Notes under the pieces: model-generated
Databases searched by the model: none
What the model saw: only the letters and a program-made list of their open reading frames with translations
Told to the model about the DNA's origin: nothing
Translations under genes and position numbers: made by a program
Assembly: GCA_028714035.1 (NCBI GenBank)
Contig: JAQTNA010000017.1
Span: 6,750-70,749, forward strand
DNA length: 64,000 nucleotides
Direction: 5' to 3'
Source of the DNA: Rhodocyclaceae bacterium
GTDB lineage: Bacteria; Pseudomonadota; Gammaproteobacteria; Burkholderiales; Rhodocyclaceae
Part shown: piece by piece, positions 1-64,000 of the stretch
Position numbering within the stretch: position 1 is the stretch's first letter
How the letters are laid out: each line of letters opens with the position of its first letter

Positions 1-2
1 GT

Positions 3-356
3 CACCACGAAATGGTGGGCATGCTACCGGACCAGGCGCCGGGGGCGGGCGAGGGCATGTGGTGCGATTTCTTCGGCCGCCCGGCCTGGACCATGACCCT
101 GGCGGCACGGCTCACCGAGGTGCCCGGCGTCACGGTGCTGACGGTCCTGGGCGAACGTCTGCCCGGTGGCGTGGGCTGGCACGTCCGCTTCGCGCCCTTC
201 GTGCAGACGCTGGAAGGCGACACGGCGGCCCGTGCCCGGACCATCAATCGGGAGATGGAGGGGCTGATCCTGCGTTTTCCCGCCCAATACCTGTGGAGCT
301 ACAATCGCTACAAGGTGCCGGAAGGTGTGCAGCCACCTGCTGCTGCCGATCAATGA
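3..356 (+). CDS. lipid A late acyltransferase (LpxL/HtrB/MsbB family), C-terminal part; 5' end lies outside the window
   Basis: The ORF is open at the left edge (same frame as track ORF 12..356). The C-terminal block GDTAARARTINREMEGLILRFPAQYLWSYNRYK is typical of LpxL-family enzymes. A paralogue follows directly downstream. Confidence 0.8.
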   Translation, partial: HHEMVGMLPDQAPGAGEGMWCDFFGRPAWTMTLAARLTEVPGVTVLTVLGERLPGGVGWHVRFAPFVQTLEGDTAARARTINREMEGLILRFPAQYLWSYNRYKVPEGVQPPAAADQ

Positions 357-514
357 ATTGCACCGCAGAGGCGCAGAGGCGCAGAGAAAGCCAGTTGCCG
401 GTAAGCCGCAAGCGGTCGGCGTTTTTGATTCTGACCATCTGCTTTCCGCCCACTGCCAACCAATTGCCGTTTCCCAAAGATTTCCTCCGCGACTCTGCGC
501 CTCTGCGGTTCGAG
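355..514. repeat. MITE-like interspersed element, copy 1 (CAGAGGCGCAGAG family)
   Basis: Terminal inverted repeats CACCGCAGAGGCGCAGAGGCGCAGAGAAA (361-389) and TTTCCTCCGCGACTCTGCGCCTCTGCGGTTCGAG (481-514). The same termini recur at 9785-9922 and 55967-56105, and as a variant at 60766-60896. The element begins at the stop codon of the upstream gene. Confidence 0.8.
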
Positions 515-528
515 TTGCTTTTTCCATC

Positions 529-1404
529 ATGCTGACAAGATTATTTATATTCGTCCTCTGGCTCCTGCACTGGCTGCCCCTGCCGTTCCTGGCCGTCCTG
601 GGCAATGGTCTGGGCATGCTGCTCTACGCCCTGGGGCGCGAGCGGCGCCGGGTGACACGTACCAATCTGCGTCTTTGTTTCCCCGACATGGGCGAAACCG
701 AGCGGGAAAAACTGGTGCGTGCTCATTTCCGGGCATTTGGGCGCAGTTTTCTGGAGCGCGGCCTGGCCTGGTGGGCATCCGGGGAGCGCCTGCGGCGGCT
801 GATACGTTTGAGCGGCGTGGAGCATCTCCAGGCCCTGTCCGGCCAACCCGTGATCCTGCTGGTGCCGCACTTCGTCGCCCTGGACATGGCCTGGATACGG
901 CTTACCCTGGATTTCCCCATGGCCGGCATGTACGCGAATCAGAAAAACCCTGTGTTCAACGAGGCCTTGCACAAGGGACGGGTCCGCTTCAACCAGCCGG
1001 TGGCGGTTTCCCGGCAGCAGGGCTGGCGTGCCAGCATGAAGGCCATCAAGAGCGGACGCCCCTTCTTCTATCTGCCGGACATGGACTACGGGCCGAAGGA
1101 GGCTCTGTTCGTGCCCTTCTTCGGCGTGCCGGCGGCCACCATCACCGGCCTGTCTCGCTTCGCCGCCGTGACCGGCGCCCGGGTGCTGCCCTGCCTCGTG
1201 CGGGCACTGGACGGGGGCGCGGGTTACCAGGTGAGTATCCTGCCACCCTGGCCGGACTATCCCAGCGGCGACCCGGAAGCGGATACCCGGCGCATGAACG
1301 CCTGCATCGAGGAGTGGGTGCGCGACATGCCCGAGCAGTACTACTGGGTGCATAAGCGTTTCAAGACCCGCCCCGAAGGCGAGAAGTCTTTCTACGACAG
1401 GTGA
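529..1404 (+). CDS. lipid A late acyltransferase (LpxL/LpxM family), second tandem paralogue
   Basis: Track ORF 325..1404 is trimmed to ATG 529 because 325-528 lies inside the repeat element. It has a hydrophobic anchor MLTRLFIFVLWLLHWLPLPFLAVLG, an HX4D acyltransferase motif in LLVPHFVALDM, and the family-typical C-terminal EQYYWVHKRFKTRP. Confidence 0.9.
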   Translation: MLTRLFIFVLWLLHWLPLPFLAVLGNGLGMLLYALGRERRRVTRTNLRLCFPDMGETEREKLVRAHFRAFGRSFLERGLAWWASGERLRRLIRLSGVEHLQALSGQPVILLVPHFVALDMAWIRLTLDFPMAGMYANQKNPVFNEALHKGRVRFNQPVAVSRQQGWRASMKAIKSGRPFFYLPDMDYGPKEALFVPFFGVPAATITGLSRFAAVTGARVLPCLVRALDGGAGYQVSILPPWPDYPSGDPEADTRRMNACIEEWVRDMPEQYYWVHKRFKTRPEGEKSFYDR

Positions 1405-1407
1405 AGC

Positions 1408-1938
1408 ATGAGCGGAAATATCGGGGTCGAAATACGGGCCGTGAGGGCCGATGAGGTGGAGGCCATCGGCGCCCTGGCCCGGGTGATCTGGCAGGCCGCC
1501 TACCTGGACATGATCGGCCAGGGGCAGATTGATTACATGCTGGCCCAGCGCTACGGCGCCGAGCGGATGCGCGAGGAACTGGCCCGGCCCGACATCTGGT
1601 GGCGGCAGATCCTCGTGGACGGCCAGCGTCTGGGCTTCTATGCCTGCCAGACCGGCGAGAAGCCGGGGGAGCTGAAGCTGGACAAGCTCTACGTGCACCC
1701 CGGACACCAGCGCCGGGGCCTGGGCGGCCGGCTCCTCGCCCATGCCAGCGAGCTTGCCCGCGGCCAGGGCTGCCATACCCTGGTGCTGGCCGTGCACAAG
1801 GGCAACGCGCCGGCGATCGCCGCCTACAAGAAACACGGCTTTGCCATCCGCGAACCGATCTATATAGACATCGGTGGCGGCTACGTGATGGACGACTATC
1901 TGATGGAAAAACGCCTGACGGCGGAGGCTAGAGACTAG
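1408..1938 (+). CDS. GNAT family N-acetyltransferase
   Basis: 176 aa. Acetyl-CoA binding motif LYVHPGHQRRGLGGRLL (Q/R-x-x-G-x-G/A). The start lies 4 nt after the upstream stop. Confidence 0.85.
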   Translation: MSGNIGVEIRAVRADEVEAIGALARVIWQAAYLDMIGQGQIDYMLAQRYGAERMREELARPDIWWRQILVDGQRLGFYACQTGEKPGELKLDKLYVHPGHQRRGLGGRLLAHASELARGQGCHTLVLAVHKGNAPAIAAYKKHGFAIREPIYIDIGGGYVMDDYLMEKRLTAEARD

Positions 1939-2021
1939 CAAATCAGAGGGGCTAGGGAATAGTTTGCGCGCGCAAAGCGCGCGGGGTAAAGTTTCTAGCC
2001 TTTAGCCTCCAGCCCCTACCC
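1923..2021. repeat. intercistronic hairpin element A (GC-rich apical hairpin with copy-specific arms)
   Basis: The apex CGCGCGC-AAA-GCGCGCG (1967-1983) is flanked by imperfectly complementary arms built from GGCTAG / CTAGCC words. It fills the GNAT to CoA-binding-protein spacer. Related elements are at 17660-17753, 31678-31781 and 52924-53022. Confidence 0.6.
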
Positions 2022-2025
2022 TGAA

Positions 2026-2499
2026 ATGTTCAAGAACCCCGACACCGCCGCCATTGCGGCGCTTTTGAAGAATGCGAAAATCATCGCAGTAGTGGGGCTC
2101 TCGCCCAAGCCCGGGCGGGACAGCCATCATGTGGCGGAGGAGATGCAACGCTTCGGCTATCGCATCATCCCCGTGCGGCCAGCCCTGGATTCCGTGTTGG
2201 GAGAGAAAGCCTACGGGAGCCTCTCGGACATTCCCCCGGAGTTGCGGGCGCAAATTGACATTGTGGATGTGTTTCGCGCCGCCGAGCACATCCCGGCCAT
2301 CGTGGACGAATGCCTGGCCCTGGGCCTGAAGACGCTCTGGGTGCAACTGGGCATCGTGCATGAAGAGGCGGCGGAAAAGGCCGTGGCCAACGGCATGACC
2401 GTGATCATGGACCGCTGCATCTACGTGGATCGCATGCGCCTCGTCGGCAACGACCAGGAGCGTCCTGTCCTCGACTCTCCACCCTCGACTCGCGACTGA
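2026..2499 (+). CDS. CoA-binding domain protein (YccU/YneT family)
   Basis: 157 aa. The N-terminal pattern [40 protein letters not shown] is typical of the small CoA-binding Rossmann family. Confidence 0.85.
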
Positions 2500-2503
2500 C
2501 AAA

Positions 2504-3334
2504 ATGAAAATCCGTTTCACCAAGATGCACGGCCTGGGCAACGACTTCGTGGTACTCGATGCCGTGCGCCAGAAAATCGAGTTGACACCCGATCTGGCGC
2601 GCCACCTGGGCGACCGGCATTTCGGCATCGGCTGCGACCAGATTCTGGTGGTGGAGGCGCCGCGCCTGCCGGACACCGACTTCCGTTACCGCATCTTCAA
2701 CAGCGATGGCGGCGAGGTGGAGCAGTGCGGCAACGGTGCGCGCTGTTTCGCCCGGTTCGTGCAGGAGGAAGGCCTCTGCGAGAAGCGGGAAATTCGGGTC
2801 GAGACCCAAGGCGGCATCATTGCCCCGCGTCTCACGGATGACGGCCAGGTGACGGTGGACATGGGGGTACCGCGCTTTGCCCCGGCGGAGATTCCCTTCC
2901 TGAGCGATGACGACGCGCCCGTGCAGACCCTGGACGTGGCGGGCAGGGCGGTGGACATCAGTGCCGTGAGCATGGGCAACCCCCATGCGGTGCAGGTCGT
3001 GGCCGATGTGGACACGGCTCCGGTGGCCGAGCAGGGTCCGCTCATCGAACATCATCCCCGCTTCCCGCAGAGGGTGAACGCCGGCTTCATGCAGGTCGTG
3101 GCACGCCACGCCGTCCATCTGAGGGTGTTCGAGCGCGGCGCGGGCGAGACCCTGGCCTGTGGCACCGGCGCCTGTGCCGCAGTGGTGGCGGGCATACGCC
3201 GTGGCCTTCTGGATACGCCGGTGCGGGTCACGACCCGGGGCGGGGAACTGAATATCGCCTGGGACGGCCCCGGCAAGCCGGTGCTCATGACCGGGCCGGC
3301 GGTGACCGTGTTCCGGGGCGAGATCGAAATTTGA
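2504..3334 (+). CDS. dapF: diaminopimelate epimerase
   Basis: 276 aa. N-terminus [19 protein letters not shown]. Both catalytic Cys motifs are present: [17 protein letters not shown] and [13 protein letters not shown]. Confidence 0.97.
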
Positions 3335-3402
3335 CGAAATTTGACGCATGGGTGCCGCAACGGCGAAGATGCGTCCTTGAACCGGTTTCTGAAAGACTCA
3401 CC

Positions 3403-4062
3403 ATGACAGCAGACGACGTTGCAGCTTTTCTCCAGGCAAACCCGGATTTTTTCGAGGATTACCATGAACTGCTGGCGCACCTGAACGTTCCCCATCCCCA
3501 TGGCGGACGGACCATATCCATCACTGAGCGCCAGGTTCTCACGCTGAGGGAGAAAAGCCGGCAACTTGAGACTAAAATGGTCGAACTTCTGCGATTCGGG
3601 GAGGAAAATGACGCCATCGGCGAGAAGGTGCATCGGCTGTCCATCGCCCTGGCCTCGGCGCTGGAAGCCGATACCGCCCTGGCGGCGGTGCGCTCCCACC
3701 TGGTGGAGGATTTCCAGGTGCCCCATGTGGCGCTGCGCCTGTGGGGTACGGCCACCCGCATCGAGTCGCCGGAATTCGGGACCGTGGCGGTTGCCACCCG
3801 CTCCTATGCGGCCGGTCTCAAGCATCCCTATTGCGGACCCAACGCCGGTTTCGAAGCCGCGACCTGGTTCGGCGAGGACGCCGCCCAGATCCATTCCCTG
3901 GCCCTGGTGCCCCTGCGCCGTGGGCCCGGCGAGGCCGAGGTGGTGGGCCTCCTGGCCCTGGGCTCGGAAGAGTCGGAGCGCTTCTACGCCGGCATGGGCA
4001 CGGTGTTCCTGGAACGCATCGGCGATCTGGTCAGTGCCAGCCTGCTCCGGGTATTGGGATGA
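3403..4062 (+). CDS. DUF484 family protein (YigA-like)
   Basis: Track ORF 3331..4062 is trimmed to ATG 3403 (MTADDVAAFLQANPDFFEDYHELL, the usual DUF484 N-terminus). It sits in the conserved dapF-DUF484-xerC arrangement. Confidence 0.85.
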   Translation: MTADDVAAFLQANPDFFEDYHELLAHLNVPHPHGGRTISITERQVLTLREKSRQLETKMVELLRFGEENDAIGEKVHRLSIALASALEADTALAAVRSHLVEDFQVPHVALRLWGTATRIESPEFGTVAVATRSYAAGLKHPYCGPNAGFEAATWFGEDAAQIHSLALVPLRRGPGEAEVVGLLALGSEESERFYAGMGTVFLERIGDLVSASLLRVLG

Positions 4063-4090
4063 TGGTCCGCGCGGGGTCGGAGAGTCTTTC

Positions 4091-4158
4091 GTAGGTCGGG
4101 ATTCATCCCGACACCGGCTCGTCGCGGCCGGCTCCTGTCGGGATGAATCCCGACCTAC
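4091..4158. repeat. REP-type palindromic pair (GTAGGTCGGGATTCATCCCGAC units in inverted orientation)
   Basis: Unit GTAGGTCGGGATTCATCCCGAC at 4091-4112 and its reverse complement at 4137-4158, separated by 24 nt. Further units are at 5075-5103 and 6323-5345-type variant 6323-6345, with a half unit at 61693-61712. Confidence 0.85.
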
Positions 4159-4175
4159 AGTTCGAGGTTCATGCC

Positions 4176-5078
4176 ATGCCGCTCCAGGGTTCCGACGCTC
4201 GTGCTGCCGCCGATGTCTGGCTGAAGGAACTGGCGGAACAGCGCCGGCTCAGTCCCCATACGGTGGAAGGCTATGGGCGGGATCTGGCATCCCTGCTGGA
4301 GATGGCCGGCACGACGCCCCTGGAGCAGTTGCAAGCCCAGGACATCCGGCGTGCCGTCGCCCGCCTCCATGCCAGGAATCTCTCCGGCCGGTCCCTGGCG
4401 CGCATGCTCTCCGCCTGGCGCGGCTTCTACCGCTGGCTGGGCCGGCGGCACCTGGTGGCGGTGAACCCGGTGCAGACGGTGCGTCCGCCCAAGTCCAGGC
4501 AAGCCCTGCCCTCCGTCTTGTCCCCCGATCAGGCGAACGCCCTACTGGATGGGGTCGTGGAAGACGTGCTGGAACTGCGCGACCGCGCCATGTTCGAACT
4601 GTTCTATTCCTCGGGCCTGCGCCTGTCGGAACTGGCGAGCCTGGACTGCGGGGGGGGCCTGGACCTGAAGGAGGGCGAGGTGACCGTCACGGGCAAGCGG
4701 GGCAAGACCCGGTTGGTGCCCGTGGGCGCTTCCGCCCGGGCTGCGATTGAAGCCTGGCTGGCGCACCGCTCCGGGATTTCAACCGGTGATGAACCGGCCC
4801 TGTTCCTCGGTCGACGCGGCACCCGGCTCTCCGTGCGCAGCATCCAGGTGCGGCTGGAACGCTGGGGACTGAAGCGCGGCCTGGGCGTCCATGTCCATCC
4901 CCACATGCTGCGCCATTCCTTCGCCAGCCACGTGCTGCAATCCAGCGGCGACCTGCGCGCGGTACAGGAAATGCTGGGCCACTCCAGCATCGCCAGCACC
5001 CAGATCTACACCCACCTGGACTTCCAGCACCTGGCCCAGGTCTACGACGCCGCCCATCCCCGGGCAAAGAAAAAGTAG
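4176..5078 (+). CDS. xerC: tyrosine recombinase XerC
   Basis: Track ORF starts at 4143, but that ATG lies inside the REP unit, so ATG 4176 (MPLQGSD...) is preferred. The tyrosine recombinase catalytic region is present: HPHMLRHSFASHVL ... LGHSSIASTQIYTHL. Synteny with dapF supports the call. Confidence 0.93.
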   Translation: MPLQGSDARAAADVWLKELAEQRRLSPHTVEGYGRDLASLLEMAGTTPLEQLQAQDIRRAVARLHARNLSGRSLARMLSAWRGFYRWLGRRHLVAVNPVQTVRPPKSRQALPSVLSPDQANALLDGVVEDVLELRDRAMFELFYSSGLRLSELASLDCGGGLDLKEGEVTVTGKRGKTRLVPVGASARAAIEAWLAHRSGISTGDEPALFLGRRGTRLSVRSIQVRLERWGLKRGLGVHVHPHMLRHSFASHVLQSSGDLRAVQEMLGHSSIASTQIYTHLDFQHLAQVYDAAHPRAKKK

Positions 5079-5103
5079 GTCGGGATTCATCCCGACAGGA
5101 GCC
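5075..5103. repeat. REP unit (GTAGGTCGGGATTCATCCCGACAGGAGCC)
   Basis: Identical to the reverse complement of 4130-4158. The xerC stop codon TAG (5076-5078) lies inside the unit. Confidence 0.85.
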
Positions 5104-5112
5104 TCAATTCTC

Positions 5113-6300
5113 ATGACATCTCTCATCCTGAAACCCGGCAAGGAAAAATCCCTCTGGCGCCACCATCCCTGGATTTTCGCCGGGGCCGTGGAGCGGGTCG
5201 ACGGGCGCGTGCGTGTCGGTGACACCGTGACCGTGATGTCCGCCGAGGGCCAGGCCCTGGGCCGGGCGGCGTTCAGCCCGGAATCCAGCATCCGGGCGCG
5301 CATGTGGAGCTTCGATCCCGCCGAGACGGTGGATGATGCCTTCTTCAAACGCAAGGTGGCCCAGGCCGTGGCGCGCCGGGAAGCCCTGCCGGAACTGCGC
5401 GGACAGGACGGCTTGCGCCTGGTGCACGGGGAGGCGGACGGCCTGCCCGGCGTGGTCGCGGATCGTTACGGCGATACGGTGGTGCTGCAACTCGGGAGCG
5501 CCGGGGCGGACAAGTGGCGCCGTGCGATTGCCAACGCCCTGGCCCAGGTGACGGGCTGCGCCCGGATATTCGAGCGCTCGGACATGGATGTGCGCGCCCT
5601 GGAAGGGCTGCCGCCCGCCACCGGGCCGCTCCTGGGGGAGGCACCCGAGGAGCCGCTCACCATCGTCGAAAACGGCGTGCAGTACCTGGTGGATGTGGTG
5701 CAGGGGCACAAGACCGGCTTCTACCTGGATCAGAGGGAGAACCGGCGCTACCTGGGCGAACTCTCCGAGGGCCGGGACGTGCTGAACTGCTTCTGCTACA
5801 CGGGCGGCTTCTCGCTCCAGGCCCTGAAGGGCGGGGCGAAATCGGTGCTCTCCCTGGATAGCTCGGCTGAGGCCCTGGCTCTCGCGAAGAAGAACGCCGC
5901 CTTGAATGGCTGGGCTGACGACGGGCGGGCCGAGTGGCGGGAGGCGGACGTGTTCTCGGCCCTGCGCACGCTCAGGGAGGAGGGGCGAAGCTTCGATCTG
6001 GTGGTGCTGGACCCGCCCAAGTTCGCCCCCACCGCCGGCCATGCCGAGAAGGCGGCGCGGGCCTACAAGGACATCGCCCTGAACGGCCTGAAACTCCTGC
6101 GCCCCGGTGGCCTGCTGTTCACCTACTCCTGCTCCGGCGGCATCCCCATGGACCTGTTCCGCAAGATCACCGCCGGTGCCGCCTGGGACGCGGGCGTGGA
6201 AGTGCGCCTCCTGCGCCAACTCTCCGCCGGCCCGGACCATCCCGTGTCGCTCAACTTCCCGGAAGGGGAATACCTCAAGGGCCTGGTGGGGCAGGTGTAG
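5113..6300 (+). CDS. rlmI: class I SAM-dependent 23S rRNA (cytosine-C5) methyltransferase, RlmI-like
   Basis: Track ORF 4891..6300 is trimmed to ATG 5113. It has a PUA-like N-terminus (LILKPGKEKSLWRHHPWIFAGAV), a SAM-binding segment VLNCFCYTGGFSL, and a catalytic segment LVVLDPPKF ... TYSCSG. Confidence 0.85.
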   Translation: MTSLILKPGKEKSLWRHHPWIFAGAVERVDGRVRVGDTVTVMSAEGQALGRAAFSPESSIRARMWSFDPAETVDDAFFKRKVAQAVARREALPELRGQDGLRLVHGEADGLPGVVADRYGDTVVLQLGSAGADKWRRAIANALAQVTGCARIFERSDMDVRALEGLPPATGPLLGEAPEEPLTIVENGVQYLVDVVQGHKTGFYLDQRENRRYLGELSEGRDVLNCFCYTGGFSLQALKGGAKSVLSLDSSAEALALAKKNAALNGWADDGRAEWREADVFSALRTLREEGRSFDLVVLDPPKFAPTAGHAEKAARAYKDIALNGLKLLRPGGLLFTYSCSGGIPMDLFRKITAGAAWDAGVEVRLLRQLSAGPDHPVSLNFPEGEYLKGLVGQV

Positions 6301-6322
6301 GGTAAACTTCGCGCCCTGCGAT

Positions 6323-6345
6323 TGTCGGGCTGAAGCCCGACCTAC
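6323..6345. repeat. REP unit variant (TGTCGGGCTGAAGCCCGACCTAC)
   Basis: Same stem as the 4091/5075 units with the loop changed to CTGAAG. It lies in the rlmI-rep spacer. Confidence 0.7.
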
Positions 6346-6374
6346 GGCCCGACCGACGCCCAACCTGTAAACCC

Positions 6375-8372
6375 ATGTCCCACCACCTCAATCCTCCCCA
6401 GCGCGAAGCCATCAAATACCTGGACGGGCCGCTCCTGGTGCTGGCCGGCGCCGGTTCGGGCAAGACGCGGGTCATCACGCAGAAGATCGCCCACCTGGTG
6501 CAGGTCTGCGAGCTGAATCCGGCCCACATCGCGGCCATCACCTTCACCAACAAGGCGGCCAAGGAGATGAAGGAGCGGGTGGCCAAGCTCATGCCGGGCC
6601 AGTCGGCGGCTGCGCTCAATGTCTCCACCTTCCACGCCCTGGGGGCGAAGATATTGCGCCTGGAGGCCAAGGCCCTGCATCTGAAGCCCTCGTTCTCCAT
6701 CCTGGATGCCTCGGATACCCTGGGCATACTTTCGGAACTGGCCAAGGAGTCGGACAAGGCGCGCCTCAAAGGCATGCAATGGAAGATTTCCGCCTGGAAG
6801 AACGCCATGATAGGGCCGGATTCCGCCGCGAGCCACGCCCAGGATGAGCTGGAACTGGCGGCGGCCCGGGTGTTCGGCGACTACGAGCGGGCGCTGCGGG
6901 CCTACCAGGCGGTGGATTTCGACGACCTGATCCGGCTGCCGGTGCAACTCTGGCAGGACGACCCGGAGATCCTGGCCCGCTGGCAGGGGCGGCTGCGTTA
7001 CCTCTTGGTGGACGAATACCAGGACACCAACCGCTGCCAGTACCTGCTGCTGAAGCTCCTGGCCGGTGCCCGGGGGGCGTTCACGGCGGTGGGCGACGAC
7101 GACCAGGCCATCTATGCCTGGCGCGGGGCGGACGTGGAGAATCTGCGCCAGTTGCAGCGGGACTACCCGAACCTGAAGGTGATCAAGCTGGAGCAGAACT
7201 ACCGTTCCAGCGCCCGCATCCTGAATGCCGCCAACACGCTCATCGCCAACAACGACAAGCTGTTCGAGAAGCGGCTCTGGTCCGAGCACGGGCCGGGCGA
7301 CCACATCCAGGTGTCCGTCTGCCGGGACGCGGAACACGAGGCCGAGGCGGTGGTGATGAAGCTCCTGGCGCACAAGTTCCAGAGCCGGGCCAAGTTCTCC
7401 GATTACGCCATCCTCTACCGGGGCAACTACCAGGCGCGTGCCTTCGAGCAGCAACTACGAAACCACAAGGTGCCCTATCTTCTGTCGGGCGGCCAGTCCT
7501 TCTTTGACAAGGCGGAAATCAAGGACATCACCTGCTACCTGCGCTTGATCGTGAACGGCGACGACGATCCGGCCTTCATCCGGGCAGTGACCACTCCCCG
7601 GCGCGGCGTCGGCACGTCTACCCTGGAGGCCCTGGGTTCGTACGCGGGCAGGCGCCATGTGAGCCTGATGCATGCCGCCTTCGAGTCCGGGGCCGAACAG
7701 CATGTGCCGGCCAAGCAACTGGAGGCGGTGCGGGAATTCGGCAACTTCATCTCACGCCTGGAATTTCGGGCGAAGAGCGAGGCCCCGGCGACGCTCCTGG
7801 AGGACATGCTCCGGGCCATCGGCTACGAGCACTTCCTTTTCGAGCACTGCGAGGCGCGGGAGGCCGAGACCAAGTGGGCCAACGTGAGGGATTTCGTCGG
7901 CTGGCTGGGCAAGAAGGGCGAGGAGGAGGGTAAGAGCCTGTTGGATCTGACCCAGTCCATCGCCCTCATCTCCATGCTGGACAAGGATGCCGGGGAGCAG
8001 GATGCGGTGCAACTGGCGACGCTGCACGCCGCCAAGGGCCTGGAGTTCGGCCACGTGTTCCTGGTGGGGGTGGAGGAGGGCATCCTGCCGCACCGGGAAT
8101 CCCAGGACGACGCCAAGATCGAGGAGGAGCGCCGCCTCATGTACGTGGGCATCACCCGTGCCCAGAGGAGCCTGCATCTGTCCTACTGCGCCCGGCGCAA
8201 GATGGGCAAGGAAATCCGCCACTGCGAACCCAGCCGCTTCATCGAGGAGATGTCCGGCGACGGCGCCGACATCAGGAAGATCGGCGGCAAGGATGCCGAA
8301 CCTACTCGGGAGGCAGGGCTTGCGGGTCTGGCCGCCGCTAGAGCAGCGCTTGGGGGTGGTGCGAAAAAATAA
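6375..8372 (+). CDS. rep: ATP-dependent DNA helicase Rep (SF1, UvrD/Rep family)
   Basis: 665 aa. Helicase motifs seen: LAGAGSGKTRVITQKIAHL (I), YLLVDEYQDTN (II), ILYRGNYQARAFE, ATLHAAKGLEF and RRLMYVGITRAQ. Confidence 0.93.
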   Translation: MSHHLNPPQREAIKYLDGPLLVLAGAGSGKTRVITQKIAHLVQVCELNPAHIAAITFTNKAAKEMKERVAKLMPGQSAAALNVSTFHALGAKILRLEAKALHLKPSFSILDASDTLGILSELAKESDKARLKGMQWKISAWKNAMIGPDSAASHAQDELELAAARVFGDYERALRAYQAVDFDDLIRLPVQLWQDDPEILARWQGRLRYLLVDEYQDTNRCQYLLLKLLAGARGAFTAVGDDDQAIYAWRGADVENLRQLQRDYPNLKVIKLEQNYRSSARILNAANTLIANNDKLFEKRLWSEHGPGDHIQVSVCRDAEHEAEAVVMKLLAHKFQSRAKFSDYAILYRGNYQARAFEQQLRNHKVPYLLSGGQSFFDKAEIKDITCYLRLIVNGDDDPAFIRAVTTPRRGVGTSTLEALGSYAGRRHVSLMHAAFESGAEQHVPAKQLEAVREFGNFISRLEFRAKSEAPATLLEDMLRAIGYEHFLFEHCEAREAETKWANVRDFVGWLGKKGEEEGKSLLDLTQSIALISMLDKDAGEQDAVQLATLHAAKGLEFGHVFLVGVEEGILPHRESQDDAKIEEERRLMYVGITRAQRSLHLSYCARRKMGKEIRHCEPSRFIEEMSGDGADIRKIGGKDAEPTREAGLAGLAAARAALGGGAKK

Positions 8373-8424
8373 ATCCTTGCTCCACGCGGGGCAAGCATCA
8401 TCGCGGTAACTACTCACCATCTAT

Positions 8425-8853
8425 TCACGCTACCGTCCAATCCTCCAGTTTCAGTCCTTCCACTATGGAAAACTCGTCCTGGTTGTGGGTCACGAGAATG
8501 GCGCCGAGGCTGAGAGCGTGGGCCGCGATCAGGGTGTCCATGGCGCCGATGGGGCGGCCGCGTTGTTCCAGGTCGGCACGAACGCCCCCCGCGATCAGGG
8601 CGGCCGGTTCATCGAAGGGGGCGATCCGGAAATCCAGCAGAAATTCGGAGAGTACCGCGTCGTTGGCCTTGCGCCAGCGGCTTTTCCTTACGCCGTAGCT
8701 CAGTTCAAAGACGACCACGCTGGATAAGTACACCTGGGCGTCGCTCGGCAGGGCTTCGAGCCGGGCCAGGATGCGTTGCTGGAACTCGGGCTGGCGCCCG
8801 GTCAGCAGGTAGATGCAGATGTTGGTGTCGAGCAGGTAATCCATGGCGATCAC
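8425..8853 (-). CDS. vapC: type II toxin VapC (PIN-domain ribonuclease)
   Basis: 142 aa. The N-terminus YLLDTNICIYLL carries the PIN acidic residue. It lies immediately downstream of an AbrB/SpoVT-type antitoxin gene with a 3-nt gap. Confidence 0.9.
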   Translation of the reverse strand: MIAMDYLLDTNICIYLLTGRQPEFQQRILARLEALPSDAQVYLSSVVVFELSYGVRKSRWRKANDAVLSEFLLDFRIAPFDEPAALIAGGVRADLEQRGRPIGAMDTLIAAHALSLGAILVTHNQDEFSIVEGLKLEDWTVA

Positions 8854-8856
8854 CCT

Positions 8857-9081
8857 TCACCACTGCCGTTCGTCAAATCCTTCCGCCTGCGGGCGATCCA
8901 GTTCGCCCTGGACCTGGCCGATGCAGGCCCGGACATGGCGCCAGCGGGAGGCCGGCTTAGGAATCAATACCACCGTATCGCCTTCGCGCCGGATGAATAC
9001 CTCGTCCACATCGAAGCGAAATTCCTTCGGCAGGCGCACCGCCTGGCTGTTGCCTTGCTTGAATACCTTGGTCGTAATCAT
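8857..9081 (-). CDS. vapB: type II antitoxin VapB (AbrB/MazE/SpoVT family)
   Basis: 74 aa. [23 protein letters not shown] is the SpoVT/AbrB swapped-hairpin signature. A GGGAG RBS lies upstream. Confidence 0.9.
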
Positions 9082-9178
9082 TGCACACTCCCGTTTGTGG
9101 GAACGGCTAAGTATATACGGGGCGCTTCGGTTTGGACAATGGCTGCTGCGGTTTCCCGGAAAGGAGGGCGATTTCTCC

Positions 9179-9766
9179 TCAGTCCACCACGAACCGGAAC
9201 TGGTCGCCCTGGTGGCTGCCGAAGAGGATGGTGTCGCCGGAGACGAGGGCCGCTTCGCTCACGGACTCGTTGGTGTGGGTGTTGAGGAAGGTACCGTTGG
9301 TGGACTCCAGGTCGCGCAGCACGGGCTTGCCGTCCACCAGGCCGATCCAGGCGTGGTGAGCCGAGACGCGGGTGTCGGGGATCACGACGTCGCAGGACTG
9401 GTGGCGTCCCACCGTGATGCCGGAGGTGGCGATGGGATATTTCCTGCCCCTCTGGCTGCCGGTGAGGCCGACCAGATGGGCGCCGGATACGCTGACGGGC
9501 GCCGCCCCCGCCCTTTGCAGCAGCACGGCGTGGGCGGATTCCAGGGGCGGCCGGATATGGACCTTGGTGGCGTCCGGATCGTAGGCTTCCGCCGGGCTTG
9601 CCGCGGGAAGGTCCACGAGCGGGCCATGACGGGCGGGCGGCGCCGCCTCGTCGTTAGCCTGGGGTCGGGTGACGGTCTGCTCCAGCTTTCGCAGGCGCGC
9701 CCACAGCATCAGGATGACGATCAGGAGGCCCGCGATCAGGGCAATCAGCAAGGAAATGATGAGCAT
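9179..9766 (-). CDS. FHA domain-containing membrane protein
   Basis: 195 aa. N-terminal TM helix [22 protein letters not shown], then a Pro/Ala-rich linker. The C-terminal FHA signature is [25 protein letters not shown]...[13 protein letters not shown]. Confidence 0.85.
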
Positions 9767-9784
9767 GATCCTACAATAAGCACT

Positions 9785-9922
9785 TGATTCACCGCAGAGG
9801 CGCAGAGACGCTGAGAAAACCGGAACTTGCCAAGTATTTTAGGCCCACCCGATGGGTGAAACGAGAAAACCGCTGTAATTCATTGTGTTTCCTCTGCGCC
9901 TCCGCGTCTCTGCGGTTCAAAT
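9785..9922. repeat. MITE-like interspersed element, copy 2
   Basis: Termini TTCACCGCAGAGGCGCAGAGACGCTGAGAAAA and TTTCCTCTGCGCCTCCGCGTCTCTGCGGTTCAAA. Its internal segment is related to copy 3 (CCCACCCGATGGGTGAAACGAGAAAACCG versus CCTCACCAAATGGATGAAATGGAAACCGG). Confidence 0.8.
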
Positions 9923-9948
9923 TGAGGTTTCCAGGATGGTTATAGGGC

Positions 9949-12255
9949 TTATTCGCCTTCGCTGGCCGGGGCGTAGGCCGAGTCGGGCTTGTCCAGGGGC
10001 GGGGGCGGCAGACTCTCCTGGTAGATCATTTCGCTGCCGGACGAGCCTCCCTCGCCGGCGGGCTTGATCGGGATCAGGCCGGGAGGCACGGGCAGCATCG
10101 CTTCAGGGACATTTGCCAGGGCTTTCTCCATGTAGCTGATCCACATGGGCAGGGCGGCGGCGCCACCGGTCTCGCCGTTGCCCAGGCGCCGGGGCTGATC
10201 GAAGCCGATCCAGGCCACGCCCACCAGGGTGGGCTGGTAGCCGCAGAACCAGGCGTCCACGTAGTCGTTGGTGGTGCCGGTCTTGCCCGCCAGGTCGTTG
10301 CGCTTCAAGGCCACGTGGGCCTTGGCGGCCGTGCCCCGGAGCACCACGTCCCGCATCATGCTGTCCATCAGGTAGTCATTGCGCGGGTCTATGGCGCGGA
10401 TGCTCTCGTCGCCGGCCAGCCTGGGCTGGGCCTGGGCCAGGAGGGTGCCCTTCGCGTCCTCGATGCGCTTCACGATGTAGGGCTGGATGCGATAGCCGCC
10501 GTTGGCGAACACGGAGTAGGCCGTGAGCTGCTGCCAGGGCGTGACGGAGCCGGCGCCCAGGGCCATGGTCAGGTAGGGCGGGTGCTTGTCCGCATCGAAG
10601 CCGAAATGGGTGATGTAATCCTGGGCGTAGGCGGCGCCGATGGCGCGCAGGAGGCGGATGGACACCATGTTCTTGGACTTGGTGAGCGCCGTGCGCAGGG
10701 TCATGGCGCCTTCGTACTTGCCGTCATAGTTGTGCGGCGTCCAGGCCTGGCTGCCGGTTTCCCCGGAGGAGATGGTGATGGGGGCATCTTCCATGACGCT
10801 GGCCGGGGAATAGCCCTTCTCCAGGGCGGCCGAATAGATGAAGGGCTTGAAGCTGGAGCCGGGCTGGCGCCAGGCCTGGCTCGCGTGATTGAACTTGTTG
10901 CGGTTGAAATCGAAGCCGCCCACCAGGGCGCGAATGGCGCCATCCGCCGGGTTGGCGGACAGGAAGGCCGCTTCCACATCCGGCAGTTGGGCGATCTGCC
11001 AGACCGGCTTGCCGTCCCGACCTTCCTTCCTGACGCGCACGATGGCGCCACGCCGCAGCCGCTTGTTGGCGGGCGCCTTGTCGCTCAGCATGGGCAGGGC
11101 AAATTTCAGGCCCTCGCCGGACAGGGTGATGACCTCGCCGCCCAGGCGGTAAACGCGCAGGGACTTGCTGTCGGCAGAGAGCACCACGGCTGGGTTGAGG
11201 TCGCCCACGTCGGACACGTCCTGCAAGGCTTCGTCCAGACCCTCGTCCTGGTCGGATTTGATCTCCGACATGTCCACGTAGGCTTCCGCGCCCCGGTAGC
11301 CGTGGCGCCGGTCGTAGTCCAGCACCCCCTGGCGCAGGGCGGCATAAGCCGCCTCCTGGTCCGTGCGGGTGATGGTGGTGATGACCCGCAGGCCGCGGTT
11401 GTAGGCATCCTCGTGGAACTGCTCGATGGCGATCTGGCGCGCCATCTCGGCGACGTAATCGGCATGCACGGAGAATTCGTTCGGGTCGCGCTTGACGTGC
11501 AGGCTCTCCTTTTCGGCCTCGGCGTATTGCCGCGCATCCAGGAATCCGAGATCGTTCATGCGGCGCAGCACGTAGAGTTGCCGCACCCGGGCACGCCTCG
11601 GGTTGGCCACCGGGTTGTAGCTGGAGGGCGCCTTGGGCAGCCCGGCGAGCATGGCGGCCTCCGCCGGCGTCAGGTCCTTCAGGCTCTTGCCGAAATAGAT
11701 CTGGGCGGCCGAGGCGAAGCCGTAGGATCGTTGCCCCAGGTAGATCTGGTTGATGTACAGCTCCAGGATCTGGTCCTTGCTGAGATTGTGTTCGATCTTG
11801 AAGGAAAGAAGAACTTCCAGCACCTTGCGGTTCAGGGTCTTCTCGCTGGACAGGAAGAAGTTGCGCGCCACCTGCATGGTGATGGTGCTGGCGCCCTGGC
11901 GCTTGCCGCCGCTCACCAGGTTGGCCAGGGCCGCGCGCAGCACGCCCAGGGTGTCCACGCCGCCATGCTGGTAGAAGCGTTCGTCTTCGGCGGCGAGGAT
12001 GGCGTTCTTCATCACCGCCGGCACGTCCTTGATCGGTACGAAGGTGCGCCGCTCCTCGCCGAACTCGCCGATCTGGAATCCGTCCGCGGTGAACACCCGC
12101 AGAGGCTGCTTGGGCCGGTAATCGGTCAGCGCATCGAGCGAGGGCAACTTGGGATAGGCAAAGAGCGCTACCATTCCGGCGAAGGCGGCGGCCAGGAAGC
12201 CAATGCCGGCAAATCCGAGTGCGAGATGGAACAGCCAGCGGCGGGAAGGATTCAC
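9949..12255 (-). CDS. mrcA: penicillin-binding protein 1A (bifunctional glycosyltransferase/transpeptidase)
   Basis: GT51 motif ILAAEDERFYQHGGVD and transpeptidase motifs RQPGSSFKP (SxxK), SKN and KTGTTND. The longest ORF reaches 12390. GTG 12255 (VNPSRRWLFHLALGF...) is preferred because it sits just before the TM helix with a GAAGG RBS. The start remains uncertain. Confidence 0.9.
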   Translation of the reverse strand: MNPSRRWLFHLALGFAGIGFLAAAFAGMVALFAYPKLPSLDALTDYRPKQPLRVFTADGFQIGEFGEERRTFVPIKDVPAVMKNAILAAEDERFYQHGGVDTLGVLRAALANLVSGGKRQGASTITMQVARNFFLSSEKTLNRKVLEVLLSFKIEHNLSKDQILELYINQIYLGQRSYGFASAAQIYFGKSLKDLTPAEAAMLAGLPKAPSSYNPVANPRRARVRQLYVLRRMNDLGFLDARQYAEAEKESLHVKRDPNEFSVHADYVAEMARQIAIEQFHEDAYNRGLRVITTITRTDQEAAYAALRQGVLDYDRRHGYRGAEAYVDMSEIKSDQDEGLDEALQDVSDVGDLNPAVVLSADSKSLRVYRLGGEVITLSGEGLKFALPMLSDKAPANKRLRRGAIVRVRKEGRDGKPVWQIAQLPDVEAAFLSANPADGAIRALVGGFDFNRNKFNHASQAWRQPGSSFKPFIYSAALEKGYSPASVMEDAPITISSGETGSQAWTPHNYDGKYEGAMTLRTALTKSKNMVSIRLLRAIGAAYAQDYITHFGFDADKHPPYLTMALGAGSVTPWQQLTAYSVFANGGYRIQPYIVKRIEDAKGTLLAQAQPRLAGDESIRAIDPRNDYLMDSMMRDVVLRGTAAKAHVALKRNDLAGKTGTTNDYVDAWFCGYQPTLVGVAWIGFDQPRRLGNGETGGAAALPMWISYMEKALANVPEAMLPVPPGLIPIKPAGEGGSSGSEMIYQESLPPPPLDKPDSAYAPASEGE

Positions 12256-12483
12256 GGACGGTGCCTTCAGGGGGAAACGGTGCGGAATTATAGCAGGCCG
12301 GAACGGTCTGACCCGCTGCCCGGCGAGGGCGAATCCGGCGGGCGGGCGGGGTGAAAGGGCGCGATAGCCAGAAAGGCCTGGAAACCCCAAATTTCTTTAC
12401 AGACATGCTATGTTATTGATAGTATTTCATCCAAATTTGCTAGTCTGTGCTCTAACTCCGGGTTAACAATAAGGATTTCTTCC

Positions 12484-13563
12484 TTGCAACTCGATCTCTC
12501 CATTTTCAACCCGAAAGCGCGTCCTCTCCTGGGGCTCGACATTTCCACCTCGTCGGTGAAGATGGTGGAGTTGTCGGATGCCGGCAAGGATGGCTACCGG
12601 GTGGAGCGCTTCTCGACCGAGACGCTGCCGAGAGACGCGGTGGTGGAAGGCAATATCGCCAAGCTGGAGGCGGTGGCCGAGGCGGTCAAGAAGGCCTGGA
12701 AGCGCCTGGGCACGACCACCCGTTTCGTCGCCATGGCCCTGCCCGCCTCCAACGTCATCACCAAGAAGATCGTCGTGGCGGCCGGCCAGAGGGAATCCGA
12801 TCTGGAAGCCCTGGTGGAGTCAGAGGCGACCCAGTACATTCCCTTCTCCCTGGACGAGGTTAACCTGGATTTTCAGGTGATCGGTCCCGCGCCCAACAAC
12901 GTCAATGATGTGGAAGTGCTGATCGCCGCCTCGCGCAAGGAGAAGGTGGAAGACCGTATCGCCGTGGCGGAGGCGGCCGGCCTCGAACCCCTGGTGATGG
13001 ACGTGGAGTCCTACGCGGCCCAGGCCGCGTTCGAACTGGTGGAGCGGCGCCTGCCGGAAGGCGGCAAGGACCAGGTGATCGCCCTCTTTGACATCGGCGC
13101 GAACCTGACCAACCTGACCATCTTCCGGAACGATCAGCCGCTTTATTCCCGTGACCAGCCCTTCGGCGGCTACCAGCTGACCCAGGAGATCATGCGCCAT
13201 TACGGCATGAGCCCCGACGATGCGGAATCGGCCAAGCGCGAAAACAAGCTGCCCGAGAACTACGAGAACGACCTTCTGCGGCCGTTCATGGATACCCTGG
13301 CCCTGGAGTGCTCCCGGGCCCTGCAATTCTTCTTTACCTCGACGGCCTACAGCCAGGTGGACCATATCGTCCTGTCCGGGGGGGCGGCGACCATCCCCGG
13401 CCTGGATGAAGTGGTGGCGGCGCGCACGCTGGTCAGCACACGCATCGCCAATCCCTTCGTGGATATGCTGCTGTCCCAGCGCGTCAAGCCCCATACCCTG
13501 GCGGCTGCCGCGCCTTCCCTCATGGTCGCTTGCGGCCTGGCCCTGCGGAGATTCGACAAGTGA
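12484..13563 (+). CDS. pilM: type IV pilus assembly protein PilM
   Basis: 359 aa. Actin-like ATPase N-terminus LLGLDISTSSVKMVEL. TTG start with an AAGGA RBS. It is the first gene of a pilMNOPQ cluster divergent from mrcA, which is the conserved arrangement. Confidence 0.93.
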   Translation: MQLDLSIFNPKARPLLGLDISTSSVKMVELSDAGKDGYRVERFSTETLPRDAVVEGNIAKLEAVAEAVKKAWKRLGTTTRFVAMALPASNVITKKIVVAAGQRESDLEALVESEATQYIPFSLDEVNLDFQVIGPAPNNVNDVEVLIAASRKEKVEDRIAVAEAAGLEPLVMDVESYAAQAAFELVERRLPEGGKDQVIALFDIGANLTNLTIFRNDQPLYSRDQPFGGYQLTQEIMRHYGMSPDDAESAKRENKLPENYENDLLRPFMDTLALECSRALQFFFTSTAYSQVDHIVLSGGAATIPGLDEVVAARTLVSTRIANPFVDMLLSQRVKPHTLAAAAPSLMVACGLALRRFDK

Positions 13564-14147
13564 TCGGCATCAACCTGCTGCCGCACCGGGAAGAGAAACG
13601 CCGGGCCCGGCGCCAGCAGTTCTACGCCCTGTCCGGCCTCGTGGTGGTCATTTCGGCGCTGATTGTCTTCATGGTGCACGGCGTGAATGCCACGCGCATC
13701 GGCGCCCAGGAAGAGAAGAACGCTTTCTTGAAGCGCGAGATTGCCACGCTCGACAAGGAAATCAACGAGATCAAGCGCCTCCGGGACCAGACCGGCGCGC
13801 TCCTGGCGCGCAAGCAGGTGATCGAGAACCTGCAATCCAACCGCGCCGAGGCGGTCACCCTGCTGAACGACCTGGCGCGCCTGACGCCTGAAGGGGTGTA
13901 CCTCAGGTCGGTCAAGCAGTCCGGTCAGAACGTGGGGCTGGCCGGCGTGGCGCAGTCCAGCGCTCGGGTCTCCAATCTCATGCACAACCTGGAAACCTCG
14001 CGGATTCTGGATACGCCCACCCTGGTCGAGATCAGGGCGACCATGGTAGACAAGCGCCGCCTGGCCCAGTTCAGCATGAATGTGCATGTGCGCCGTTCCG
14101 ATCAGGGCGGTGCCAAGCCCGCGGGCGGGAAGGGGGGCAAGCCGTGA
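13560..14147 (+). CDS. pilN: type IV pilus assembly protein PilN
   Basis: The GTG start overlaps the pilM stop. The hallmark N-terminus is VIGINLLPHREEKRRARRQQ, followed by a TM helix. Confidence 0.9.
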   Translation: MIGINLLPHREEKRRARRQQFYALSGLVVVISALIVFMVHGVNATRIGAQEEKNAFLKREIATLDKEINEIKRLRDQTGALLARKQVIENLQSNRAEAVTLLNDLARLTPEGVYLRSVKQSGQNVGLAGVAQSSARVSNLMHNLETSRILDTPTLVEIRATMVDKRRLAQFSMNVHVRRSDQGGAKPAGGKGGKP

Positions 14148-14866
14148 AGCTCAATGTCCCGAAGTTTTCCGGCCTGAGCCTTTCCGGCAAGGGGCATGGC
14201 TTGAACCGTGCGGCCCTGTCCGAGTTGCCGAAAATGGACTTCGCCGCCATCGTCGACGAATTCCGCTACCTGGATTCCCGCGATATCGGCAACTGGCCGC
14301 GTTATCCGCGTATCGCCGCGCTGCTCGCGCTGTTGCTGGCCCTGCTGTTGGCCGGTTGGTGGTTTGACTGGAGTACGCAACTCGAGGAGCTGGGCTCGAA
14401 GCAGAAGCAGGAAATATCGCTCAAGGAAGAGTTCCTCAACAAGAAAAAGCAGTCGGTCAATCTCGAGGAATACCGGAAGCAGCTCGCCGAGATAGACCGA
14501 TCCTTCGGTTCCCTGCTCAAGCAGTTGCCGAACAAGGAGGGCATGGAGTCCCTCCTGATTGACATCAACCAGGCCGGACTCGGCCGTGGGCTGCAATTCG
14601 AACTGTTCAAGCCCGGCAATGAAACCATCAAGGACTTCTACGCCGAGCTGCCGATCCAGTTGCGCGTGACGGGCTCCTATCATGACCTGGGGCAGTTCGC
14701 GGGGGATGTGGCCAAACTGTCCCGTATCGTTACCCTGAGCGAGCTGTCTCTGAGTGCCGGCCAGGGGGGCGTTCTCAACCTGGATGCCGTTGCCACCACC
14801 TACCGATATCTGGATTCGGAGGAAATGGCCAGGATCAAGGCCGCCAAGGGCAAGGGAGGCAAGTGA
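14144..14866 (+). CDS. pilO: type IV pilus assembly protein PilO
   Basis: 240 aa. It overlaps the pilN stop. TM helix IAALLALLLALLLAGWWF followed by a coiled-coil region. Position between pilN and pilP supports the call. Confidence 0.88.
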   Translation: MKLNVPKFSGLSLSGKGHGLNRAALSELPKMDFAAIVDEFRYLDSRDIGNWPRYPRIAALLALLLALLLAGWWFDWSTQLEELGSKQKQEISLKEEFLNKKKQSVNLEEYRKQLAEIDRSFGSLLKQLPNKEGMESLLIDINQAGLGRGLQFELFKPGNETIKDFYAELPIQLRVTGSYHDLGQFAGDVAKLSRIVTLSELSLSAGQGGVLNLDAVATTYRYLDSEEMARIKAAKGKGGK

Positions 14867-15414
14867 TGGGCGCGTCGAAACGGTTTGCTCGGCCCGGCCT
14901 GTCCTCCTCGTTCCTGGGCTTGCTGCTGATTCTTGCCCTCGGAGCGTGCAGCAGCGGCGATAATCAGGATCTGAAGGACTGGATGCGCGAGGCCACCAAG
15001 GGCATGAAGGGCAAGGTACCGCCGCTGCCGGAAGTGCGATCCGGCCCTTCGGCGGATTACGAGGCCGGGAACCTGCTTGACCCCTTCAGCGCGACGAAGA
15101 TCGAACCGGAAAAGAAGACCCGTGGCGGGGGACTTCAGCCAGACATGAACCGGCGACGGGAACCCCTGGAGAGTTTCCCCCTGGAATCGCTGAAAATGGT
15201 GGGCACCCTGAGCCAGAAGAACACCACCTATGCCCTGATTCAGGCCGACAAGTCGCTCTACCAGGTGCGCGTCGGCAACTACATGGGCCAGAGTTTCGGT
15301 GTCATCACGCGTATTACGGATAGCGAGATCACCCTGAAGGAACTGGTGGAAGATGCGACGGGGGACTGGACCGATCGGATCAGCACGCTGCAATTGCAGG
15401 AGACGGGAAAATGA
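14863..15414 (+). CDS. pilP: type IV pilus assembly lipoprotein PilP
   Basis: 183 aa. Lipobox LILALGAC. The C-terminal beta-domain motif YALIQADKSLYQVRVGNYMGQSFGVITRI is PilP-like. Confidence 0.88.
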   Translation: MMGASKRFARPGLSSSFLGLLLILALGACSSGDNQDLKDWMREATKGMKGKVPPLPEVRSGPSADYEAGNLLDPFSATKIEPEKKTRGGGLQPDMNRRREPLESFPLESLKMVGTLSQKNTTYALIQADKSLYQVRVGNYMGQSFGVITRITDSEITLKELVEDATGDWTDRISTLQLQETGK

Positions 15415-17660
15415 GCAAGATCGTAATGTTGTGGCGGGCCTTGGCGGTCATGGCGTGCCTGTTCCTGTCGCCGTGGGCGGAGGCGCAGGGAAGCGCCGCT
15501 CCGGCCAACGCCATTCAGACCTTGCAGGCCACCCGCCTGGGAGGAAACATCGTCGTCAAACTCGGATTGAGGCAGGCGCTGCAAAAGCTGCCGGCGGCCT
15601 TCAGCGTCGCCAACCCGGCGCGCATTGCCCTCGATCTGCCCGGGACCGAAAATGGCCTGGGAAAGAATAGCGAGAACGTGAACGAGGGAGATCTGAAGAG
15701 CGTCAACATCGTCCAGGTGGCGGATCGCACCCGTGTCGTACTGAACCTGATGAAAATGGCCTCCTTCGATACGCGCCTGGAGGGTAATGCCGTGGTCGTC
15801 ACCATCACGCCGCAACTGGGCCAGGGCGTCGGGACGGCTCCGGCCGCATCCCGGTTTGCCGAGTCGCGCCCGAGCGAGGTGAAGCACGGCCTGCGTGCCG
15901 TCAACTTCCGCCGCGGCAAGGAAGGCGAGGGCAGGATCATCGTGGATCTGTCCGATAGCGACACCGGAATTGACATCCGCCAGCAGGGGCAGAGCCTGGT
16001 GGTGGATTTCCTCAAGTCCAGCCTGCCGGCCAAACTGGCCAAGACCCTGGATGTCACGGATTTCGCGACACCGGTCACCAGCATCGTGACCACGACCGAG
16101 GGCGACAGCGTGCGCATGGTCGTGACCCCGAAGGGCCTTTGGGAACACAACGCCTATCAGAGCGACAATCAGTTCGTGCTGGAGGTGAAGCAGATAGTGG
16201 AAAGCGCGAACAAGCTGGTGCAGGGTAGTCGTCCCGGCTATCAGGGCGAGAAGCTTTCCCTCAACTTCCAGAACGTGGACGTGCGTTCGGTGCTTCAGGT
16301 CATCGCCGATTTCACCAACTTCAACATCATCACCAGCGACACGGTGGGCGGCAACCTGACGCTGCGCCTGAAGGACGTGCCCTGGGATCAGGCGCTGGAC
16401 ATCATCCTTCAGGCCAAGGGCCTGGACATGCGCAAGAACGGCAACGTCATCTGGATCGCGCCGCGGGACGAACTGGCGGCGAAGGAGAAGCTGGAGCTGG
16501 AGTCCAAGCAGCAGATCTCCGACCTGGAAGTGACCCGGACCGAGGGCTTCCAGCTCAACTACCAGAAGGCCGACGCGGTGCAGAAGCTTCTCGCCGACAA
16601 GAACCAGTCCATCCTGTCCAAGCGCGGCAGCGCCGTGGTGGATGCCCGCACCAACAAGCTCTTCGTCAATGACACGCCGACCCGCTTGGAGGAGGTGCGC
16701 AAGTTCATCGCGGAAATTGACATCGCGACGCGCCAGGTTCTGATCGAGGCGCGCATCGTCGAGGCCCAGGATACCTTCGCCCGCACCCTGGGCGCCAAGC
16801 TCGGTTTCGGCGGCGTCTACGGTAGCGGCAGCGTCAAGACGACTCCGACCTCCAGCAACTCCAGCAGTACCACCAGCACCACCACCGGGGGCGTGACCAC
16901 GGTCACCGGTACGTCCTCCTCCAGCGCCGGCACGACCACCGGGTACAACGCGGCGACGGCCAACGGCCTGTTCCCCCAATACGCCGCGGGCTCCAGCCTG
17001 AACGCCACCGGCTACACTTCCGGGCAGTTGTCCACCCAGCCCACTCTGGACCAGTTGCTCAACGTGAATCTCGGTGCCGGTTCCATCAACGGCATGCAGG
17101 CCGGCTCCCTCGCCCTGAGCCTCTATAGCGCCGGGCTTTCCCGCTTCATTGACCTGGAACTGTCCGCCCTGGAGGCCGACGGCAAGGGCAAGGTGGTCTC
17201 CAGCCCGCGCATTATGACCGCCAACCAGGTGGAAGCCATCATCGAGCAGGGAACCGAACTGCCCTACAGCCAGAGCACCAGTTCCGGTGCCACCGCGGTG
17301 TCCTTCCGCAAGGCGAACCTGTCCCTGAAAGTGAAGCCGCAGATCACGCCCGACGGCAGCATCATGATGCAGCTGGACGTGAACAAGGACACCCCGGATC
17401 CCTCCATCTCCAACACCGTGGGCATCGCCATCAGCACCAAGCATGTGAAGACCGAAATCCAGGTGGAGAACGGCGGCACCGTGGTCATCGGTGGCATCTA
17501 CACCCAGAATGACTCGACCACGGTCACCAAGGTGCCGTTCCTGGGGGATGTGCCGCTGCTGGGCAATCTGTTCAAGAACACCTACCGGAACAACCAGAAG
17601 ACGGAGCTCCTGGTGTTCATCACGCCGAAGATCGTCAGCAATGCCCTGACGCTTCAGTGA
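15411..17660 (+). CDS. pilQ: type IV pilus secretin PilQ
   Basis: 749 aa. Signal peptide, then AMIN-type N-terminal repeats. Secretin C-terminus: VPFLGDVPLLGNLFKNTYRNNQKTELLVFITPKIV. Confidence 0.95.
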   Translation: MSKIVMLWRALAVMACLFLSPWAEAQGSAAPANAIQTLQATRLGGNIVVKLGLRQALQKLPAAFSVANPARIALDLPGTENGLGKNSENVNEGDLKSVNIVQVADRTRVVLNLMKMASFDTRLEGNAVVVTITPQLGQGVGTAPAASRFAESRPSEVKHGLRAVNFRRGKEGEGRIIVDLSDSDTGIDIRQQGQSLVVDFLKSSLPAKLAKTLDVTDFATPVTSIVTTTEGDSVRMVVTPKGLWEHNAYQSDNQFVLEVKQIVESANKLVQGSRPGYQGEKLSLNFQNVDVRSVLQVIADFTNFNIITSDTVGGNLTLRLKDVPWDQALDIILQAKGLDMRKNGNVIWIAPRDELAAKEKLELESKQQISDLEVTRTEGFQLNYQKADAVQKLLADKNQSILSKRGSAVVDARTNKLFVNDTPTRLEEVRKFIAEIDIATRQVLIEARIVEAQDTFARTLGAKLGFGGVYGSGSVKTTPTSSNSSSTTSTTTGGVTTVTGTSSSSAGTTTGYNAATANGLFPQYAAGSSLNATGYTSGQLSTQPTLDQLLNVNLGAGSINGMQAGSLALSLYSAGLSRFIDLELSALEADGKGKVVSSPRIMTANQVEAIIEQGTELPYSQSTSSGATAVSFRKANLSLKVKPQITPDGSIMMQLDVNKDTPDPSISNTVGIAISTKHVKTEIQVENGGTVVIGGIYTQNDSTTVTKVPFLGDVPLLGNLFKNTYRNNQKTELLVFITPKIVSNALTLQ

Positions 17661-17753
17661 TCAGTTGCCTGTTGTCAGTTGTCAGACCAGTTTCCGCGCG
17701 CTTTGCGCGCGCATGAACTGCTGACAACTGATACCTGATAACTGACAACTGAT
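17660..17753. repeat. intercistronic hairpin element B
   Basis: Apex GCGCGC-TTT-GCGCGC (17696-17710). The left arm ATCAGTTGCCTGTTGTCAGTTGTCAG is complementary to the right arm CTGACAACTGATACCTGATAACTGACAACTGAT. It starts at the pilQ stop and ends 12 nt before the aroK start. Confidence 0.75.
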
Positions 17754-17764
17754 AAAATCTCGCC

Positions 17765-18307
17765 GTGAAATCCTGTGACAACATATTCCTGGTCGGCATG
17801 ATGGGGGCCGGCAAGACCACGGTTGGCCGGCAATTGGCCCGGCGCCTGAGGCTGCGCTTCGTGGACAGCGACCATGAGATCGAGGCCCGATGCGGGGTCA
17901 AGATTCCCGTCATATTCGAGATCGAGGGTGAAGACGGATTTCGCAGGCGGGAAAGCCAGGTTCTGGGGGAATTGGCCGAGGAACCGGGCCTGGTGATCGC
18001 CACGGGGGGCGGCGCCGTGCTGCGCGCCGAGAATCGTGCCTGCCTGGCGACCCATGGCACGGTCATCTACCTGGCCGTGCCGCCCCAATATCTCTGGGAA
18101 CGTACCCGCCACGACGTCAACCGACCGCTTCTACAGGTGGAAAACCCCAGAAAGCGGATAGAGGAACTCCACGCGGCAAGGGATCCGCTGTACCGGGAGG
18201 TGGCGGATATCGTCATCTCCGGCGGCCGGGTGAGCCAGGGTACGGTTCTCAAACTCATCGAAAAGGAATTGAAGGAACGATGCCAAGCTTTCGCAGCCTC
18301 GACGTAG
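17765..18307 (+). CDS. aroK: shikimate kinase
   Basis: 180 aa with a GTG start. P-loop [17 protein letters not shown]. It lies in the conserved pilQ-aroK-aroB order. Confidence 0.93.
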
Positions 18308-19380
18308 AACTGGGCGAACGCAGCTACCCCATACACATCGGGCCGGCGCTGCTCTCCAGGGCCGACCTGATCCTGCCGCACCTCAAGACCCGGCGCATCG
18401 CCGTGGTCAGCAACGAGGTGGTGGCGCCCCTGTACCTGGAGCGCCTGGTCGGTCCGCTGAAGGCCGAGGGCGTGTCCGTGCTGGCCCAGGCCATCCTGCC
18501 GGACGGTGAGGTGTTCAAGGACTGGCAGACGCTCAACCTGATATTCGACGCCATGCTGGGCGCGCGCTGCGACCGCTCCACCACGGTCATTGCCCTGGGT
18601 GGTGGCGTCGTCGGCGACATGGCAGGCTTCGCGGCCGCCAGCTATCAGCGCGGCGTGCCCTTCATTCAGGTGCCCACCACGCTGCTCTCCCAGGTGGACT
18701 CTTCCGTGGGCGGCAAGACCGGGATCAATCATCCCCTGGGCAAGAACATGATCGGCGCCTTCTACCAGCCGCAACTGGTGCTGGCCGACACGGATACCCT
18801 GGTGACCCTGCCCGCCGAGGAGCTCTCCGCCGGGCTGGCCGAGGTCATCAAGTATGGCTTGATCAGGGATATCCCTTTCCTCGAATGGCTGGAGGCGAAC
18901 ATGGATTCCCTCCTGCGGCGGGACGGGGAGGCCCTGGCTCACGCCATCGAGGTGTCCTGCCGCAACAAGGCGGACATCGTGGCGGAGGACGAGACCGAGA
19001 GCGGTGTTCGTGCGCTCCTCAACCTGGGGCACACCTTCGGCCACGCCATAGAAACCGGCGCCGGCTACGGCAACTGGCTGCATGGCCATGCGGTGGCGGT
19101 GGGCACGGTGATGGCGGCGGATCTCTCCCGGCGCATGGGCTGGCTCCCGGAAGGCGACGTGGCGCGCGTCAGGACTCTGCTTTCCCGGGCCGGGCTGCCG
19201 ATCGAGGGGCCGGCGCTGGGCGTGGATCGCTATCTGGAACTGATGAGCCTGGACAAGAAGGTTTCCGCCGGCAAGCTGCGGCTGGTGCTGCTCAAGGCTC
19301 TGGGAGAAGCTTGCATCACGGGCGAGGCGCCCCCGGCGATGATTCGGGCCGCGATTGAGGCGTGTGGCGGTGGGAATTGA
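18280..19380 (+). CDS. aroB: 3-dehydroquinate synthase
   Basis: 366 aa. Motifs seen: [45 protein letters not shown] and [12 protein letters not shown]. Confidence 0.95.
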
Positions 19381-20521
19381 CCTGAATCCCGGCCTTGCCC
19401 CTTACGCCGCCACCGATGCGGCTTCCCGTGGCCGGCGCCACCCCGAGCCACCGCCGGCGGAGCGGGGTGAGTTCCAGAGGGACAGGGATCGCATTGTCCA
19501 TTCCACGGCCTTCCGTCGGCTGGAATACAAGACCCAGGTCTTCGTCAACCACGAGGGTGACCTGTTTCGTACCCGTCTCACCCATAGCCTGGAGGTCGCC
19601 CAGCTCGCCCGGGGCATCGCCCGCTCCCTGCGCCTGAACGAAGACCTCACGGAAGCCATCGCCCTGGCCCACGACCTGGGCCACACGCCCTTTGGCCATG
19701 CCGGGCAGGATGCGCTGAATGCTTGCATGGCGGACTACGGCGGTTTCGAGCACAACCTGCAATCCCTGCGCACCGTGGATCTGCTGGAGGAACGTTACGC
19801 CGACTTTGACGGCCTGAATCTTGCCTTCGAAACGCGGGAGGGTATCCTCAAGCATTGTTCCCCCGCCAACGCCCGGACTCTGGGCGAGCTGGGCCTGCGC
19901 TTCCTGGAGAAGACTCAGCCCAGCCTGGAGGCCCAGATCTGCAATCTTGCGGACGAGATCGCCTACAACAACCACGATGTGGATGACGGCCTGCGTTCCG
20001 GACTCATCACCCTGGAACAACTGGAGGAGGTGCCACTCTTTGCGGGCCAGATTCGGGCGGCCCGGGAGGCCCACCCGGGACTCGCCGCGCGCCGTCTGAT
20101 TCACGAAACCGTGCGCCGCATGATCAACGTCCTGGCCCTGGACCTCATGGAGCAGAGCCGCAGCCATATCGCCCAGGCGGCACCCTCCTCACCGGACGAG
20201 GTGCGCGCATGTCCACCCCTGGTAGCCTTCAGCCCGGACATGTTCCAGAAGCAGCGGGCGCTGAAGACCTTCCTCCGGGAGAACCTCTATCAGCACTTCC
20301 GGGTCCGGCGCATGACCGCCAAGGCCAAACGCATCATCAGCGAATTGTTCCAGGCCTTCCTGGGCGACCCCAGGCTGCTGCCGCCCCAGTACCAGGAAAA
20401 GTGCCTTTCTGCCGGCGACGAGTTTGCCGCTGCGCGGGCCGTCAGCGACTACATCGCCGGCATGACCGACCGCTATGCCATGGCCGAGCACCGGCGCCTG
20501 TTTGCCGTGGGCGAGATCTGA
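19355..20521 (+). CDS. dGTPase-like deoxyguanosinetriphosphate triphosphohydrolase (HD domain)
   Basis: 388 aa. [24 protein letters not shown] and HD motif HSLEVAQL...[12 protein letters not shown]. The start codon is uncertain: TTG 19355, or GTG 19364/19370. Confidence 0.9.
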
Positions 20522-20560
20522 GGCTGTGACGAGAGGGCCTGCGGACGGCAGGTAGCTCGC

Positions 20561-21967
20561 CTATTGCAGCAGCATGCGCTGCAACTTCGCCGCGAGGCCC
20601 GGGGCTTCCATGACGCCCTCGGCCGTCAGCAACAGGTTCCGCAGCCAGGGTTCGAACTGCCGCTGCAATTCCACCAGGGTGCGGCATTGATCCAGGATGC
20701 CCTCCAGGGAGGCGCCAGCCTGGCCGGTGAAGCGCTGGAGACTCTGTTTCATGAAATTCCGGGCCAGGGAAACAGAGTTGCCGGGACAGCGGGGGCAGCC
20801 CGGACAGGTCGAGCGCTGAGGGCAAGCCACCGAGTCGGCGGGTTCTGCCGCGGCCAGCGTTTCCTGTTGCGCCGGTTGCGGGGCGGTGGCCGCGACGGGC
20901 AGGGTACCGGCGGACAGCTTATGCAGGCGAAGGTCGGCGCTGGCGGGAAAGGCGGCGTTGCCTACCGGGGCTTTGGGCGTGCTGATCAGACGCCGCCCGC
21001 TCATTTCCCCGGTCTGATGCGCGTCGGGTGTTGCCGACGGTCGGGCCACCTGACTCGCTTCGCCGGGGACGGGATGGGCGGGCCAGCCGGGAGGGATGGC
21101 CAGGGATGAATCGTCCCGAAGAGCCGGCTCGTGGGCCGCCGTCAAATCCACGACGGCTACCTGTGCGGCCGTGGCCGCGAGCAGGGCCTGCATGGCCTCG
21201 TCGGCCGTGGGCTTCTGGCGGGCCGGTTTCGCCGCCGCCTGGGCGATGGGGCGCCTCGCGGTCCCGGTAGCGGCGAACGAGGGTTCCGCCGCCGCAGTGA
21301 GATCAATCACCGGCTCCCGGATAACCGTGGCAGCCAGGTCCGGGGCATGGCCACGGTCCGCGGGCTTCGGCGTGGCGGCGGGTTGATGGGGCCGCCCGGT
21401 GGCTCGGCTTTCCGGTTGTGGCGTTTCGTACTCCGGCGAGGCGGTGAACAAATTCGTCAGGTGGGCGACCGTCGAGGTCAGCCAGTTGCCCGACCGCCGG
21501 TCGGTTCTCGCATCGGCCGGGGCGGTTTGAGCGGCGCGGGGGACGTTGTGCCGTGGGGGCGCGCCGGAAGGCGAAGCGCTGTGCGCCGGCGCTGGCCGCG
21601 AGGCAGGGGTCGCGGGGTGGGGGGAATGGTAGGGCGGTTGGGGGTGGGGTTGGGCGTGCGGTACGCTGCCGCCAACCAGTGGTGCCACATATCCGGCACT
21701 CGGTGCGGAGTCCTGCCGGGCCAAAGCTTGTCCGCCGAGTTTGATCGCCATGTTCGGCGCCACCTCGATGAATCCTCCGGAGAGCAGCCTGGCGGCCGTG
21801 TCCAGGCCTTCTCGTTCAAGCCCTGCCTTGCCGGCCAGAGTGTCCAGGGAACGCTTGCCGTCCACCTGTATGAGCAGGAGCCTTTCCCTGGGCGGTAGCC
21901 GGTAGGTGCGCCGCTCTATTTCCTCCAGCCCTTTATGGGTCTTCCTGAAAATCGCGTTCGTGTCCAC
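20561..21967 (-). CDS. hypothetical Pro/Ala-rich protein with structured N- and C-terminal domains and a Cys cluster
   Basis: Track ORF 20561..22072. GTG 21967 is preferred (AGGGGAG RBS 6 nt upstream; VDTNAIFRKTHKGLEEIERRTYRLPPRERLLLIQVDGKRSL). The long central region is low-complexity and P/A-rich. The C-terminal part has CPQRSTCPGCPRCPG followed by a helical tail. No family was recognised. Confidence 0.55.
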   Translation of the reverse strand: MDTNAIFRKTHKGLEEIERRTYRLPPRERLLLIQVDGKRSLDTLAGKAGLEREGLDTAARLLSGGFIEVAPNMAIKLGGQALARQDSAPSAGYVAPLVGGSVPHAQPHPQPPYHSPHPATPASRPAPAHSASPSGAPPRHNVPRAAQTAPADARTDRRSGNWLTSTVAHLTNLFTASPEYETPQPESRATGRPHQPAATPKPADRGHAPDLAATVIREPVIDLTAAAEPSFAATGTARRPIAQAAAKPARQKPTADEAMQALLAATAAQVAVVDLTAAHEPALRDDSSLAIPPGWPAHPVPGEASQVARPSATPDAHQTGEMSGRRLISTPKAPVGNAAFPASADLRLHKLSAGTLPVAATAPQPAQQETLAAAEPADSVACPQRSTCPGCPRCPGNSVSLARNFMKQSLQRFTGQAGASLEGILDQCRTLVELQRQFEPWLRNLLLTAEGVMEAPGLAAKLQRMLLQ

Positions 21968-22292
21968 ATCTTCTCCCCTCGCCAGGGTTCCGTGCGACTT
22001 TCCCCGGCGCCAAACCAAACGTTCCAGACCCCGCGTGGGGGTGTTGTGCTCTGTGGCGGCGCGTGCGATCACCTCTCTGGGTGGCTTGCCCCCTGGGCCG
22101 GGCTTTGTCAGAGTGCGACCCTGGCGCGGGGACGTCCGGGTTTATGACGCCCTGTAGCTTTAAAATGCCTATATGCTGAGAGGGCGGCTCCGGGAGCGCC
22201 ATTGTAACCAAAGTTACAGACCTGCTGTTCCAGAGCTGATTAAATGGCGTCACTTTGACAAATGGTGGCACTTTAACTCTGGGAGGTTTGAC

Positions 22293-22484
22293 ATGAAGGC
22301 GAACGAAGGTGGTGTGGATCGTGGCTTGCGCGTGGTCGCGGGTCTGGTATTGATCGCCCTGGCTGTGATGGGTACGGTGGGCGCATGGGGATACATCGGT
22401 GTGGTGCCCCTGCTGACGGGCCTGATGGGTTTCTGTCCCGCCTATACCCTCCTGGGTATCAATACCTGTGGCATGAAGAAGTAA
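22293..22484 (+). CDS. DUF2892 (YgaP-like) small membrane protein
   Basis: Track ORF 22173..22484 is trimmed to ATG 22293 with a GGGAGG RBS. MKANEGGVDRGLRVVAGLVLIALAV...GFCPAYTLLGINTC is the DUF2892 pattern. A strong terminator follows. Confidence 0.8.
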   Translation: MKANEGGVDRGLRVVAGLVLIALAVMGTVGAWGYIGVVPLLTGLMGFCPAYTLLGINTCGMKK

Positions 22485-22501
22485 GCGGCAAACTCTGCAA
22501 G

Positions 22502-22537
22502 AGCCCGGGCGGATCGCTTCCGCCCGGGCTTTTTTAT
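22502..22537 (+). terminator. rho-independent terminator
   Basis: Stem AGCCCGGGCGG / CCGCCCGGGCT with a 7-nt loop, followed by TTTTTTATT, 18 nt after the DUF2892 stop. Confidence 0.85.
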
Positions 22538-22694
22538 TCCCGGCAAGGGCGTGGTGGCGACCCGGGGCGTGCATCCGGTGCGTAGGGCATCGGCATTTAT
22601 TCCTTCGAGAAAACCCCCGGTTCTGCCGGGGGACTAACAAGCTTCGAGCTTTGCGGCAATCTGAGATGCGATCAGTAGTCGACGGCGTTGGATT

Positions 22695-22799
22695 CCCTCC
22701 CCTTGAAGGGGAGGGTTAGGGTGGGGATGGGGTAACACCGTTCGGGATTGAATACGGCAAACCCCATCTCCCTCCCAACCTCCCCCTTGAAGGGGGAGG
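22695..22799. repeat. composite palindromic element (CTCCCCTTGAAGGGGAGG family), copy 1
   Basis: Hairpin CCCTCCCCTTGAAGGGGAGGG. A long-range pair joins GGTGGGGATGGGGTA and ACCCCATCTCCCTCC. A second hairpin is CCTCCCCCTTGAAGGGGGAGG. A second copy is at 38921-39039. Confidence 0.75.
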
Positions 22800-23191
22800 C
22801 GTATGGCAGTCCCGGGTGTTATCAGCGCCCTTGAGGTGCTCACAATTTAATGCCCCCGGCTTCGCCGGGGGATACTTACTGATAAATGTCGGGAAATCTT
22901 ACAGCCAGAACACGGTGCGCCGGACTTTTGCTGGCACGAAACAAGCCCTTGGTGATTCGCTACATGAGGTGCATACGTCAATTAGATCAATGCATTGACG
23001 TATTCTGTCGGGGTGATTTTCCCACCTTTTCATGCCTGTTCGAGGAGACGAATAGCTGTCGGAAATATTTACAGTTGAGGCAAACATTGCGCATAGTCAA
23101 TAAATAAGTAATTGATTATTTGATATATGTCTAGCCTGGCATGGTAGTTGCAGTAGGGTCCGTGCATTTGCCCACTTTGAAGGAAACCGCC

Positions 23192-23827
23192 ATGATCAGG
23201 AAAACATTGTTTGCAAGCTGCCTTGTGCTGGCGGCCTTCGCCTCCAGCGCCCAGGCCAACCTTGTGTCGCTGGACGCGTCCAGCGGCTGGAAGGCGACCC
23301 TCGCCCCCGGCGAATCGGTCACCAACAACGGCTATCCGAGTCCTTCTCCCATCGGCTCCGTAGGCCTGACCTGGGAGGCCGCGAACACGGGTTGGAACAG
23401 CAGCACCAGCTATGATGCTTCGGCCTGGAGTTCCTACAGTGGTGGCTGGATTGATGCCTACGGCACCACGCCGTTTTACGCCCGCGAGGTGTTCCATATT
23501 GGTGGCACGGTGACCTCCGGTACATTCTCCTTGCAGGTGGACGACGATTCCCAGGTCTGGGTCAACGGTACCCTGGTTCCCGGCCTGGATGACCACAATA
23601 TGGGCACCTACAATCCCTACCCGAACACCGCCGACATCACCAGCTACCTGCACAGCGGCGACAACGTCATCGCCTTCAAGGCCCACAACTCGATGGGCGG
23701 TGGCTATTCCGTGTTCGTATTGTCCGGATCGGTGAGCTACGATGCGGCAGCGGTTCCGGAGCCCGCCATGCTGATGCTGTTCGGTGCCGCTTTCGCCGGC
23801 CTGGTGGCAAGCCGCCGGGGACGTTGA
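23192..23827 (+). CDS. PEP-CTERM sorting domain-containing secreted protein
   Basis: Track ORF 23141..23827 is trimmed to ATG 23192. It has a signal peptide MIRKTLFASCLVLAAFASSAQA and a C-terminal PEP-CTERM anchor VPEPAMLMLFGAAFAGLVASRRGR. Confidence 0.88.
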   Translation: MIRKTLFASCLVLAAFASSAQANLVSLDASSGWKATLAPGESVTNNGYPSPSPIGSVGLTWEAANTGWNSSTSYDASAWSSYSGGWIDAYGTTPFYAREVFHIGGTVTSGTFSLQVDDDSQVWVNGTLVPGLDDHNMGTYNPYPNTADITSYLHSGDNVIAFKAHNSMGGGYSVFVLSGSVSYDAAAVPEPAMLMLFGAAFAGLVASRRGR

Positions 23828-23882
23828 GGGCGCCGGTCAGGGAACTTTCAGGCCGGCCGATCGAGCCCGCACGGGCGGCCGG

Positions 23883-24674
23883 TCAGGCCTGGCGTGAGCT
23901 GAGCAGGTTCGCCAGGCGCACGTAGTCTTCCACCGTCACATCTTCGGCGCGGGCGGTGGGAGGAATGGCGAGGCTCTCCAGGTCCGCTTCCGTGGCCACG
24001 CCCTTCAAGGTGTTCCTCAGCATCTTGCGCCGCTGGGAGAAGGCCGATGACACCACATGGGCCAGCATCTCCTCATCCCGGGCGTTCAGGTCGGCGGCAG
24101 GCCGGGGGGCCATGCGCACGATGGCCGAGTCCACCTTGGGTGCAGGTTCGAATGACTCCGGCGGCACGGTGAATAACCTGGCCATGAAGAAGCGGTATTG
24201 CAGCATCACGGAGAGTCGGCCGTAATCGGTGCTTCCGGCGGTTGCGACCATGCGCTCCACGACTTCCTTCTGCAACATGAAATGCATGTCCCGCACCTGT
24301 TCCGCGTAGCCGGCGAGATGAAAGAGCAGCGGTGTGGAGATGTTGTAGGGCAGATTGCCGACGATGCGCAGATCGTCGCCCAGCCTGCCGAAATCCAGGC
24401 TCAGGGCATCGGCGTCGAAGATGGTGAGTTGATCCGGCTTGAAACGCTTTCTGAGCCGGGCGACGATGTCCCGGTCTATCTCCACCACTTGCAGATGCCC
24501 CAGGTTGTCCACCAGCGGCCCCGTGAGGGCGGCCAGCCCCGGGCCGATTTCCACCACCTTGTCTCCCGGACGAGGCGCGATGGCGGCGATGATGGCGGCG
24601 ATGATCCCCTGGTCCACCAGGAAATTCTGGCCGAAGCGCTTCTTGGCCTGGTGGCCCTGATGAGTCCTGGTCAT
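23883..24674 (-). CDS. rsmA: 16S rRNA (adenine1518/1519-N6)-dimethyltransferase
   Basis: 263 aa. KKRFGQNFLVDQGII and SAM motif VVEIGPGLAALT. It is the last gene of the lptD-surA-pdxA cluster. Confidence 0.95.
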   Translation of the reverse strand: MTRTHQGHQAKKRFGQNFLVDQGIIAAIIAAIAPRPGDKVVEIGPGLAALTGPLVDNLGHLQVVEIDRDIVARLRKRFKPDQLTIFDADALSLDFGRLGDDLRIVGNLPYNISTPLLFHLAGYAEQVRDMHFMLQKEVVERMVATAGSTDYGRLSVMLQYRFFMARLFTVPPESFEPAPKVDSAIVRMAPRPAADLNARDEEMLAHVVSSAFSQRRKMLRNTLKGVATEADLESLAIPPTARAEDVTVEDYVRLANLLSSRQA

Positions 24675-25549
24675 TGTCGCGCTCCCAAGGCGGTGAGCCG
24701 TTGGCGGATCAGGGGTACGGCGGCGAAGGCTGCTTTCTCCCCCTCCATGATGGCTTCGTTGCGGGAATCGAAGCTGGTGGCGGCCAGATTTCTGACATCG
24801 GGCCGAATGATCACGTCAGCGCCCGTCAGCTCGGTGCGGGCGATGGCATTGCCCATGATGGAAATGGTGTCGAGCAGCACGTCCAGGGTGCCCTGTCCCC
24901 GCCGGCCGCTGGGTCGGTCGGAGATGTCCACGGCGATCACCAGGTCGGCGCCCAGCTTCCTGGCCGCGTTCACCGGCACCGGGCTCACCAGCCCACCGTC
25001 CACGTATTCGCGGCCGCGCAGGGTCACCGGCGAGAACACGCCGGGGATGGCGGCGGAGGCGCGCACCGCCTGGCCGGTGTTGCCGAGTTCGAAGACGGTC
25101 ATCTGGCCGGTCTGGAGGTCCGTGGCGACGGCGGCAAACTTGCGGCGCAGGCCTTCCATGGGCTTGTTGCCCACCTGTTGGTTGATATAACGTTCCAGGG
25201 ATTCGCCCTTGACCCAGCCCCGATCAAACAGGCTCCAGTCCGTGACGGTGCCCTCGTCCAGTTTCAGGGCCAGCTTCTGCATGTCGTAGGGCGTGATGCC
25301 CGCCGCGTACAGGGCGCCCACGACGCTGCCGGCGCTGGTGCCGACGATGATGTCGGGCATGATGCCCTGGGACTCCAGGGCCTTGAGCACGCCGATGTGG
25401 GCAAAGCCTCTCGCCGCGCCGCCGCCCAGCGCGATGGCGATCCGGGGCTTGCGCACGAGGGGGCGGGGGTCTTCGGGCGTTTTGATGCCGGCACAGCCCG
25501 AGAGAAGTGCCAGGGAAAGTGCGAACAGGGCGAGCAGGAAACGTGTCAA
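24671..25549 (-). CDS. patatin-like phospholipase family lipoprotein (RssA-like)
   Basis: 292 aa. Lipobox LALLSGC, oxyanion motif GGGAARGFAHIGVLKAL, nucleophile elbow GTSAGS, and catalytic DGG in YVDGGLVSPVP. A 4-nt overlap is present at both ends. Confidence 0.9.
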   Translation of the reverse strand: MTRFLLALFALSLALLSGCAGIKTPEDPRPLVRKPRIAIALGGGAARGFAHIGVLKALESQGIMPDIIVGTSAGSVVGALYAAGITPYDMQKLALKLDEGTVTDWSLFDRGWVKGESLERYINQQVGNKPMEGLRRKFAAVATDLQTGQMTVFELGNTGQAVRASAAIPGVFSPVTLRGREYVDGGLVSPVPVNAARKLGADLVIAVDISDRPSGRRGQGTLDVLLDTISIMGNAIARTELTGADVIIRPDVRNLAATSFDSRNEAIMEGEKAAFAAVPLIRQRLTALGARQ

Positions 25550-26556
25550 GCAGCGCTCCGGGCGCAGATGTCCACCGCCGATTCGATGGCGGTGAACAGG
25601 CTGCCGGGGTCGGCGCGGCCGGTGCCCGCCAGATCCAGGGCGGTGCCATGGTCCACGGAAGTGCGCACGATGGGCAGGCCCAGGGTGATGTTCACGCCGC
25701 CGCCGAAACTCGCATACTTGAGGACCGCCAGGCCCTGGTCGTGATACATGGCCAGGACGCCATCGCCCCGGGCGAGCTGGGGCGGGGTGAACAAGGTGTC
25801 GGCGGGCAGCGGCCCGATCAGCTTCATGCCTTCGGCGCGCAGCTTCTCCAGCACCGGCGTGATGACCTCGATCTCCTCCCGGCCCAGGTGGCCGCCTTCT
25901 CCGGCGTGGGGGTTGAGCCCCGCCACCAGGATGCGCGGGTCCGGCAATCCGAATTTCCGGATGAAATCCCGGTGCATGATGCGCAGGGTGGTTTCCAGCT
26001 CATCGGGGGTGATGGCGTCGGCCACGTCCTTGAGGGGCAGGTGGGTGGTGGCCAGGGCCACCCGCAGCCCGCCGCCCGCCAGGAGCATGACGACCCGCTT
26101 TGTTCCCGTCTTTTCGGCCAGGTATTCCGTGTGGCCGGTGAAGGGTACGCCGGAATCGGCGATGACCCCCTTGTGTACCGGCAGCGTGACCATGGCCGCG
26201 AATTCGCCCGAGGTACAGCCGGCGAGCGCCCGATCCAGCAGGGACAGGACGTAGCGGCCGTTGGCGGTGTCGAGCCTGCCGGGCTGGGAGAGGGCGGCCA
26301 GGGGCAGATGCAGGATTTCCAGCTGGCCGGCGGGGGGCGGCGTTTCCGCCCGGTAGTCGCAGAATGGCATCGGCATACCGAGGGCGGCCGTCCGCGCCGC
26401 GATCAACTCCCGGTCGCCCAGGATCACCAGACGCGCGGGAAATTGCCGCTCCAGCAGGCGCCCGCACAATTCCGGACCGACGCCGGCGGGCTCCCCCGAG
26501 GTCAGCGCGATGACCGGCAGACCCCGACTTTTCATTCCTGGGGCCTCGCGCTTCAC
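25546..26556 (-). CDS. pdxA: 4-hydroxythreonine-4-phosphate dehydrogenase
   Basis: 336 aa. SGEPAGVGPEL, GHTEYLA and SVDHGTALDLAGTGRADPGSL. The GTG start overlaps the surA stop. Confidence 0.93.
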   Translation of the reverse strand: MKREAPGMKSRGLPVIALTSGEPAGVGPELCGRLLERQFPARLVILGDRELIAARTAALGMPMPFCDYRAETPPPAGQLEILHLPLAALSQPGRLDTANGRYVLSLLDRALAGCTSGEFAAMVTLPVHKGVIADSGVPFTGHTEYLAEKTGTKRVVMLLAGGGLRVALATTHLPLKDVADAITPDELETTLRIMHRDFIRKFGLPDPRILVAGLNPHAGEGGHLGREEIEVITPVLEKLRAEGMKLIGPLPADTLFTPPQLARGDGVLAMYHDQGLAVLKYASFGGGVNITLGLPIVRTSVDHGTALDLAGTGRADPGSLFTAIESAVDICARSAA

Positions 26557-27866
26557 TTGGACTCCAGATGGTATTCCACGTAGGTACGGTCGCGCAGCTG
26601 GCGCAGCCAGTCCTGGTAGACCTCGTCCGCCTTGCGGTCCCGGAGCACTTGCCGGGCCGCGGCGCGGCGCCGTTCCGGGGACAGGTCTTCCACCTTGCGC
26701 TCCAGGACCTGGATCAGGTGGAAGCCGAAGGGGGACTGGACCGTCTGACTGATTTCATTCGGCTTCAGGGTGTCCATGGCCCGCTGGAACTCGGGAACCG
26801 TATCACCCGGCAGCACCCAGCCGATATCGCCCCCCTTGCCGGCGGAGAGGTCGTTGGAGTTCAGGCGTGCCAGTTCGGCGAAGTCGCCGCCATGCACCAG
26901 GCGGTCCCTGAGCACTTCCAGCTTGTGCCGGGCATCGGCCTCCGAGACCAGTTCGTTGATCTTGATGAGGATATGCCGGACGTGGGTCTGCTGCACCTGT
27001 TTGGGCAGGGCGCCGGCGCCGCGGCGGTCCGCCAGACGCAGGATGTGGAAGCCGGCCGGGCTGCGCAAGATGGTACTGATTTCCCCGGCGCGCATGCGCT
27101 CCAGTGCCTGGATGAAGACCGCGGGTACCCTGTTGGCGGTGCGCCAGCCCACGGTTCCGCCGTTCAAGGCCTCGTTGCCGTCGGAGTAGGTGGCGGCGGC
27201 CTTGGCGAAGCTCATGCCGGCGGCCAGTTTTTCCATCACCATCTGCGCCTTGATAAAGGTGCGTTGCAGCTGTTCCGGTGTCGCCTGTTCCGGAGCGCGC
27301 AGCAGGATGTGCTGGATGAGGAATTCTTCGCCGTTCTGGTCGGCGCTGGTGGACAGGTAGTTGTCAATCTCGCCGTCGGAAACGGCGATGCGGTTGTCCA
27401 CTTCCCGTTCCCGCAACTGCCCGACGATCATCTCCTTGCGGATGTCTTCCCGAAAGGCGGTCCAGTTCAGGCCATCTTTCTCCAGGGCCGCCCGGAGCTG
27501 GGGCACGTTCAGGTGGTTGGATTCGGCAATGCGCTGGAGTCCGGCATCCAGTTGCGGGTCGTCTATGTTGAGCCCGTTGTCCTTGGCCAACTGCATCTGA
27601 GCCCGTTCGATGATGAGCCGTTCCAGCACCTGCTTGTTCAGGGCCTCCGTGTCGGGGAGGTCCGTTCCCTGCTGTTTCAGTTGCCTGATGACCGTATTCA
27701 CCCGGGCCTGGAGTTCCCGGGCCGTGATCGCCTCGTAATTGACCACGGCGACGATGCGGTCTGCCTCGATGGCCTGGAGAGCCGCGTGGGCGCGTGCCGC
27801 CAGGGTCAGCGGCAGGGTCAGGGTCAGGCAGGCCAGCAATAGCCGCAATCCACGACGAAACTTCAT
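26553..27866 (-). CDS. surA: periplasmic chaperone / peptidyl-prolyl isomerase SurA
   Basis: 437 aa. Signal peptide, then a SurA N-domain (DRIVAVVNYEAITAREL), then two parvulin domains (HILL..., FHILRL; HILIK..., GFHLIQVLE). Confidence 0.93.
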   Translation of the reverse strand: MKFRRGLRLLLACLTLTLPLTLAARAHAALQAIEADRIVAVVNYEAITARELQARVNTVIRQLKQQGTDLPDTEALNKQVLERLIIERAQMQLAKDNGLNIDDPQLDAGLQRIAESNHLNVPQLRAALEKDGLNWTAFREDIRKEMIVGQLREREVDNRIAVSDGEIDNYLSTSADQNGEEFLIQHILLRAPEQATPEQLQRTFIKAQMVMEKLAAGMSFAKAAATYSDGNEALNGGTVGWRTANRVPAVFIQALERMRAGEISTILRSPAGFHILRLADRRGAGALPKQVQQTHVRHILIKINELVSEADARHKLEVLRDRLVHGGDFAELARLNSNDLSAGKGGDIGWVLPGDTVPEFQRAMDTLKPNEISQTVQSPFGFHLIQVLERKVEDLSPERRRAAARQVLRDRKADEVYQDWLRQLRDRTYVEYHLESK

Positions 27867-27935
27867 GTCTTGTCCTCGAAAATTATTGGGTCGGGAACCG
27901 GTGCGCCAAAGGCGCCATAGTCGGTTCGCTCGAGT

Positions 27936-30539
27936 TCATTCCACCCCGAACAGGGGGGCGCCGCGTGGATCGCTGATCCTGCCATAACCGCCGATGGAGC
28001 GGCGCAGGACTTCGCCGGGGTCAGACCCGAGCCGGGAAAAACCGTTCAACTCCAGTTGGAAAAACAGGGCGGTGGTCGTGGTCAGGGTGGTGGTCGCAAA
28101 GCGTTGCGCCACGGCGCGCGCGACCCAGCAGCCGCCATCGTATTCCACCCCCGCCAGGGCTTCCACCAGATTTCTGTCATGCAGGGAGTAATTGTAACGT
28201 CCCAGGCCATACCAGCGTCCATACAGGGGCCATTGGCCGGAGACATCGAAGTCGCGCAGGCCGTCGTTGGCACCAGGCACGGAGTCCCGCTTGAAACGGT
28301 AGCCGATGTTGGCGACCTTGAGCGCCTCGGGCTGGTAACGGCCTCCCAGGGTGAAACGCTGGGTCTGCCGCTCCTGTGCGTTGTACTGCCAGCCGGAATC
28401 CACGTAGGTCCGCGGCAGGATCGTGCCGGTGAAGGCGGCCAGGATATCGGCCTTGCTGCTGGTGCGCGGCGTCTCGCCAGGCAGGGTAACGCCCTGGTTG
28501 CGGAAATAGTAGCGCTGGCCGATGGCGGCCTGCATGGTCTGGGCACCGGTTTGCGAGTCAATGATGCGCGAGGTGAGGGCCGCGGTGAGCTGATTGGCGT
28601 CGGCGATACGATCGCTACCGGAATAGATGTTCTCGGCGAATATCTGGGCGAAGTTGAAATCTGCCAGGCCGGAGTCGAACACGGGGAACTTGCTCTGATC
28701 GCGGTAGGGCACGTACACGTAGTAGAGACGCGGCTCCAGGGTCTGGAGCAGGTTCCGGCCACCCCAGAGGATGTCCCGCTCAAGGACGAGATTGCTGTCC
28801 AGGCTGAAGATGGGCAGGTTGCGGGAGAAGGACGTGGCATCGCCCGGCGTCTGCACCCGGCTCATGCTGTAGCGCGTCACGTGGTACGCGATCTTGGGCG
28901 TGACGCTGATGCCGGAGTAAACCAGGGGCAGGGACAGCTGGGGGTAAAGGACCGTGCGTGAGCCTTCGGGACGGCTGAAGTTGGTCGGGTCCGAGACCAC
29001 GAAGTCATCGAAATTGCCGGAGAACGCGAAGGCCGTGCCGGCGATGAAGCTGGGCCGGTTGGCATACAGGGAGGCGGAGGGCAGGCGGTCGTAGGGGGGC
29101 GCCACCAGCGCCGCGGGATCCTGCAGGGTCTGGTAGCGCTGTATGCCCACCGATCCACCCCATCCGGGGGCGGCGTAGGACAGGCTGCCGCCGCGCAGGA
29201 AGGTGGTCTGGGCCGTGGTCGTGATGGCGGTGCCCAGGTCGGTAAAGTAGCGGTAGTCCGACGCGCCGCTGACGTTCAGGTTGGTGGAGAAGCCGCGGCC
29301 CAGCACCTGGTTGTGCTGAAAGGAATAGAAGCTGCGGTCTGCGCCATAAACCCGGTCCTGCGGCAGATAGTCGTAGCGGGCCATGCCGTTGTAGGTCGGT
29401 TCCAGGTAGCGGAACTCGGTACCCAGGAGCACGCCGCGCCGCGCCAGAACGCGCGGGGACAAGGTCGCGTCCATGTTGGGCGCGATGTTCCAGTAGTAGG
29501 GCAGGGTGGCATCCAGGCCGGAGGTGCTGGAAGTGCCCAGGGTCGGCGTGAGGAAGCCCGACTTCCTCGCGTTGGACAGGGAGAAATCGAGCATGGGCGC
29601 ATAGAGTATGGGCACGCCCTTGAATACCACCTTGCCGTTTCGGCCTTCGCCCACCAGGCGGGTGTAGTCCAGGAAAAGATCGTCGGCCTGGGTGTACCAG
29701 TCCGGGTTGCTCGGCGAACAGGTGGAATAGGAGCCCTTCTTCAGCCGGTAACGGTCTTCGCCGTCGAACTCCAGTCGTTCCGCGTGGCCGTAGCCCGTCG
29801 TCGCGGCGATGGCCTGCCCGGGTTGAGGGTCGGTCCTGAACACGTAGTCGGGTTGTTCAAAGAAGCCGGTTGCGGCATCCATCTTGCGCCGCATCCTGGG
29901 CCCGCTGATGAGGTTGCTGTCGGTGGTCAGGCGGACATGTCCTTCCGCATCCACCTCATCCTGGTCCTGGAAATAGCTGATGCGATCTGCCTTGAGGGTC
30001 TTGCCCGTCTGCCTCAGTTCCGCCGCGCCCTCCACCGTCACCTGGTTGTCGCCCACGCTGCGAATATTGTCTCCCGACAGGAAACTGGGGCGGGAGCCCT
30101 CCTTGGGTAGGGGCGTGATGCGCCCCGTGGGGGCCAGCGGGGCAAGGGGGAGGGGCGTGGAACCGCCGGTTCCCGTGGCTCCCAGGCTGCGTTCATCCTC
30201 CCGCCGGTTCGATCCCGGAAGCACTGCCTGGCTCGCGGCCGGAGCTCCCGCGCCGCCACCCGCAGGGGCGGAAGCGGCCGGCCGGCGTGCCGGCAAGGTG
30301 CCGGCGGGCTCGGTGGAAGAGGCCGGTTGGGGGGGGCGGGACTGCGCCATGGGCACTGGCGCCGGTTCCACCGGCACCACCCGCACGGTCCGTGCCGGCA
30401 TGGGCCCGAGCAGGCCCGGGTCCACCTGAAGCGGCGGCAGGCTTTCGGCGGCGGCAACATGGGGCTGCATGCCGGCCAGTCCGCCCGAAACGCAACAAAG
30501 CACTAGCGGGACCAGTTGCCCGCGCAGGGAATCCGCCAT
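27936..30539 (-). CDS. lptD: LPS assembly outer-membrane protein LptD
   Basis: 867 aa. Signal sequence, then a Pro/Ala-rich linker and a large beta-barrel. Family-typical segments include FLDYTRLVGEGRNGKVVFKGVPILYAPMLDFSL and a C-terminal ...FFQLELNGFSRLGS. It is upstream of surA. Confidence 0.93.
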   Translation of the reverse strand: MADSLRGQLVPLVLCCVSGGLAGMQPHVAAAESLPPLQVDPGLLGPMPARTVRVVPVEPAPVPMAQSRPPQPASSTEPAGTLPARRPAASAPAGGGAGAPAASQAVLPGSNRREDERSLGATGTGGSTPLPLAPLAPTGRITPLPKEGSRPSFLSGDNIRSVGDNQVTVEGAAELRQTGKTLKADRISYFQDQDEVDAEGHVRLTTDSNLISGPRMRRKMDAATGFFEQPDYVFRTDPQPGQAIAATTGYGHAERLEFDGEDRYRLKKGSYSTCSPSNPDWYTQADDLFLDYTRLVGEGRNGKVVFKGVPILYAPMLDFSLSNARKSGFLTPTLGTSSTSGLDATLPYYWNIAPNMDATLSPRVLARRGVLLGTEFRYLEPTYNGMARYDYLPQDRVYGADRSFYSFQHNQVLGRGFSTNLNVSGASDYRYFTDLGTAITTTAQTTFLRGGSLSYAAPGWGGSVGIQRYQTLQDPAALVAPPYDRLPSASLYANRPSFIAGTAFAFSGNFDDFVVSDPTNFSRPEGSRTVLYPQLSLPLVYSGISVTPKIAYHVTRYSMSRVQTPGDATSFSRNLPIFSLDSNLVLERDILWGGRNLLQTLEPRLYYVYVPYRDQSKFPVFDSGLADFNFAQIFAENIYSGSDRIADANQLTAALTSRIIDSQTGAQTMQAAIGQRYYFRNQGVTLPGETPRTSSKADILAAFTGTILPRTYVDSGWQYNAQERQTQRFTLGGRYQPEALKVANIGYRFKRDSVPGANDGLRDFDVSGQWPLYGRWYGLGRYNYSLHDRNLVEALAGVEYDGGCWVARAVAQRFATTTLTTTTALFFQLELNGFSRLGSDPGEVLRRSIGGYGRISDPRGAPLFGVE

Positions 30540-30676
30540 CGTCAGTCTATGATCTCGTGAAATAGGCCTCGATGGGTCTGCCGCTCGCGAGGCCGGTGAT
30601 CCATCAGGCTGCTAAAATGCGCGATTCTAGCATCAACATCTCAATAGCCCGTTACCGCCTCTCATCAGAGATACCC

Positions 30677-32487
<1,811 letters not shown>

Positions 32488-32615
32488 TCCGCGGATTTTT
32501 CAGGAAGCGGAGGGCTTTCTGTTTCAGATCGGCGGCAAAATCCGTCATGCCCCCGTAATCGCGGTAGACTTCCGCACCCACCGCGAAACGCGGAACCCTG
32601 AAACTCGCCGATACC

Positions 32616-32957
32616 ATGCCGACCCTTTCCGACGTTTTCCGCGACGCCGATGCGCACTCGCTGCTTGCCTTTTTTGATTCCCTGGACCTGGACCTTTTCG
32701 AGAAAAAGCTCTTCGAGAAGAACGGCAAGCCCTATCTCACCTGCCTTGCCACGGGCAAGGAGAAACAGGCCAAGCCCGAGGGGCGTGAAGCAAAACCCGC
32801 CAACGGTACACGCCCGTATCTGACGGCTGAACACCTTGTCCTGACCCGCGGCCGACAGTGCCATGCGGCAATCATCCACACCCCGCACCTACCTATACAA
32901 CGCTCTTCCCGCAAAAACAGCCTCCCCGGAAAACTTCGCGTAGAATCCGCCGGTTGA
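32616..32957 (+). CDS. orphan ORF, possibly a gene remnant; function unknown
   Basis: 113 aa and GC-rich. Only the first 55 or so residues look protein-like (MPTLSDVFRDADAHSLLAFFDSLDLDLFEKKLFEKNGKPYLTCLATGKEKQAKPE). The rest is low-complexity and basic. No RBS or family was recognised. Confidence 0.25.
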   Translation: MPTLSDVFRDADAHSLLAFFDSLDLDLFEKKLFEKNGKPYLTCLATGKEKQAKPEGREAKPANGTRPYLTAEHLVLTRGRQCHAAIIHTPHLPIQRSSRKNSLPGKLRVESAG

Positions 32958-32986
32958 ATTTACTTGTAGCACATTGGAGTTTATTG

Positions 32987-34327
32987 ATGAATTACCTTGA
33001 GGCGATTGCGACTGCGACTGCGACTGCGCCTGCGGAGCATCTCGCCAGAACCAAGGCCCGGCTGGCTGACCTTTACAGGCGAGATTCGCGCCCATGGATC
33101 GTAGCCTTTTCGGGTGGAAAAGACTCCACGTTGTTACTCCAACTTGTCTATGAGTTGCTGTTGGAGTTAGGGAAGCAAGCCGGAAAAACCGTGCACGTAG
33201 TCTCGTCGGACACCGGCGTTGAGGCTCCCAATGTCAGTGCCTACCTAGCTAGAACTTTGGAGTGCATTGCTCACGGAGCGCAAGAGGCCGGACTTCCTTT
33301 TCAGGTGCACTTGGTAAAACCCGCCCCGCATGAGAGCTTTTGGGCAAAGCTCATCGGTGCCGGGTACCCGTCGCCAACGCGCTGGTTCCGCTGGTGTACG
33401 ACCACGATGAAAATTCGGCCTACACGGCGCATCATAGAAAAAATTACCCAACATGACGGTAGTGTTATCCTTCTGCTTGGCACTAGGGTTGATGAGAGCA
33501 GTGACCGTGGCAAGAGGATTCAAAACCGTCAAAGCACGGCAGATGGATTGAATCCGCATCATGAAATTCCCAACGCCTTGGTCGCTACCCCCATCGTAGA
33601 TTGGTCAACCGAGGAGGTATGGGATTACCTGTTTTCCCACAACCCACCTCCATGGGGAGGGCGCCACGATTTCTTGCTGGAACTCTATCGGCAGGCGGCT
33701 GGCGGAGAATGTCCCGTTGTCTTCGATCTTTCAACTCCCTCTTGTGGCGGCAGTCGTTTTGGCTGCTGGACCTGCACTGTGGTCAAGGAAGACAAGTCAA
33801 TGCAAGGATTCATCCAATCCGGTGAAGTCCAATTTGCTCCGTTGAATGATTTTCGGGATAAGTTGAAGCGAGTTCGAGAATTGCAAGACTGGCGCTCCCC
33901 TCGAAAGAAGGACGGCACAGCCGGCCCTGGCCCTTTTCGCCCAGAGAGGCGGGTTGAACTTTTTCGAGAGCTGTTGGCCCTGGAAAAACAGGTTGGTGAA
34001 AGACTCATAAGCGATGAGGAAATTCATGGAATCCAGGAGCTTTGGACCCGCGAATTTGATTTGAGCGGAACGGCGTTAAAGCTGGCGGCAGAATTTGGGA
34101 GGCGCGTGGAAACGATGGACGAGCTTGATCATCCCCCCCTGGAACAGCAAGTTCTGGACGAATTGCTTGCTGCCGGCGACCTTGAGCCAGATCTTATAGA
34201 CCGACTGTTAAGCCTTGTACTAAGGGAGTACCCAGACCTGACGGTCTGGGGTTCGAAGGCGGCCTTGGAACGTGAAATTGCTCAGGCCATCGCCGCTTCG
34301 GTCGAGCGCCAAGGAGGAACAGCATGA
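32987..34327 (+). CDS. dndC: DNA phosphorothioation system sulfurtransferase DndC (PAPS-reductase/ATP-pyrophosphatase fold)
   Basis: Track ORF 32858..34327 is trimmed to ATG 32987 (GGAG RBS 7 nt upstream). PP-loop WIVAFSGGKDSTLLLQL and RWCTTTMKIRP. The C-terminal Cys cluster is ECPVVFDLSTPSCGGSRFGCWTCTVV. These are the DndC hallmarks. Confidence 0.92.
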   Translation: MNYLEAIATATATAPAEHLARTKARLADLYRRDSRPWIVAFSGGKDSTLLLQLVYELLLELGKQAGKTVHVVSSDTGVEAPNVSAYLARTLECIAHGAQEAGLPFQVHLVKPAPHESFWAKLIGAGYPSPTRWFRWCTTTMKIRPTRRIIEKITQHDGSVILLLGTRVDESSDRGKRIQNRQSTADGLNPHHEIPNALVATPIVDWSTEEVWDYLFSHNPPPWGGRHDFLLELYRQAAGGECPVVFDLSTPSCGGSRFGCWTCTVVKEDKSMQGFIQSGEVQFAPLNDFRDKLKRVRELQDWRSPRKKDGTAGPGPFRPERRVELFRELLALEKQVGERLISDEEIHGIQELWTREFDLSGTALKLAAEFGRRVETMDELDHPPLEQQVLDELLAAGDLEPDLIDRLLSLVLREYPDLTVWGSKAALEREIAQAIAASVERQGGTA

Positions 34328-36366
34328 TTTTTCGCCGGCTTTTCCTTGAAAACATCTTCTCATATCGCCATGCAGAGTTCGATTTCGGGGGTGAAACCGC
34401 CGACAAGAACATAGTTCTCATATTTGGCCGCAACGGATACGGAAAAACCAGTCTCACGAACGCCATTAAATTGCTTTTTGCCGGCCCTAATGACGACATG
34501 CGTTCTTCCATTTTGCCTGGTGCGAAACCAAAGGCTGATGAGTACGTGCTTGGCATGGGTGACGAATGGATGGGGATTTTTAACGCTCATGCACGGCGGG
34601 ACGGCGAACGCGACTGCTGGGTACGCCTTGTTTTCGAAGAAAGCGGCGTCGAGGTAGAAGTCGAGCGACGCTGGTCCATCATGGACGGTGGTTACAAGGA
34701 AGAACTGAAAATAGACATTCATGGCGACGCCACTCGCCATCTTGTCGACGAGGACGCGCAGCATTTTCTGAATGAACGCCTCCCCGAAGACTATCTTCCG
34801 TTCTTTTTCTTCGATGGCGAGCAAATTCAGCGCTTAGCGGAGGCGAACCGTAGCCAAACCACAAGGGAAATCGAGCGACTGTTACAACTTTCGCCAGTCG
34901 ACACCTTGGCGGAATATCTCGAAAAAGTTGCGCGAGCTTGGCGCAACAGCGATATGCCCAGCCATGTCAAGGCGGTGCTTGCACGGCTGGAGCGAGAACG
35001 GGCCGAACTGGAGGCTAGGGCGGCCGAAGCGACTGACCGGCAAGAAGTCCTGACGCTTGAGCGCGAAGATCTAGAACGTTTGATCGAACAGGAAGACCTT
35101 TATCTCGATAGCCGCCGAACCGGCCAACTCGTCGCCGCAGAGGGGCCGCTAAGAGTAGAGCATCAGCAACGCCGCGAGGAACTAGAGGTTTTGCAGCTTA
35201 GAATCGCTGAGGCATTGCCAACGAATGCTTTTCTGTTGGCTAATTCCGGCTTGGTTAGTAAGGCAGTTGAGGATATCAAGAAGTTATTTGATAATCCATC
35301 AGGAGCTCAAGCCGAAATCCTTCAGGATATTTACAACAGTCTGCCAACCGATTTATTCAAGTCGCCGCATCCTTCCCCTTTGCTCACTGAAAATCAGGTG
35401 CGTTTCTATAGGGAGCGCCTTGCGCATCTATTGCAGGCTTACATACCTAGCCCCGGCATGATCAGCGACGGTGTAATACAACTTGAAACCTCTCGCGCCC
35501 GCCAATTGCTGACGCTCTTGGAACATGCATTACAGTCCTCGCAAGAACGTGATGACCGAGTTATGCAACTCAGAGAAGCAGTACGTCTCAAGAACCATAT
35601 TCGAACGATACAGGATAAGCTGGACGACATAAGCAGCATGCCCAACGAGGAGCAGCAGGAGTACATCGAGCGGAAGGCTGATAACAACCGGCGCCGCGAA
35701 AGAATTGGCGCCATTGGAAAAGAACACGAAGAAGTTGATAAATCGCTACGGGATTTTGCAAACAAAATTGAAGCCAAAGGTAACGAAATACGCGCTCAGG
35801 AAAAGAAGGTTTCTGTCAGCGAGAAAAACCGCCGTAAGCTTGACCGTACGGAAGCTTTGAAACGGTTTTTCGCCCGCTATAAGAATGAACTTAAAAAGAC
35901 AAAACGAGCAGCCATCGAAGAAGCGATTAATCGTCGTTTCCGAGAGTTAATGACTAGTCATGGATTGATCGCGCATATTCGGGTGGATGAGTTTTTTGGC
36001 GTTCATTATTTGGATGCGCAGGGAAATCCGGTGGGAATGGCGAGCATTTCAGCAGGCATGAAGCAATTAGCGGCAACGGCGTTGTTATGGGCTCTCAAGG
36101 AGGTTTCGGAGAAGGACGTTCCTATCGTGATTGACACGCCCCTTGCGCGTATTGACCGCCAGCATCAAGAAAATCTCTTGACCCGCTACTACCCGCAAGC
36201 AGGGAAGCAGATCATTATCCTTCCCACGGACGCTGAAATTGACCGAGAAAAGCATGCATTGATTGCGCCAAGGATATATAGGGAATATTTGCTTGAAAAT
36301 TCAGATGGTCAAGACACGAAGGTAGTTGAGGCGCCTATCTTCCCTGCGGAGAATAGCCATGTCTGA
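34324..36366 (+). CDS. dndD: DNA sulfur modification protein DndD (SMC/ABC-like ATPase)
   Basis: 680 aa. An ATGA overlap joins it to dndC. N-terminus MIFRRLFLENIFSYRH... with Walker A FGRNGYGKTS. It has a long central coiled coil, signature SAGMKQL, and Walker B/D-loop PIVIDTPLARID. Confidence 0.92.
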   Translation: MIFRRLFLENIFSYRHAEFDFGGETADKNIVLIFGRNGYGKTSLTNAIKLLFAGPNDDMRSSILPGAKPKADEYVLGMGDEWMGIFNAHARRDGERDCWVRLVFEESGVEVEVERRWSIMDGGYKEELKIDIHGDATRHLVDEDAQHFLNERLPEDYLPFFFFDGEQIQRLAEANRSQTTREIERLLQLSPVDTLAEYLEKVARAWRNSDMPSHVKAVLARLERERAELEARAAEATDRQEVLTLEREDLERLIEQEDLYLDSRRTGQLVAAEGPLRVEHQQRREELEVLQLRIAEALPTNAFLLANSGLVSKAVEDIKKLFDNPSGAQAEILQDIYNSLPTDLFKSPHPSPLLTENQVRFYRERLAHLLQAYIPSPGMISDGVIQLETSRARQLLTLLEHALQSSQERDDRVMQLREAVRLKNHIRTIQDKLDDISSMPNEEQQEYIERKADNNRRRERIGAIGKEHEEVDKSLRDFANKIEAKGNEIRAQEKKVSVSEKNRRKLDRTEALKRFFARYKNELKKTKRAAIEEAINRRFRELMTSHGLIAHIRVDEFFGVHYLDAQGNPVGMASISAGMKQLAATALLWALKEVSEKDVPIVIDTPLARIDRQHQENLLTRYYPQAGKQIIILPTDAEIDREKHALIAPRIYREYLLENSDGQDTKVVEAPIFPAENSHV

Positions 36367-37876
36367 TATCAGCATCGGAGCATTGGACGAACAGACTATT
36401 GAGCGAGTTATTGAGCAAGGGTTGGGAGTCCGGGCAAAAAGGGACGCCAGAAAATGGGTTGCGCTGAGGCTTGCGCTTGCCGCCTCGTTGCGACTACCTA
36501 CGCCGCCGGATGAATCCCTCGATCACATTGAGGATCGCAAGGGCGGCAATAGTTATCATCTAGAACAGGTGACAGGCAAAGGGTTGCGACATGAAGATGG
36601 CGAACCGAGGCAGGATTATGACGACACTGCTTGCGCTCTGCTATCTATTTTCCATCAAATGAATCTGTTTGATGACTATGCGGCTTATAGGCGCTTTTTA
36701 CAGCGACATATCCGCCGTGGCCTCCGGGAGTTTCGAACAGGTTGGCGCGATTCTCATGACTTTCATGAATTCTTGTTTCAAGAGCTTTTCTCCGGTGAAT
36801 CAAGACACGCGGTCGACGATGGATTAGTAGACCGTCTTTCAGGCGCGCTGGAAGAAATCGGTATTACGGCAGAGACTCGTCGCGTTGTAGAAGGTCCGCG
36901 CCTGACCCGCTTTTTTCTCTATTTACCGTCAGCGGACGATCTTGCTCCCATTACGAGGGGTTTGGGGAAATTGGGGCATATTCTTGGCTTGGGGGCTCAG
37001 AACGCCTTCCTCACCCATACGGATGAACCAAAGGTCATCGCACTGGATATACCTAGAAGGCAGGACACTTGGTCCACTGTCATGGGCTATCAGTTGGCCG
37101 ATTGGGCAGATAAATATGAAGGAGATTTTCTCCTGCCAGTATGGCCAGGGGTGGACGTTATTGGCAACCCATTCGTGCTTGATCTCGCTGTTGCGCCCCA
37201 TTTATTGGTTGGTGGAACTACTGGCAGTGGGAAGAGCGTTTGTCTTAATGCGCTGATAGTGTCTTTGCTTCGGGGGCCGAGTCGAGAGCGGCTACAGCTT
37301 TGCCTCATTGACCCAAAACGCGTCGAGTTCGAACCATATAGGCGGCTGGAGGGGCTTTTCGGTGGAGAAGTAATCACTGAAGCCCAGGAGGCGCGTGCCG
37401 TGCTTCTACAATTGGTCGTAGAGATGGAAACGCGTACCCAATTATTGGCTCAAGTCGGCGCACGTGACTTGGCTGAAGCGCACCAACACGGGGTGATGCT
37501 CGACGTACTGCGTATTGTGGTAGTGGTAGAAGAGCTTGCTGATTTGCTGATGCAGGACGAAGATGCCGAAATGCCGCTTGTACGTCTTGCCGGAAAGGCA
37601 AGGGCTTCCGGTATTCATTTGGTACTTGCGACCCAACGGCCTGACGCAGCGACCTTTTCGGGGCTATTGCGCTCCAATATTCCAAGCAGAATTGCGCTCA
37701 CGGTGCAGAAAGCGTCGGAGTCCAAGATTATTTTGGACGAAACAGGGGCGGATCATCTTACCGGGCAAGGTGACATGTTGATAAAAACGGCCCAGGGGAC
37801 GACCCGCGTTCACGGTGTAAAGGTCAGCACGGATGATATTGCCAGTGCTATTAGCCGTTACCAGCGAAACGGATAA
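36359..37876 (+). CDS. FtsK/SpoIIIE-family DNA translocase ATPase with an N-terminal DndE-like domain (putative DndE-FtsK fusion)
   Basis: Track ORF 36326..37876 is trimmed to ATG 36359, giving an 8-nt overlap with dndD. The C-terminal 350 or so aa contain the FtsK alpha/beta motor: GPRLTRFFL, IALDIPRR, Walker A LVGGTTGSGKSV, Walker B VVVVEELADLLM, HLVLATQRPD, RIALTVQKASESKIILDETGADHLTGQGDML. The N-terminal 140 or so aa (RKWVALRLALAASLRLPTPPDE...GGNSYHLEQVTGKG...RRFLQRHIRRGLREF) fit the DndE pattern. That assignment is pattern-level only. Confidence 0.85.
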   Translation: MSDISIGALDEQTIERVIEQGLGVRAKRDARKWVALRLALAASLRLPTPPDESLDHIEDRKGGNSYHLEQVTGKGLRHEDGEPRQDYDDTACALLSIFHQMNLFDDYAAYRRFLQRHIRRGLREFRTGWRDSHDFHEFLFQELFSGESRHAVDDGLVDRLSGALEEIGITAETRRVVEGPRLTRFFLYLPSADDLAPITRGLGKLGHILGLGAQNAFLTHTDEPKVIALDIPRRQDTWSTVMGYQLADWADKYEGDFLLPVWPGVDVIGNPFVLDLAVAPHLLVGGTTGSGKSVCLNALIVSLLRGPSRERLQLCLIDPKRVEFEPYRRLEGLFGGEVITEAQEARAVLLQLVVEMETRTQLLAQVGARDLAEAHQHGVMLDVLRIVVVVEELADLLMQDEDAEMPLVRLAGKARASGIHLVLATQRPDAATFSGLLRSNIPSRIALTVQKASESKIILDETGADHLTGQGDMLIKTAQGTTRVHGVKVSTDDIASAISRYQRNG

Positions 37877-38098
37877 ACTTCGCCGCTTTGATAGGAACGC
37901 AACGAACGGCTCCGGCGAGTGGTAGAACGTCATTTTATCCAGCCGTTTGCGCGCCTCCAACCTACTGGAAGCCGCCAAGCGCGCCGTGGAAATCGCGATA
38001 GAATCGGGCGAGACGCCCGCCATCAAGTTTCTGGCCGAAGCCTCGAAAGGAAAGTCTTCATGAACCAAAACCTGCCGACCTTTTGATCTGGACGCCTC

Positions 38099-38362
38099 AT
38101 GCCAACCATCAGTCAGTTTTTCGGCATCCTGATTTACATGTATATTCGCGGCGAGCACAATCCGCCGCATTTTCATGCGCTTTACGCCGAGCATGAAGCC
38201 CTGATTGACATTCAGACCCTCCAGGTCATTGGCGGCAGCCTGCCGCGCCGGGCCTTGGTCATGGTGCTGGAGTGGGCCAATGAACACCGTGCGGAATTGA
38301 TGGAGGACTGGAAATTATGCCGAGCGAAACAGTTGCCCAAACCCATCGAGCCCCTGGAGTGA
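38099..38362 (+). CDS. DUF4160 domain-containing protein
   Basis: 87 aa. MPTISQFFGILIYMYIRGEHNPPHFHALY is the DUF4160 hallmark. It is paired with a DUF2442 gene, which is the usual two-gene arrangement. Confidence 0.85.
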   Translation: MPTISQFFGILIYMYIRGEHNPPHFHALYAEHEALIDIQTLQVIGGSLPRRALVMVLEWANEHRAELMEDWKLCRAKQLPKPIEPLE

Positions 38363-38637
38363 TTCCCGCCGCGCCATGGCGATTGAAGGCGGTCAGTGCG
38401 CAGCCAGGATGGCGGCTGGCGGTCACTTTTAACGATGGCCTGACGGGGATCGTTGATCTTGCCGGCTTGGTCAACGGAACCGACGCGGGAGTGTTCGAGC
38501 CCCTGCGCGACCCGGACTTTTTTTCTCATGTTTTCCTCGATTACGGGGCGGCGGCGTGGCCAAACGGCGCCGACTTGGCGCCCGACGCCATGCACGAGGA
38601 AATCCGCCGCCACGGCATTTGGCTTGTTACGGAGTAA
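38359..38637 (+). CDS. DUF2442 domain-containing protein
   Basis: Track ORF 38317..38637. GTG 38359 overlaps the upstream stop (GTGA). PWRLKAVSAQPGWRLAVTFNDGLTGIVDL...AAWPNGADLAPDAMHEEI is DUF2442-like. Confidence 0.8.
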   Translation: MIPAAPWRLKAVSAQPGWRLAVTFNDGLTGIVDLAGLVNGTDAGVFEPLRDPDFFSHVFLDYGAAAWPNGADLAPDAMHEEIRRHGIWLVTE

Positions 38638-38668
38638 TTCAGATTTCCAATCTAACGGAGAACCGGCA

Positions 38669-38893
38669 ATGACTTCGAAGCGCATCGTCATCGTCGCCGG
38701 CCCCAACGGAACTGGGAAGACCACCTTCGCCCGTGGAACCCATCTGCCGCCAAGTATGGCCCCAGTTGTCTCCGGCAAATGCTGCACGAGCGGCACCAGC
38801 CGGCCCGCTCGGTGCCGATGGAGGTATTCGCATTCTAGGGCAATCAGGCCCCGATTTATCAGCCTAACGGTACGTCCCAGGGCGATCGCATGA
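38669..38893 (+). pseudogene. decayed zeta-toxin/AAA-type ATPase gene (only the N-terminal P-loop segment is recognisable)
   Basis: MTSKRIVIVAGPNGTGKTTFAR is the N-terminus of the zeta-toxin-like P-loop kinase family. After about 22 codons the frame becomes basic, low-complexity sequence, consistent with a deletion or frameshift. Confidence 0.55.
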
Positions 38894-38920
38894 ATGCTAC
38901 GGTAATACATGGACGGTGTT

Positions 38921-39039
38921 CTCCCTCCCCTTCGAGGGGAGGGATGGGGCGGGGATGGGGTAAGAATGTGCCTGGAACGGCCTGGTTTCTGCCTTTCCAT
39001 ACCCCATCCCCCTCCTCACCTCCCCCTTGGAGGGGGAGG
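38921..39039. repeat. composite palindromic element (CTCCCCTTNNAGGGGAGG family), copy 2
   Basis: CTCCCTCCCCTTCGAGGGGAGGG ... GGGGATGGGGTA / ACCCCATCCCCCTCC ... CCTCCCCCTTGGAGGGGGAGG. It has the same three-part architecture as 22695-22799 with a different central segment. Confidence 0.75.
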
Positions 39040-39067
39040 AAGCGATGCATACGACATTCATGCGATT

Positions 39068-39103
39068 GCGCTGCGGTACGTCTCGGCGTCTCGGCGTTTC
39101 AAA
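39068..39103. repeat. MITE-family terminal repeat at the right border of the dnd island
   Basis: The last 22 nt, CTCGGCGTCTCGGCGTTTCAAA, match the copy-3 right terminus CTCTGCGTCTCTGCGGTTCAAA at 19 of 22 positions (hand alignment). It is in inverted orientation relative to 32456-32487. Confidence 0.55.
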
Positions 39104-39117
39104 GTGACTCTCGATAA

Positions 39118-39981
39118 TCAGTGTAGCGTCGGTTTCGGCGCGTCGAACAGACGGGCGAGCATCCCGGCGTCGAAACGGTAGGTCTGGTTGCAGATGTCGT
39201 CCTTCACTTCCAGCACGCCCTCCTCGCCGATCATCGTCTCCACCTCCTCGCGGCCGAGGGAGCGCAGCATGGCGGCCACTTTGTCCTCGTCCCTCGGGCA
39301 TTCGTAGGCCACCACCCGGGGTTCGAACAGGCGCACGGTTTCCTCGGGGAAGAGGCGGGGCAGCAATTCGGCCGCGGACAGGCCGAGCAATTCCTCGGGT
39401 TTGACGGTGGCGGCCAGGTGCAAGAGCCGGTTCCAGCCGTCGGCGTCCTTTTCCGCCGCGCCCGGCAAGGCCTGGAGGAAGAGGCCCGCCGTGCCCTGAT
39501 CGTCGCAGGCCAGCCAGAGGCCGGTCGGCTGCTGTTCGGACTGGGCCAGGTAATGCTCGAAAATGGCGGCCACCGTGTCGCCGGCGAGCGGCACCACGCT
39601 CTGGTAAGGCTCCCTCGCGGCCTCCGTGTGCAGGCTCAGGACCAGTCGGCCGTCGCCCACGAGCGCCGGCAGGGGGGCTTCCTTCAGGTCTGCCTCCGCC
39701 TTGGCCATGCCGCGCAGGCGCAGGCGTTCGTTGCAATCCACCACCAGGAGCGACAGGGGACCGTGGCCGCGCACGTGGAAGCTGAGGCGCCCCGGTTGCT
39801 TGAGGTTGGCCGCGATGAGTGTCGCCACCGCCGTGGTTTGGCCCAGGAGGCGCGCCACCGCCGGCGCGTAGCCGCGGCCCTCGGTCATGGAGCGCCAGGC
39901 CGAACCCAGATGCACATAAGCGCCGCGGATATCCAGATCCTCGAACAGAAAGCCCTGAACGGTGTTGTTGATGTGGCTCAT
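39118..39981 (-). CDS. hslO: Hsp33 family molecular chaperone HslO
   Basis: 287 aa. N-terminus VQGFLFEDLDIRGAYVHLGSAW and overall Hsp33 organisation. The C-terminal domain retains only 2 of the 4 canonical zinc cysteines (see findings). Confidence 0.88.
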   Translation of the reverse strand: MSHINNTVQGFLFEDLDIRGAYVHLGSAWRSMTEGRGYAPAVARLLGQTTAVATLIAANLKQPGRLSFHVRGHGPLSLLVVDCNERLRLRGMAKAEADLKEAPLPALVGDGRLVLSLHTEAAREPYQSVVPLAGDTVAAIFEHYLAQSEQQPTGLWLACDDQGTAGLFLQALPGAAEKDADGWNRLLHLAATVKPEELLGLSAAELLPRLFPEETVRLFEPRVVAYECPRDEDKVAAMLRSLGREEVETMIGEEGVLEVKDDICNQTYRFDAGMLARLFDAPKPTLH

Positions 39982-40325
39982 CGCGCTTCCTCCCCTGCCC
40001 AGGCCTCGGGATCGAAGCCCACCAGAACATTGCCCTCGGTCTCCAGCACCGGGCGCTTGATGAGGCTGGGGTGTGCGGCCATGAGATCCAGGGCTTTTTC
40101 CCGGTCAGGTTCCGCCTGTTCCTCGGGACTGAGCTTGCGCCAGGTCGTGCCCCGGGTGTTCATCAGGGCCTGCCAGCCCACCTGGTCCGCCCAGGCGCCG
40201 AGGCGCTCGCGGGAGATGCCCAGCTTCTTGTAGTCGTGGAATTCGTAAGCGATGCCCTGGCCATCCAGCCAGGCGAACGCCTTCTTCATGGTGCTACAGT
40301 TCTTGATGCCGTAGAGGGTAGTCAT
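39978..40325 (-). CDS. ArsC/Spx-family reductase-like protein (YffB type)
   Basis: Track ORF 39978..40352 is trimmed to ATG 40325. MTTLYGIKNCSTMKKAFAWLDGQGIAYEFHDYKK...NTRGTTWRKL is the YffB pattern. It overlaps the hslO start by 4 nt. Confidence 0.88.
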   Translation of the reverse strand: MTTLYGIKNCSTMKKAFAWLDGQGIAYEFHDYKKLGISRERLGAWADQVGWQALMNTRGTTWRKLSPEEQAEPDREKALDLMAAHPSLIKRPVLETEGNVLVGFDPEAWAGEEAR

Positions 40326-40448
40326 GCCGATCCGTCCTGTGTCGGGTACCAATTTTACCCGAAGCGCCGGAATCTCCGGTCTTGCCCCTCAAGAAGCGTG
40401 CAGGAATGCCGTTTCTGTTTCTATCGAGTGACGGGAAACTGAAGCGCC

Positions 40449-41285
40449 ATGCTGAGCGAGTATCAAAGGCACTGGGGAGTCGAGCAATGGACGGCCTATC
40501 TCAAGGCCCAGGACATGCCCATCATGCCGCGCTCGCGTTATCTCCTTCAGGCGGTGGTGGCGACCCAGGCGGAAACGATTTCGCCCCGGGACTTGGTGGG
40601 CATCGTGACGGGCGACCCCTTCCTTGCCCTGCGCCTCCTGATCCGGGCGGAATTGCGGCATTCCCGCACCCTGGGGCACGACATCACCACGCCCCTGGCG
40701 TCCATCCTCCAAACGGGGTTGGACGATCTGACGCACATCATCAATCACAGCCCCTTGTGCGATGACAGCCTTCCCGGCCTGGCGGACGCGGAGTTCCGGT
40801 CCGCCACCGCGTCCTTCCTGGGCCGGCGCTGGGCGGCCTGCCGCGCCGATCTGTCCCCGGACGAGGTGGCCCTGGCGGCCCTCCTGGCCGATATCGGCGA
40901 GGTGATGCTGTGGCATTTCGCGCCGGAGATTCCCATGAAGGTGGCGGAAGAAATCCACTCCGGGCGGGCTCAGCGCACCATCCAGGCCCAGCAGCAGGCG
41001 GCGGGGTTTTCCTTCAAGAGCCTGTCCCTGTCCCTGGCGGACGCCTGGTCCCTGCCGCCCCTCCTGACCCAGTTGATTCGCGGTGCGGACACGGTGCGCG
41101 CCAACATCGCCCGCATCGCCACCGATACGGCGCGCCATTTGCAGTCAGACATGGATAATCCGGCCATCCCCTCCGATATCCTGAGCCTGCACGCCTTTCT
41201 GCCTGGTGCCAGTTTCGAGGCCCTGCTGGAACCCCTGCCCATCTCGGACGAGTATCGGGAGGCGGTGCTGAAGGCCCTGGAGTAG
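40449..41285 (+). CDS. HDOD domain-containing signalling protein
   Basis: 278 aa. The layout resembles HDOD (ISPRDLVGIVTGDPFLALRLL...; LLADIGEVMLWHF). It lies upstream of a hybrid sensor kinase. Confidence 0.75.
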   Translation: MLSEYQRHWGVEQWTAYLKAQDMPIMPRSRYLLQAVVATQAETISPRDLVGIVTGDPFLALRLLIRAELRHSRTLGHDITTPLASILQTGLDDLTHIINHSPLCDDSLPGLADAEFRSATASFLGRRWAACRADLSPDEVALAALLADIGEVMLWHFAPEIPMKVAEEIHSGRAQRTIQAQQQAAGFSFKSLSLSLADAWSLPPLLTQLIRGADTVRANIARIATDTARHLQSDMDNPAIPSDILSLHAFLPGASFEALLEPLPISDEYREAVLKALE

Positions 41286-41585
41286 TCGCATCCTGCCGGC
41301 CCACTCCCGGGGCGCGGCCGAACCGGATCGGCGGCACGGCGGGTTATTGATACTTAAGTTATACTGGACCGTGGATTTTTCCGTTTCGTTGAGGGAAAAC
41401 GGTTGCCGTGGGTGTCCTTGGGTTTTTGGGCGGAATATGCGTTTCGGGATCGTCCGTCTGTGGGCGTGGAACGGCCCGGGGCTCCGCCGGCGCGCCGGCA
41501 TGGCCTTCAGGCTCCGGACTACATGTAGCCCCGGATTGGTTGTCGCGTCTGTCTGATCCCGGCCTCACGGGCCGGACTCCAGAGC

Positions 41586-43982
41586 ATGGGCATGCAGAAC
41601 TACCTTGATCGTTTTGCCGACTGGCTGCTGAGATACAATTTCTGGCACTACCTGTGGGTGCCGGTGCTGGTTGCGGTCGCCCTGACGGAGGCCATCGTCA
41701 GCGGCATGAATCTGTGGCTGCTCGGACGCGTTGATCCGGGCTACCTTCTGGTCGGCCTGGTCTGCGGCGTCCTGGTCTCCCTGCTGATATCCGCCTCGCT
41801 GATTCTGCTCTCGGAGCGAACCCGGCTCAGCGCCGACACGGTGCGGCGTCAGAAGGACAACCTGAGGCGCCTGAACGAGGTCGCCGCCCTCTCCCATCTG
41901 CCCATGGCCGAACAACTTCAGCAGGCGCTTGAGGTCGGTTGCAGGCATTTCGGGCTGGAGTTCGGCATCGTCAGCCGCATCGAGGGCGACACCTACCATG
42001 TCGTCTCCCAGGTTTCCCCGCCGGGTATGTTGCGCGACGGGCAGGAGTTTCCTTTCGGCGCCACCTACTGCCAGATCACGGTGGACAGCGGCACCGTGGT
42101 GGCCATTTCGCGCATGGGCGAGTCGCCCTGGATGCACCATCCCTGTTATCGGGAATTCAGGCTGGAGGCCTATATCGGCGTGTCGTTCACCGTGGATCGA
42201 GCCCTGTTCGGAACGGTCAATTTCAGTTCGCCCCATCCCTATCCGCGGGAATTCGATGAGGGCGACAGGGAATTCGTGGCCTTGCTCGGACGCTGGGTGG
42301 GTTCCGTGATCGAGCGTGACCGGGCGCAGCAGAGGCTGGCCGCCAGCGAGCGCCAGTTGCAGGCCATCGTCGAGACGGAGCCCGAGTGCGTCAAGGTACT
42401 CGCGCCGGACGGCACGCTGCTCCAGATGAATCGCGCCGGCCTGGACATGATAGAGGCGGACTCCATCCAGGATGCCAGGGGCAGGAGTGTTCTCGGCATC
42501 GTCGCGCCAGCCTACCGCGCAGCCTTCATCGCCCTGAACAGGCGGGTCAACCAGGGCGAGTCCGGCATTCTCGAATTCGAGATCATCGGGCTCAAGGGCG
42601 GCCACCGCTGGCTGGAGACCCATGCCGTGCCGATGCGCGATGGCGACGGCCGCATTACCGGCCTCCTGGGCGTGACCCGGGACATCACGCAGAGGAAGGA
42701 TGCCGCGGCCGAACTGGCGGCGCACCACCTCCATCTGGAAAATCTGGTCGAACAACGCACCGCCGACCTGCAGGAGGCGAACCGCAAGCTGCTCGAAACC
42801 CAGTCCGACATGATCAAGGCCAAGGAGGCGGCCGAGGCGGCCAACGTGGCCAAGAGCGCCTTCCTCGCCAACATGTCTCACGAGATTCGGACTCCGCTCA
42901 ATGCCATAACCGGCATGGCGCACCTGGTGCGGCGCTCGGGTGTCACGCCCCAGCAGGCCGAGCGGCTGGACAAGATTGATACCGCCGGGCACCACCTGCT
43001 GGAGATCATCAATGCCATCCTGGATCTTTCCAAGATCGAGGCGGGAAAGTTCGCCCTCGAAGAAGGTGATGTCAACGTGGGAGTGGTCGCCGCCAATGTG
43101 GCTTCCATGCTCATGGAGCGGGCGCAGGCCAAGAATCTGAAGCTGGTGATAGAGCCCGGGCTGGTGCCTCATCACCTCCTGGGTGATCCTGCCCGGCTCC
43201 AGCAGGCCTTGCTGAACTATGCCGGGAACGCGGTTAAATTCACCGAAGCCGGCACCATTACCCTGCGTGCCCGGCCGATGGAGGAATCGCCCGAGCATGC
43301 CCTGGTGCGCTTCGAGGTGCAAGATACGGGCATCGGTATCGCCCCGGATCAGGTCGCCAAACTGTTCTCGGCGTTCGAGCAGGCCGACAACTCGACCAGC
43401 CGCAAGTACGGAGGCACCGGTCTGGGGCTGGCCATTACCCGGAAACTGGCCCAGTTGATGGGCGGCGACGCGGGGGTCGTGTCGACCCCCGGAATCGGCA
43501 GCACTTTCTGGTTTTCGGCGCGGCTGCGGAAGGGGGTGCCCTCTGCCCATTCCTCCTCGTCCCGCTCCGTGGCCACCGCCGAAGCAGAACTGGCGCGAAG
43601 CCACTACGGCAAGCTGATATTGCTGGCCGAGGACGAGCCGATCAACCGCGAGGTCGCCCTGGGCCTACTGGAGGATGCCGGGCTGGTGATCGAAGTCGCG
43701 GAAGACGGCGTCGAGGCGGTGGAGCTGGCCACCCGGAATGCCTACGACCTGATACTGATGGACATGCAGATGCCCCGGATGGACGGCCTGGAGGCGACGC
43801 GCCGCATACGCCTGTTGCCCGGCGGCGCCGACGTGCCCATCCTGGCCATGACGGCGAATGCGTTTTTGGAGGACAAGGCCCGCTGCCTGGCCGCCGGCAT
43901 GAACGACTTTATCGGGAAGCCCGTCGAGCCCGAGGTTCTCTACGCGACCTTGCTGAAGTGGCTATCGAGGCCTGGTCGGTGA
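41586..43982 (+). CDS. hybrid sensor histidine kinase/response regulator (TM-GAF-PAS-HisKA-HATPase-REC)
   Basis: 798 aa. N-terminal TM helices. H-box [18 protein letters not shown] boxes [12 protein letters not shown] and [19 protein letters not shown], and a receiver domain [13 protein letters not shown]...[14 protein letters not shown]. Confidence 0.92.
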
Positions 43983-43984
43983 AC

Positions 43985-44022
43985 CCTGGATGTGCCGGCC
44001 TCGGGATGCCGGTACATCCAGG
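43985..44022. terminator. hairpin between convergent genes (possible bidirectional terminator)
   Basis: CCTGGATGTGCCGGC (43985-43999) pairs with GCCGGTACATCCAGG (44008-44022) with one mismatch. It lies between the kinase stop (43982) and the icmF stop (44034). There is no clear U-tract. Confidence 0.4.
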
Positions 44023-44033
44023 ATGCTTCGGGT

Positions 44034-47000
44034 TTACATGCTCCTTCGATACTGCCCGCCCACTTCGTAGAGCGCGCTGCTGATCTGGCCGAGGGAACAG
44101 TGGCGCACGGCGTCCACCATCACGGCGAAGACGTTGCCATTCTCGATCACGGACTGTTTCAGCCGGGCGATCCAGACCGGTGCTTCCCGGGCGTTCCGTT
44201 CGTGGAAGGCCGCGAGGCGCCCCAGCTGGGATTGTTTCTCCTCCTCGGTGGAGCGGGCCAGTTCGATCTCGGTGGCCATGCCCGAACCGCGGGGATTGAG
44301 GAAGGTGTTCACGCCGACGATGGGGTAGGAGCCATCGTGCTTCTTTTCCTCGTAATAGAGGGATTCCTCCTGGATCTTGCCCCGTTGGTAGCCGGTCTCC
44401 ATGGCGCCCAGCACGCCGCCGCGGCTGGCGATGGCCTCGAACTCCTTCAGCACCGCTTCTTCCACCAGGTCGGTCAGTTCTTCCAGGATGAAGGCGCCCT
44501 GGTTGGGGTTCTCGTTCTTGGCCCCCCCCCATTCCCGGTTGATGATGAGCTGGATGGCCATGGCCCGGCGTACGGACTCCTCGGTCGGGGTGGTGATGGC
44601 CTCGTCGTAGGCGTTGGTATGCAGGGAATTGCAGTTGTCGTAGATGGCGATCAGCGCCTGCAGGGTCGTCCGAATATCGTTGAAGTCAATTTCCTGAGCG
44701 TGCAGGGAGCGGCCGGAAGTCTGGATGTGGTACTTGAGCTTCTGGCTGCGCTCGTTGGCGCCGTACTTGTTCTTCATGGCCACGGCCCAGATGCGCCGCG
44801 CCACCCGGCCGATGACCGCGTACTCCGGGTCCATGCCGTTGCTGAAGAAGAAGGACAGGTTGGGCGCGAAGTCGTCAATCTGCATGCCCCGGGCCAGGTA
44901 GCTCTCCACGTAGGTGAAGCCGTTGGCCAGGGTGAAGGCCAGTTGCGAGATGGGGTTCGCGCCGGCCTCCGCGATGTGATAGCCGGAAATCGAGACCGAA
45001 TAGAAATTCTGCACCCGATGGTGCACGAAGTATTCCTGGATGTCGCCCATCATCTTCAGGGCGAACTCGGTGGAGAAGATGCAGGTGTTCTGGCCCTGGT
45101 CCTCCTTCAGGATGTCCGCCTGCACCGTGCCGCGCACGTTCGACAGCACCCAGGCGCGGATCTTCTGCGCCTCGTCGTCCGTGGGCTCCCGGCCGTTGTC
45201 CGCCTTGAACTTGGTGAGTTGCTGGTCCAGGGCGCAGTTGAAGAACATGGCCAGGATCATGGGTGCCGGGCCGTTGATGGTCATGGAAACCGAGGTGGTC
45301 GGGCTGCATAGATCGAAGCCGTCGTAGAGCACCTTCAGGTCGTCCAGGGTGGCAATCGAAACCCCCGAGTTGCCGATCTTGCCGTAGATGTCCGGGCGCG
45401 GGTCCGGGTCGCAGCCGTAGAGGGTCACGGAATCGAAGGCGGTGGACAGGCGCTTGGCCGGCATGCCCTCGGAGACCTTCCTGAAGCGCCGATTGGTGCG
45501 GAACGCGTCGCCTTCTCCGGCGAACATGCGGGTAGGATCCTCGTTCTCCCGTTTGAAGGCGAACACGCCGGCGGTGTAGGGGAAGGAGCCGGGCACGTTC
45601 TCCTTCATCAGGAAACGCAGCACCTCGCCGTCATCCTCATAGCCGGGCAGCGCCACCTTGCGGATGCGGGTGCCCGAGAGGCTCTCGCTCACCAGCCTGG
45701 TGTGAATTTCCCTGTCCCGAATCTTCACCGTGTATTCGTCGCCGGCATAGATGCGCACCATGTCCGGCCACTGGGCCAGGAGTTTCCTTGCGTCTGCCGT
45801 GAGGCTGTCGTCCTTCCAGGCCCGAAGCCGGGCGAACTCATCGTCCAGTTCCGGGGAGAGCTTGTCGCAACCCTGGAAGATGTTTCGGGCCGTGGCCAGG
45901 GACTGGCGCTCCCGGGCCAGGGTGGCCTGGGAGCGGATGTGTTCGTGGTAGTCGCGCAGGGTTTCCGCGATCTCCGCCAGGTAGCGGCTGCGTTCCGGCG
46001 GTACCACGGCGCGCCGGGGCAGGGGTTGGCGGGTCGCCACCAGGGGCAGTTTGCCTGGCTGAAGCGCAAGGCCCTTGTCCGCCAGGACGGGGGCGATGGC
46101 CTGGTACAGGGCCGTCACGCCCTCGTCGTTGAAGCGGGAGGCCATGGTGCCGAACACGGGCATGTCCTCGGTCTTGTCTCCGAAGCGCTCCCGGTTCCTT
46201 TGATATTGCTTCCTTACGTCGCGCAGGGCGTCTTCCGAACCCTTGCGGTCGAACTTGTTGATCGCCACGAAATCGGCGAAATCCAGCATGTCTATCTTTT
46301 CCAGCTGGCTTGCCGCGCCGAACTCCGGAGTCATGACGTAGAGCGAGCTGTCCACCAGGGGCACGATGGCTGCGTCGCCCTGTCCGATGCCCGAAGTTTC
46401 CACCAGGATGAGGTCAAAACCGGCCACTTTGCAGGCGTTGATGGCGTCCGGCAGCGCCCTGGAGATTTCCGATCCGGTATCCCGCGTCGCCAGCGAGCGC
46501 ATGTAGATGTTTGGATGCTGGATGGCATTCATGCGGATGCGGTCGCCCAGGAGCGCCCCGCCGGTACGCTTCCGGGACGGGTCTATGGAGATGATGGCGA
46601 TCTTCAGGGCGTCATCCTGGTCCAGTCGGAAGCGGCGCACCAGTTCATCCGTCAGGGAGGACTTGCCGGCGCCCCCCGTGCCGGTGATGCCCAGGGTGGG
46701 TGTCTTGATTCGGGCGGCGGCCTCGCGCAATGCTTCGGTGGCGGGCCAGTGGCCGGCTTCCAGGGCCGTGATGATGCGGGCGAGGTGCCTCATGCGCGTG
46801 GGCCGATCCTCGGTCCGGAGCGCCGAGACCTCGGCGGAGGCCAGGACGGACAGATCCCGGTCGGCCTTCTTCACCATGTCGTTGATCATGCCCTGGAGGC
46901 CCATGGTCTGGCCGTCCTCCACCGAATAGATGTGGGCGACGCCGTAGGCGTGCAGCTCCGCGATCTCCTCGGGCACGATCACGCCGCCGCCGCCGCCGAA

Positions 47001-47303
47001 TACCTGGATGTCCCCGGCGCCGTTTTCCCGCAGCAGGTCCATCATGTACTTGAAGAACTCGATGTGTCCGCCCTGGTAGGAGGACACGGCGATGCCCTGC
47101 ACGTCTTCCTGGATGGCCGCGGTGACGATCTCCTCCACCGAACGGTTGTGGCCCAGGTGGATCACTTCGGCGCCCGTGCCCTGGAGGATGCGGCGCATGA
47201 TGTTGATCGAGGCGTCGTGGCCATCGAAGAGCGAGGTGGCGGTGACGAAGCGTACCTTGTGCCGGGGCTTCTGGGAGGCGATCTTGTGGCTGGGGTGGCT
47301 CAT
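44034..47303 (-). CDS. icmF: fused isobutyryl-CoA mutase IcmF (B12-binding domain, MeaB-like G-protein, mutase domain)
   Basis: ATG 47303 is preferred over TTG 47318 (GGAGAG RBS). B12 motif [13 protein letters not shown]-domain [12 protein letters not shown], and a C-terminal mutase domain. The total length of about 1090 aa is typical of IcmF. Confidence 0.93.
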
Positions 47304-47325
47304 GTTCTCTCCAAGCAAGGGTGGT

Positions 47326-48354
47326 TCAGTCGGCCAGGGCGGGCGGGACTGAACGGAAACGGATGATGCCGTCTGTCTCGGCGCGGGCCATGTGGCCCCG
47401 GTGTTCCAGGTACAGCAGGTGGGCGACGGCCTCGCCGATGGCGAACATCATCTGGTGGGCGTCCAGGATGGGGCGGGGGAACATCACGGGAATCAGTTCG
47501 GCGGCGCTCAAAGGCGTGTCGGCACAGGCGGCCAGCAGTTCGTCGCAGCGCGCCTGGTGGTGGGCCCGCAATTGCGCCACCCGGGCGCGGATGCCGAAGA
47601 AGGGCAGGCCGTGGGAGGGCAGGACCAGGGTGTCGTCCGGCAGGTCCAGGTAGGCCGTTATGGATTCCAGGAAGCGGCCCAGGGGGTCGCCGAAGGGCTT
47701 CGCGGCATAGGCGCTGATGTTGGTGGAAATGCGGGGCAAAAGCATGTCGCCGGAAATCAGGACGCCTTTTCCCGCGCAATAGAGGCTGGCATGCTCGGGT
47801 GCGTGGCCGTGGCCCACCATGACCCGCCAGTCCTGTCCGTCCACGGCGATGCGGTCGCCGTGGATCATGCGATGGTAGTTTCCCGGGATCTCCGGTACGC
47901 CCCGGGCGAAGGCATTGCCCCGCCTCTCCAGTTCATCCAGCGGCTCGCGGCCCAGGCCGTGACCGGCAAAGAATTCCAGCATGGCCGGTACGCCGTAGCC
48001 GGCGATTTGGTGCAGCACCAGTTGCGCCACGGTGTACTCGCCCTGGGTCATCCACAGCGGGGCGCCCGTCTTCTTCTCCAGCCAGGCGGCCAGGCCCAGG
48101 TGGTCGGGGTGAAAGTGGGTGACGATCTGCCGGGTCAGCCGGCGGTTTTCCAGGATGCGGTCCCAGGCCAGCCGGATGGTCTCCCGGGAGATGCCGGTGT
48201 CCACCGCCGTCCAGCCTGCCCCATCCTTCAGGAGCCAGAGGTTGATGTGGTCCAGGGCGAAGGGCAGGGGCATGCGCAGCCAGAGAATGCCGGGCGCCAC
48301 TTCCAGGGGATCGCCGGTTCCAGGGGGGGAGGCGAAGGGGTAGGAGATTTCCAT
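47326..48354 (-). CDS. MBL-fold metallo-hydrolase
   Basis: 342 aa. Metal-binding motif [10 protein letters not shown] (HxHxDH) and downstream HGHAPEH. It lies 22 nt upstream of icmF on the same strand. Confidence 0.88.
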
Positions 48355-48427
48355 TCGTGTGCGACGCTTTCCTGTTTCGAGGCCTTCACGTTGCCTCGAT
48401 CAATGAATTCTGCTTAACTGCACTGCC

Positions 48428-48829
48428 ATGAGCGAACAAACCTACTCCATTTCCGAGCTTGCCGCCGAATTCGGCGTCACGCCCCGTACCATACGCCACT
48501 ACGAGGAGCAGGGCCTGCTTTCGCCCGGGCGCGAGGGCTTGCTGCGGGTCTATTCGAAGCGGGATCGTACCCGGCTCAAGCTGACCCTGCGCGGCAAGCG
48601 CCTGGGGCTGGCGCTGGCGGATATCCGCTACCTCATGGACCTTTACCACACGGCACCGGACGAATCCAGCCAACTGGAAAAATTCCTGGTGGTGCTCGCC
48701 GAACGCCGTGCGGCCTTGGAGCAGCAGCGCCGCGACCTGGAAGAGGTTCTGGGGGAGGTCGTCGCCTTCGAAGACCAGTGCCGCCAAATCCTCGAATCCC
48801 GCGCCTCCACCAAGACCTCCAAGGCCTGA
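48428..48829 (+). CDS. liuR: MerR-family transcriptional regulator, LiuR-like
   Basis: 133 aa. The HTH segment is YSISELAAEFGVTPRTIRHYEEQGLLSP. It heads an isovaleryl-CoA / methylcrotonyl-CoA catabolic cluster, which is the LiuR context. Confidence 0.85.
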   Translation: MSEQTYSISELAAEFGVTPRTIRHYEEQGLLSPGREGLLRVYSKRDRTRLKLTLRGKRLGLALADIRYLMDLYHTAPDESSQLEKFLVVLAERRAALEQQRRDLEEVLGEVVAFEDQCRQILESRASTKTSKA

Positions 48830-48847
48830 GCGTTGTTCGGCATGTGG

Positions 48848-48895
48848 CGGGCAAGTCTAGTTGACGTTGACGTTAGCGTCAACTAGACTTGCCCG
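48848..48895. promoter_or_regulatory. perfect 19-bp inverted repeat with embedded TTGACG-N4-CGTCAA palindrome and sigma70-like promoter; candidate LiuR operator
   Basis: CGGGCAAGTCTAGTTGACG (48848-48866) is the exact reverse complement of 48877-48895. The inner palindrome TTGACGTTAGCGTCAA is at 48867-48882. A TTGACG (48861-48866), 17-nt spacer and TAGACT (48884-48889) form a promoter-like arrangement. It lies between liuR and the first liu structural gene. Confidence 0.5.
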
Positions 48896-48929
48896 ACGAA
48901 TTCAAATCGGACCTCGCAAGGAGCCCTTC

Positions 48930-49409
48930 ATGCCGATTCCACGCCCCATCCTTCACTTTGAGCCCCGGGATCCGGACTGGGAAGAAAAGGTGCGTACCAG
49001 CTTCGCCCGTCAGGGCGCGATGGGCCTGATCGGGGCGGAACTGTCCGGCCTGGCGCCCGGTTGGTGCGAGATCCGCATGCCTTTCCGTCCCGATCTGACC
49101 CAGCAGCATGGTTTCTTTCATGCCGGCATCACCACCACGGCGGTGGACTCCGCCGCCGGCTACGCGGGTTTTACGCTCATGGCGCCGAACACCTCCGTGT
49201 TGTCGGTGGAGTTCAAGATCAACCTCCTGGCGCCGGCGGACGGCGAGCTGCTCATCGCCACCGGGGAGGTGGTGAAGCCGGGCCGCAATCTGGTGATCTG
49301 CCGGGGCGACGCCTGGGTGGTGAAGCACGGCAAAGCCACTCACTGCGCCATGATGCAGCAGACCCTCATGACCATGCACGGCAAGCCGGACAAGACCGAC
49401 ATGTCCTGA
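48930..49409 (+). CDS. PaaI-family (hotdog fold) thioesterase
   Basis: Track ORF 48861..49409 is trimmed to ATAGGAG-type RBS AAGGAG plus ATG 48930. HGFFHAGITTTAVDSAAGYAG...SVEFKINLLAPA is the PaaI/YdiI pattern. Confidence 0.85.
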   Translation: MPIPRPILHFEPRDPDWEEKVRTSFARQGAMGLIGAELSGLAPGWCEIRMPFRPDLTQQHGFFHAGITTTAVDSAAGYAGFTLMAPNTSVLSVEFKINLLAPADGELLIATGEVVKPGRNLVICRGDAWVVKHGKATHCAMMQQTLMTMHGKPDKTDMS

Positions 49410-49469
49410 ATAAGATAGGCCGAGCCGCGGTCCGGCACGGAATTTCAAGAACAATAGGGAGACAAGAAG

Positions 49470-50636
49470 ATGATCGGACTCGATTTCGCCTTGGGCGAGA
49501 CCCTGGAAATGTTGCGCGATACGGTCAAGGATTTTGCCGACAAGGAAATCGCGCCCCGTGCGGCGGAAGTGGATCGAACGGACCAGTTCCCCATGGATTT
49601 ATGGCGCAAGTTCGGCGATCTTGGCTTGTTGGGCATTACCGTCGAGGAGCAGTACGGCGGCAGCGCCATGGGCTATCTGGCCCACGTCGTGGCGCTGGAG
49701 GAAATTTCCCGGGCCTCCGCCTCGGTGGGGCTGTCCTACGGCGCCCATTCCAATCTTTGCGTGAATCAGATGCGCCGCAACGGCACCGAGGCGCAGAAGC
49801 GGAAATACCTGCCCGGCCTGATCTCCGGCGAGCACATAGGCGCCCTGGCCATGTCCGAAACCGGTGCCGGCTCCGACGTGGTTTCGATGCGCCTCGCCGC
49901 CACGAAGAAGGGCGACCGTTACCTGTTGAACGGCAGCAAGATGTGGATCACGAACGGGCCGGATGCCCACACCCTCATCGTCTATGCCAAGACCGACCCG
50001 GCCGCGGGCGCCAAGGGCATTACCGCCTTCATCGTGGAGAAGGGCTTCGCCGGTTTCTCGGTGGCGCAGAAGCTGGACAAGCTGGGCATGCGCGGTTCCC
50101 ATACCGGTGAGCTGGTGTTCCAGGATTGCGAGGTGCCTGAAGAGAACGTGCTGGGCGGCGTGGGCAACGGCGTCAAGGTGCTCATGAGCGGCCTGGACTA
50201 CGAGCGCGCCGTGCTCTGCGGCGGCCCCCTGGGCATCATGGCCGCCTGCATGGATGTGGTGGTTCCCTATCTCCATGAGCGCAAACAGTTCGGGCGGGCC
50301 ATCGGCGAGTTTCAGCTCATGCAGGGCAAGATCGCCGACATGTATACGACCTGGCAGGCGACCCGTGCCTATGTCTACGCCGTCGGCCAGGCCTGCGACC
50401 GCCAGGATCATTCCCGTGCCCTGAGGAAGGACGCGGCGGGTGCCATCCTGTACAGTGCCGAGAAGGCGACCTGGATGGCGGGCGAGGCCATCCAGACCCT
50501 GGGCGGCAACGGCTATACGAACGAATATCCGGTCGGTCGCCTGTGGCGCGATGCCAAGCTCTACGAAATCGGCGCCGGCACCTCGGAAATCCGCCGCATG
50601 CTCATCGGCCGCGAGCTTTTCGCCGAGACCAACTGA
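49470..50636 (+). CDS. liuA: isovaleryl-CoA dehydrogenase
   Basis: 388 aa acyl-CoA dehydrogenase (…GSDVVSMRL…, [20 protein letters not shown]). Operon context with MCC subunits and HMG-CoA lyase supports the call. Confidence 0.92.
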
Positions 50637-50655
50637 ACGGGGCGGGAATGAGGTC

Positions 50656-51300
50656 ATGGACAAGCTGGGTAAACTCTTCGAAAACAACCGCGCCTGGTCG
50701 GAGCGCATGCTGGACCGGGATCCGGAGTTCTTCTCGCGGCTCCTCAAGCAGCAGGCCCCCGAATATCTCTGGATAGGCTGCGCCGACAGTCGGGTGCCAG
50801 CCAACGAGATCGTGGATCTGCTGCCAGGGGAGTTGTTCGTCCATCGCAACGTGGCGAACGTGGTGGTGCATACCGACCTCAACTGCCTGTCCGTGCTGCA
50901 ATTCGCGGTGGAAGTGCTTGGCGTGCGTCATGTCATGGTGGTGGGGCATTACGGCTGCGGCGGTCTGCGCGCGGCGCTGACCCGGCGCAAGGTGGGGCTT
51001 TCCGACAACTGGCTGCGGCATGTGCAGGACGTGATCAAGAAGCACGACGCCTACCTCCAGGGCTGGACCAGCCTGGATGAGCGCCATGACCGGCTTTGTG
51101 AGCTGAACGTCATCGAACAGGTCGTTAACGTGGCGGAAACGACCATCGTTCAGGATGCCTGGGCGCGGGGCCAGGAACTCATGGTACATGGCTGGTGTTA
51201 CAGCCTGGCCGACGGCCTGGTGCGGGATCTGGGCGTGAGCGCCAGCGACAACGACAGTTTGCAGAATTCTTACCAGGGGGCGCTGGCGGCGCTGCCTTGA
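50656..51300 (+). CDS. can: beta-class carbonic anhydrase
   Basis: Track ORF 50440..51300 is trimmed to ATG 50656. The zinc-ligand motifs are WIGCADSRVPANEI and VVGHYGCGG. Confidence 0.9.
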   Translation: MDKLGKLFENNRAWSERMLDRDPEFFSRLLKQQAPEYLWIGCADSRVPANEIVDLLPGELFVHRNVANVVVHTDLNCLSVLQFAVEVLGVRHVMVVGHYGCGGLRAALTRRKVGLSDNWLRHVQDVIKKHDAYLQGWTSLDERHDRLCELNVIEQVVNVAETTIVQDAWARGQELMVHGWCYSLADGLVRDLGVSASDNDSLQNSYQGALAALP

Positions 51301-51315
51301 ACCGGGAACCCATTC

Positions 51316-52923
<1,608 letters not shown>

Positions 52924-53022
52924 GTGAAAGGCGTGAGGAGTGAGGTGTCAGGAGTGAGGAGTAATAGTTGGCGGGCGCGTAGCGCCCGGTGATTTCAACC
53001 CCTCACCCCTCACCGCTCACGC
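52924..53022. repeat. intercistronic hairpin element D
   Basis: The left arm is made of GTGAGG words (GCGTGAGGAGTGAGGTGTCAGGAGTGAGGAG). The apex is CGGGCGC-GTA-GCGCCCG (52972-52988). The right arm is CCCCTCACCCCTCACCGCTCACGC. It begins right after the liuB stop. Confidence 0.8.
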
Positions 53023-53035
53023 AGTTGGAGAATCC

Positions 53036-53824
53036 ATGTTCCAAACCCTGGAAATCGAAATTTCGGCCGGCGTCGCCACGGTCTGGATGAACCGGCCAGA
53101 GGTGCATAACGCCTTTGACGAGGTTCTCATCGCGGAACTGGCGGCGGCCTTCCGGCAACTGGATGTGGACCCGGCGGTTCGAGTCATCGTGCTGGCCGGC
53201 CGGGGGCGGAGTTTTTCCGCCGGGGCGGACCTGAACTGGATGAAGCGGGCGGCCGGCTACGGCGTGGAACAGAACCTGGTGGATGCCAGGGCACTGGCCC
53301 ACATGCTGCGCACTCTGGCCGAGATGGGCAAGCCCAGCATCGCCCGGGTGCAGGGGGCGGCCATCGGCGGCGGCCTGGGCCTGGCGGCGGCCTGCGACAT
53401 CTGCGTGGCTTCCGCGGAGGCCAGCTTTGCCACCTCGGAAGTGCGCCTGGGTCTCCTGCCCGCCGCCATCAGTCCCTACGTCATCCGCGCCATGGGCGAG
53501 CGCCAGGCCCATCGTTATTTCCTCACGGCCGAGCGTTTCTCGGCGGCCAGGGCGAGGGAGATCGGCCTGGCGCACGAAGTCTGCGCCCCGGAAGAACTGG
53601 ACGCCAGGGTGGCGGAACTGGCCGGGATGTTGCTCTCCGGCGGCCCGCAAGCCCAGGCTGCGTCCAAGGAACTGATTCGCGCCGTGGCCAGCCATCCGGT
53701 GGATGATGCCCTGGCCATGGACACCGCGCGCCGCATCGCCGAATTACGCGCCACCCCGGAAGCGAAGGAAGGCCTCTCGGCCTTCCTGGAAAAGCGCCCG
53801 GCGGCCTGGACTCAACCTGGGTAA
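53036..53824 (+). CDS. liuC: methylglutaconyl-CoA hydratase (crotonase family)
   Basis: 262 aa. The enoyl-CoA hydratase fold is indicated by VIVLAGRGRSFSAGADLNWM and GAAIGGGLGLAAACD. It lies between the two MCC subunit genes. Confidence 0.9.
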   Translation: MFQTLEIEISAGVATVWMNRPEVHNAFDEVLIAELAAAFRQLDVDPAVRVIVLAGRGRSFSAGADLNWMKRAAGYGVEQNLVDARALAHMLRTLAEMGKPSIARVQGAAIGGGLGLAAACDICVASAEASFATSEVRLGLLPAAISPYVIRAMGERQAHRYFLTAERFSAARAREIGLAHEVCAPEELDARVAELAGMLLSGGPQAQAASKELIRAVASHPVDDALAMDTARRIAELRATPEAKEGLSAFLEKRPAAWTQPG

Positions 53825-53829
53825 TCAAG

Positions 53830-53946
53830 ATGTTCGAGAAGATACTGATCGCTAATAGAGGAGACCAGCCGCGAAGCGGCGTAGCGACGAAGTCAAATTG
53901 CCTTGCACGCGTAGCGTGCTCAGGCGATGATGCCGCGGAGGCATGA
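53830..53946 (+). other. 38-codon mini-ORF whose first 11 codons synonymously duplicate the liuD start
   Basis: ATGTTCGAGAAGATACTGATCGCTAATAGAGGA (53830-53862) and ATGTTTGAGAAAATTCTGATCGCAAACCGCGGC (53946-53978) both encode MFEKILIANRG. All 8 nucleotide differences are synonymous. The mini-ORF ends at TGA 53944-53946, out of frame with liuD. Confidence 0.5.
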
Positions 53947-55952
53947 TGTTTGAGAAAATTCTGATCGCAAACCGCGGCGAAATCGCCTGCCGGGTCATCA
54001 AGACGGCGCGGCGCATGGGCATACGCACGGTGGCCGTGTACTCGGAAGCCGATGCCGGCAGTCGGCATGTGCGCCTGGCCGACGAGGCGGTGCTCATCGG
54101 GCCCGCGCCCGCCCGGGAGTCCTATCTCCTGCCGGAGGCGATACTCGCCGCCTGCCGGCGTACGGGTGCCGAAGCCGTGCATCCGGGCTACGGCTTCCTG
54201 TCGGAGAACCCGGCATTTGCCGAGGCCTGCGCCGAGGCCGGCGTCGTCTTCATCGGCCCGCCCGCTTCTTCCATACGCGCCATGGGCTCCAAGACCGCGG
54301 CCAAGCAGTTGATGGAGAAGGCCGGCGTGCCCCTGGTGCCGGGCTACCATGGTGACGACCAGGACGCGGGGCTCCTGAAGTGCGAGGCTCAGGCCATCGG
54401 TTTCCCGGTGCTCATCAAGGCGGCCTCCGGGGGCGGCGGCAAGGGCATGCGGGTGGTGCGGGAAGCGGGCGAGTTCGAGTCGGCCCTGGCGGCGGTGAAG
54501 CGGGAGGCGCAAACGAGCTTCGGCGACGACCAAGTGCTGATCGAGCGTTATCTGCAAAGGCCGCGCCACATCGAGATTCAGGTGTTCGGCGACACGCAGG
54601 GCAACTACGTCCATCTCTTCGAGCGGGATTGCTCGGTGCAGCGCCGTCACCAGAAGGTGCTGGAGGAGGCGCCCGCCCCCGGCATGAGCCCGGAGCGGCG
54701 CGCGGCCATGGGCCAGGCCGCCGTGGATGCGGCAAGGGCCGTGGGCTACGTGGGTGCCGGCACGGTGGAGTTCATCGCTGACCAGGACGGCTCTTTCCAT
54801 TTCATGGAAATGAACACCCGCCTCCAGGTGGAGCACCCGGTGACGGAGATGATCACCGGCCTGGATCTGGTGGAATGGCAATTGCGGGTGGCCTCGGGCG
54901 AGCCCCTGCCGCTCGCCCAGGAGCAGTTGGGCATCCGGGGGCATGCCCTGGAGGCGCGCATCTACGCCGAAGACCCGGACAAGGGCTTCCTGCCTTCCAC
55001 CGGGCGGCTGGTGTACCTGGCTCCCCCGTCCGAAGACCTGCACGTGCGGGTGGATACGGGCGTCGAGCAGAACGACGAGATTTCTCCCCATTACGATCCC
55101 ATGATCGCCAAGCTGATCGTCTGGGACGAGAACCGGGGTGCCGCCCTGGCCCGCATGCGCCAGGCCCTGGCGAGCTACCGGGTGGTGGGCGTGGCCAACA
55201 ATGTCTCCTTCCTCTCCCGGCTCATCGCCTGCCCGGCCTTCGCGGGAGGCGACCTGGACACGGGCCTGATCGAGCGGGAGCAGGACTTCCTCTTCCCGGC
55301 CGCCGTGGTGGTGCCCCGGGAAGCCTGGCTGGCGGTCGCCATGGCCGAACTGCTGCGGGAGGGCGTTCTCGCCCGGCGCGCCGCCGCCCGCGACCCGGAC
55401 CCCCATTCCCCCTGGCATGTGCGGGACGGCTGGCGCCTCAACCGCGACGGTCGGCGCAGCCTGCGTTTCCGCCATGGCGAAAACGAGAAGGAGGTGCGGG
55501 TGAGCGGCACCGGTCCCCTCCTGTCCCTGGAACTGGATGGCCAGACTAGCCTGGTGGGTGGCGAGTTGCGGGGCGAGGACCGGGTGCTGCTGGACCTGGA
55601 TGGCCGGCGCCTGACGGTGGCGGTGGTTGCGGCCGGGGTGCGGCGCCACGTCTTCCTGGACGGCCGGGTTTTCGCCTTCGCCGATGTGGATCCCTTGTTC
55701 CACGCCGGGGAGGGCTGCGGCGCCGAGGGCAGTCTCACCGCGCCGATGCCGGGCAAGATCATCGCGCTCCTGGTTCAGACGGGCAGCCGGGTGGACAAGG
55801 GCACGCCGCTGGTGATCCTGGAAGCCATGAAAATGGAGCATACCCTGGCCGCCCCGTCCACCGGCACGGTCCAGGCCTACCGCTACTCCGTGGGGGATCA
55901 GGTGGCGGATGGCGCGGAACTGGTGGATTTCGAGCCGGAAGCCGCCGCATGA
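53943..55952 (+). CDS. liuD: methylcrotonyl-CoA carboxylase, biotin carboxylase / BCCP (alpha) subunit
   Basis: 669 aa. N-terminus (M)MFEKILIANRGEIACRVIKTARRMGI, an ATP-grasp domain, and the C-terminal biotinylation motif LEAMKMEH. The start is ATG 53943 or 53946. Confidence 0.94.
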   Translation: MMFEKILIANRGEIACRVIKTARRMGIRTVAVYSEADAGSRHVRLADEAVLIGPAPARESYLLPEAILAACRRTGAEAVHPGYGFLSENPAFAEACAEAGVVFIGPPASSIRAMGSKTAAKQLMEKAGVPLVPGYHGDDQDAGLLKCEAQAIGFPVLIKAASGGGGKGMRVVREAGEFESALAAVKREAQTSFGDDQVLIERYLQRPRHIEIQVFGDTQGNYVHLFERDCSVQRRHQKVLEEAPAPGMSPERRAAMGQAAVDAARAVGYVGAGTVEFIADQDGSFHFMEMNTRLQVEHPVTEMITGLDLVEWQLRVASGEPLPLAQEQLGIRGHALEARIYAEDPDKGFLPSTGRLVYLAPPSEDLHVRVDTGVEQNDEISPHYDPMIAKLIVWDENRGAALARMRQALASYRVVGVANNVSFLSRLIACPAFAGGDLDTGLIEREQDFLFPAAVVVPREAWLAVAMAELLREGVLARRAAARDPDPHSPWHVRDGWRLNRDGRRSLRFRHGENEKEVRVSGTGPLLSLELDGQTSLVGGELRGEDRVLLDLDGRRLTVAVVAAGVRRHVFLDGRVFAFADVDPLFHAGEGCGAEGSLTAPMPGKIIALLVQTGSRVDKGTPLVILEAMKMEHTLAAPSTGTVQAYRYSVGDQVADGAELVDFEPEAAA

Positions 55953-55966
55953 AACAAAATAAAGCA

Positions 55967-56105
55967 ATTGATTTACCGCAGAGGCGCAGAGGCGCAGAGA
56001 AAACAGGAGCTCGGGGAAGTTTTCAGCCTCACCAAATGGATGAAATGGAAACCGGCGAATACTTATTGTCTTTCCTCTGCGCCTCTGCGTCTCTGCGGTT
56101 CAAAC
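55967..56105. repeat. MITE-like interspersed element, copy 3
   Basis: Termini TTTACCGCAGAGGCGCAGAGGCGCAGAGAAAA and TTTCCTCTGCGCCTCTGCGTCTCTGCGGTTCAAAC. The conserved block GAGGTTTCCATGATG that follows contains the liuE start codon. Confidence 0.8.
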
Positions 56106-56115
56106 AGAGGTTTCC

Positions 56116-57033
56116 ATGATGAAACTACCTGAACAGGTACGGATCGTCGAGGTGGGGCCACGGGATGGGCTCCAGAACGAGAAGCAGGTCGTCCCCACCG
56201 AGGTCAAGCTGGAACTCATCGGGAGGCTCGCCGCTTGCGGCCTCTCGTCCATCGAGGCGACGGCCTTCGTCTCGCCGAAATGGGTGCCGCAGATGGCGGA
56301 CGCGGCCCAGGTCATGGCCGGACTCGAAGCCCGACCCGGCCTCTCCTACCCGGTGCTGGTGCCCAACGAGAAGGGGCTGGAGGCGGCGCTCAAGGCCGGA
56401 GCCCGGGAGGTGGCCGTGTTCGGGGCGGCCTCGGAGGCTTTCTCGCAAAAGAACATCAACTGCTCCATCGCGGAGAGCCTGGCGCGCTTCCGGCCGGTGG
56501 TGGCGCGGGCGCTCGCCGCGGGCCTCACGGTGCGAGGCTATGTCTCCTGCGTCGTGGGCTGTCCCTACCAGGGCGAAGTGGCACCCGAGGCCGTGGCCCA
56601 GGTGGCGGGGGCGTTGTCAGAGATGGGCTGCTACCAGGTTTCCCTGGGCGACACCATAGGCGTGGGTACGCCGGCCAGGGTGCTGGACATGCTGGAGGTC
56701 GTGCGCCGGAGGGTGCCGGTGGAGCGGCTCGCGGGACATTTCCACGATACCTACGGCATGGCCATCGCCAACATCTATGCCTCGCTCCAGGCGGGGCTAA
56801 GTTGTTTCGACAGCTCGGTGGCCGGTCTGGGAGGCTGCCCCTACGCGGCGGGCGCCTCCGGCAACGTGGCGACGGAGGACGTGGTCTGGCTGCTCGCCGG
56901 CCTGGGCATCGCCTCCGGCGTGGACCTGGATAAGTTGCTGGAAACCAGCGCCTGGATATCCGCCCGGCTGGGCCGGGAACCGAACTCCCGGGTCGCCCGT
57001 GCCCTGTTGGTAAAAAAATCCGGACCGGCCTGA
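56116..57033 (+). CDS. liuE: hydroxymethylglutaryl-CoA lyase
   Basis: 305 aa. VRIVEVGPRDGLQNEK, HFHDTYGMA and GLGGCPYA are the HMGL signature segments. Confidence 0.94.
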   Translation: MMKLPEQVRIVEVGPRDGLQNEKQVVPTEVKLELIGRLAACGLSSIEATAFVSPKWVPQMADAAQVMAGLEARPGLSYPVLVPNEKGLEAALKAGAREVAVFGAASEAFSQKNINCSIAESLARFRPVVARALAAGLTVRGYVSCVVGCPYQGEVAPEAVAQVAGALSEMGCYQVSLGDTIGVGTPARVLDMLEVVRRRVPVERLAGHFHDTYGMAIANIYASLQAGLSCFDSSVAGLGGCPYAAGASGNVATEDVVWLLAGLGIASGVDLDKLLETSAWISARLGREPNSRVARALLVKKSGPA

Positions 57034-57041
57034 TGAACGGA

Positions 57042-57863
57042 TCAACTGCCGGAGAAGCGGGGCGGGCGCTTCTCCAGGAAGGCGGCCACCGCTTCCAGGT
57101 GATCCGCCGTGTTGTGGCAGACGCCCTGGAACATGGCGCATTGATCCAGGAAGTCGGGCAGTTCCATGCGCTGGGCGGACTTCATCAGACGCTTGGCCAG
57201 ACGCAGGGCCTGGGGCGGCTTGGCGGCGAAACTTGCGGCCAGGGCCAGGGCGCGCGGCAGGAGTTCATCCGGCGGCAGCACCTCCAGCAGCAGGCCCATG
57301 GATTTCGCTTCCTCGGCCCCCACGATGCGGCCGCTGAAGGTCATCTCGGCCGCCCGCTGGTAGCCGATCAGGCGTTGCAGGAAAAACGCGCCACCGTCGC
57401 CGGGAATGATGCCCAGGTTCACGAAGGTCTCGCCGAATTTGGCGTTCACCGAGCCGAGACGTATGTCCGCCATCGCGGCCAGATCGCAGCCCGCGCCGAT
57501 GGCCGGGCCGTTTACCGCGGCGATGAAGGGCACCTCCACCTGCTGCAGGGCCAGGCTCATGCGCTGTATGCCCAGTCGGTAGCGCTGTTGCACCGTGTAG
57601 GCGTCGCCGCCGAAGGCACCTTCCCGGTTCAGCATGTGCTTCACGTTGCCTCCGGCGCAGAAGGCGCTGCCGGCGCCGGTGAGCACCAGGGCCGAGACGG
57701 CCGCCTCCCGTTTGATCCATTCCACCACGGCCACCAGGTCGTCCACCAGCGCCGTGCCGGTCAGTTCGTTGCGCACGTCGTCCCGGTTCAGGGTCAGGAG
57801 CGCGACGCCGGCCTCGAAGGAGAGCAGGGCGTCGGTGAGGTTCGGCAGGGCAGGGCTGGTCAT
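57042..57863 (-). CDS. enoyl-CoA hydratase/isomerase family protein
   Basis: Only the last 273 codons of track ORF 57042..59681 are credible (ATG 57863: MTSPALPNLTDALLSF...). Crotonase motifs: LTGAGSAFCAGGNVKHM and NGPAIGAGCDLAAMAD. The upstream extension is antisense to two well-supported genes. Confidence 0.88.
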   Translation of the reverse strand: MTSPALPNLTDALLSFEAGVALLTLNRDDVRNELTGTALVDDLVAVVEWIKREAAVSALVLTGAGSAFCAGGNVKHMLNREGAFGGDAYTVQQRYRLGIQRMSLALQQVEVPFIAAVNGPAIGAGCDLAAMADIRLGSVNAKFGETFVNLGIIPGDGGAFFLQRLIGYQRAAEMTFSGRIVGAEEAKSMGLLLEVLPPDELLPRALALAASFAAKPPQALRLAKRLMKSAQRMELPDFLDQCAMFQGVCHNTADHLEAVAAFLEKRPPRFSGS

Positions 57864-57950
57864 GATGAAGTTCTCGGGCGGTGATATTGTTGGCGGCCGG
57901 ATCGGCTGCACTCGGCGGAAAATGGTAAATCTTAACAGGAGGAGATTCCA

Positions 57951-58736
57951 ATGAACGATCAAAGCTTGCTGCTGCGCCAGGATGATGCCGGTGTGGCCAC
58001 CCTCACCCTCAATCGCCCCCAGGCGCGAAACAGCCTGTCCCACGACCTGCTCCTGGAGCTGCTGGCGGCCTTCGCCGCCATCGCCAAGGACGAGAGCGTG
58101 CGGGTGGTGATCCTGGCGGGTGCCGGCCCGGCCTTCTGTTCCGGCCACGACCTGAAGGAATTGCGCTCCAAGGCGTATGACTGCGCCTTCACCGAGGAAT
58201 TGTTCCGGGACTGCGCCGAACTCATGCAGGCCATGGTGCGCCTGCCCAAGCCCATCATCGCCCAGGTGCACGGCATCGCCACGGCGGCCGGCTGCCAGCT
58301 GGTGGCGACTTGCGACCTGGCGGTGGCGGCGAGCGACGCGCGCTTCGCCACCCCCGGCGTGAATATCGGCCTGTTCTGCTCGACGCCCATGGTGGCCCTG
58401 TCGCGCAACGTGGCACCCAAGCAGGCCATGCAGATGCTGCTCACCGGGGACATGGTGGACGCGGCAACGGCGCTGCGCTTTGGCCTGGTGAACGACGTGG
58501 TGCCGCCGGAGGAACTGGCCGCGCGCACATTGTTGCTGGCGCGACAAATGGCGGCCAAATCCCCGGTTACACTGGCCATCGGCAAGGAAGCCTTCTACCG
58601 GCAGATGGAGATGCCCCTGGCCCAGGCTTACGAGTACACCCGCGAGGTGATGGTGAAGAACCTGGACTCGCTGGATGCCCGGGAAGGCATCGGCGCCTTC
58701 CTCGACAAGCGGAAGCCCGTGTGGTGCGGTAAGTAG
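57951..58736 (+). CDS. enoyl-CoA hydratase/isomerase family protein
   Basis: 261 aa with an AGGAGGA RBS. VVILAGAGPAFCSGHDLKEL and HGIATAAGCQLVATCD are crotonase motifs. Confidence 0.9.
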   Translation: MNDQSLLLRQDDAGVATLTLNRPQARNSLSHDLLLELLAAFAAIAKDESVRVVILAGAGPAFCSGHDLKELRSKAYDCAFTEELFRDCAELMQAMVRLPKPIIAQVHGIATAAGCQLVATCDLAVAASDARFATPGVNIGLFCSTPMVALSRNVAPKQAMQMLLTGDMVDAATALRFGLVNDVVPPEELAARTLLLARQMAAKSPVTLAIGKEAFYRQMEMPLAQAYEYTREVMVKNLDSLDAREGIGAFLDKRKPVWCGK

Positions 58737-58781
58737 TTTTAGGGGCGAACTTGTTCGCCCGACTTGTAAAGGGAGCCCCAT

Positions 58782-60758
<1,977 letters not shown>

Positions 60759-60765
60759 AGAAACA

Positions 60766-60896
60766 TCTCACCGCAAAGGCGCAAAGAACGCGAAGGGCCG
60801 CAAAGGAATGCAGAACTTCGACGCGCAATTCGCAAGCCGGGGGGCACGCCGATGATTAATTTTTTCTTTGCGGCCCTTAGCGCCTTTGCGGTGAGG
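60766..60896. repeat. MITE-like interspersed element, variant copy 4 (CAAAGGCGCAAAG type)
   Basis: Termini TCTCACCGCAAAGGCGCAAAGAACGCGAAGGGCCGCAAAGGAA and TTCTTTGCGGCCCTTAGCGCCTTTGCGGTGAGG. It has the same architecture as copies 1-3, with A replacing G in the core word. Confidence 0.7.
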
Positions 60897-60937
60897 TTTT
60901 GACCTTGAACTTGATTTGATTCATTCACGGAGGCAGC

Positions 60938-61255
60938 ATGTCCCATACCGTAATCGTTTCTTTCGGCAGCAACCGGGAGTACGAATTCCGTTTTGCCGGC
61001 GATGAAGTCGCCGGCACTTCCCGCGACATCGCCCGCCGCTGGCTGCATGAGCAGTTCGATGCCCTGGAATGCGAGCCGCGCAATCCCATGGGCAAGATGC
61101 TGCTCCTGGACATGATCCTGGACGTGGCCAAGTACTCCGGCGAGAAGCACTTCATGGAGAAGGATGACTGGGCCCAGACCTACGCCCAGAACGTCGCCGC
61201 TGTCCTGGACCGTCCTGCGGCCCGGGTGGATGTGGAGAACCTGAAGGTTGGGTGA
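60938..61255 (+). CDS. hypothetical protein
   Basis: 105 aa with a GGAGG RBS 6 nt upstream and a non-repetitive, balanced composition. No family was recognised. Confidence 0.6.
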   Translation: MSHTVIVSFGSNREYEFRFAGDEVAGTSRDIARRWLHEQFDALECEPRNPMGKMLLLDMILDVAKYSGEKHFMEKDDWAQTYAQNVAAVLDRPAARVDVENLKVG

Positions 61256-61387
61256 AGTCTGCGGTCTTAACCAAGGTTCTTTCGCGGCAATCTGTCCTGG
61301 CAAGCCGACCGGAACGGCCTGGAGACCGGCAACTGTGGGAAAATCACGGCCCGGCCCCGGAGCTGGGAGCCATACAGGAGCGAAGCC

Positions 61388-61615
61388 ATGGAGCACATGA
61401 TTCAGTTGCACATCGAGAAATTGCCGGAGGGGATGTATCTGGCGACCAGCGATGAGGTGCAGGGCTTGATCGCACAAGGGCGCACGCTACAGGAAACCAT
61501 CGAGATTGCCCGTGACGTGGCCAAGAAGTTGATCGAGTCACAGACCGACTTCGGCGACGACATGCTGCCGCTTCTGGGTGAGTCCTTCGACTATCCCCTG
61601 GTGGTCGCGGTCTGA
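61388..61615 (+). CDS. hicB: type II antitoxin, HicB-like (DUF1902-type)
   Basis: 75 aa. IEKLPEGMYLATSDEVQGLIAQGRTLQETIEIARDVAKKLIE matches the HicB N-terminal fold pattern. A hicA remnant follows with an ATGA overlap. Confidence 0.75.
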   Translation: MEHMIQLHIEKLPEGMYLATSDEVQGLIAQGRTLQETIEIARDVAKKLIESQTDFGDDMLPLLGESFDYPLVVAV

Positions 61616-61704
61616 TGGGACGTCTTGCCGGTTTCAGTTACCGGGAAATCATCAAGCGTTTGAAGCAACTCGGCTTTGAGTTCCACCGTCCCCCGTTGGG
61701 ATGA
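61615..61704 (+). pseudogene. hicA: truncated hicA toxin gene (29 codons)
   Basis: MGRLAGFSYREIIKRLKQLGFEFHRPPLG is the N-terminal third of a HicA mRNA interferase. The reading frame ends at a TGA that lies inside a REP half-unit (GGGATGAATCCCGA). Confidence 0.65.
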
Positions 61705-61712
61705 ATCCCGAT
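61693..61712. repeat. REP half-unit (TTGGGATGAATCCCGATAAA)
   Basis: It shares the GGGATGAATCCCGA core with 4137-4158. It lies at the junction between the hicA remnant and the yoeB stop. Confidence 0.6.
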
Positions 61713-61715
61713 AAA

Positions 61716-61991
61716 CTATTTCTTCTGCTGGGCGTAGTGGAATCGGCACTGGTGCACAATCAGCAGGTCGGTTTCCACCGTATAGACCAGCCGATGTTCC
61801 CGGTTGATCCGCCTGGACCAATAGCCGCTCAGATCATGTTTGAGGGGCTCGGGCTTGCCGATGCCGGTGAAGGGATGTTCCCGCGCGTCCCGCAACAAAG
61901 CCTTGATGCGTTCCAGAATCCTTGCATCGGTACGCTGCCAGAAATCGAAATCTTCCGCACTGTGCTCGGTGAACTTGACGGCGAGGGTCAA
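61716..61991 (-). CDS. yoeB: type II toxin YoeB/Txe (ribosome-dependent mRNA interferase)
   Basis: 91 aa. FTGIGKPEPLKHDLSGYWSRRINREHRLVY...CRFHY is the YoeB signature. It overlaps yefM by 4 nt. Confidence 0.92.
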   Translation of the reverse strand: MTLAVKFTEHSAEDFDFWQRTDARILERIKALLRDAREHPFTGIGKPEPLKHDLSGYWSRRINREHRLVYTVETDLLIVHQCRFHYAQQKK

Positions 61992-62236
61992 TCAATATCC
62001 CTTTCCACCAGCCTTCCAGCCCTGGCCTGCTCGGACGACTCGCGCAGGCGCCGGGTGTTTTCTTCGTTGCTCAACAGGTGGGCGGTCTGGTTGACGGAAT
62101 CCCATTCCTCCACCGGCACGACGACGAAGTTTTTGCCGTCGGCACGGGTGACGGTGACAGGCTCTCCCGAGCACATCATGTCCTCGACGACTTCACCCAG
62201 GCGGTGGCGAAACTGGCTGTAGGCAATGGCAGTCAT
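61988..62236 (-). CDS. yefM: type II antitoxin YefM/Phd
   Basis: 82 aa. YSQFRHRLGEVVEDMMCSGEPVTVTRADGKNFVVVPVEEWDSVNQTAHLLSN is the Phd/YefM pattern. Confidence 0.92.
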   Translation of the reverse strand: MTAIAYSQFRHRLGEVVEDMMCSGEPVTVTRADGKNFVVVPVEEWDSVNQTAHLLSNEENTRRLRESSEQARAGRLVERDID

Positions 62237-62345
62237 GGCAATTCCAGGGGATTACGCAGTGGACAGAGTATAGCAAGTTCGAGCCGGCTGGATTTCTCAC
62301 CGTCTCATGTGTCTCGGCATTTCATTGACCTGTCGCCCGGTCCTC

Positions 62346-63041
62346 TCAGCTTCCCAGCTTCCTCAGTCCATCCAGGTTCAGGATGGTGATGCCGCCGTAG
62401 GCGACCGAGAGGTAGCCGGCGTCCTGGAGGATCTTCAGGGAGCGGTTAACCCGCTGGCGCGAGATGCCGGTGAGGTAGCCCAGTTCTTCCTGGGAAACCG
62501 CGAGCTTGCGGCTGAGGCCGGGGTAGAGGACGGGATTGAACAGGGTAGCGACGCAGCGGGCGACCCGGGCGTCGGTGTCCAGCAGGCGCTCGGACTCCAG
62601 GAGGCAGATGAACTGCCCCAGGCGCTCGTTCAACTGGGTGAGCAGATAGCGGTTGAAGCTGATGCTGTGGTCCAGCAACCACAAGAAGGTCTGGCGCGGC
62701 ATGAGGGCCATGCGGGAGTCGCGCAGGGCCACCCCGTCGTAGCGCCGAATTTCGCTCTTCAGGAGTGAGCCCTCGCCGAACCAGCCCCCCGGCGGCACGC
62801 CCGTCAGGCTCGCGGTCTTGCCGCTCTCGGCATCGGAGGAGAGCTTCAGCAGCCCCTCGATGACGCCGTACCAGTACTCCACCGGTTCACCCTTGCGGCA
62901 CACCAGGCTGCCCGGCGCGAAGCGCCGCTCGATCACCGTGGACTCGACCCGGGCCAATTCCTCCTGCGTGAGGCCGATGCTCCAGCTCGCCGATCTCACG
63001 GCGCCGAGCAGGCTGGGCGATTTTGTATTGGAATTGTCCAT
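62346..63041 (-). CDS. Crp/Fnr-family transcriptional regulator
   Basis: 231 aa. It has a cNMP-binding-like N-domain (FAPGSLVCRKGEPVEYWYGVIEGLLKL) and a C-terminal HTH segment (VSQEELGYLTGISRQRVNRSLKIL). No N-terminal Fnr Cys cluster was seen. Confidence 0.88.
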   Translation of the reverse strand: MDNSNTKSPSLLGAVRSASWSIGLTQEELARVESTVIERRFAPGSLVCRKGEPVEYWYGVIEGLLKLSSDAESGKTASLTGVPPGGWFGEGSLLKSEIRRYDGVALRDSRMALMPRQTFLWLLDHSISFNRYLLTQLNERLGQFICLLESERLLDTDARVARCVATLFNPVLYPGLSRKLAVSQEELGYLTGISRQRVNRSLKILQDAGYLSVAYGGITILNLDGLRKLGS

Positions 63042-63158
63042 TTCGCGACAATTGTATCGCCATTCGTGACTACAATGGCTCCATCAGTCAGCGGCCTGCA
63101 AACCCAGACCGGGACCACCCGGCAGATCGGGCCGCTGGACTAAATGGAGGAGGAGAAG

Positions 63159-64000
63159 ATGACTTTAGGGTCAGGCGCCGTGTCGGCGCCTCTGGATACG
63201 TTTCCGCGCCTGCTGATGCACCATGCCCAGGTGCGCGGCGCGCGTCCCGCCGTCCGGGAGAAGGATCTGGGCATCTGGCAGAGCCGGACCTGGGCCCAGG
63301 TGGCTCGGGAGACGAGTGCCTTCGCCAGCGGCCTGGCCCAGCTCGGTTTCAAGCGCGGTGACCGGCTGGCCATCATCGGCGACAACCGTCCCCGCCTCTA
63401 CGGCGCCATGCTGGCGGCGCAGATGCTGGGCGGCATCCCGGTACCCCTGTACCAGGACGCGGTGGCCGCGGAAATGATCTTCGCCCTTCAGGATTCGGGC
63501 ATAGGCATCGCCGTCGTGGAAGACCAGGAGCAGGTGGACAAGCTTCTGGAGGTCAAGGAGCAGTGCCCCCTCCTGCAACACATCGTCTATGACGATCCGC
63601 GGGGTCTCTCCCATTACACCCAGCCTTTCCTGCACGGCCTGGACGAGGTGATCGCCGCCGGCACCATCCACAACCAGAATCAGCCCGACTTCATCCAGCA
63701 GGAAATCGCGCTGGGCCGGCCCGATGACACCTCGGTCATCCTCTACACCTCCGGCACCACCGGCAAGCCCAAGGGCGTCTGCCAGACCCACCATGCCTTC
63801 ATCTCGGCCGCACGGGGCGGCTGCGGCTTCGATGGCATGACCGAGGCGGAAGAGGTGCTGTCCTACCTGCCCATGGCCTGGGTCGGCGACCACCTCTTTT
63901 CCTTTGCCCAGGCCCTGGTGGCCGGCTTCACCATCAATTGTCCGGAATCGGGCGACACGGTGATGACCGACATGCGGGAGATCGGCCCCACCTGCTACTT
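63159..64000 (+). CDS. AMP-dependent acyl-CoA synthetase/ligase, N-terminal part; 3' end lies outside the window
   Basis: Not in the supplied track because it is open at the right edge, so it was translated by hand from ATG 63159 (GGAGGAGGAG RBS). MTLGSGAVSAPLDTFPRLLMHHAQVRGARPAVREKDLGIWQSRTW... includes the AMP-binding motif ILYTSGTTGKPKGV. Confidence 0.85.
   Translation, partial: MTLGSGAVSAPLDTFPRLLMHHAQVRGARPAVREKDLGIWQSRTWAQVARETSAFASGLAQLGFKRGDRLAIIGDNRPRLYGAMLAAQMLGGIPVPLYQDAVAAEMIFALQDSGIGIAVVEDQEQVDKLLEVKEQCPLLQHIVYDDPRGLSHYTQPFLHGLDEVIAAGTIHNQNQPDFIQQEIALGRPDDTSVILYTSGTTGKPKGVCQTHHAFISAARGGCGFDGMTEAEEVLSYLPMAWVGDHLFSFAQALVAGFTINCPESGDTVMTDMREIGPTCY

Follow-up and report, generated by a model that had tools for sequence, protein, structure and literature searches.

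Canonical DndABCDE phosphorothioation (PT) systems are known from S. lividans, Salmonella, and E. coli B7A, and the PbeABCD, or CxC-ABC-ATPase-DndE, systems were reportedly described by Xiong et al. in 2019. The latter were re-annotated in a comparative genomics paper (Rakesh, Aravind & Krishnan, NAR 2024, PMC10853773), which also covers a composite DndCDEA-PbeABCD arrangement (section 16) and gives a small protein as a hallmark of the Pbe/CxC-type module. According to the same source, the substitution of IscS for DndA is established (section 12), solitary PT modification modules are common, and HerA/FtsK domains have been recruited repeatedly into defence proteins, including DndH, SspH, and MADS mad8 (sections 22 and 26).

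The closest described relative of the locus analysed here is a subset of PT systems, HerA/FtsK "clade-3," to which one sentence in section 22 of PMC10853773 is devoted. [quoted passage not shown] (NAR 2020) with the fusion. The literature searched contained no experiments on these systems. The 64-kb stretch of Rhodocyclaceae DNA that was analysed (the window) shares with it a DndE and an FtsK-type ATPase in one polypeptide, directly downstream of a DndD-related ABC ATPase (8-nt overlap) and with DndC upstream. PMC10853773 mentions neither AriA/AriB-like (Toprim/DUF4435) partners nor a DndC::Sp-DndD fusion for clade-3. An earlier note on this DNA had held the architecture to be undescribed, which the sentence in section 22 contradicts. 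Because the variant had already been flagged by comparative genomics, the locus is a reduced member of a known Dnd variant and not a new kind of system.

Organization of the Cassette

The features of the locus are as follows.

ORFs 32987-34327, 34324-36366, and 36359-37876, + strand: three-gene cassette (446, 680, and 505 aa)
32987..34327, + strand: gene 1, DndC (PP-loop ATP pyrophosphatase with Cys cluster) with a C-terminal Sp-DndD domain
34139..34309, + strand: Sp-DndD domain (aa 385-441 of gene 1), in-frame fusion to DndC, motif YPDLTVWGSK
34324..36366, + strand: gene 2, DndD-like ABC ATPase (TIGR03185)
36359..36793, + strand: N-terminal DndE domain of gene 3 (aa 1-145), two ribbon-helix-helix units
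36797..37876, + strand: FtsK alpha+beta motor of gene 3 (aa ~147-505; PF01580)
37877..38098, no strand: empty slot of the putative effector, a 222-nt spacer where relatives carry the AriA-like and AriB-like genes

Coordinates and sequence bore out the tight coupling that the earlier note had described, with an ATGA overlap at 34324-34327 and an 8-nt overlap at 36359-36366, and an independent assembly of the same locus gave identical gene calls (446, 680, and 505 aa). The motifs reported in that note were likewise found: SGGKDS at aa 42 and CGGSRFGCWTC at aa 253 as DndC hallmarks of gene 1; GRNGYGKTS (aa 35), SAGMKQL (aa 576), and IVIDTPLARID (aa 601) as DndD hallmarks of gene 2; and the Walker A motif GGTTGSGKS at aa 285 of the 505-aa gene 3 product, which contains the FtsK motor. 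All 85 invariant residues of the gene 3 family are retained, as are 109/111 conserved positions in gene 1 and 70/71 in gene 2, so that the three window proteins deviate from family-conserved positions at three sites, all conservative and two of them in gene 1. No promoter-like signal above chance was present upstream of the cassette, and the terminator scan also stayed within shuffled expectation.

Gene 3 Fuses DndE to an FtsK Motor

The proposal that gene 3 is a DndE-FtsK fusion withstood analysis at the level of the family, in which all 26 N-termini examined matched PF08870 (best E = 3.9e-10), the sole family matched. The DndE domain of the window protein scored 18.8-21.3 bits against PF08870, below the gathering cutoff of 25. 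Its AF2 model (pLDDT 84) contains two beta-alpha-alpha units, and in a fold search of 350,542 PDB chains, the top three matches were DndE 4LRV (probability 0.98, TM 0.64-0.67); a PDB sequence-profile search with the same N-terminal domain returned no match.

The remainder of the protein is an FtsK alpha-beta motor. Gene 3 matched PF01580 (FtsK_SpoIIIE) with E = 4e-42, its family profile matched PDB FtsK entries 2IUS/2IUU with E = 3e-84, and Foldseek aligned the motor with 6T8O/6T8B/2IUS at E ~1e-29, 33-35% identity, and TM ~0.8 on the target. Walker A (K292), Walker B (E392/D395), and TQRPD all fall within the invariant columns of the family. Gene 3 therefore shares the alpha and beta motor domains and intact ATPase motifs with cellular FtsK/SpoIIIE, at this 33-35% identity, but lacks the 4TM N-terminal domain, the linker, and gamma, and has DndE as its N terminus. 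Consistent with this, Pfam detected FtsK_SpoIIIE only, with the N-terminal membrane domain and the gamma (KOPS-reading) domain absent, and the polypeptide ends directly after the beta domain. By comparison, locus L002 encodes a true FtsK that has the 4TM, alpha, and gamma domains. A PADLOC match of gene 3 to SspH was set aside, being limited to the shared FtsK domain, and kinship with MADS (PADLOC mad8 and mad3 matches) was reduced to loose analogy because the matches do not extend beyond the FtsK and ABC ATPase domains that the systems share.

Relatives Carry a Five-gene Cassette

Relatives were sought in a metagenome scan seeded with the gene 3 N-terminal domain, and the comparison covers 68 de-duplicated loci; the gene-presence counts given here are limited to loci with sufficient flank. 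A scan of genome contigs with the full-length gene 3 alignment returned nearly all housekeeping FtsK, with L007 and L008 as the only true members. Among 72,556 plasmids searched there was one full-length match and a second at 84% coverage, and no family members were found on IMG/VR viral contigs.

The earlier note had considered a self-contained compact three-gene system, but the standard unit of the relatives is a five-gene one whose last two genes encode an AriA-like ATPase and an AriB/DUF4435-like Toprim protein. The usual order is DndC::Sp-DndD, DndD-like ABC ATPase, DndE::FtsK(alpha-beta), AriA-like ABC ATPase, and AriB-like Toprim. DndD was present in 53/53 loci and DndC in 45/47; for the AriA-like and AriB-like genes, the counts were 52/56 and 46/50, respectively. 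Median intergenic gaps were 22-38 nt, and the next gene started a median of 22 nt past gene 3. All four of the closest relatives (72-75% identity) have five genes. The window copy thus differs from other DndE::FtsK loci in lacking the partner genes found in 52 of the 56.

The AriA-like protein is an AAA_15/AAA_21 ABC ATPase of ~380-420 aa whose nearest solved structures are AriA and PtuA. The AriB-like protein (~285-295 aa) matched DUF4435 in 16/29 members (best E = 1e-7), and its invariant E26, D30, DxD, and ExE mirror the AriB Toprim residues E26, D30, D88, E90, and E122 (PMC11464382). It is only distantly similar to AriB (PADLOC E between 1e-4 and 9e-9), and a PDB sequence-profile search with the AriB-like (X284) family gave no match. 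The relatives, though not the window, therefore share with PARIS (AriA ABC ATPase plus AriB DUF4435 Toprim) an ABC ATPase followed by a DUF4435-like protein with matching acidic catalytic residues; in the relatives, however, the pair lies inside a Dnd operon and does not stand alone. A link between PT modification and a PARIS-type effector was not found in the literature searched. In addition, a PT-associated methyltransferase (TIGR04096, 597 bits) adjoins seven loci.

The AriA-like gene is missing from four loci, the window among them. Decay is visible in two of the other three: DndD of L162 is broken up (240+88+330 aa), and all that is left of gene 3 in L098 is a fragment. In the third, L167, the triad is intact and the AriAB-like pair is missing, with a DndB-family gene occupying the slot. 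This last arrangement bears on an alternative raised in the earlier note, that the three genes form a self-contained system for defence or epigenetic marking whose effector is the FtsK translocase itself. Such a translocase might, for instance, pump invader DNA or stall on it. The intact L167 triad is consistent with such a role, as is the repeated recruitment of HerA/FtsK domains into defence proteins. We nevertheless consider it highly improbable, given that a dedicated ATPase-nuclease pair is in the same operon in 52/56 loci, that the slot in L167 is taken by another accessory gene, and that no nuclease- or toxin-like features were detected by HMM, Pfam, or PADLOC in the three cassette proteins.

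Genes 1 and 2 in Relation to Dnd, Pbe, and Ssp Systems

Gene 1 belongs to the DndC family, scoring 336.8 bits against TIGR03183 (curated cutoff, 290.4), with a PADLOC DndC match of E = 7e-116. An assignment as SspD was rejected (E = 4e-11 only), and PADLOC found no matches to SspB or SspC among the cassette proteins; the window accordingly differs from SspABCD-SspE/FGH systems, which require a set of SspB (triple wHTH), SspC (Orc/Cdc6 AAA+), and SspD. The fusion of Sp-DndD to DndC was absent from the earlier note. Alone, the window tail scored 18.2 bits against PF20306, under the cutoff of 27.2, and PF20306 was matched by 11/13 family tails or separate small ORFs (best E = 4e-14). The tail also matched (30% identity, E = 4e-7) a "DNA modification system-associated small protein" of 64 aa that has its own ORF on Mesorhizobium pM0123d. 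Among the relatives Sp-DndD is fused to DndC in 33 loci and has its own ORF in ~13.

Gene 2 is a member of the DndD family by TIGR03185: it scored 271.7 bits (cutoff, 245.85), and the end-to-end alignment spans aa 1-669. Its best PADLOC model is PbeC PDLC02738 (428 bits), ahead of DndD (294 bits). Gene 2 contains a single cysteine (C98) and no CxC, and assignment as PbeC was ruled out because this defining hook is missing. Two composite loci (Mesorhizobium pM0123d and L157) carry an SP-ABC2-DndE::FtsK-AriA-AriB-like block beside a complete DndA-DndC-DndD-DndE set. Gene 2 matched Mesorhizobium ABC2, which has no CxC either, over its full length (239 bits), and ABC1 at the ends only (60-69 bits). 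On these matches, gene 2 is assigned to the FtsK-linked ABC ATPase (ABC2) subclade and not to the canonical DndD subclade of the composite loci. This subclade placement had been missed in the earlier note.

Compared with PbeABCD, the FtsK-fused family shares a second ABC ATPase-DndE pair near canonical Dnd genes in the composite loci, a small, rapidly evolving protein (PbeB/Sp-DndD, in the window the C-terminal tail of gene 1), and a motor paired with a nuclease. It differs in that the motor is a DndE-fused FtsK and the nuclease arm of the relatives is an ABC ATPase plus Toprim pair; the cassette lacks both the CxC Zn-hook and the HKD-nuclease/SF2-helicase PbeA, and no SF2-helicase/HKD PbeA was found among conserved neighbours of the relatives.

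The FtsK block beside a full DndA-DndC-DndD-DndE set means that the motor-fused pair may be the sensing/restriction side, like PbeC-PbeD, and not part of the writer. Extended to the family, ABC2-DndE::FtsK and the small protein would be a second, Pbe-like module whose role is to scan DNA and signal its modification status to the AriAB-like effector. This module would not support the chemistry of DndC, which in the compact cassettes and the window would then need a canonical DndD-DndE elsewhere or be inactive. The position of the block straight after DndA-DndC-DndD-DndE, parallel to DndCDEA-PbeABCD, would fit such a module, as would the higher PADLOC score of gene 2 for PbeC and the small protein typical of Pbe/CxC-type modules. 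This explanation appears quite unlikely, however. DndC with invariant catalytic residues lies directly upstream of ABC2 in the 45 loci noted above, and canonical DndD-DndE was found within 10 kb of the relatives only in the two composite cases. If ABC2-DndE::FtsK did not serve DndC, the retention of DndC beside ABC2 would be difficult to account for. Moreover, gene 2 lacks the Zn-hook that defines PbeC and is above the DndD equivalog cutoff.

Missing Partners and Foreign Composition

In agreement with the earlier note, motif and tblastn searches found no DndA, DndB, or restriction partner in the 64-kb window. An IscS/NifS-type Cys loop, a DGQHR motif, and an HKD motif (the last sought in six-frame translation) were all absent from it, and tblastn of the Mesorhizobium DndA, DndE, DGQHR, AriA-like, and AriB-like proteins against the window gave no match, the AriA-like/AriB-like pair being missing. 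For DndB, there was also no match to the DndB of L167. Remnants of effector genes, DndB, or integrase were not found in the flanks, even at E up to 5. In the relatives' neighbourhoods, DndA was found only in the two composite loci. The window shares with canonical DndABCDE systems the DndC and DndD equivalog matches, a DndE-fold DNA-binding domain, the order C-D-E, and an expected reliance on a cysteine desulfurase. It differs from them in lacking DndA and DndB, in having a motor-fused DndE in place of a stand-alone protein of ~110 aa, and in its Sp-DndD-tailed DndC and ABC ATPase of another subclade.

The G+C counts made by hand in the earlier note were exact (26/60 at 35221-35280 against 44/60 at 31801-31860). 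The cassette has a GC of 0.522 and a GC3 of 0.51-0.55. In each of the two 10-kb flanks, GC is 0.646, and the GC3 of murU, amgK, lptD, and hslO is 0.80-0.88; the contrast in GC3 indicates recent transfer. The cassette was thus acquired horizontally and its GC3 is unameliorated. The flanks contain housekeeping genes (murU, Hsp33, ArsC) and a DUF4160/DUF2442 pair; no att-like direct repeats around the island, tRNA in the window, or integrase remnants in the flanks were found. DNA homology of the window to L161 and L162 stops at 37842.

Given that two of the three other AriA-less loci are decaying, the window copy could be at an earlier point in the same process. The triad would then have had no selected function since effector loss and be heading to pseudogenisation, intact only through the recency of the loss or of acquisition. 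The rarity of AriA-like gene loss (4/56 loci, with L162 and L098 fragmented), the GC3 indicative of recent arrival, and an upstream promoter-like signal not above chance are all consistent with an inert remnant. We regard this as rather unlikely, since the three ORFs are full length, overlap tightly, and keep their near-invariant residues save the three conservative changes. The L167 triad, too, is intact without the pair, and solitary PT modification modules are common.

Discussion

The analysis establishes what the three proteins are and how their domains are arranged, that they keep their catalytic and family-conserved residues, that the base composition is foreign, and that the last two genes are missing. 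Of the earlier reading, DndC/DndD membership, the DndE::FtsK fusion, and the missing partners stood, and the undescribed architecture and the self-contained three-gene system did not. The window copy is probably a recently acquired, reduced copy of the recurrent five-gene cassette, in which the triad remains as an orphan, IscS-dependent PT writer that has lost its effector pair; we hold this reading with modest confidence.

A working model can be proposed on this basis. The FtsK alpha-beta domain would assemble as a ring and translocate along duplex DNA, carrying the DndE ribbon-helix-helix domains, which would recognise target sites; if they do, DndE would stand in for the KOPS-reading gamma domain. 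The DndD-like ABC ATPase and the motor-fused DndE would together form a DNA-scanning core, and DndC, with ATP and its Fe-S/Cys centre, would insert sulfur into the backbone. Because DndA is absent from the cassette and from nearly all relatives, the sulfur is expected to come as persulfide from a housekeeping cysteine desulfurase (IscS). PT writing is thus a predicted activity of family members. The AriA/AriB-like pair of complete cassettes most likely serves as their effector arm, acting by nuclease-based restriction or abortive infection. With this arm gone from the window, the triad would write phosphorothioates as an orphan module, modifying DNA but not restricting it.

It is possible, although we would not call it probable, that the full five-gene cassette is an undescribed defence system, in which a PT writer, built on a DndE that is fused to a ring translocase, comes hard-wired to a PARIS-like pair of ABC ATPase and Toprim nuclease. 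If so, sulfur marks on the backbone would be coupled either with a Toprim restriction nuclease or with an abortive arm of the "anti-anti-restriction" kind. The compact form would then show one motor-fused ABC ATPase-DndE pair serving both writing and sensing, and the window copy would be a natural effector-less mutant of the five-gene system.

The fusion of a DndE reader to a true FtsK αβ translocase makes the proposed PT "DNA-scanning core" directly testable through motor-dead mutants. In nearly all family members this core is coupled with an AriA/AriB-like ATPase–Toprim pair, and the effector-less copies, together with those in which a DndB-family gene occupies the slot, provide natural comparisons that may separate writing from restriction.

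Gene content and composition of the cassette

The cassette comprises three overlapping genes on the forward strand of the window.

Genes of the cassette in the window
32987-34327 (+), gene 1, DndC fused to a small protein (DndC::Sp-DndD), 446 aa
34324-36366 (+), gene 2, DndD-like ABC ATPase, 680 aa
36359-37876 (+), gene 3, DndE fused to an FtsK motor (DndE::FtsK), 505 aa

Identical gene calls (446, 680, and 505 aa) were obtained for an independent assembly of the locus. The 4-nt and 8-nt overlaps and the hand counts of G+C (26/60 and 44/60) reported in the earlier note proved exact, and every motif it quoted was located in the sequence. The G+C content of the cassette is 52.2%, compared with 64.6% in each 10-kb flank, and GC3 is 0.51-0.55, compared with 0.80-0.88 in murU, amgK, lptD, and hslO. 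The cassette, which has murU on one side and hslO on the other, is therefore an island of recent transfer with a foreign composition. The island borders were inspected for tRNA genes, flanking direct repeats, and integrase remnants, none of which was found. Genes for DndA, DndB, and nucleases were likewise not found within the window. Between murU and the cassette lies a 113-aa ORF (32616-32957, +), likewise predicted as a gene in the independent assembly, which matched no Pfam family and had no homologue among the related loci.

Domain assignment of the three proteins

By the curated equivalog model TIGR03183, gene 1 is a DndC (336.8 bits; cutoff 290.4). Its C-terminal ~60 residues form an additional domain that aligns with a free-standing 64-aa protein of Mesorhizobium pM0123d named "DNA modification system-associated small protein" (E = 4e-7), and PF20306 (Sp-DndD) was matched by 11/13 family tails or separate small ORFs (best E = 4e-14). 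Of the related loci, 33 encode the small protein as a fusion with DndC and ~13 as a separate ~65-aa ORF, and all copies, fused or separate, share the motif YPDLxxWGxK.

Gene 2 passes the DndD equivalog model TIGR03185 (271.7 bits; cutoff 245.85). PADLOC scored it higher with PbeC models (428 bits) than with DndD (294 bits). PbeC is a CxC-clade ABC ATPase for which the Zn-hook is the defining feature (PMC10853773, section 16); because gene 2 encodes a single cysteine and lacks CxC, a PbeC identity was ruled out.

The family profile of gene 3 matched FtsK in the PDB at E = 3e-84, and Foldseek returned 6T8O, 6T8B, and 2IUS at E ~1e-29 with 33-35% identity and TM scores of ~0.8. Gene 3 thus carries an FtsK αβ motor; neither a membrane domain nor a γ domain is present. 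Residues 1-145 of the window copy scored below threshold against PF08870 DndE (18.8-21.3 bits; cutoff 25), and PF08870 was the sole match for all 26 family N-termini (26/26; best E = 3.9e-10). An AF2 model of the N-terminal domain consists of two β-α-α units (pLDDT 84), and the top three of 350,542 PDB chains in a fold search were E. coli B7A DndE, 4LRV (prob 0.98, TM 0.64-0.67, with a weak E-value).

The catalytic residues of the window copy are intact. Family-conserved positions are kept at 109/111 in gene 1 and 70/71 in gene 2, and the ATPase motifs of gene 3 are all invariant, with 85/85 invariant columns retained.

A five-gene cassette in related loci

The family is a genuine one of moderately large size: at 50% identity and E ≤ 1e-10 it comprises 81 clusters, roughly half of which are full-length proteins of ~500 aa. 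Hosts include Rhodocyclaceae, Magnetococcales, Desulfobacterota, Methylocaldum, Nitrosospira, and Kentrum, among others. Gene neighborhoods were compared in 74 metagenome loci, seeded with the DndE-like N-terminus, together with loci from exact-protein look-up; 68 loci remained after de-duplication at 95%.

Gene presence in loci with enough flanking DNA
DndD-like ATPase, 53/53
DndC, 45/47
AAA_15/AAA_21 ABC ATPase directly downstream, 52/56
~285-295-aa protein after the downstream ATPase, 46/50

Median intergenic gaps in the relatives are 22-38 nt, so that the cassette fits one operon. The solved structures nearest to the downstream ATPase are retron PtuA (E = 4e-13) and AriA (E = 3e-12). The last protein matches PADLOC AriB, with E down to 8.6e-9, and Pfam DUF4435 in 16/29 members (best E = 1.1e-7). 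Its invariant residues E26, D30, D81-x-D83, and E119-x-E121 parallel the Toprim acidic residues of PARIS AriB, which are E26, D30, D88, E90, and E122 (PMC11464382). Given these downstream gene counts and the likeness to AriA and AriB, the standard unit of the family is five genes with a PARIS-like pair, a putative effector arm, at the end. The pair is missing from only four loci, including the window; among the remaining three, DndD is fragmented in L162, and gene 3 is present only as a fragment in L098. All five genes occur in each of the four nearest relatives (72-75% identity).

No further neighboring gene recurs in more than 7/68 loci. The most recurrent, at 7/68, is TIGR04096, a [quoted passage not shown] (~856 aa, 597 bits), found for example at 14393-16963 (-) in L092 and in six other loci and absent from the window. 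In L161, a tyrosine recombinase lies immediately upstream of the cassette.

Composite loci

Two loci, L164 (Mesorhizobium amorphae pM0123d, NZ_CP015322.1 734965-752446) and the metagenomic L157, each contain nine genes in the order DndA-DndC-ABC1 (the canonical DndD)-DndE-SP (the small protein)-ABC2 (a second, FtsK-linked ABC ATPase)-DndE::FtsK-AriA-like-AriB-like, with a DGQHR gene nearby on the opposite strand. Gene 2 aligns with the Mesorhizobium ABC2 from end to end (239 bits), whereas its matches to ABC1 are restricted to the ends (60-69 bits). Because it is ABC2, not ABC1, that corresponds to gene 2, SP-ABC2-DndE::FtsK-ATPase-Toprim can act as a second module beside the canonical writer. 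PbeABCD beside DndCDEA is a formal parallel to such a motor-fused module beside a complete canonical writer, and ABC2-DndE::FtsK may either serve DndC or be simply a Pbe-like sensor core that does not.

The compact five-gene form resembles the composite form minus ABC1 and DndE, with DndC often fused to SP. From the window form, the effector pair would additionally have been lost, the changes presumably running from composite through compact to window.

The downstream slot and decaying copies

In L167 (70% identity), an intact triad is followed by a 174-aa ORF of unknown identity and a 420-aa DndB-family (PF14072) protein (5807-7590), a region that takes the place of the AriAB-like pair. The downstream slot is therefore variable and exchangeable.

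In the window, overlapping small ORFs directly 3' of the cassette (38099-38637, +) encode DUF4160 (87 aa, E = 2e-23) and DUF2442 (106 aa, E = 7e-11) proteins where relatives have the effector pair. Because GC3 in these ORFs is intermediate (0.68-0.70), the two genes may constitute a toxin-antitoxin-like module that was acquired separately. Another ORF, of 146 aa (38453-38893, +), overlaps the DUF2442 gene and has a P-loop-like GPNGTGKTT motif and no Pfam match; it may be a remnant of a kinase or zeta-toxin-type ATPase, or spurious. Between the island and hslO lie a G+C-rich imperfect inverted repeat (38922-39040), whose 41-nt arms are 73% complementary and separated by 37 nt, and another pair (38878-38896 / 39055-39073; 89%). 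Either a REP-like element or a terminator could account for these repeats, and the right border of the island may lie here.

Decay is apparent in the L162/L163 lineage, where the cassette adjoins dnaA-dnaN-gyrB: DndD is split into three ORFs (240, 88, and 330 aa; 7966-10008) and the effector pair is missing, with the decaying copy present on at least 11 contigs. In L002 (Desulfonema limicola CP061799.1), an inserted 503-aa ORF breaks dndC (region 4974-7963) into two pieces, one of 191 aa (PAPS_reduct) and one of 271 aa from the C-terminal part, and the four remaining genes of the cassette are intact. Immediately downstream, in the opposite orientation, is a gene for a Dam-type methyltransferase (PF02086), and a genuine cellular ftsK is ~5 kb away.

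Proposed mechanism and relation to described systems

A DndD-DndE scanning core has been proposed (PMC10853773, section 24). Here, the DndD-like ATPase and DndE::FtsK would form the scanning core, in which the FtsK αβ ring would translocate on duplex DNA carrying the DndE domains as target-site readers. DndC would insert sulfur, probably supplied by housekeeping IscS, whose substitution for DndA is established (PMC10853773). The window copy, which has no AriAB-like arm, would act as an orphan writer.

A DndE::HerA/FtsK fusion next to a DndD-related ABC ATPase was already noted in a subset of phosphorothioation (PT) systems in PMC10853773, which attributes it to Krishnan et al. 2020. The observations of the earlier note were sound and its interpretation partly so, the belief that the architecture was undescribed being wrong. 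Toprim, DUF4435, and PARIS do not appear in what PMC10853773 says of this subset. Full-text literature yielded nothing further on DUF4435 with phosphorothioate or on DndC with DndD and FtsK, and no experimental studies of the DndE::FtsK family; the five-gene form may be drawn in Krishnan et al. 2020. The window locus is a truncated newcomer to a known but uncharacterized Dnd variant. Of greater interest is the five-gene cassette of the family, itself not in the window, in which a PT writer with a fused motor is tied to a PARIS-like pair of effectors.

What the first reader, a model, noticed from the sequence alone, without database searches (positions are those of the whole stretch)
36359..37876. 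Predicted fusion of a DndE-like nicked-DNA-binding domain to an FtsK/SpoIIIE hexameric DNA pump
Seen in sequence: residues from about 150 to the end contain the FtsK alpha/beta motor in canonical order (GPRLTRFFL, IALDIPRR, GGTTGSGKS, VVVVEELADL, HLVLATQRPD, RIALTVQKASESKIILDETGADHLTGQGDML). There are no N-terminal membrane helices and no C-terminal gamma (KOPS-reading) domain. The first 140 or so residues (…RKWVALRLALAASLRLPTPPDESLDHIEDRKGGNSYHLEQVTGKG…YAAYRRFLQRHIRRGLREF) resemble the small DndE family in spacing and conserved positions. The gene also occupies the dndE slot after dndD. Established knowledge: DndE is a protein of about 120 aa that binds nicked dsDNA in the DndCDE complex, and FtsK-type motors translocate along dsDNA. 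Inference: a soluble motor tethered to the PT machinery could make modification processive or directional, or could act against unmodified DNA.
Basis: partly seen in the sequence, partly recalled or inferred. Interest (0 to 1): 0.8.

Follow-up and report, generated by a model that had tools for sequence, protein, structure and literature searches.

The report
DndE fused to FtsK motor
The gene is real and does encode a DNA-binding DndE domain joined to a complete, soluble FtsK-type DNA motor in a three-gene DNA-sulfur-modification operon, but this fusion is widespread and has already been described by comparative genomics, so it is another member of a known family.

Summary
ORF 36359-37876 (+) encodes an intact 505-aa protein.

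- **DndE domain (residues 1-145).** Pfam DndE is below threshold for this copy (18.8 vs 25 bits) but matches all 41 aligned relatives. A profile of the domain retrieves standalone 128-137 aa DndE proteins lying in dndC-dndD-dndE operons. hhalign against a canonical DndE gives 92% probability. The AF2 model's only credible PDB matches are two chains of DndE 4LRV.
- **Motor (residues 156-505).** This is a complete FtsK alpha+beta motor (TM 0.77-0.82 to 2IUS/6T8B) with intact Walker A, Walker B and TQRPD motifs. It has no membrane anchor and no gamma domain.
- **Context.** The gene is translationally coupled to dndD, after dndC, on a ~6-kb low-GC island.
- **Not an artefact.** More than 120 full-length homologues of 491-514 aa exist in Beta- and Gammaproteobacteria, Magnetococcales, Desulfobacterota, rhizobial plasmids and Campylobacterota.
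- **Already described.** Krishnan et al. (NAR 2024, PMC10853773) report HerA/FtsK domains fused to DndE next to a DndD-related ATPase.

The most likely function is the DndE subunit of a DndC-DndD-DndE phosphorothioation module, with an added ATP-driven DNA-tracking motor; this is inferred, not shown. Six of ten related loci carry two further genes (an ABC ATPase and a weakly Toprim-like protein), which are missing here. Novelty is low and interest modest.

The parts
32988..34327 (+). dndC (PAPS-reductase-like sulfurtransferase). The longest ORF starts at GTG 32858; the likely start is ATG 32988 (446 aa).
   Evidence: TIGR03183 DndC 336 bits against a cut-off of 290, and Pfam PAPS_reduct. The gene caller gives 446 aa. 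A GGAG precedes ATG 32988.
34324..36366 (+). dndD (coiled-coil ABC ATPase, 680 aa), with a 4-nt overlap with dndC. It has no CxC zinc hook.
   Evidence: TIGR03185 DndD 272 bits against a cut-off of 246. PADLOC best hit is PbeC at 428 bits, with DndD at 294 bits. The protein has a single Cys and no CxC.
36359..37876 (+). dndE::ftsK fusion gene (505 aa plus stop), with an 8-nt overlap with the dndD stop.
36359..36793 (+). DndE-like domain, residues 1-145. Secondary structure: strand 4-6, helix 8-21, helix 28/32-44, strand 64-66, helix 88-99, long helix 107-128, C-terminal helix 135-144.
   Evidence: - Pfam DndE at E<=0.01 in 41 of 41 relatives, best 4e-10.
- The domain profile retrieves standalone DndE proteins that pass the Pfam gathering score.
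- hhalign to a canonical DndE gives 92% probability.
- AF2 pLDDT 86.5; the top Foldseek hits are 4LRV (DndE) at probability 0.97 and 0.92.
36794..36823 (+). Inter-domain linker, residues 146-155, with lower model confidence and variable sequence.
   Evidence: Mean pLDDT is 69 for residues 141-150 and 80 for 151-160. These alignment columns are variable.
36824..37123 (+). FtsK alpha domain, residues about 156-255.
   Evidence: The family PDB profile aligns from position 146-150 to FtsK 2IUS/2IUU. Pfam FtsK_alpha matches 22 of 41 relatives. Foldseek aligns about 375 columns to the FtsK motor.
37124..37873 (+). FtsK beta (P-loop motor) domain, residues about 256-505. The protein ends at the beta/gamma boundary.
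   Evidence: Pfam FtsK_SpoIIIE at E=4e-42. The NCBIfam FtsK match ends at model position 1258 of 1355. Foldseek matches 6T8O/2IUS/6T8B at E about 1e-30, with target-normalised TM 0.77-0.82.
37211..37237 (+). Walker A motif GGTTGSGKS (residues 285-293).
   Evidence: Residues G286 and T288-S293 are invariant in 41 sequences.
37517..37546 (+). Walker B motif VVVVEELADL (residues 387-396).
   Evidence: E392, A394 and D395 are invariant.
37631..37645 (+). TQRPD motif (residues 425-429): sensor-1 glutamine and arginine finger of the HerA/FtsK clade.
   Evidence: These residues are invariant in 41 sequences. The feature is as defined for the clade in PMC10853773.
32500..38800 (.). Low-GC island (GC 0.49-0.56 against 0.62-0.68 in the flanks) carrying the dnd operon and a DUF4160/DUF2442 pair. 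It lies between a murU-like gene and hslO.
   Evidence: Composition profile. Flanking genes were identified.

Best explanation
The gene encodes the DndE subunit of a compact, horizontally acquired DndC-DndD-DndE DNA-phosphorothioation module. In this family the DndE DNA-binding head (two ribbon-helix-helix-like units) is fused through a ~10-residue linker to a complete, soluble FtsK alpha/beta ATPase.

**Shown here:** the domain identities, the intact catalytic motifs, the operon structure, and the conservation of the fusion.

**From established knowledge:** DndC is the sulfurtransferase. [quoted passage not shown] IscS can replace DndA. FtsK alpha/beta hexamers translocate on dsDNA.

**Inferred:** the motor oligomerises on dsDNA and uses ATP to move the DndE heads, and the associated DndD/DndC, along the DNA, or to open it locally. 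The double-RHH head would then play the sequence-reading role that the missing gamma domain plays in FtsK. Sulfur would come from a housekeeping IscS, because no dndA lies in the window.
For: **Domain identities**
- FtsK motor: Pfam E=4e-42; family profile against FtsK 2IUS E=2e-84; Foldseek E about 1e-30, TM 0.77-0.82; catalytic residues invariant.
- DndE domain: all 41 relatives hit Pfam DndE. The domain profile finds 102 clusters among 1.84 billion proteins, including standalone 128-137 aa proteins that pass the Pfam DndE gathering score and lie in dndC-dndD-dndE operons. hhalign gives 92% probability, E=5e-7, to the canonical DndE of Mesorhizobium. Foldseek's top two of 350,542 PDB chains are DndE 4LRV, and every other hit has probability below 0.1.

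**Context**
- dndC and dndD pass the equivalog cut-offs.
- Start and stop codons overlap, 4 nt and 8 nt.
- In all 10 loci examined the fusion directly follows a DndD-like ATPase, and in 9 of 10 dndC directly precedes that ATPase.
- Besides the window, a three-gene dndC-dndD-fusion operon occurs intact in two Campylobacterota-like loci, L089 and L090. L086 has the same layout with dndD fragmented. This makes the three genes the minimal conserved unit.
- The fusion is the only DndE homologue in the window.

**Literature**
- DndD/DndE is an obligate core pair, and DndE-HerA/FtsK fusions occur in PT systems (PMC10853773).
- An extended DndE (DndEi) with an ATPase/helicase domain is essential for PT modification in Riemerella (PMC6435447).
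Against: - There is no experimental evidence for this family.
- Canonical DndCDE needs no translocase.
- No dndA or dndB lies in the 64-kb window, so sulfur supply is assumed.
- On Mesorhizobium plasmid pM0123d the fusion sits in a second DndD2-fusion-ATPase-hypothetical module, downstream of a complete dndA-C-D-E set with its own canonical DndE. There it need not be the modification DndE.
- In 6 of 10 loci the fusion is followed by an ABC ATPase and a weakly Toprim/AriB-like protein, which hints at a defence role.
- The motor's best defence-database hit is the C-terminus of the restriction protein SspH.
- Hexamer formation and the geometry of the DndE heads were not modelled.
Confidence: 0.6

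Rival explanations
1. The DndD-like ATPase and the DndE::FtsK protein are mainly the DNA-scanning part of a defence (restriction-side) module. The module would normally work with the downstream ABC ATPase and a Toprim-like nuclease, in the way the FtsK-type motors of DndH/SspH are proposed to work. In this window the effector genes have been lost, so the operon is a modification-only or vestigial remnant.
For: - The two extra genes follow the fusion in 6 of 10 loci, including the closest relative examined (75% identity).
- The ATPase hits PtuA/AriA models, and the ~285-aa protein hits AriB/DUF4435 weakly. The latter has conserved E...D, GxVDRD and WExE motifs.
- In Mesorhizobium the module is separate from a complete dndACDE set.
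- The motor hits the SspH C-terminus at 161 bits.
- PMC10853773 places these motors in the same clade as some DndH motors.
- In one relative with three genes, dndD is fragmented.
Against: - dndC is directly attached to the module in 9 of 10 loci, and no other DndD/DndE pair is present in those loci. PT modification there would have no DndE unless the fusion supplies it.
- Intact three-gene operons occur in unrelated lineages.
- All three genes in the window are intact and translationally coupled.
- The Toprim assignment is weak: Pfam E=0.012 in 1 of 6 sequences, and no PDB hit.
Confidence: 0.2
2. The ATPase part acts as a local DNA-unwinding helicase, as reported for DndEi, rather than as a ring translocase. 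It would expose a single strand at the target motif for sulfur insertion.
For: [quoted passage not shown] Several family members are annotated with 'Helicase HerA central domain' (DUF87).
Against: - The domain is 32-35% identical to FtsK motors, which track on duplex DNA, and superposes on them.
- No Bacteroidota (DndEi-bearing) sequences appeared in any search of this family, so homology with DndEi's ATPase domain is unproven.
- The DndEi paper could not be read.
Confidence: 0.12
3. The fusion is an assembly or sequencing frameshift that joins a separate dndE to a separate FtsK-like gene.
For: None beyond the prior possibility in a metagenome-assembled genome. Pfam DndE is sub-threshold in this copy.
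Against: - An identical protein was found on an independently assembled contig.
- The best 120 homologues are almost all full length (491-514 aa) and 48-75% identical, and the 41 aligned are collinear across the junction, with invariant residues on both sides (W129, H133, F135; G179, R181, R184).
- About 57 distinct 50%-identity clusters are fusions of 445-531 aa.
- Members occur in finished genomes, for example Desulfonema limicola, Helicobacter cetorum and Campylobacter corcagiensis.
Confidence: 0.01
4. It is a mobile-element DNA pump (TraB/TcpA-like conjugation or segregation ATPase) that lies next to dnd genes by chance.
For: The gene lies on a low-GC island. There are weaker hits to TraB, TcpA and EccC. 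An integrase lies near one related locus.
Against: The DndE head and the adjacency to DndD are constant in all 10 loci. The island carries no conjugation or replication genes. FtsK proper is by far the best motor match.
Confidence: 0.02

Closest known systems
DndE-HerA/FtsK fusion proteins of Dnd systems ('clade-3' HerA/FtsK domains; Krishnan, Burroughs, Iyer, Aravind, NAR 2024, PMC10853773, citing their NAR 2020 ABC-ATPase study)
   Same: The architecture and context are the same: a HerA/FtsK ATPase fused to DndE in one polypeptide, encoded next to a DndD-related ABC ATPase in PT-modification neighbourhoods. The window protein fits this description in every respect tested.
   Different: Nothing material. 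The paper gives the fusion one sentence and no mechanism or experiments. It does not describe the accessory ABC ATPase plus ~285-aa gene pair or the three-gene minimal form. No Toprim or OLD nuclease is mentioned in this context, and the terms DUF4435 and PARIS found nothing. I could not map this sequence onto their tree.
DndEi of Riemerella anatipestifer (Barbier 2013; Zheng et al., JBC 2016; summarised in PMC6435447)
   Same: It is an extended DndE carrying an additional ATPase domain. That domain is essential for PT modification, and its ATPase is stimulated by target-motif DNA. It is the only experimental precedent for a motor-bearing DndE.
   Different: It was described as a helicase. Whether its ATPase is of HerA/FtsK type is unknown to me, because the primary paper is not held. 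No Bacteroidota sequences were recovered among relatives of the window protein, so it may be an independent fusion.
Canonical DndE (about 110-140 aa; E. coli B7A structure 4LRV; Pfam PF08870)
   Same: The fold is the same (top Foldseek hit; TM 0.64-0.68 normalised on DndE). Shared motifs include RLAxAxSLRIP and HxxRG. It occupies the same slot after dndD.
   Different: - Only 11-13% identity to 4LRV.
- There is an insertion between the second strand and its helices (residues ~67-87).
- About 350 extra residues carry the motor.
- Binding to nicked DNA was not tested.
FtsK alpha/beta motor (E. coli 2IUS, P. aeruginosa 2IUU/6T8B)
   Same: 32-35% identity over about 375 aligned positions. Both the alpha and beta domains and all the ATPase motifs are present.
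   Different: There is no N-terminal 4TM anchor, no long linker and no gamma (KOPS-reading) domain. It carries an N-terminal DndE head instead and lies in a dnd operon rather than being the cell's segregation FtsK. For comparison, Desulfonema has a separate 784-aa FtsK with all four domains.
C-terminal HerA/FtsK ATPase of the PT-dependent restriction proteins DndH/SspH
   Same: The P-loop clade is the same. PADLOC SspH models match residues 217-484 at 124-161 bits. The literature places DndE-fused motors with some DndH motors.
   Different: DndH/SspH are proteins of about 1,700 aa carrying a restriction-endonuclease (REase) domain, an inactive methylase and target-recognition domains (TRDs). 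None of these is present here.

Membership tests
DndE (Pfam PF08870) | Sequence match to the family model at or above the curated threshold | tested here: inconclusive
   This copy scores 18.8 bits against a cut-off of 25 (E=0.0021), over residues 31-124. All 41 aligned relatives match at E<=0.01, the best at 4.4e-10.
DndE (Pfam PF08870) | Profile-level homology to bona fide standalone DndE proteins | tested here: met
   The N-domain profile retrieves 128-137 aa proteins at E=1e-8 to 1e-15 in 1.84 billion sequences. These score 31-45 bits on Pfam DndE and lie in dndC-dndD-dndE operons. hhalign to the Mesorhizobium 'DndE family protein' gives 92.4% probability, E=5e-7.
DndE (Pfam PF08870) | DndE fold: two tandem strand-helix-helix units, an elongated last helix and a C-terminal helix | tested here: met
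   The AF2 model has pLDDT 86.5, with elements E4-6, H8-21, H28-44, E64-66, H88-99, H107-128 and H135-144. The Foldseek top two hits are 4LRV, at probability 0.97 and 0.92 and target-normalised TM 0.64-0.68, although the E-value is only 0.19. A sequence-only profile search of the PDB found nothing.
DndE (Pfam PF08870) | Encoded as an obligate pair directly after a DndD-type ABC ATPase | tested here: met
   In the window the gene overlaps the dndD stop by 8 nt. The arrangement is the same in all 9 other loci.
DndE (Pfam PF08870) | Binds (nicked) dsDNA and is required for PT modification | not testable with these tools
   This needs biochemistry and genetics.
FtsK/SpoIIIE (HerA/FtsK clade P-loop motors) | Family model match above threshold | tested here: met
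   PF01580 scores 144.5 bits against a cut-off of 24. The family profile against FtsK 2IUS gives E=2e-84.
FtsK/SpoIIIE (HerA/FtsK clade P-loop motors) | Walker A, Walker B, sensor-1 glutamine and adjacent arginine finger | tested here: met
   GGTTGSGKS at 285-293, VVVVEELADL at 387-396 and TQRPD at 425-429 are all invariant in 41 sequences.
FtsK/SpoIIIE (HerA/FtsK clade P-loop motors) | Alpha plus beta domain fold of the FtsK motor | tested here: met
   The full-length AF2 model has pLDDT 88.6 and pTM 0.89. Foldseek matches 6T8O/2IUS/6T8B at E about 1e-30, target-normalised TM 0.77-0.82, over 369-391 columns.
FtsK/SpoIIIE (HerA/FtsK clade P-loop motors) | Hexameric ring that translocates dsDNA | not testable with these tools
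   No multimer prediction is available, and activity needs experiment.
Cellular chromosome-segregation FtsK (orthologue) | N-terminal 4-TM membrane anchor | tested here: not met
   There is no FtsK_4TM hit in 41 members. The N-terminus is a soluble DndE fold. The only hydrophobic peak is the Walker B strand.
Cellular chromosome-segregation FtsK (orthologue) | C-terminal gamma (KOPS-binding winged-helix) domain | tested here: not met
   The protein ends at FtsK model position 1258 of 1355. There is no FtsK_gamma hit in 41 members.
DndEi (extended DndE with helicase/ATPase domain) | DndE domain plus an additional ATPase domain in one polypeptide within a dnd cluster | tested here: met
   The definition is from PMC6435447.
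DndEi (extended DndE with helicase/ATPase domain) | Homology of the additional domain to that of R. anatipestifer DndEi | not tested
   The DndEi sequence and primary paper were not available. No Bacteroidota members were seen in the family searches.
Dnd phosphorothioation module (DndA/IscS-DndC-DndD-DndE) | DndC and DndD equivalogs in one operon with DndE | tested here: met
   TIGR03183 scores 336.3 against 290.4, and TIGR03185 scores 271.7 against 245.85. The reading frames overlap.
Dnd phosphorothioation module (DndA/IscS-DndC-DndD-DndE) | Dedicated cysteine desulfurase (DndA) in the locus | tested here: not met
   tblastn with the Mesorhizobium DndA found nothing in the 64-kb window. IscS elsewhere in the genome could substitute (established knowledge; PMC8569181).
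Dnd phosphorothioation module (DndA/IscS-DndC-DndD-DndE) | Phosphorothioate linkages present in the host DNA | not testable with these tools
   This needs LC-MS/MS or iodine-cleavage mapping.
PbeABCD / CxC ABC-ATPase-anchored system | [quoted passage not shown] | tested here: not met
   PADLOC's best hit for the ATPase is 'PbeC'. However, the protein has one Cys and no CxC, and no HKD/SF2 gene is in the island.

The most novel reading that the evidence does not exclude
The FtsK motor would turn this Dnd system into a DNA-tracking phosphorothioate writer. A ring of six DndE heads pumped along duplex DNA would explain how sparse, partial PT patterns are laid down. In its five-gene form (dndC, dndD, dndE::ftsK, an ABC ATPase and a Toprim-like protein) the same tracking complex would hand unmodified DNA to a PARIS/OLD-like effector. 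That would be a PT-linked defence type that has not been described as such, and the window would carry a modification-only derivative of it.
Probability: 0.2. Interest if true: 0.6.

Novelty: already known. Interest (0 to 1): 0.28.

Why it matters
How the DndCDE machinery finds its short target motifs, and why it modifies only a fraction of them, is still unresolved. A natural fusion of the DndE DNA-reading head to a well-understood dsDNA translocase is a useful handle on that question. The motor can be inactivated by a single Walker A mutation, and translocation can be measured with established FtsK assays.

The value here is a clean, compact three-gene example and a mapped family, not a discovery. 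The architecture has been published, and the protein is already in public databases. In this MAG it is annotated only as an 'FtsK/SpoIIIE domain-containing protein', so the practical gain is a corrected annotation: DndE-FtsK fusion, PT modification operon.

Tried and rejected
1. **Species-representative genome scan.** Scanning with the family alignment was swamped by cellular FtsK genes, because the back-translated patterns came from the motor. Only 2 of 80 loci were true fusions, so it gave no phyletic picture. I used protein searches and contig look-ups instead.
2. **Sequence-only PDB search with the N-domain profile.** It found no DndE. Homology had to be established through Pfam on relatives, standalone intermediates, hhalign and fold search.
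3. **Link to Riemerella DndEi.** The JBC 2016 paper and the NAR 2020 ABC-ATPase paper are not held. Papers that cite DndEi give no domain detail. I suspected that low-GC family members were Bacteroidota, but they proved to be Campylobacter, Helicobacter and Aliarcobacter. The link remains open.
4. **PbeC/CxC reading.** PADLOC's top label suggested it, but it is rejected because there is no CxC motif and no HKD-helicase partner.
5. **Remnants of the accessory genes.** tblastn found no trace of the accessory ATPase or the ~285-aa gene in the window. The P-loop fragment at 38453-38893 is unrelated to them.
6. **Toprim assignment of the ~285-aa accessory protein.** It stays weak: DUF4435 at E=0.012 in 1 of 6 sequences, AriB at E=1e-4, and no PDB hit.
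7. **Promoter and terminator scan of the island.** It gave nothing above shuffled expectation. There are no tRNA genes in the window to mark an integration site.

Full report
**Observation**

The ORF at 36359-37876 (+) translates without interruption to 505 residues plus a stop. The ATG at 36359 overlaps the stop of the upstream gene by 8 nt and has a GGAG 7-10 nt upstream. Every homologue begins at the equivalent methionine.

The upstream genes are dndC and dndD:
- dndC is the ORF from 32858, with a likely start at ATG 32988. It scores 336 bits on TIGR03183 against a cut-off of 290.
- dndD is 34324-36366. It scores 272 bits on TIGR03185 against a cut-off of 246.

The reading frames overlap, 4 nt between dndC and dndD and 8 nt between dndD and the fusion.

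**The C-terminal two thirds are a complete FtsK motor**
- Pfam FtsK_SpoIIIE matches residues 259-428 at E=4e-42.
- A profile of 41 family members matches E. coli and P. aeruginosa FtsK motor-domain structures at E=2e-84, from profile position ~146 onward.
- An AlphaFold2 model of the whole protein (pLDDT 88.6, pTM 0.89) superposes on FtsK motor structures 6T8O, 2IUS and 6T8B. The Foldseek E-value is about 1e-30, target-normalised TM is 0.77-0.82, and identity is 32-35% over about 375 columns.
- Walker A (G286, T288-S293), Walker B (E392, A394, D395) and the TQRPD sensor/arginine-finger motif (425-429) are invariant across the family.
- The match to the NCBIfam FtsK model stops at position 1258 of 1355. 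None of 41 members hits FtsK_gamma or FtsK_4TM.
- The only hydrophobic peak falls on the strand carrying the Walker B motif.

**The N-terminal 145 residues are a DndE domain**

For this one copy the Pfam DndE match is below threshold (18.8 vs 25 bits, E=0.0021). On that match alone the claim would be weak. Four independent lines strengthen it.
1. All 41 aligned relatives hit Pfam DndE at E<=0.01, the best at 4.4e-10.
2. A profile of the N-domain alone was searched by HMMER against 1.84 billion representative proteins and found 102 clusters. These include standalone proteins of 128-137 aa that pass the Pfam gathering score (31-45 bits) and are encoded in ordinary dndC-dndD-dndE operons.
3. hhalign of the N-domain profile against the canonical 142-aa 'DndE family protein' of Mesorhizobium amorphae gives 92.4% probability and E=5e-7 over 98 columns. 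Shared motifs are RLAxAxSLRIP and HxxRG.
4. An AF2 model of residues 1-150 (pLDDT 86.5) has the strand-helix-helix, strand-helix-long-helix, C-terminal-helix layout. Its two best matches among 350,542 PDB chains are chains of the DndE crystal structure 4LRV (probability 0.97 and 0.92, TM 0.64-0.68 normalised on DndE). Every other hit has probability below 0.1. The Foldseek E-value (0.19) is weak, and a sequence-only profile search of the PDB found nothing, so the domain is a divergent DndE.

The layout agrees with the two tandem ribbon-helix-helix units that Krishnan et al. describe for all DndE proteins (PMC10853773). The short 7-residue link before the long helix and the ~10-residue C-terminal helix resemble their DndD-associated 'clade 1'. 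That last assignment is my inference.

**Not an artefact**

An identical protein is in NCBI from a Rhodocyclaceae MAG and occurs on an independently assembled contig. The 120 best database hits are almost all full-length proteins of 491-514 aa with 48-75% identity. The 41 that were aligned are collinear across the junction, with invariant residues on both sides. About 57 clusters at 50% identity are fusions of 445-531 aa.

Named sources include:
- Azovibrio, Sulfuritalea, Nitrosospira, Gallionella, Methylocaldum, Methylobacter and Candidatus Kentrum
- Magnetococcales
- Desulfobacteraceae and Desulfonema limicola
- Mesorhizobium and Rhizobium plasmids
- Campylobacter, Helicobacter and Aliarcobacter

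NCBI already names some members 'DndE family protein' or 'DUF1832 domain-containing protein'.

**Context**

GC content falls from 0.62-0.68 to 0.49-0.56 between about 32.5 and 38.8 kb. The operon therefore sits on a ~6-kb acquired island. On one side lie lptD, amgK and a murU-like gene. On the other lie hslO, an arsC-family gene, an HDOD gene and a hybrid histidine kinase. After the fusion gene the island carries only a DUF4160/DUF2442 pair and a P-loop fragment. No dndA, dndB/DGQHR, canonical dndE or known restriction partner is in the 64-kb window.

I examined nine other loci.
- **DndD adjacency.** In every one the fusion directly follows a DndD-like ABC ATPase.
- **dndC adjacency.** In eight of them, and in the window, dndC directly precedes that ATPase.
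- **Accessory genes.** In six (Azovibrio, Desulfonema, two metagenomic contigs, Sulfuritalea and Mesorhizobium) two more genes follow. One is an AAA_21/AAA_15 ABC ATPase of ~380-414 aa. The other is a ~285-aa protein with conserved E...D, GxVDRD and WExE motifs and weak DUF4435/AriB similarity. These two genes are absent from the window.
- **Three-gene form.** Two Campylobacterota-like loci have an intact three-gene operon whose DndC carries an N-terminal rhodanese domain. A third three-gene locus (L086) has a fragmented dndD.
- **Two pairs on one plasmid.** On Mesorhizobium plasmid pM0123d the order is dndA, dndC, dndD, canonical dndE, small protein, second DndD-like ATPase, fusion, ABC ATPase, hypothetical protein. 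The window's DndD resembles that second ATPase along its full length (29% identity, 209 bits). It resembles the first, canonical DndD only in parts.
- **Not the CxC type.** PADLOC's best label for the ATPase is 'PbeC'. However, the protein has one cysteine and no CxC hook, so it is not the CxC/Pbe type defined in PMC10853773.

**Mechanism**

The following is shown:
- a DndE head, a ~10-residue linker and an intact FtsK alpha/beta ATPase in one chain;
- translational coupling to dndD and dndC;
- the three genes as the minimal conserved unit.

Established knowledge supplies the rest of the frame. DndC is the sulfurtransferase. DndD/DndE is an obligate pair thought to scan and recognise target DNA. 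IscS can replace DndA (PMC10853773, PMC8569181). FtsK alpha/beta hexamers translocate duplex DNA.

From this I infer that the fusion is the DndE of a DndC-DndD-DndE phosphorothioation module. Its motor would assemble on DNA and drive one-dimensional movement, or local remodelling, of the modification complex. The DndE head would take the sequence-reading role that the gamma domain has in FtsK. I put this at 0.6.

The main rival (0.2) is that the DndD-like/fusion pair belongs chiefly to a defence arm that works with the downstream ATPase and Toprim-like protein. The Mesorhizobium arrangement, the 6/10 linkage and the motor's similarity to the SspH C-terminus (161 bits) suggest this. The window copy would then be a modification-only or decaying remnant. 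Against this rival, dndC is attached in 9 of 10 loci with no other DndE available.

A second rival concerns only the mode of action: helicase-like local unwinding, as reported for DndEi, at 0.12. Frameshift artefact and unrelated mobile-element pump are effectively excluded.

**Comparison with what is known**

Krishnan et al. [quoted passage not shown] They cite their 2020 study for this. That is exactly this architecture.

An extended DndE with an essential ATPase/helicase domain (DndEi) has been studied in Riemerella (PMC6435447). I could not establish whether its ATPase is homologous. The primary paper is not held, and no Bacteroidota sequence appeared among relatives.

The protein is not an orthologue of cellular FtsK, because it has no anchor and no gamma domain. 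It is also not a CxC/Pbe component.

**Verdict**

The fusion is, however, an already described and widespread family, and this locus is one more member in a reduced three-gene form. What remains open is experimental: whether the motor translocates, whether it is needed for PT, and what the accessory ATPase/Toprim-like pair does. Interest is 0.28. The most novel reading still allowed, a tracking PT writer that in its five-gene form feeds a PARIS/OLD-like effector, has a probability of about 0.2.

Noticed in passing
L002:11488-13533, L003:11497-13535, L004:11500-13579, L085:9518-11533, L087:9509-11548, L088:9491-11532 (absent from the window): In 6 of 10 related loci the fusion gene is followed by two further genes. 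One is an AAA_21/AAA_15 ABC ATPase (377-414 aa; hits PtuA/AriA models). The other is a ~285-aa protein with conserved E...D, GxVDRD and WExE motifs and weak DUF4435/AriB similarity. This could be a PARIS/OLD-like effector pair tied to this dnd variant. I did not find it described in PMC10853773.
   Followed up: partly
L088 (Mesorhizobium amorphae plasmid pM0123d, NZ_CP015322.1 735625-752446): One plasmid carries a complete dndA-dndC-dndD-dndE set plus a small protein. This is followed immediately by a second DndD-like ATPase, the DndE::FtsK fusion, the ABC ATPase and a hypothetical protein, with a DGQHR protein on the opposite strand. Two DndD/DndE pairs of different types therefore sit in tandem.
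   Followed up: partly
window 34139-34309 (DndC residues 428-484, counted from the GTG at 32858): The C-terminal ~57 residues of the window's DndC resemble the separate 64-aa 'DNA modification system-associated small protein' of Mesorhizobium (30% identity; E=1e-8 in a small local database). The small protein may therefore be a detached DndC tail, or the reverse.
   Followed up: no
L089:6365-7990 and L090:6191-7990: In Campylobacterota-like members of the family, DndC carries an N-terminal rhodanese domain (541-599 aa). This suggests a built-in sulfur relay in a three-gene operon without dndA.
   Followed up: no
window 38099-38637: A DUF4160 (87 aa) / DUF2442 (106 aa) gene pair with overlapping frames lies directly after the dnd operon, inside the low-GC island.
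   Followed up: partly
window 38453-38893 (+): This ORF has a Walker A motif (IVIVAGPNGTGKTTFARG) after an apparently non-coding-like N-terminus, and the rest of the protein is missing. It looks like a truncated or frameshifted P-loop gene, and it is unrelated to the accessory ABC ATPase of related loci.
   Followed up: partly
window 32616-32957 (+): A 113-aa ORF between the murU-like gene and dndC was called as a gene on the independent contig. It has no Pfam or PADLOC match, and its status is unknown.
   Followed up: no
L003:4974-7963 (Desulfonema limicola CP061799.1): Here dndC is split into 191-aa and 271-aa pieces by an inserted 503-aa ORF with no Pfam hit, probably an insertion element. 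The dnd operon in that finished genome is likely inactive.
   Followed up: partly
L086:5966-8008: In the 70%-identical relative that also lacks the two accessory genes, dndD is broken into three ORFs (240, 88 and 330 aa). This suggests decay of the three-gene form in that lineage. The window's dndD is intact.
   Followed up: no
proteins P0326-P0363: There are many ~405-425-aa proteins with only FtsK_alpha and FtsK_SpoIIIE domains (no anchor, no gamma, no DndE head). This is another group of soluble FtsK-like motors whose context was not examined.
   Followed up: no
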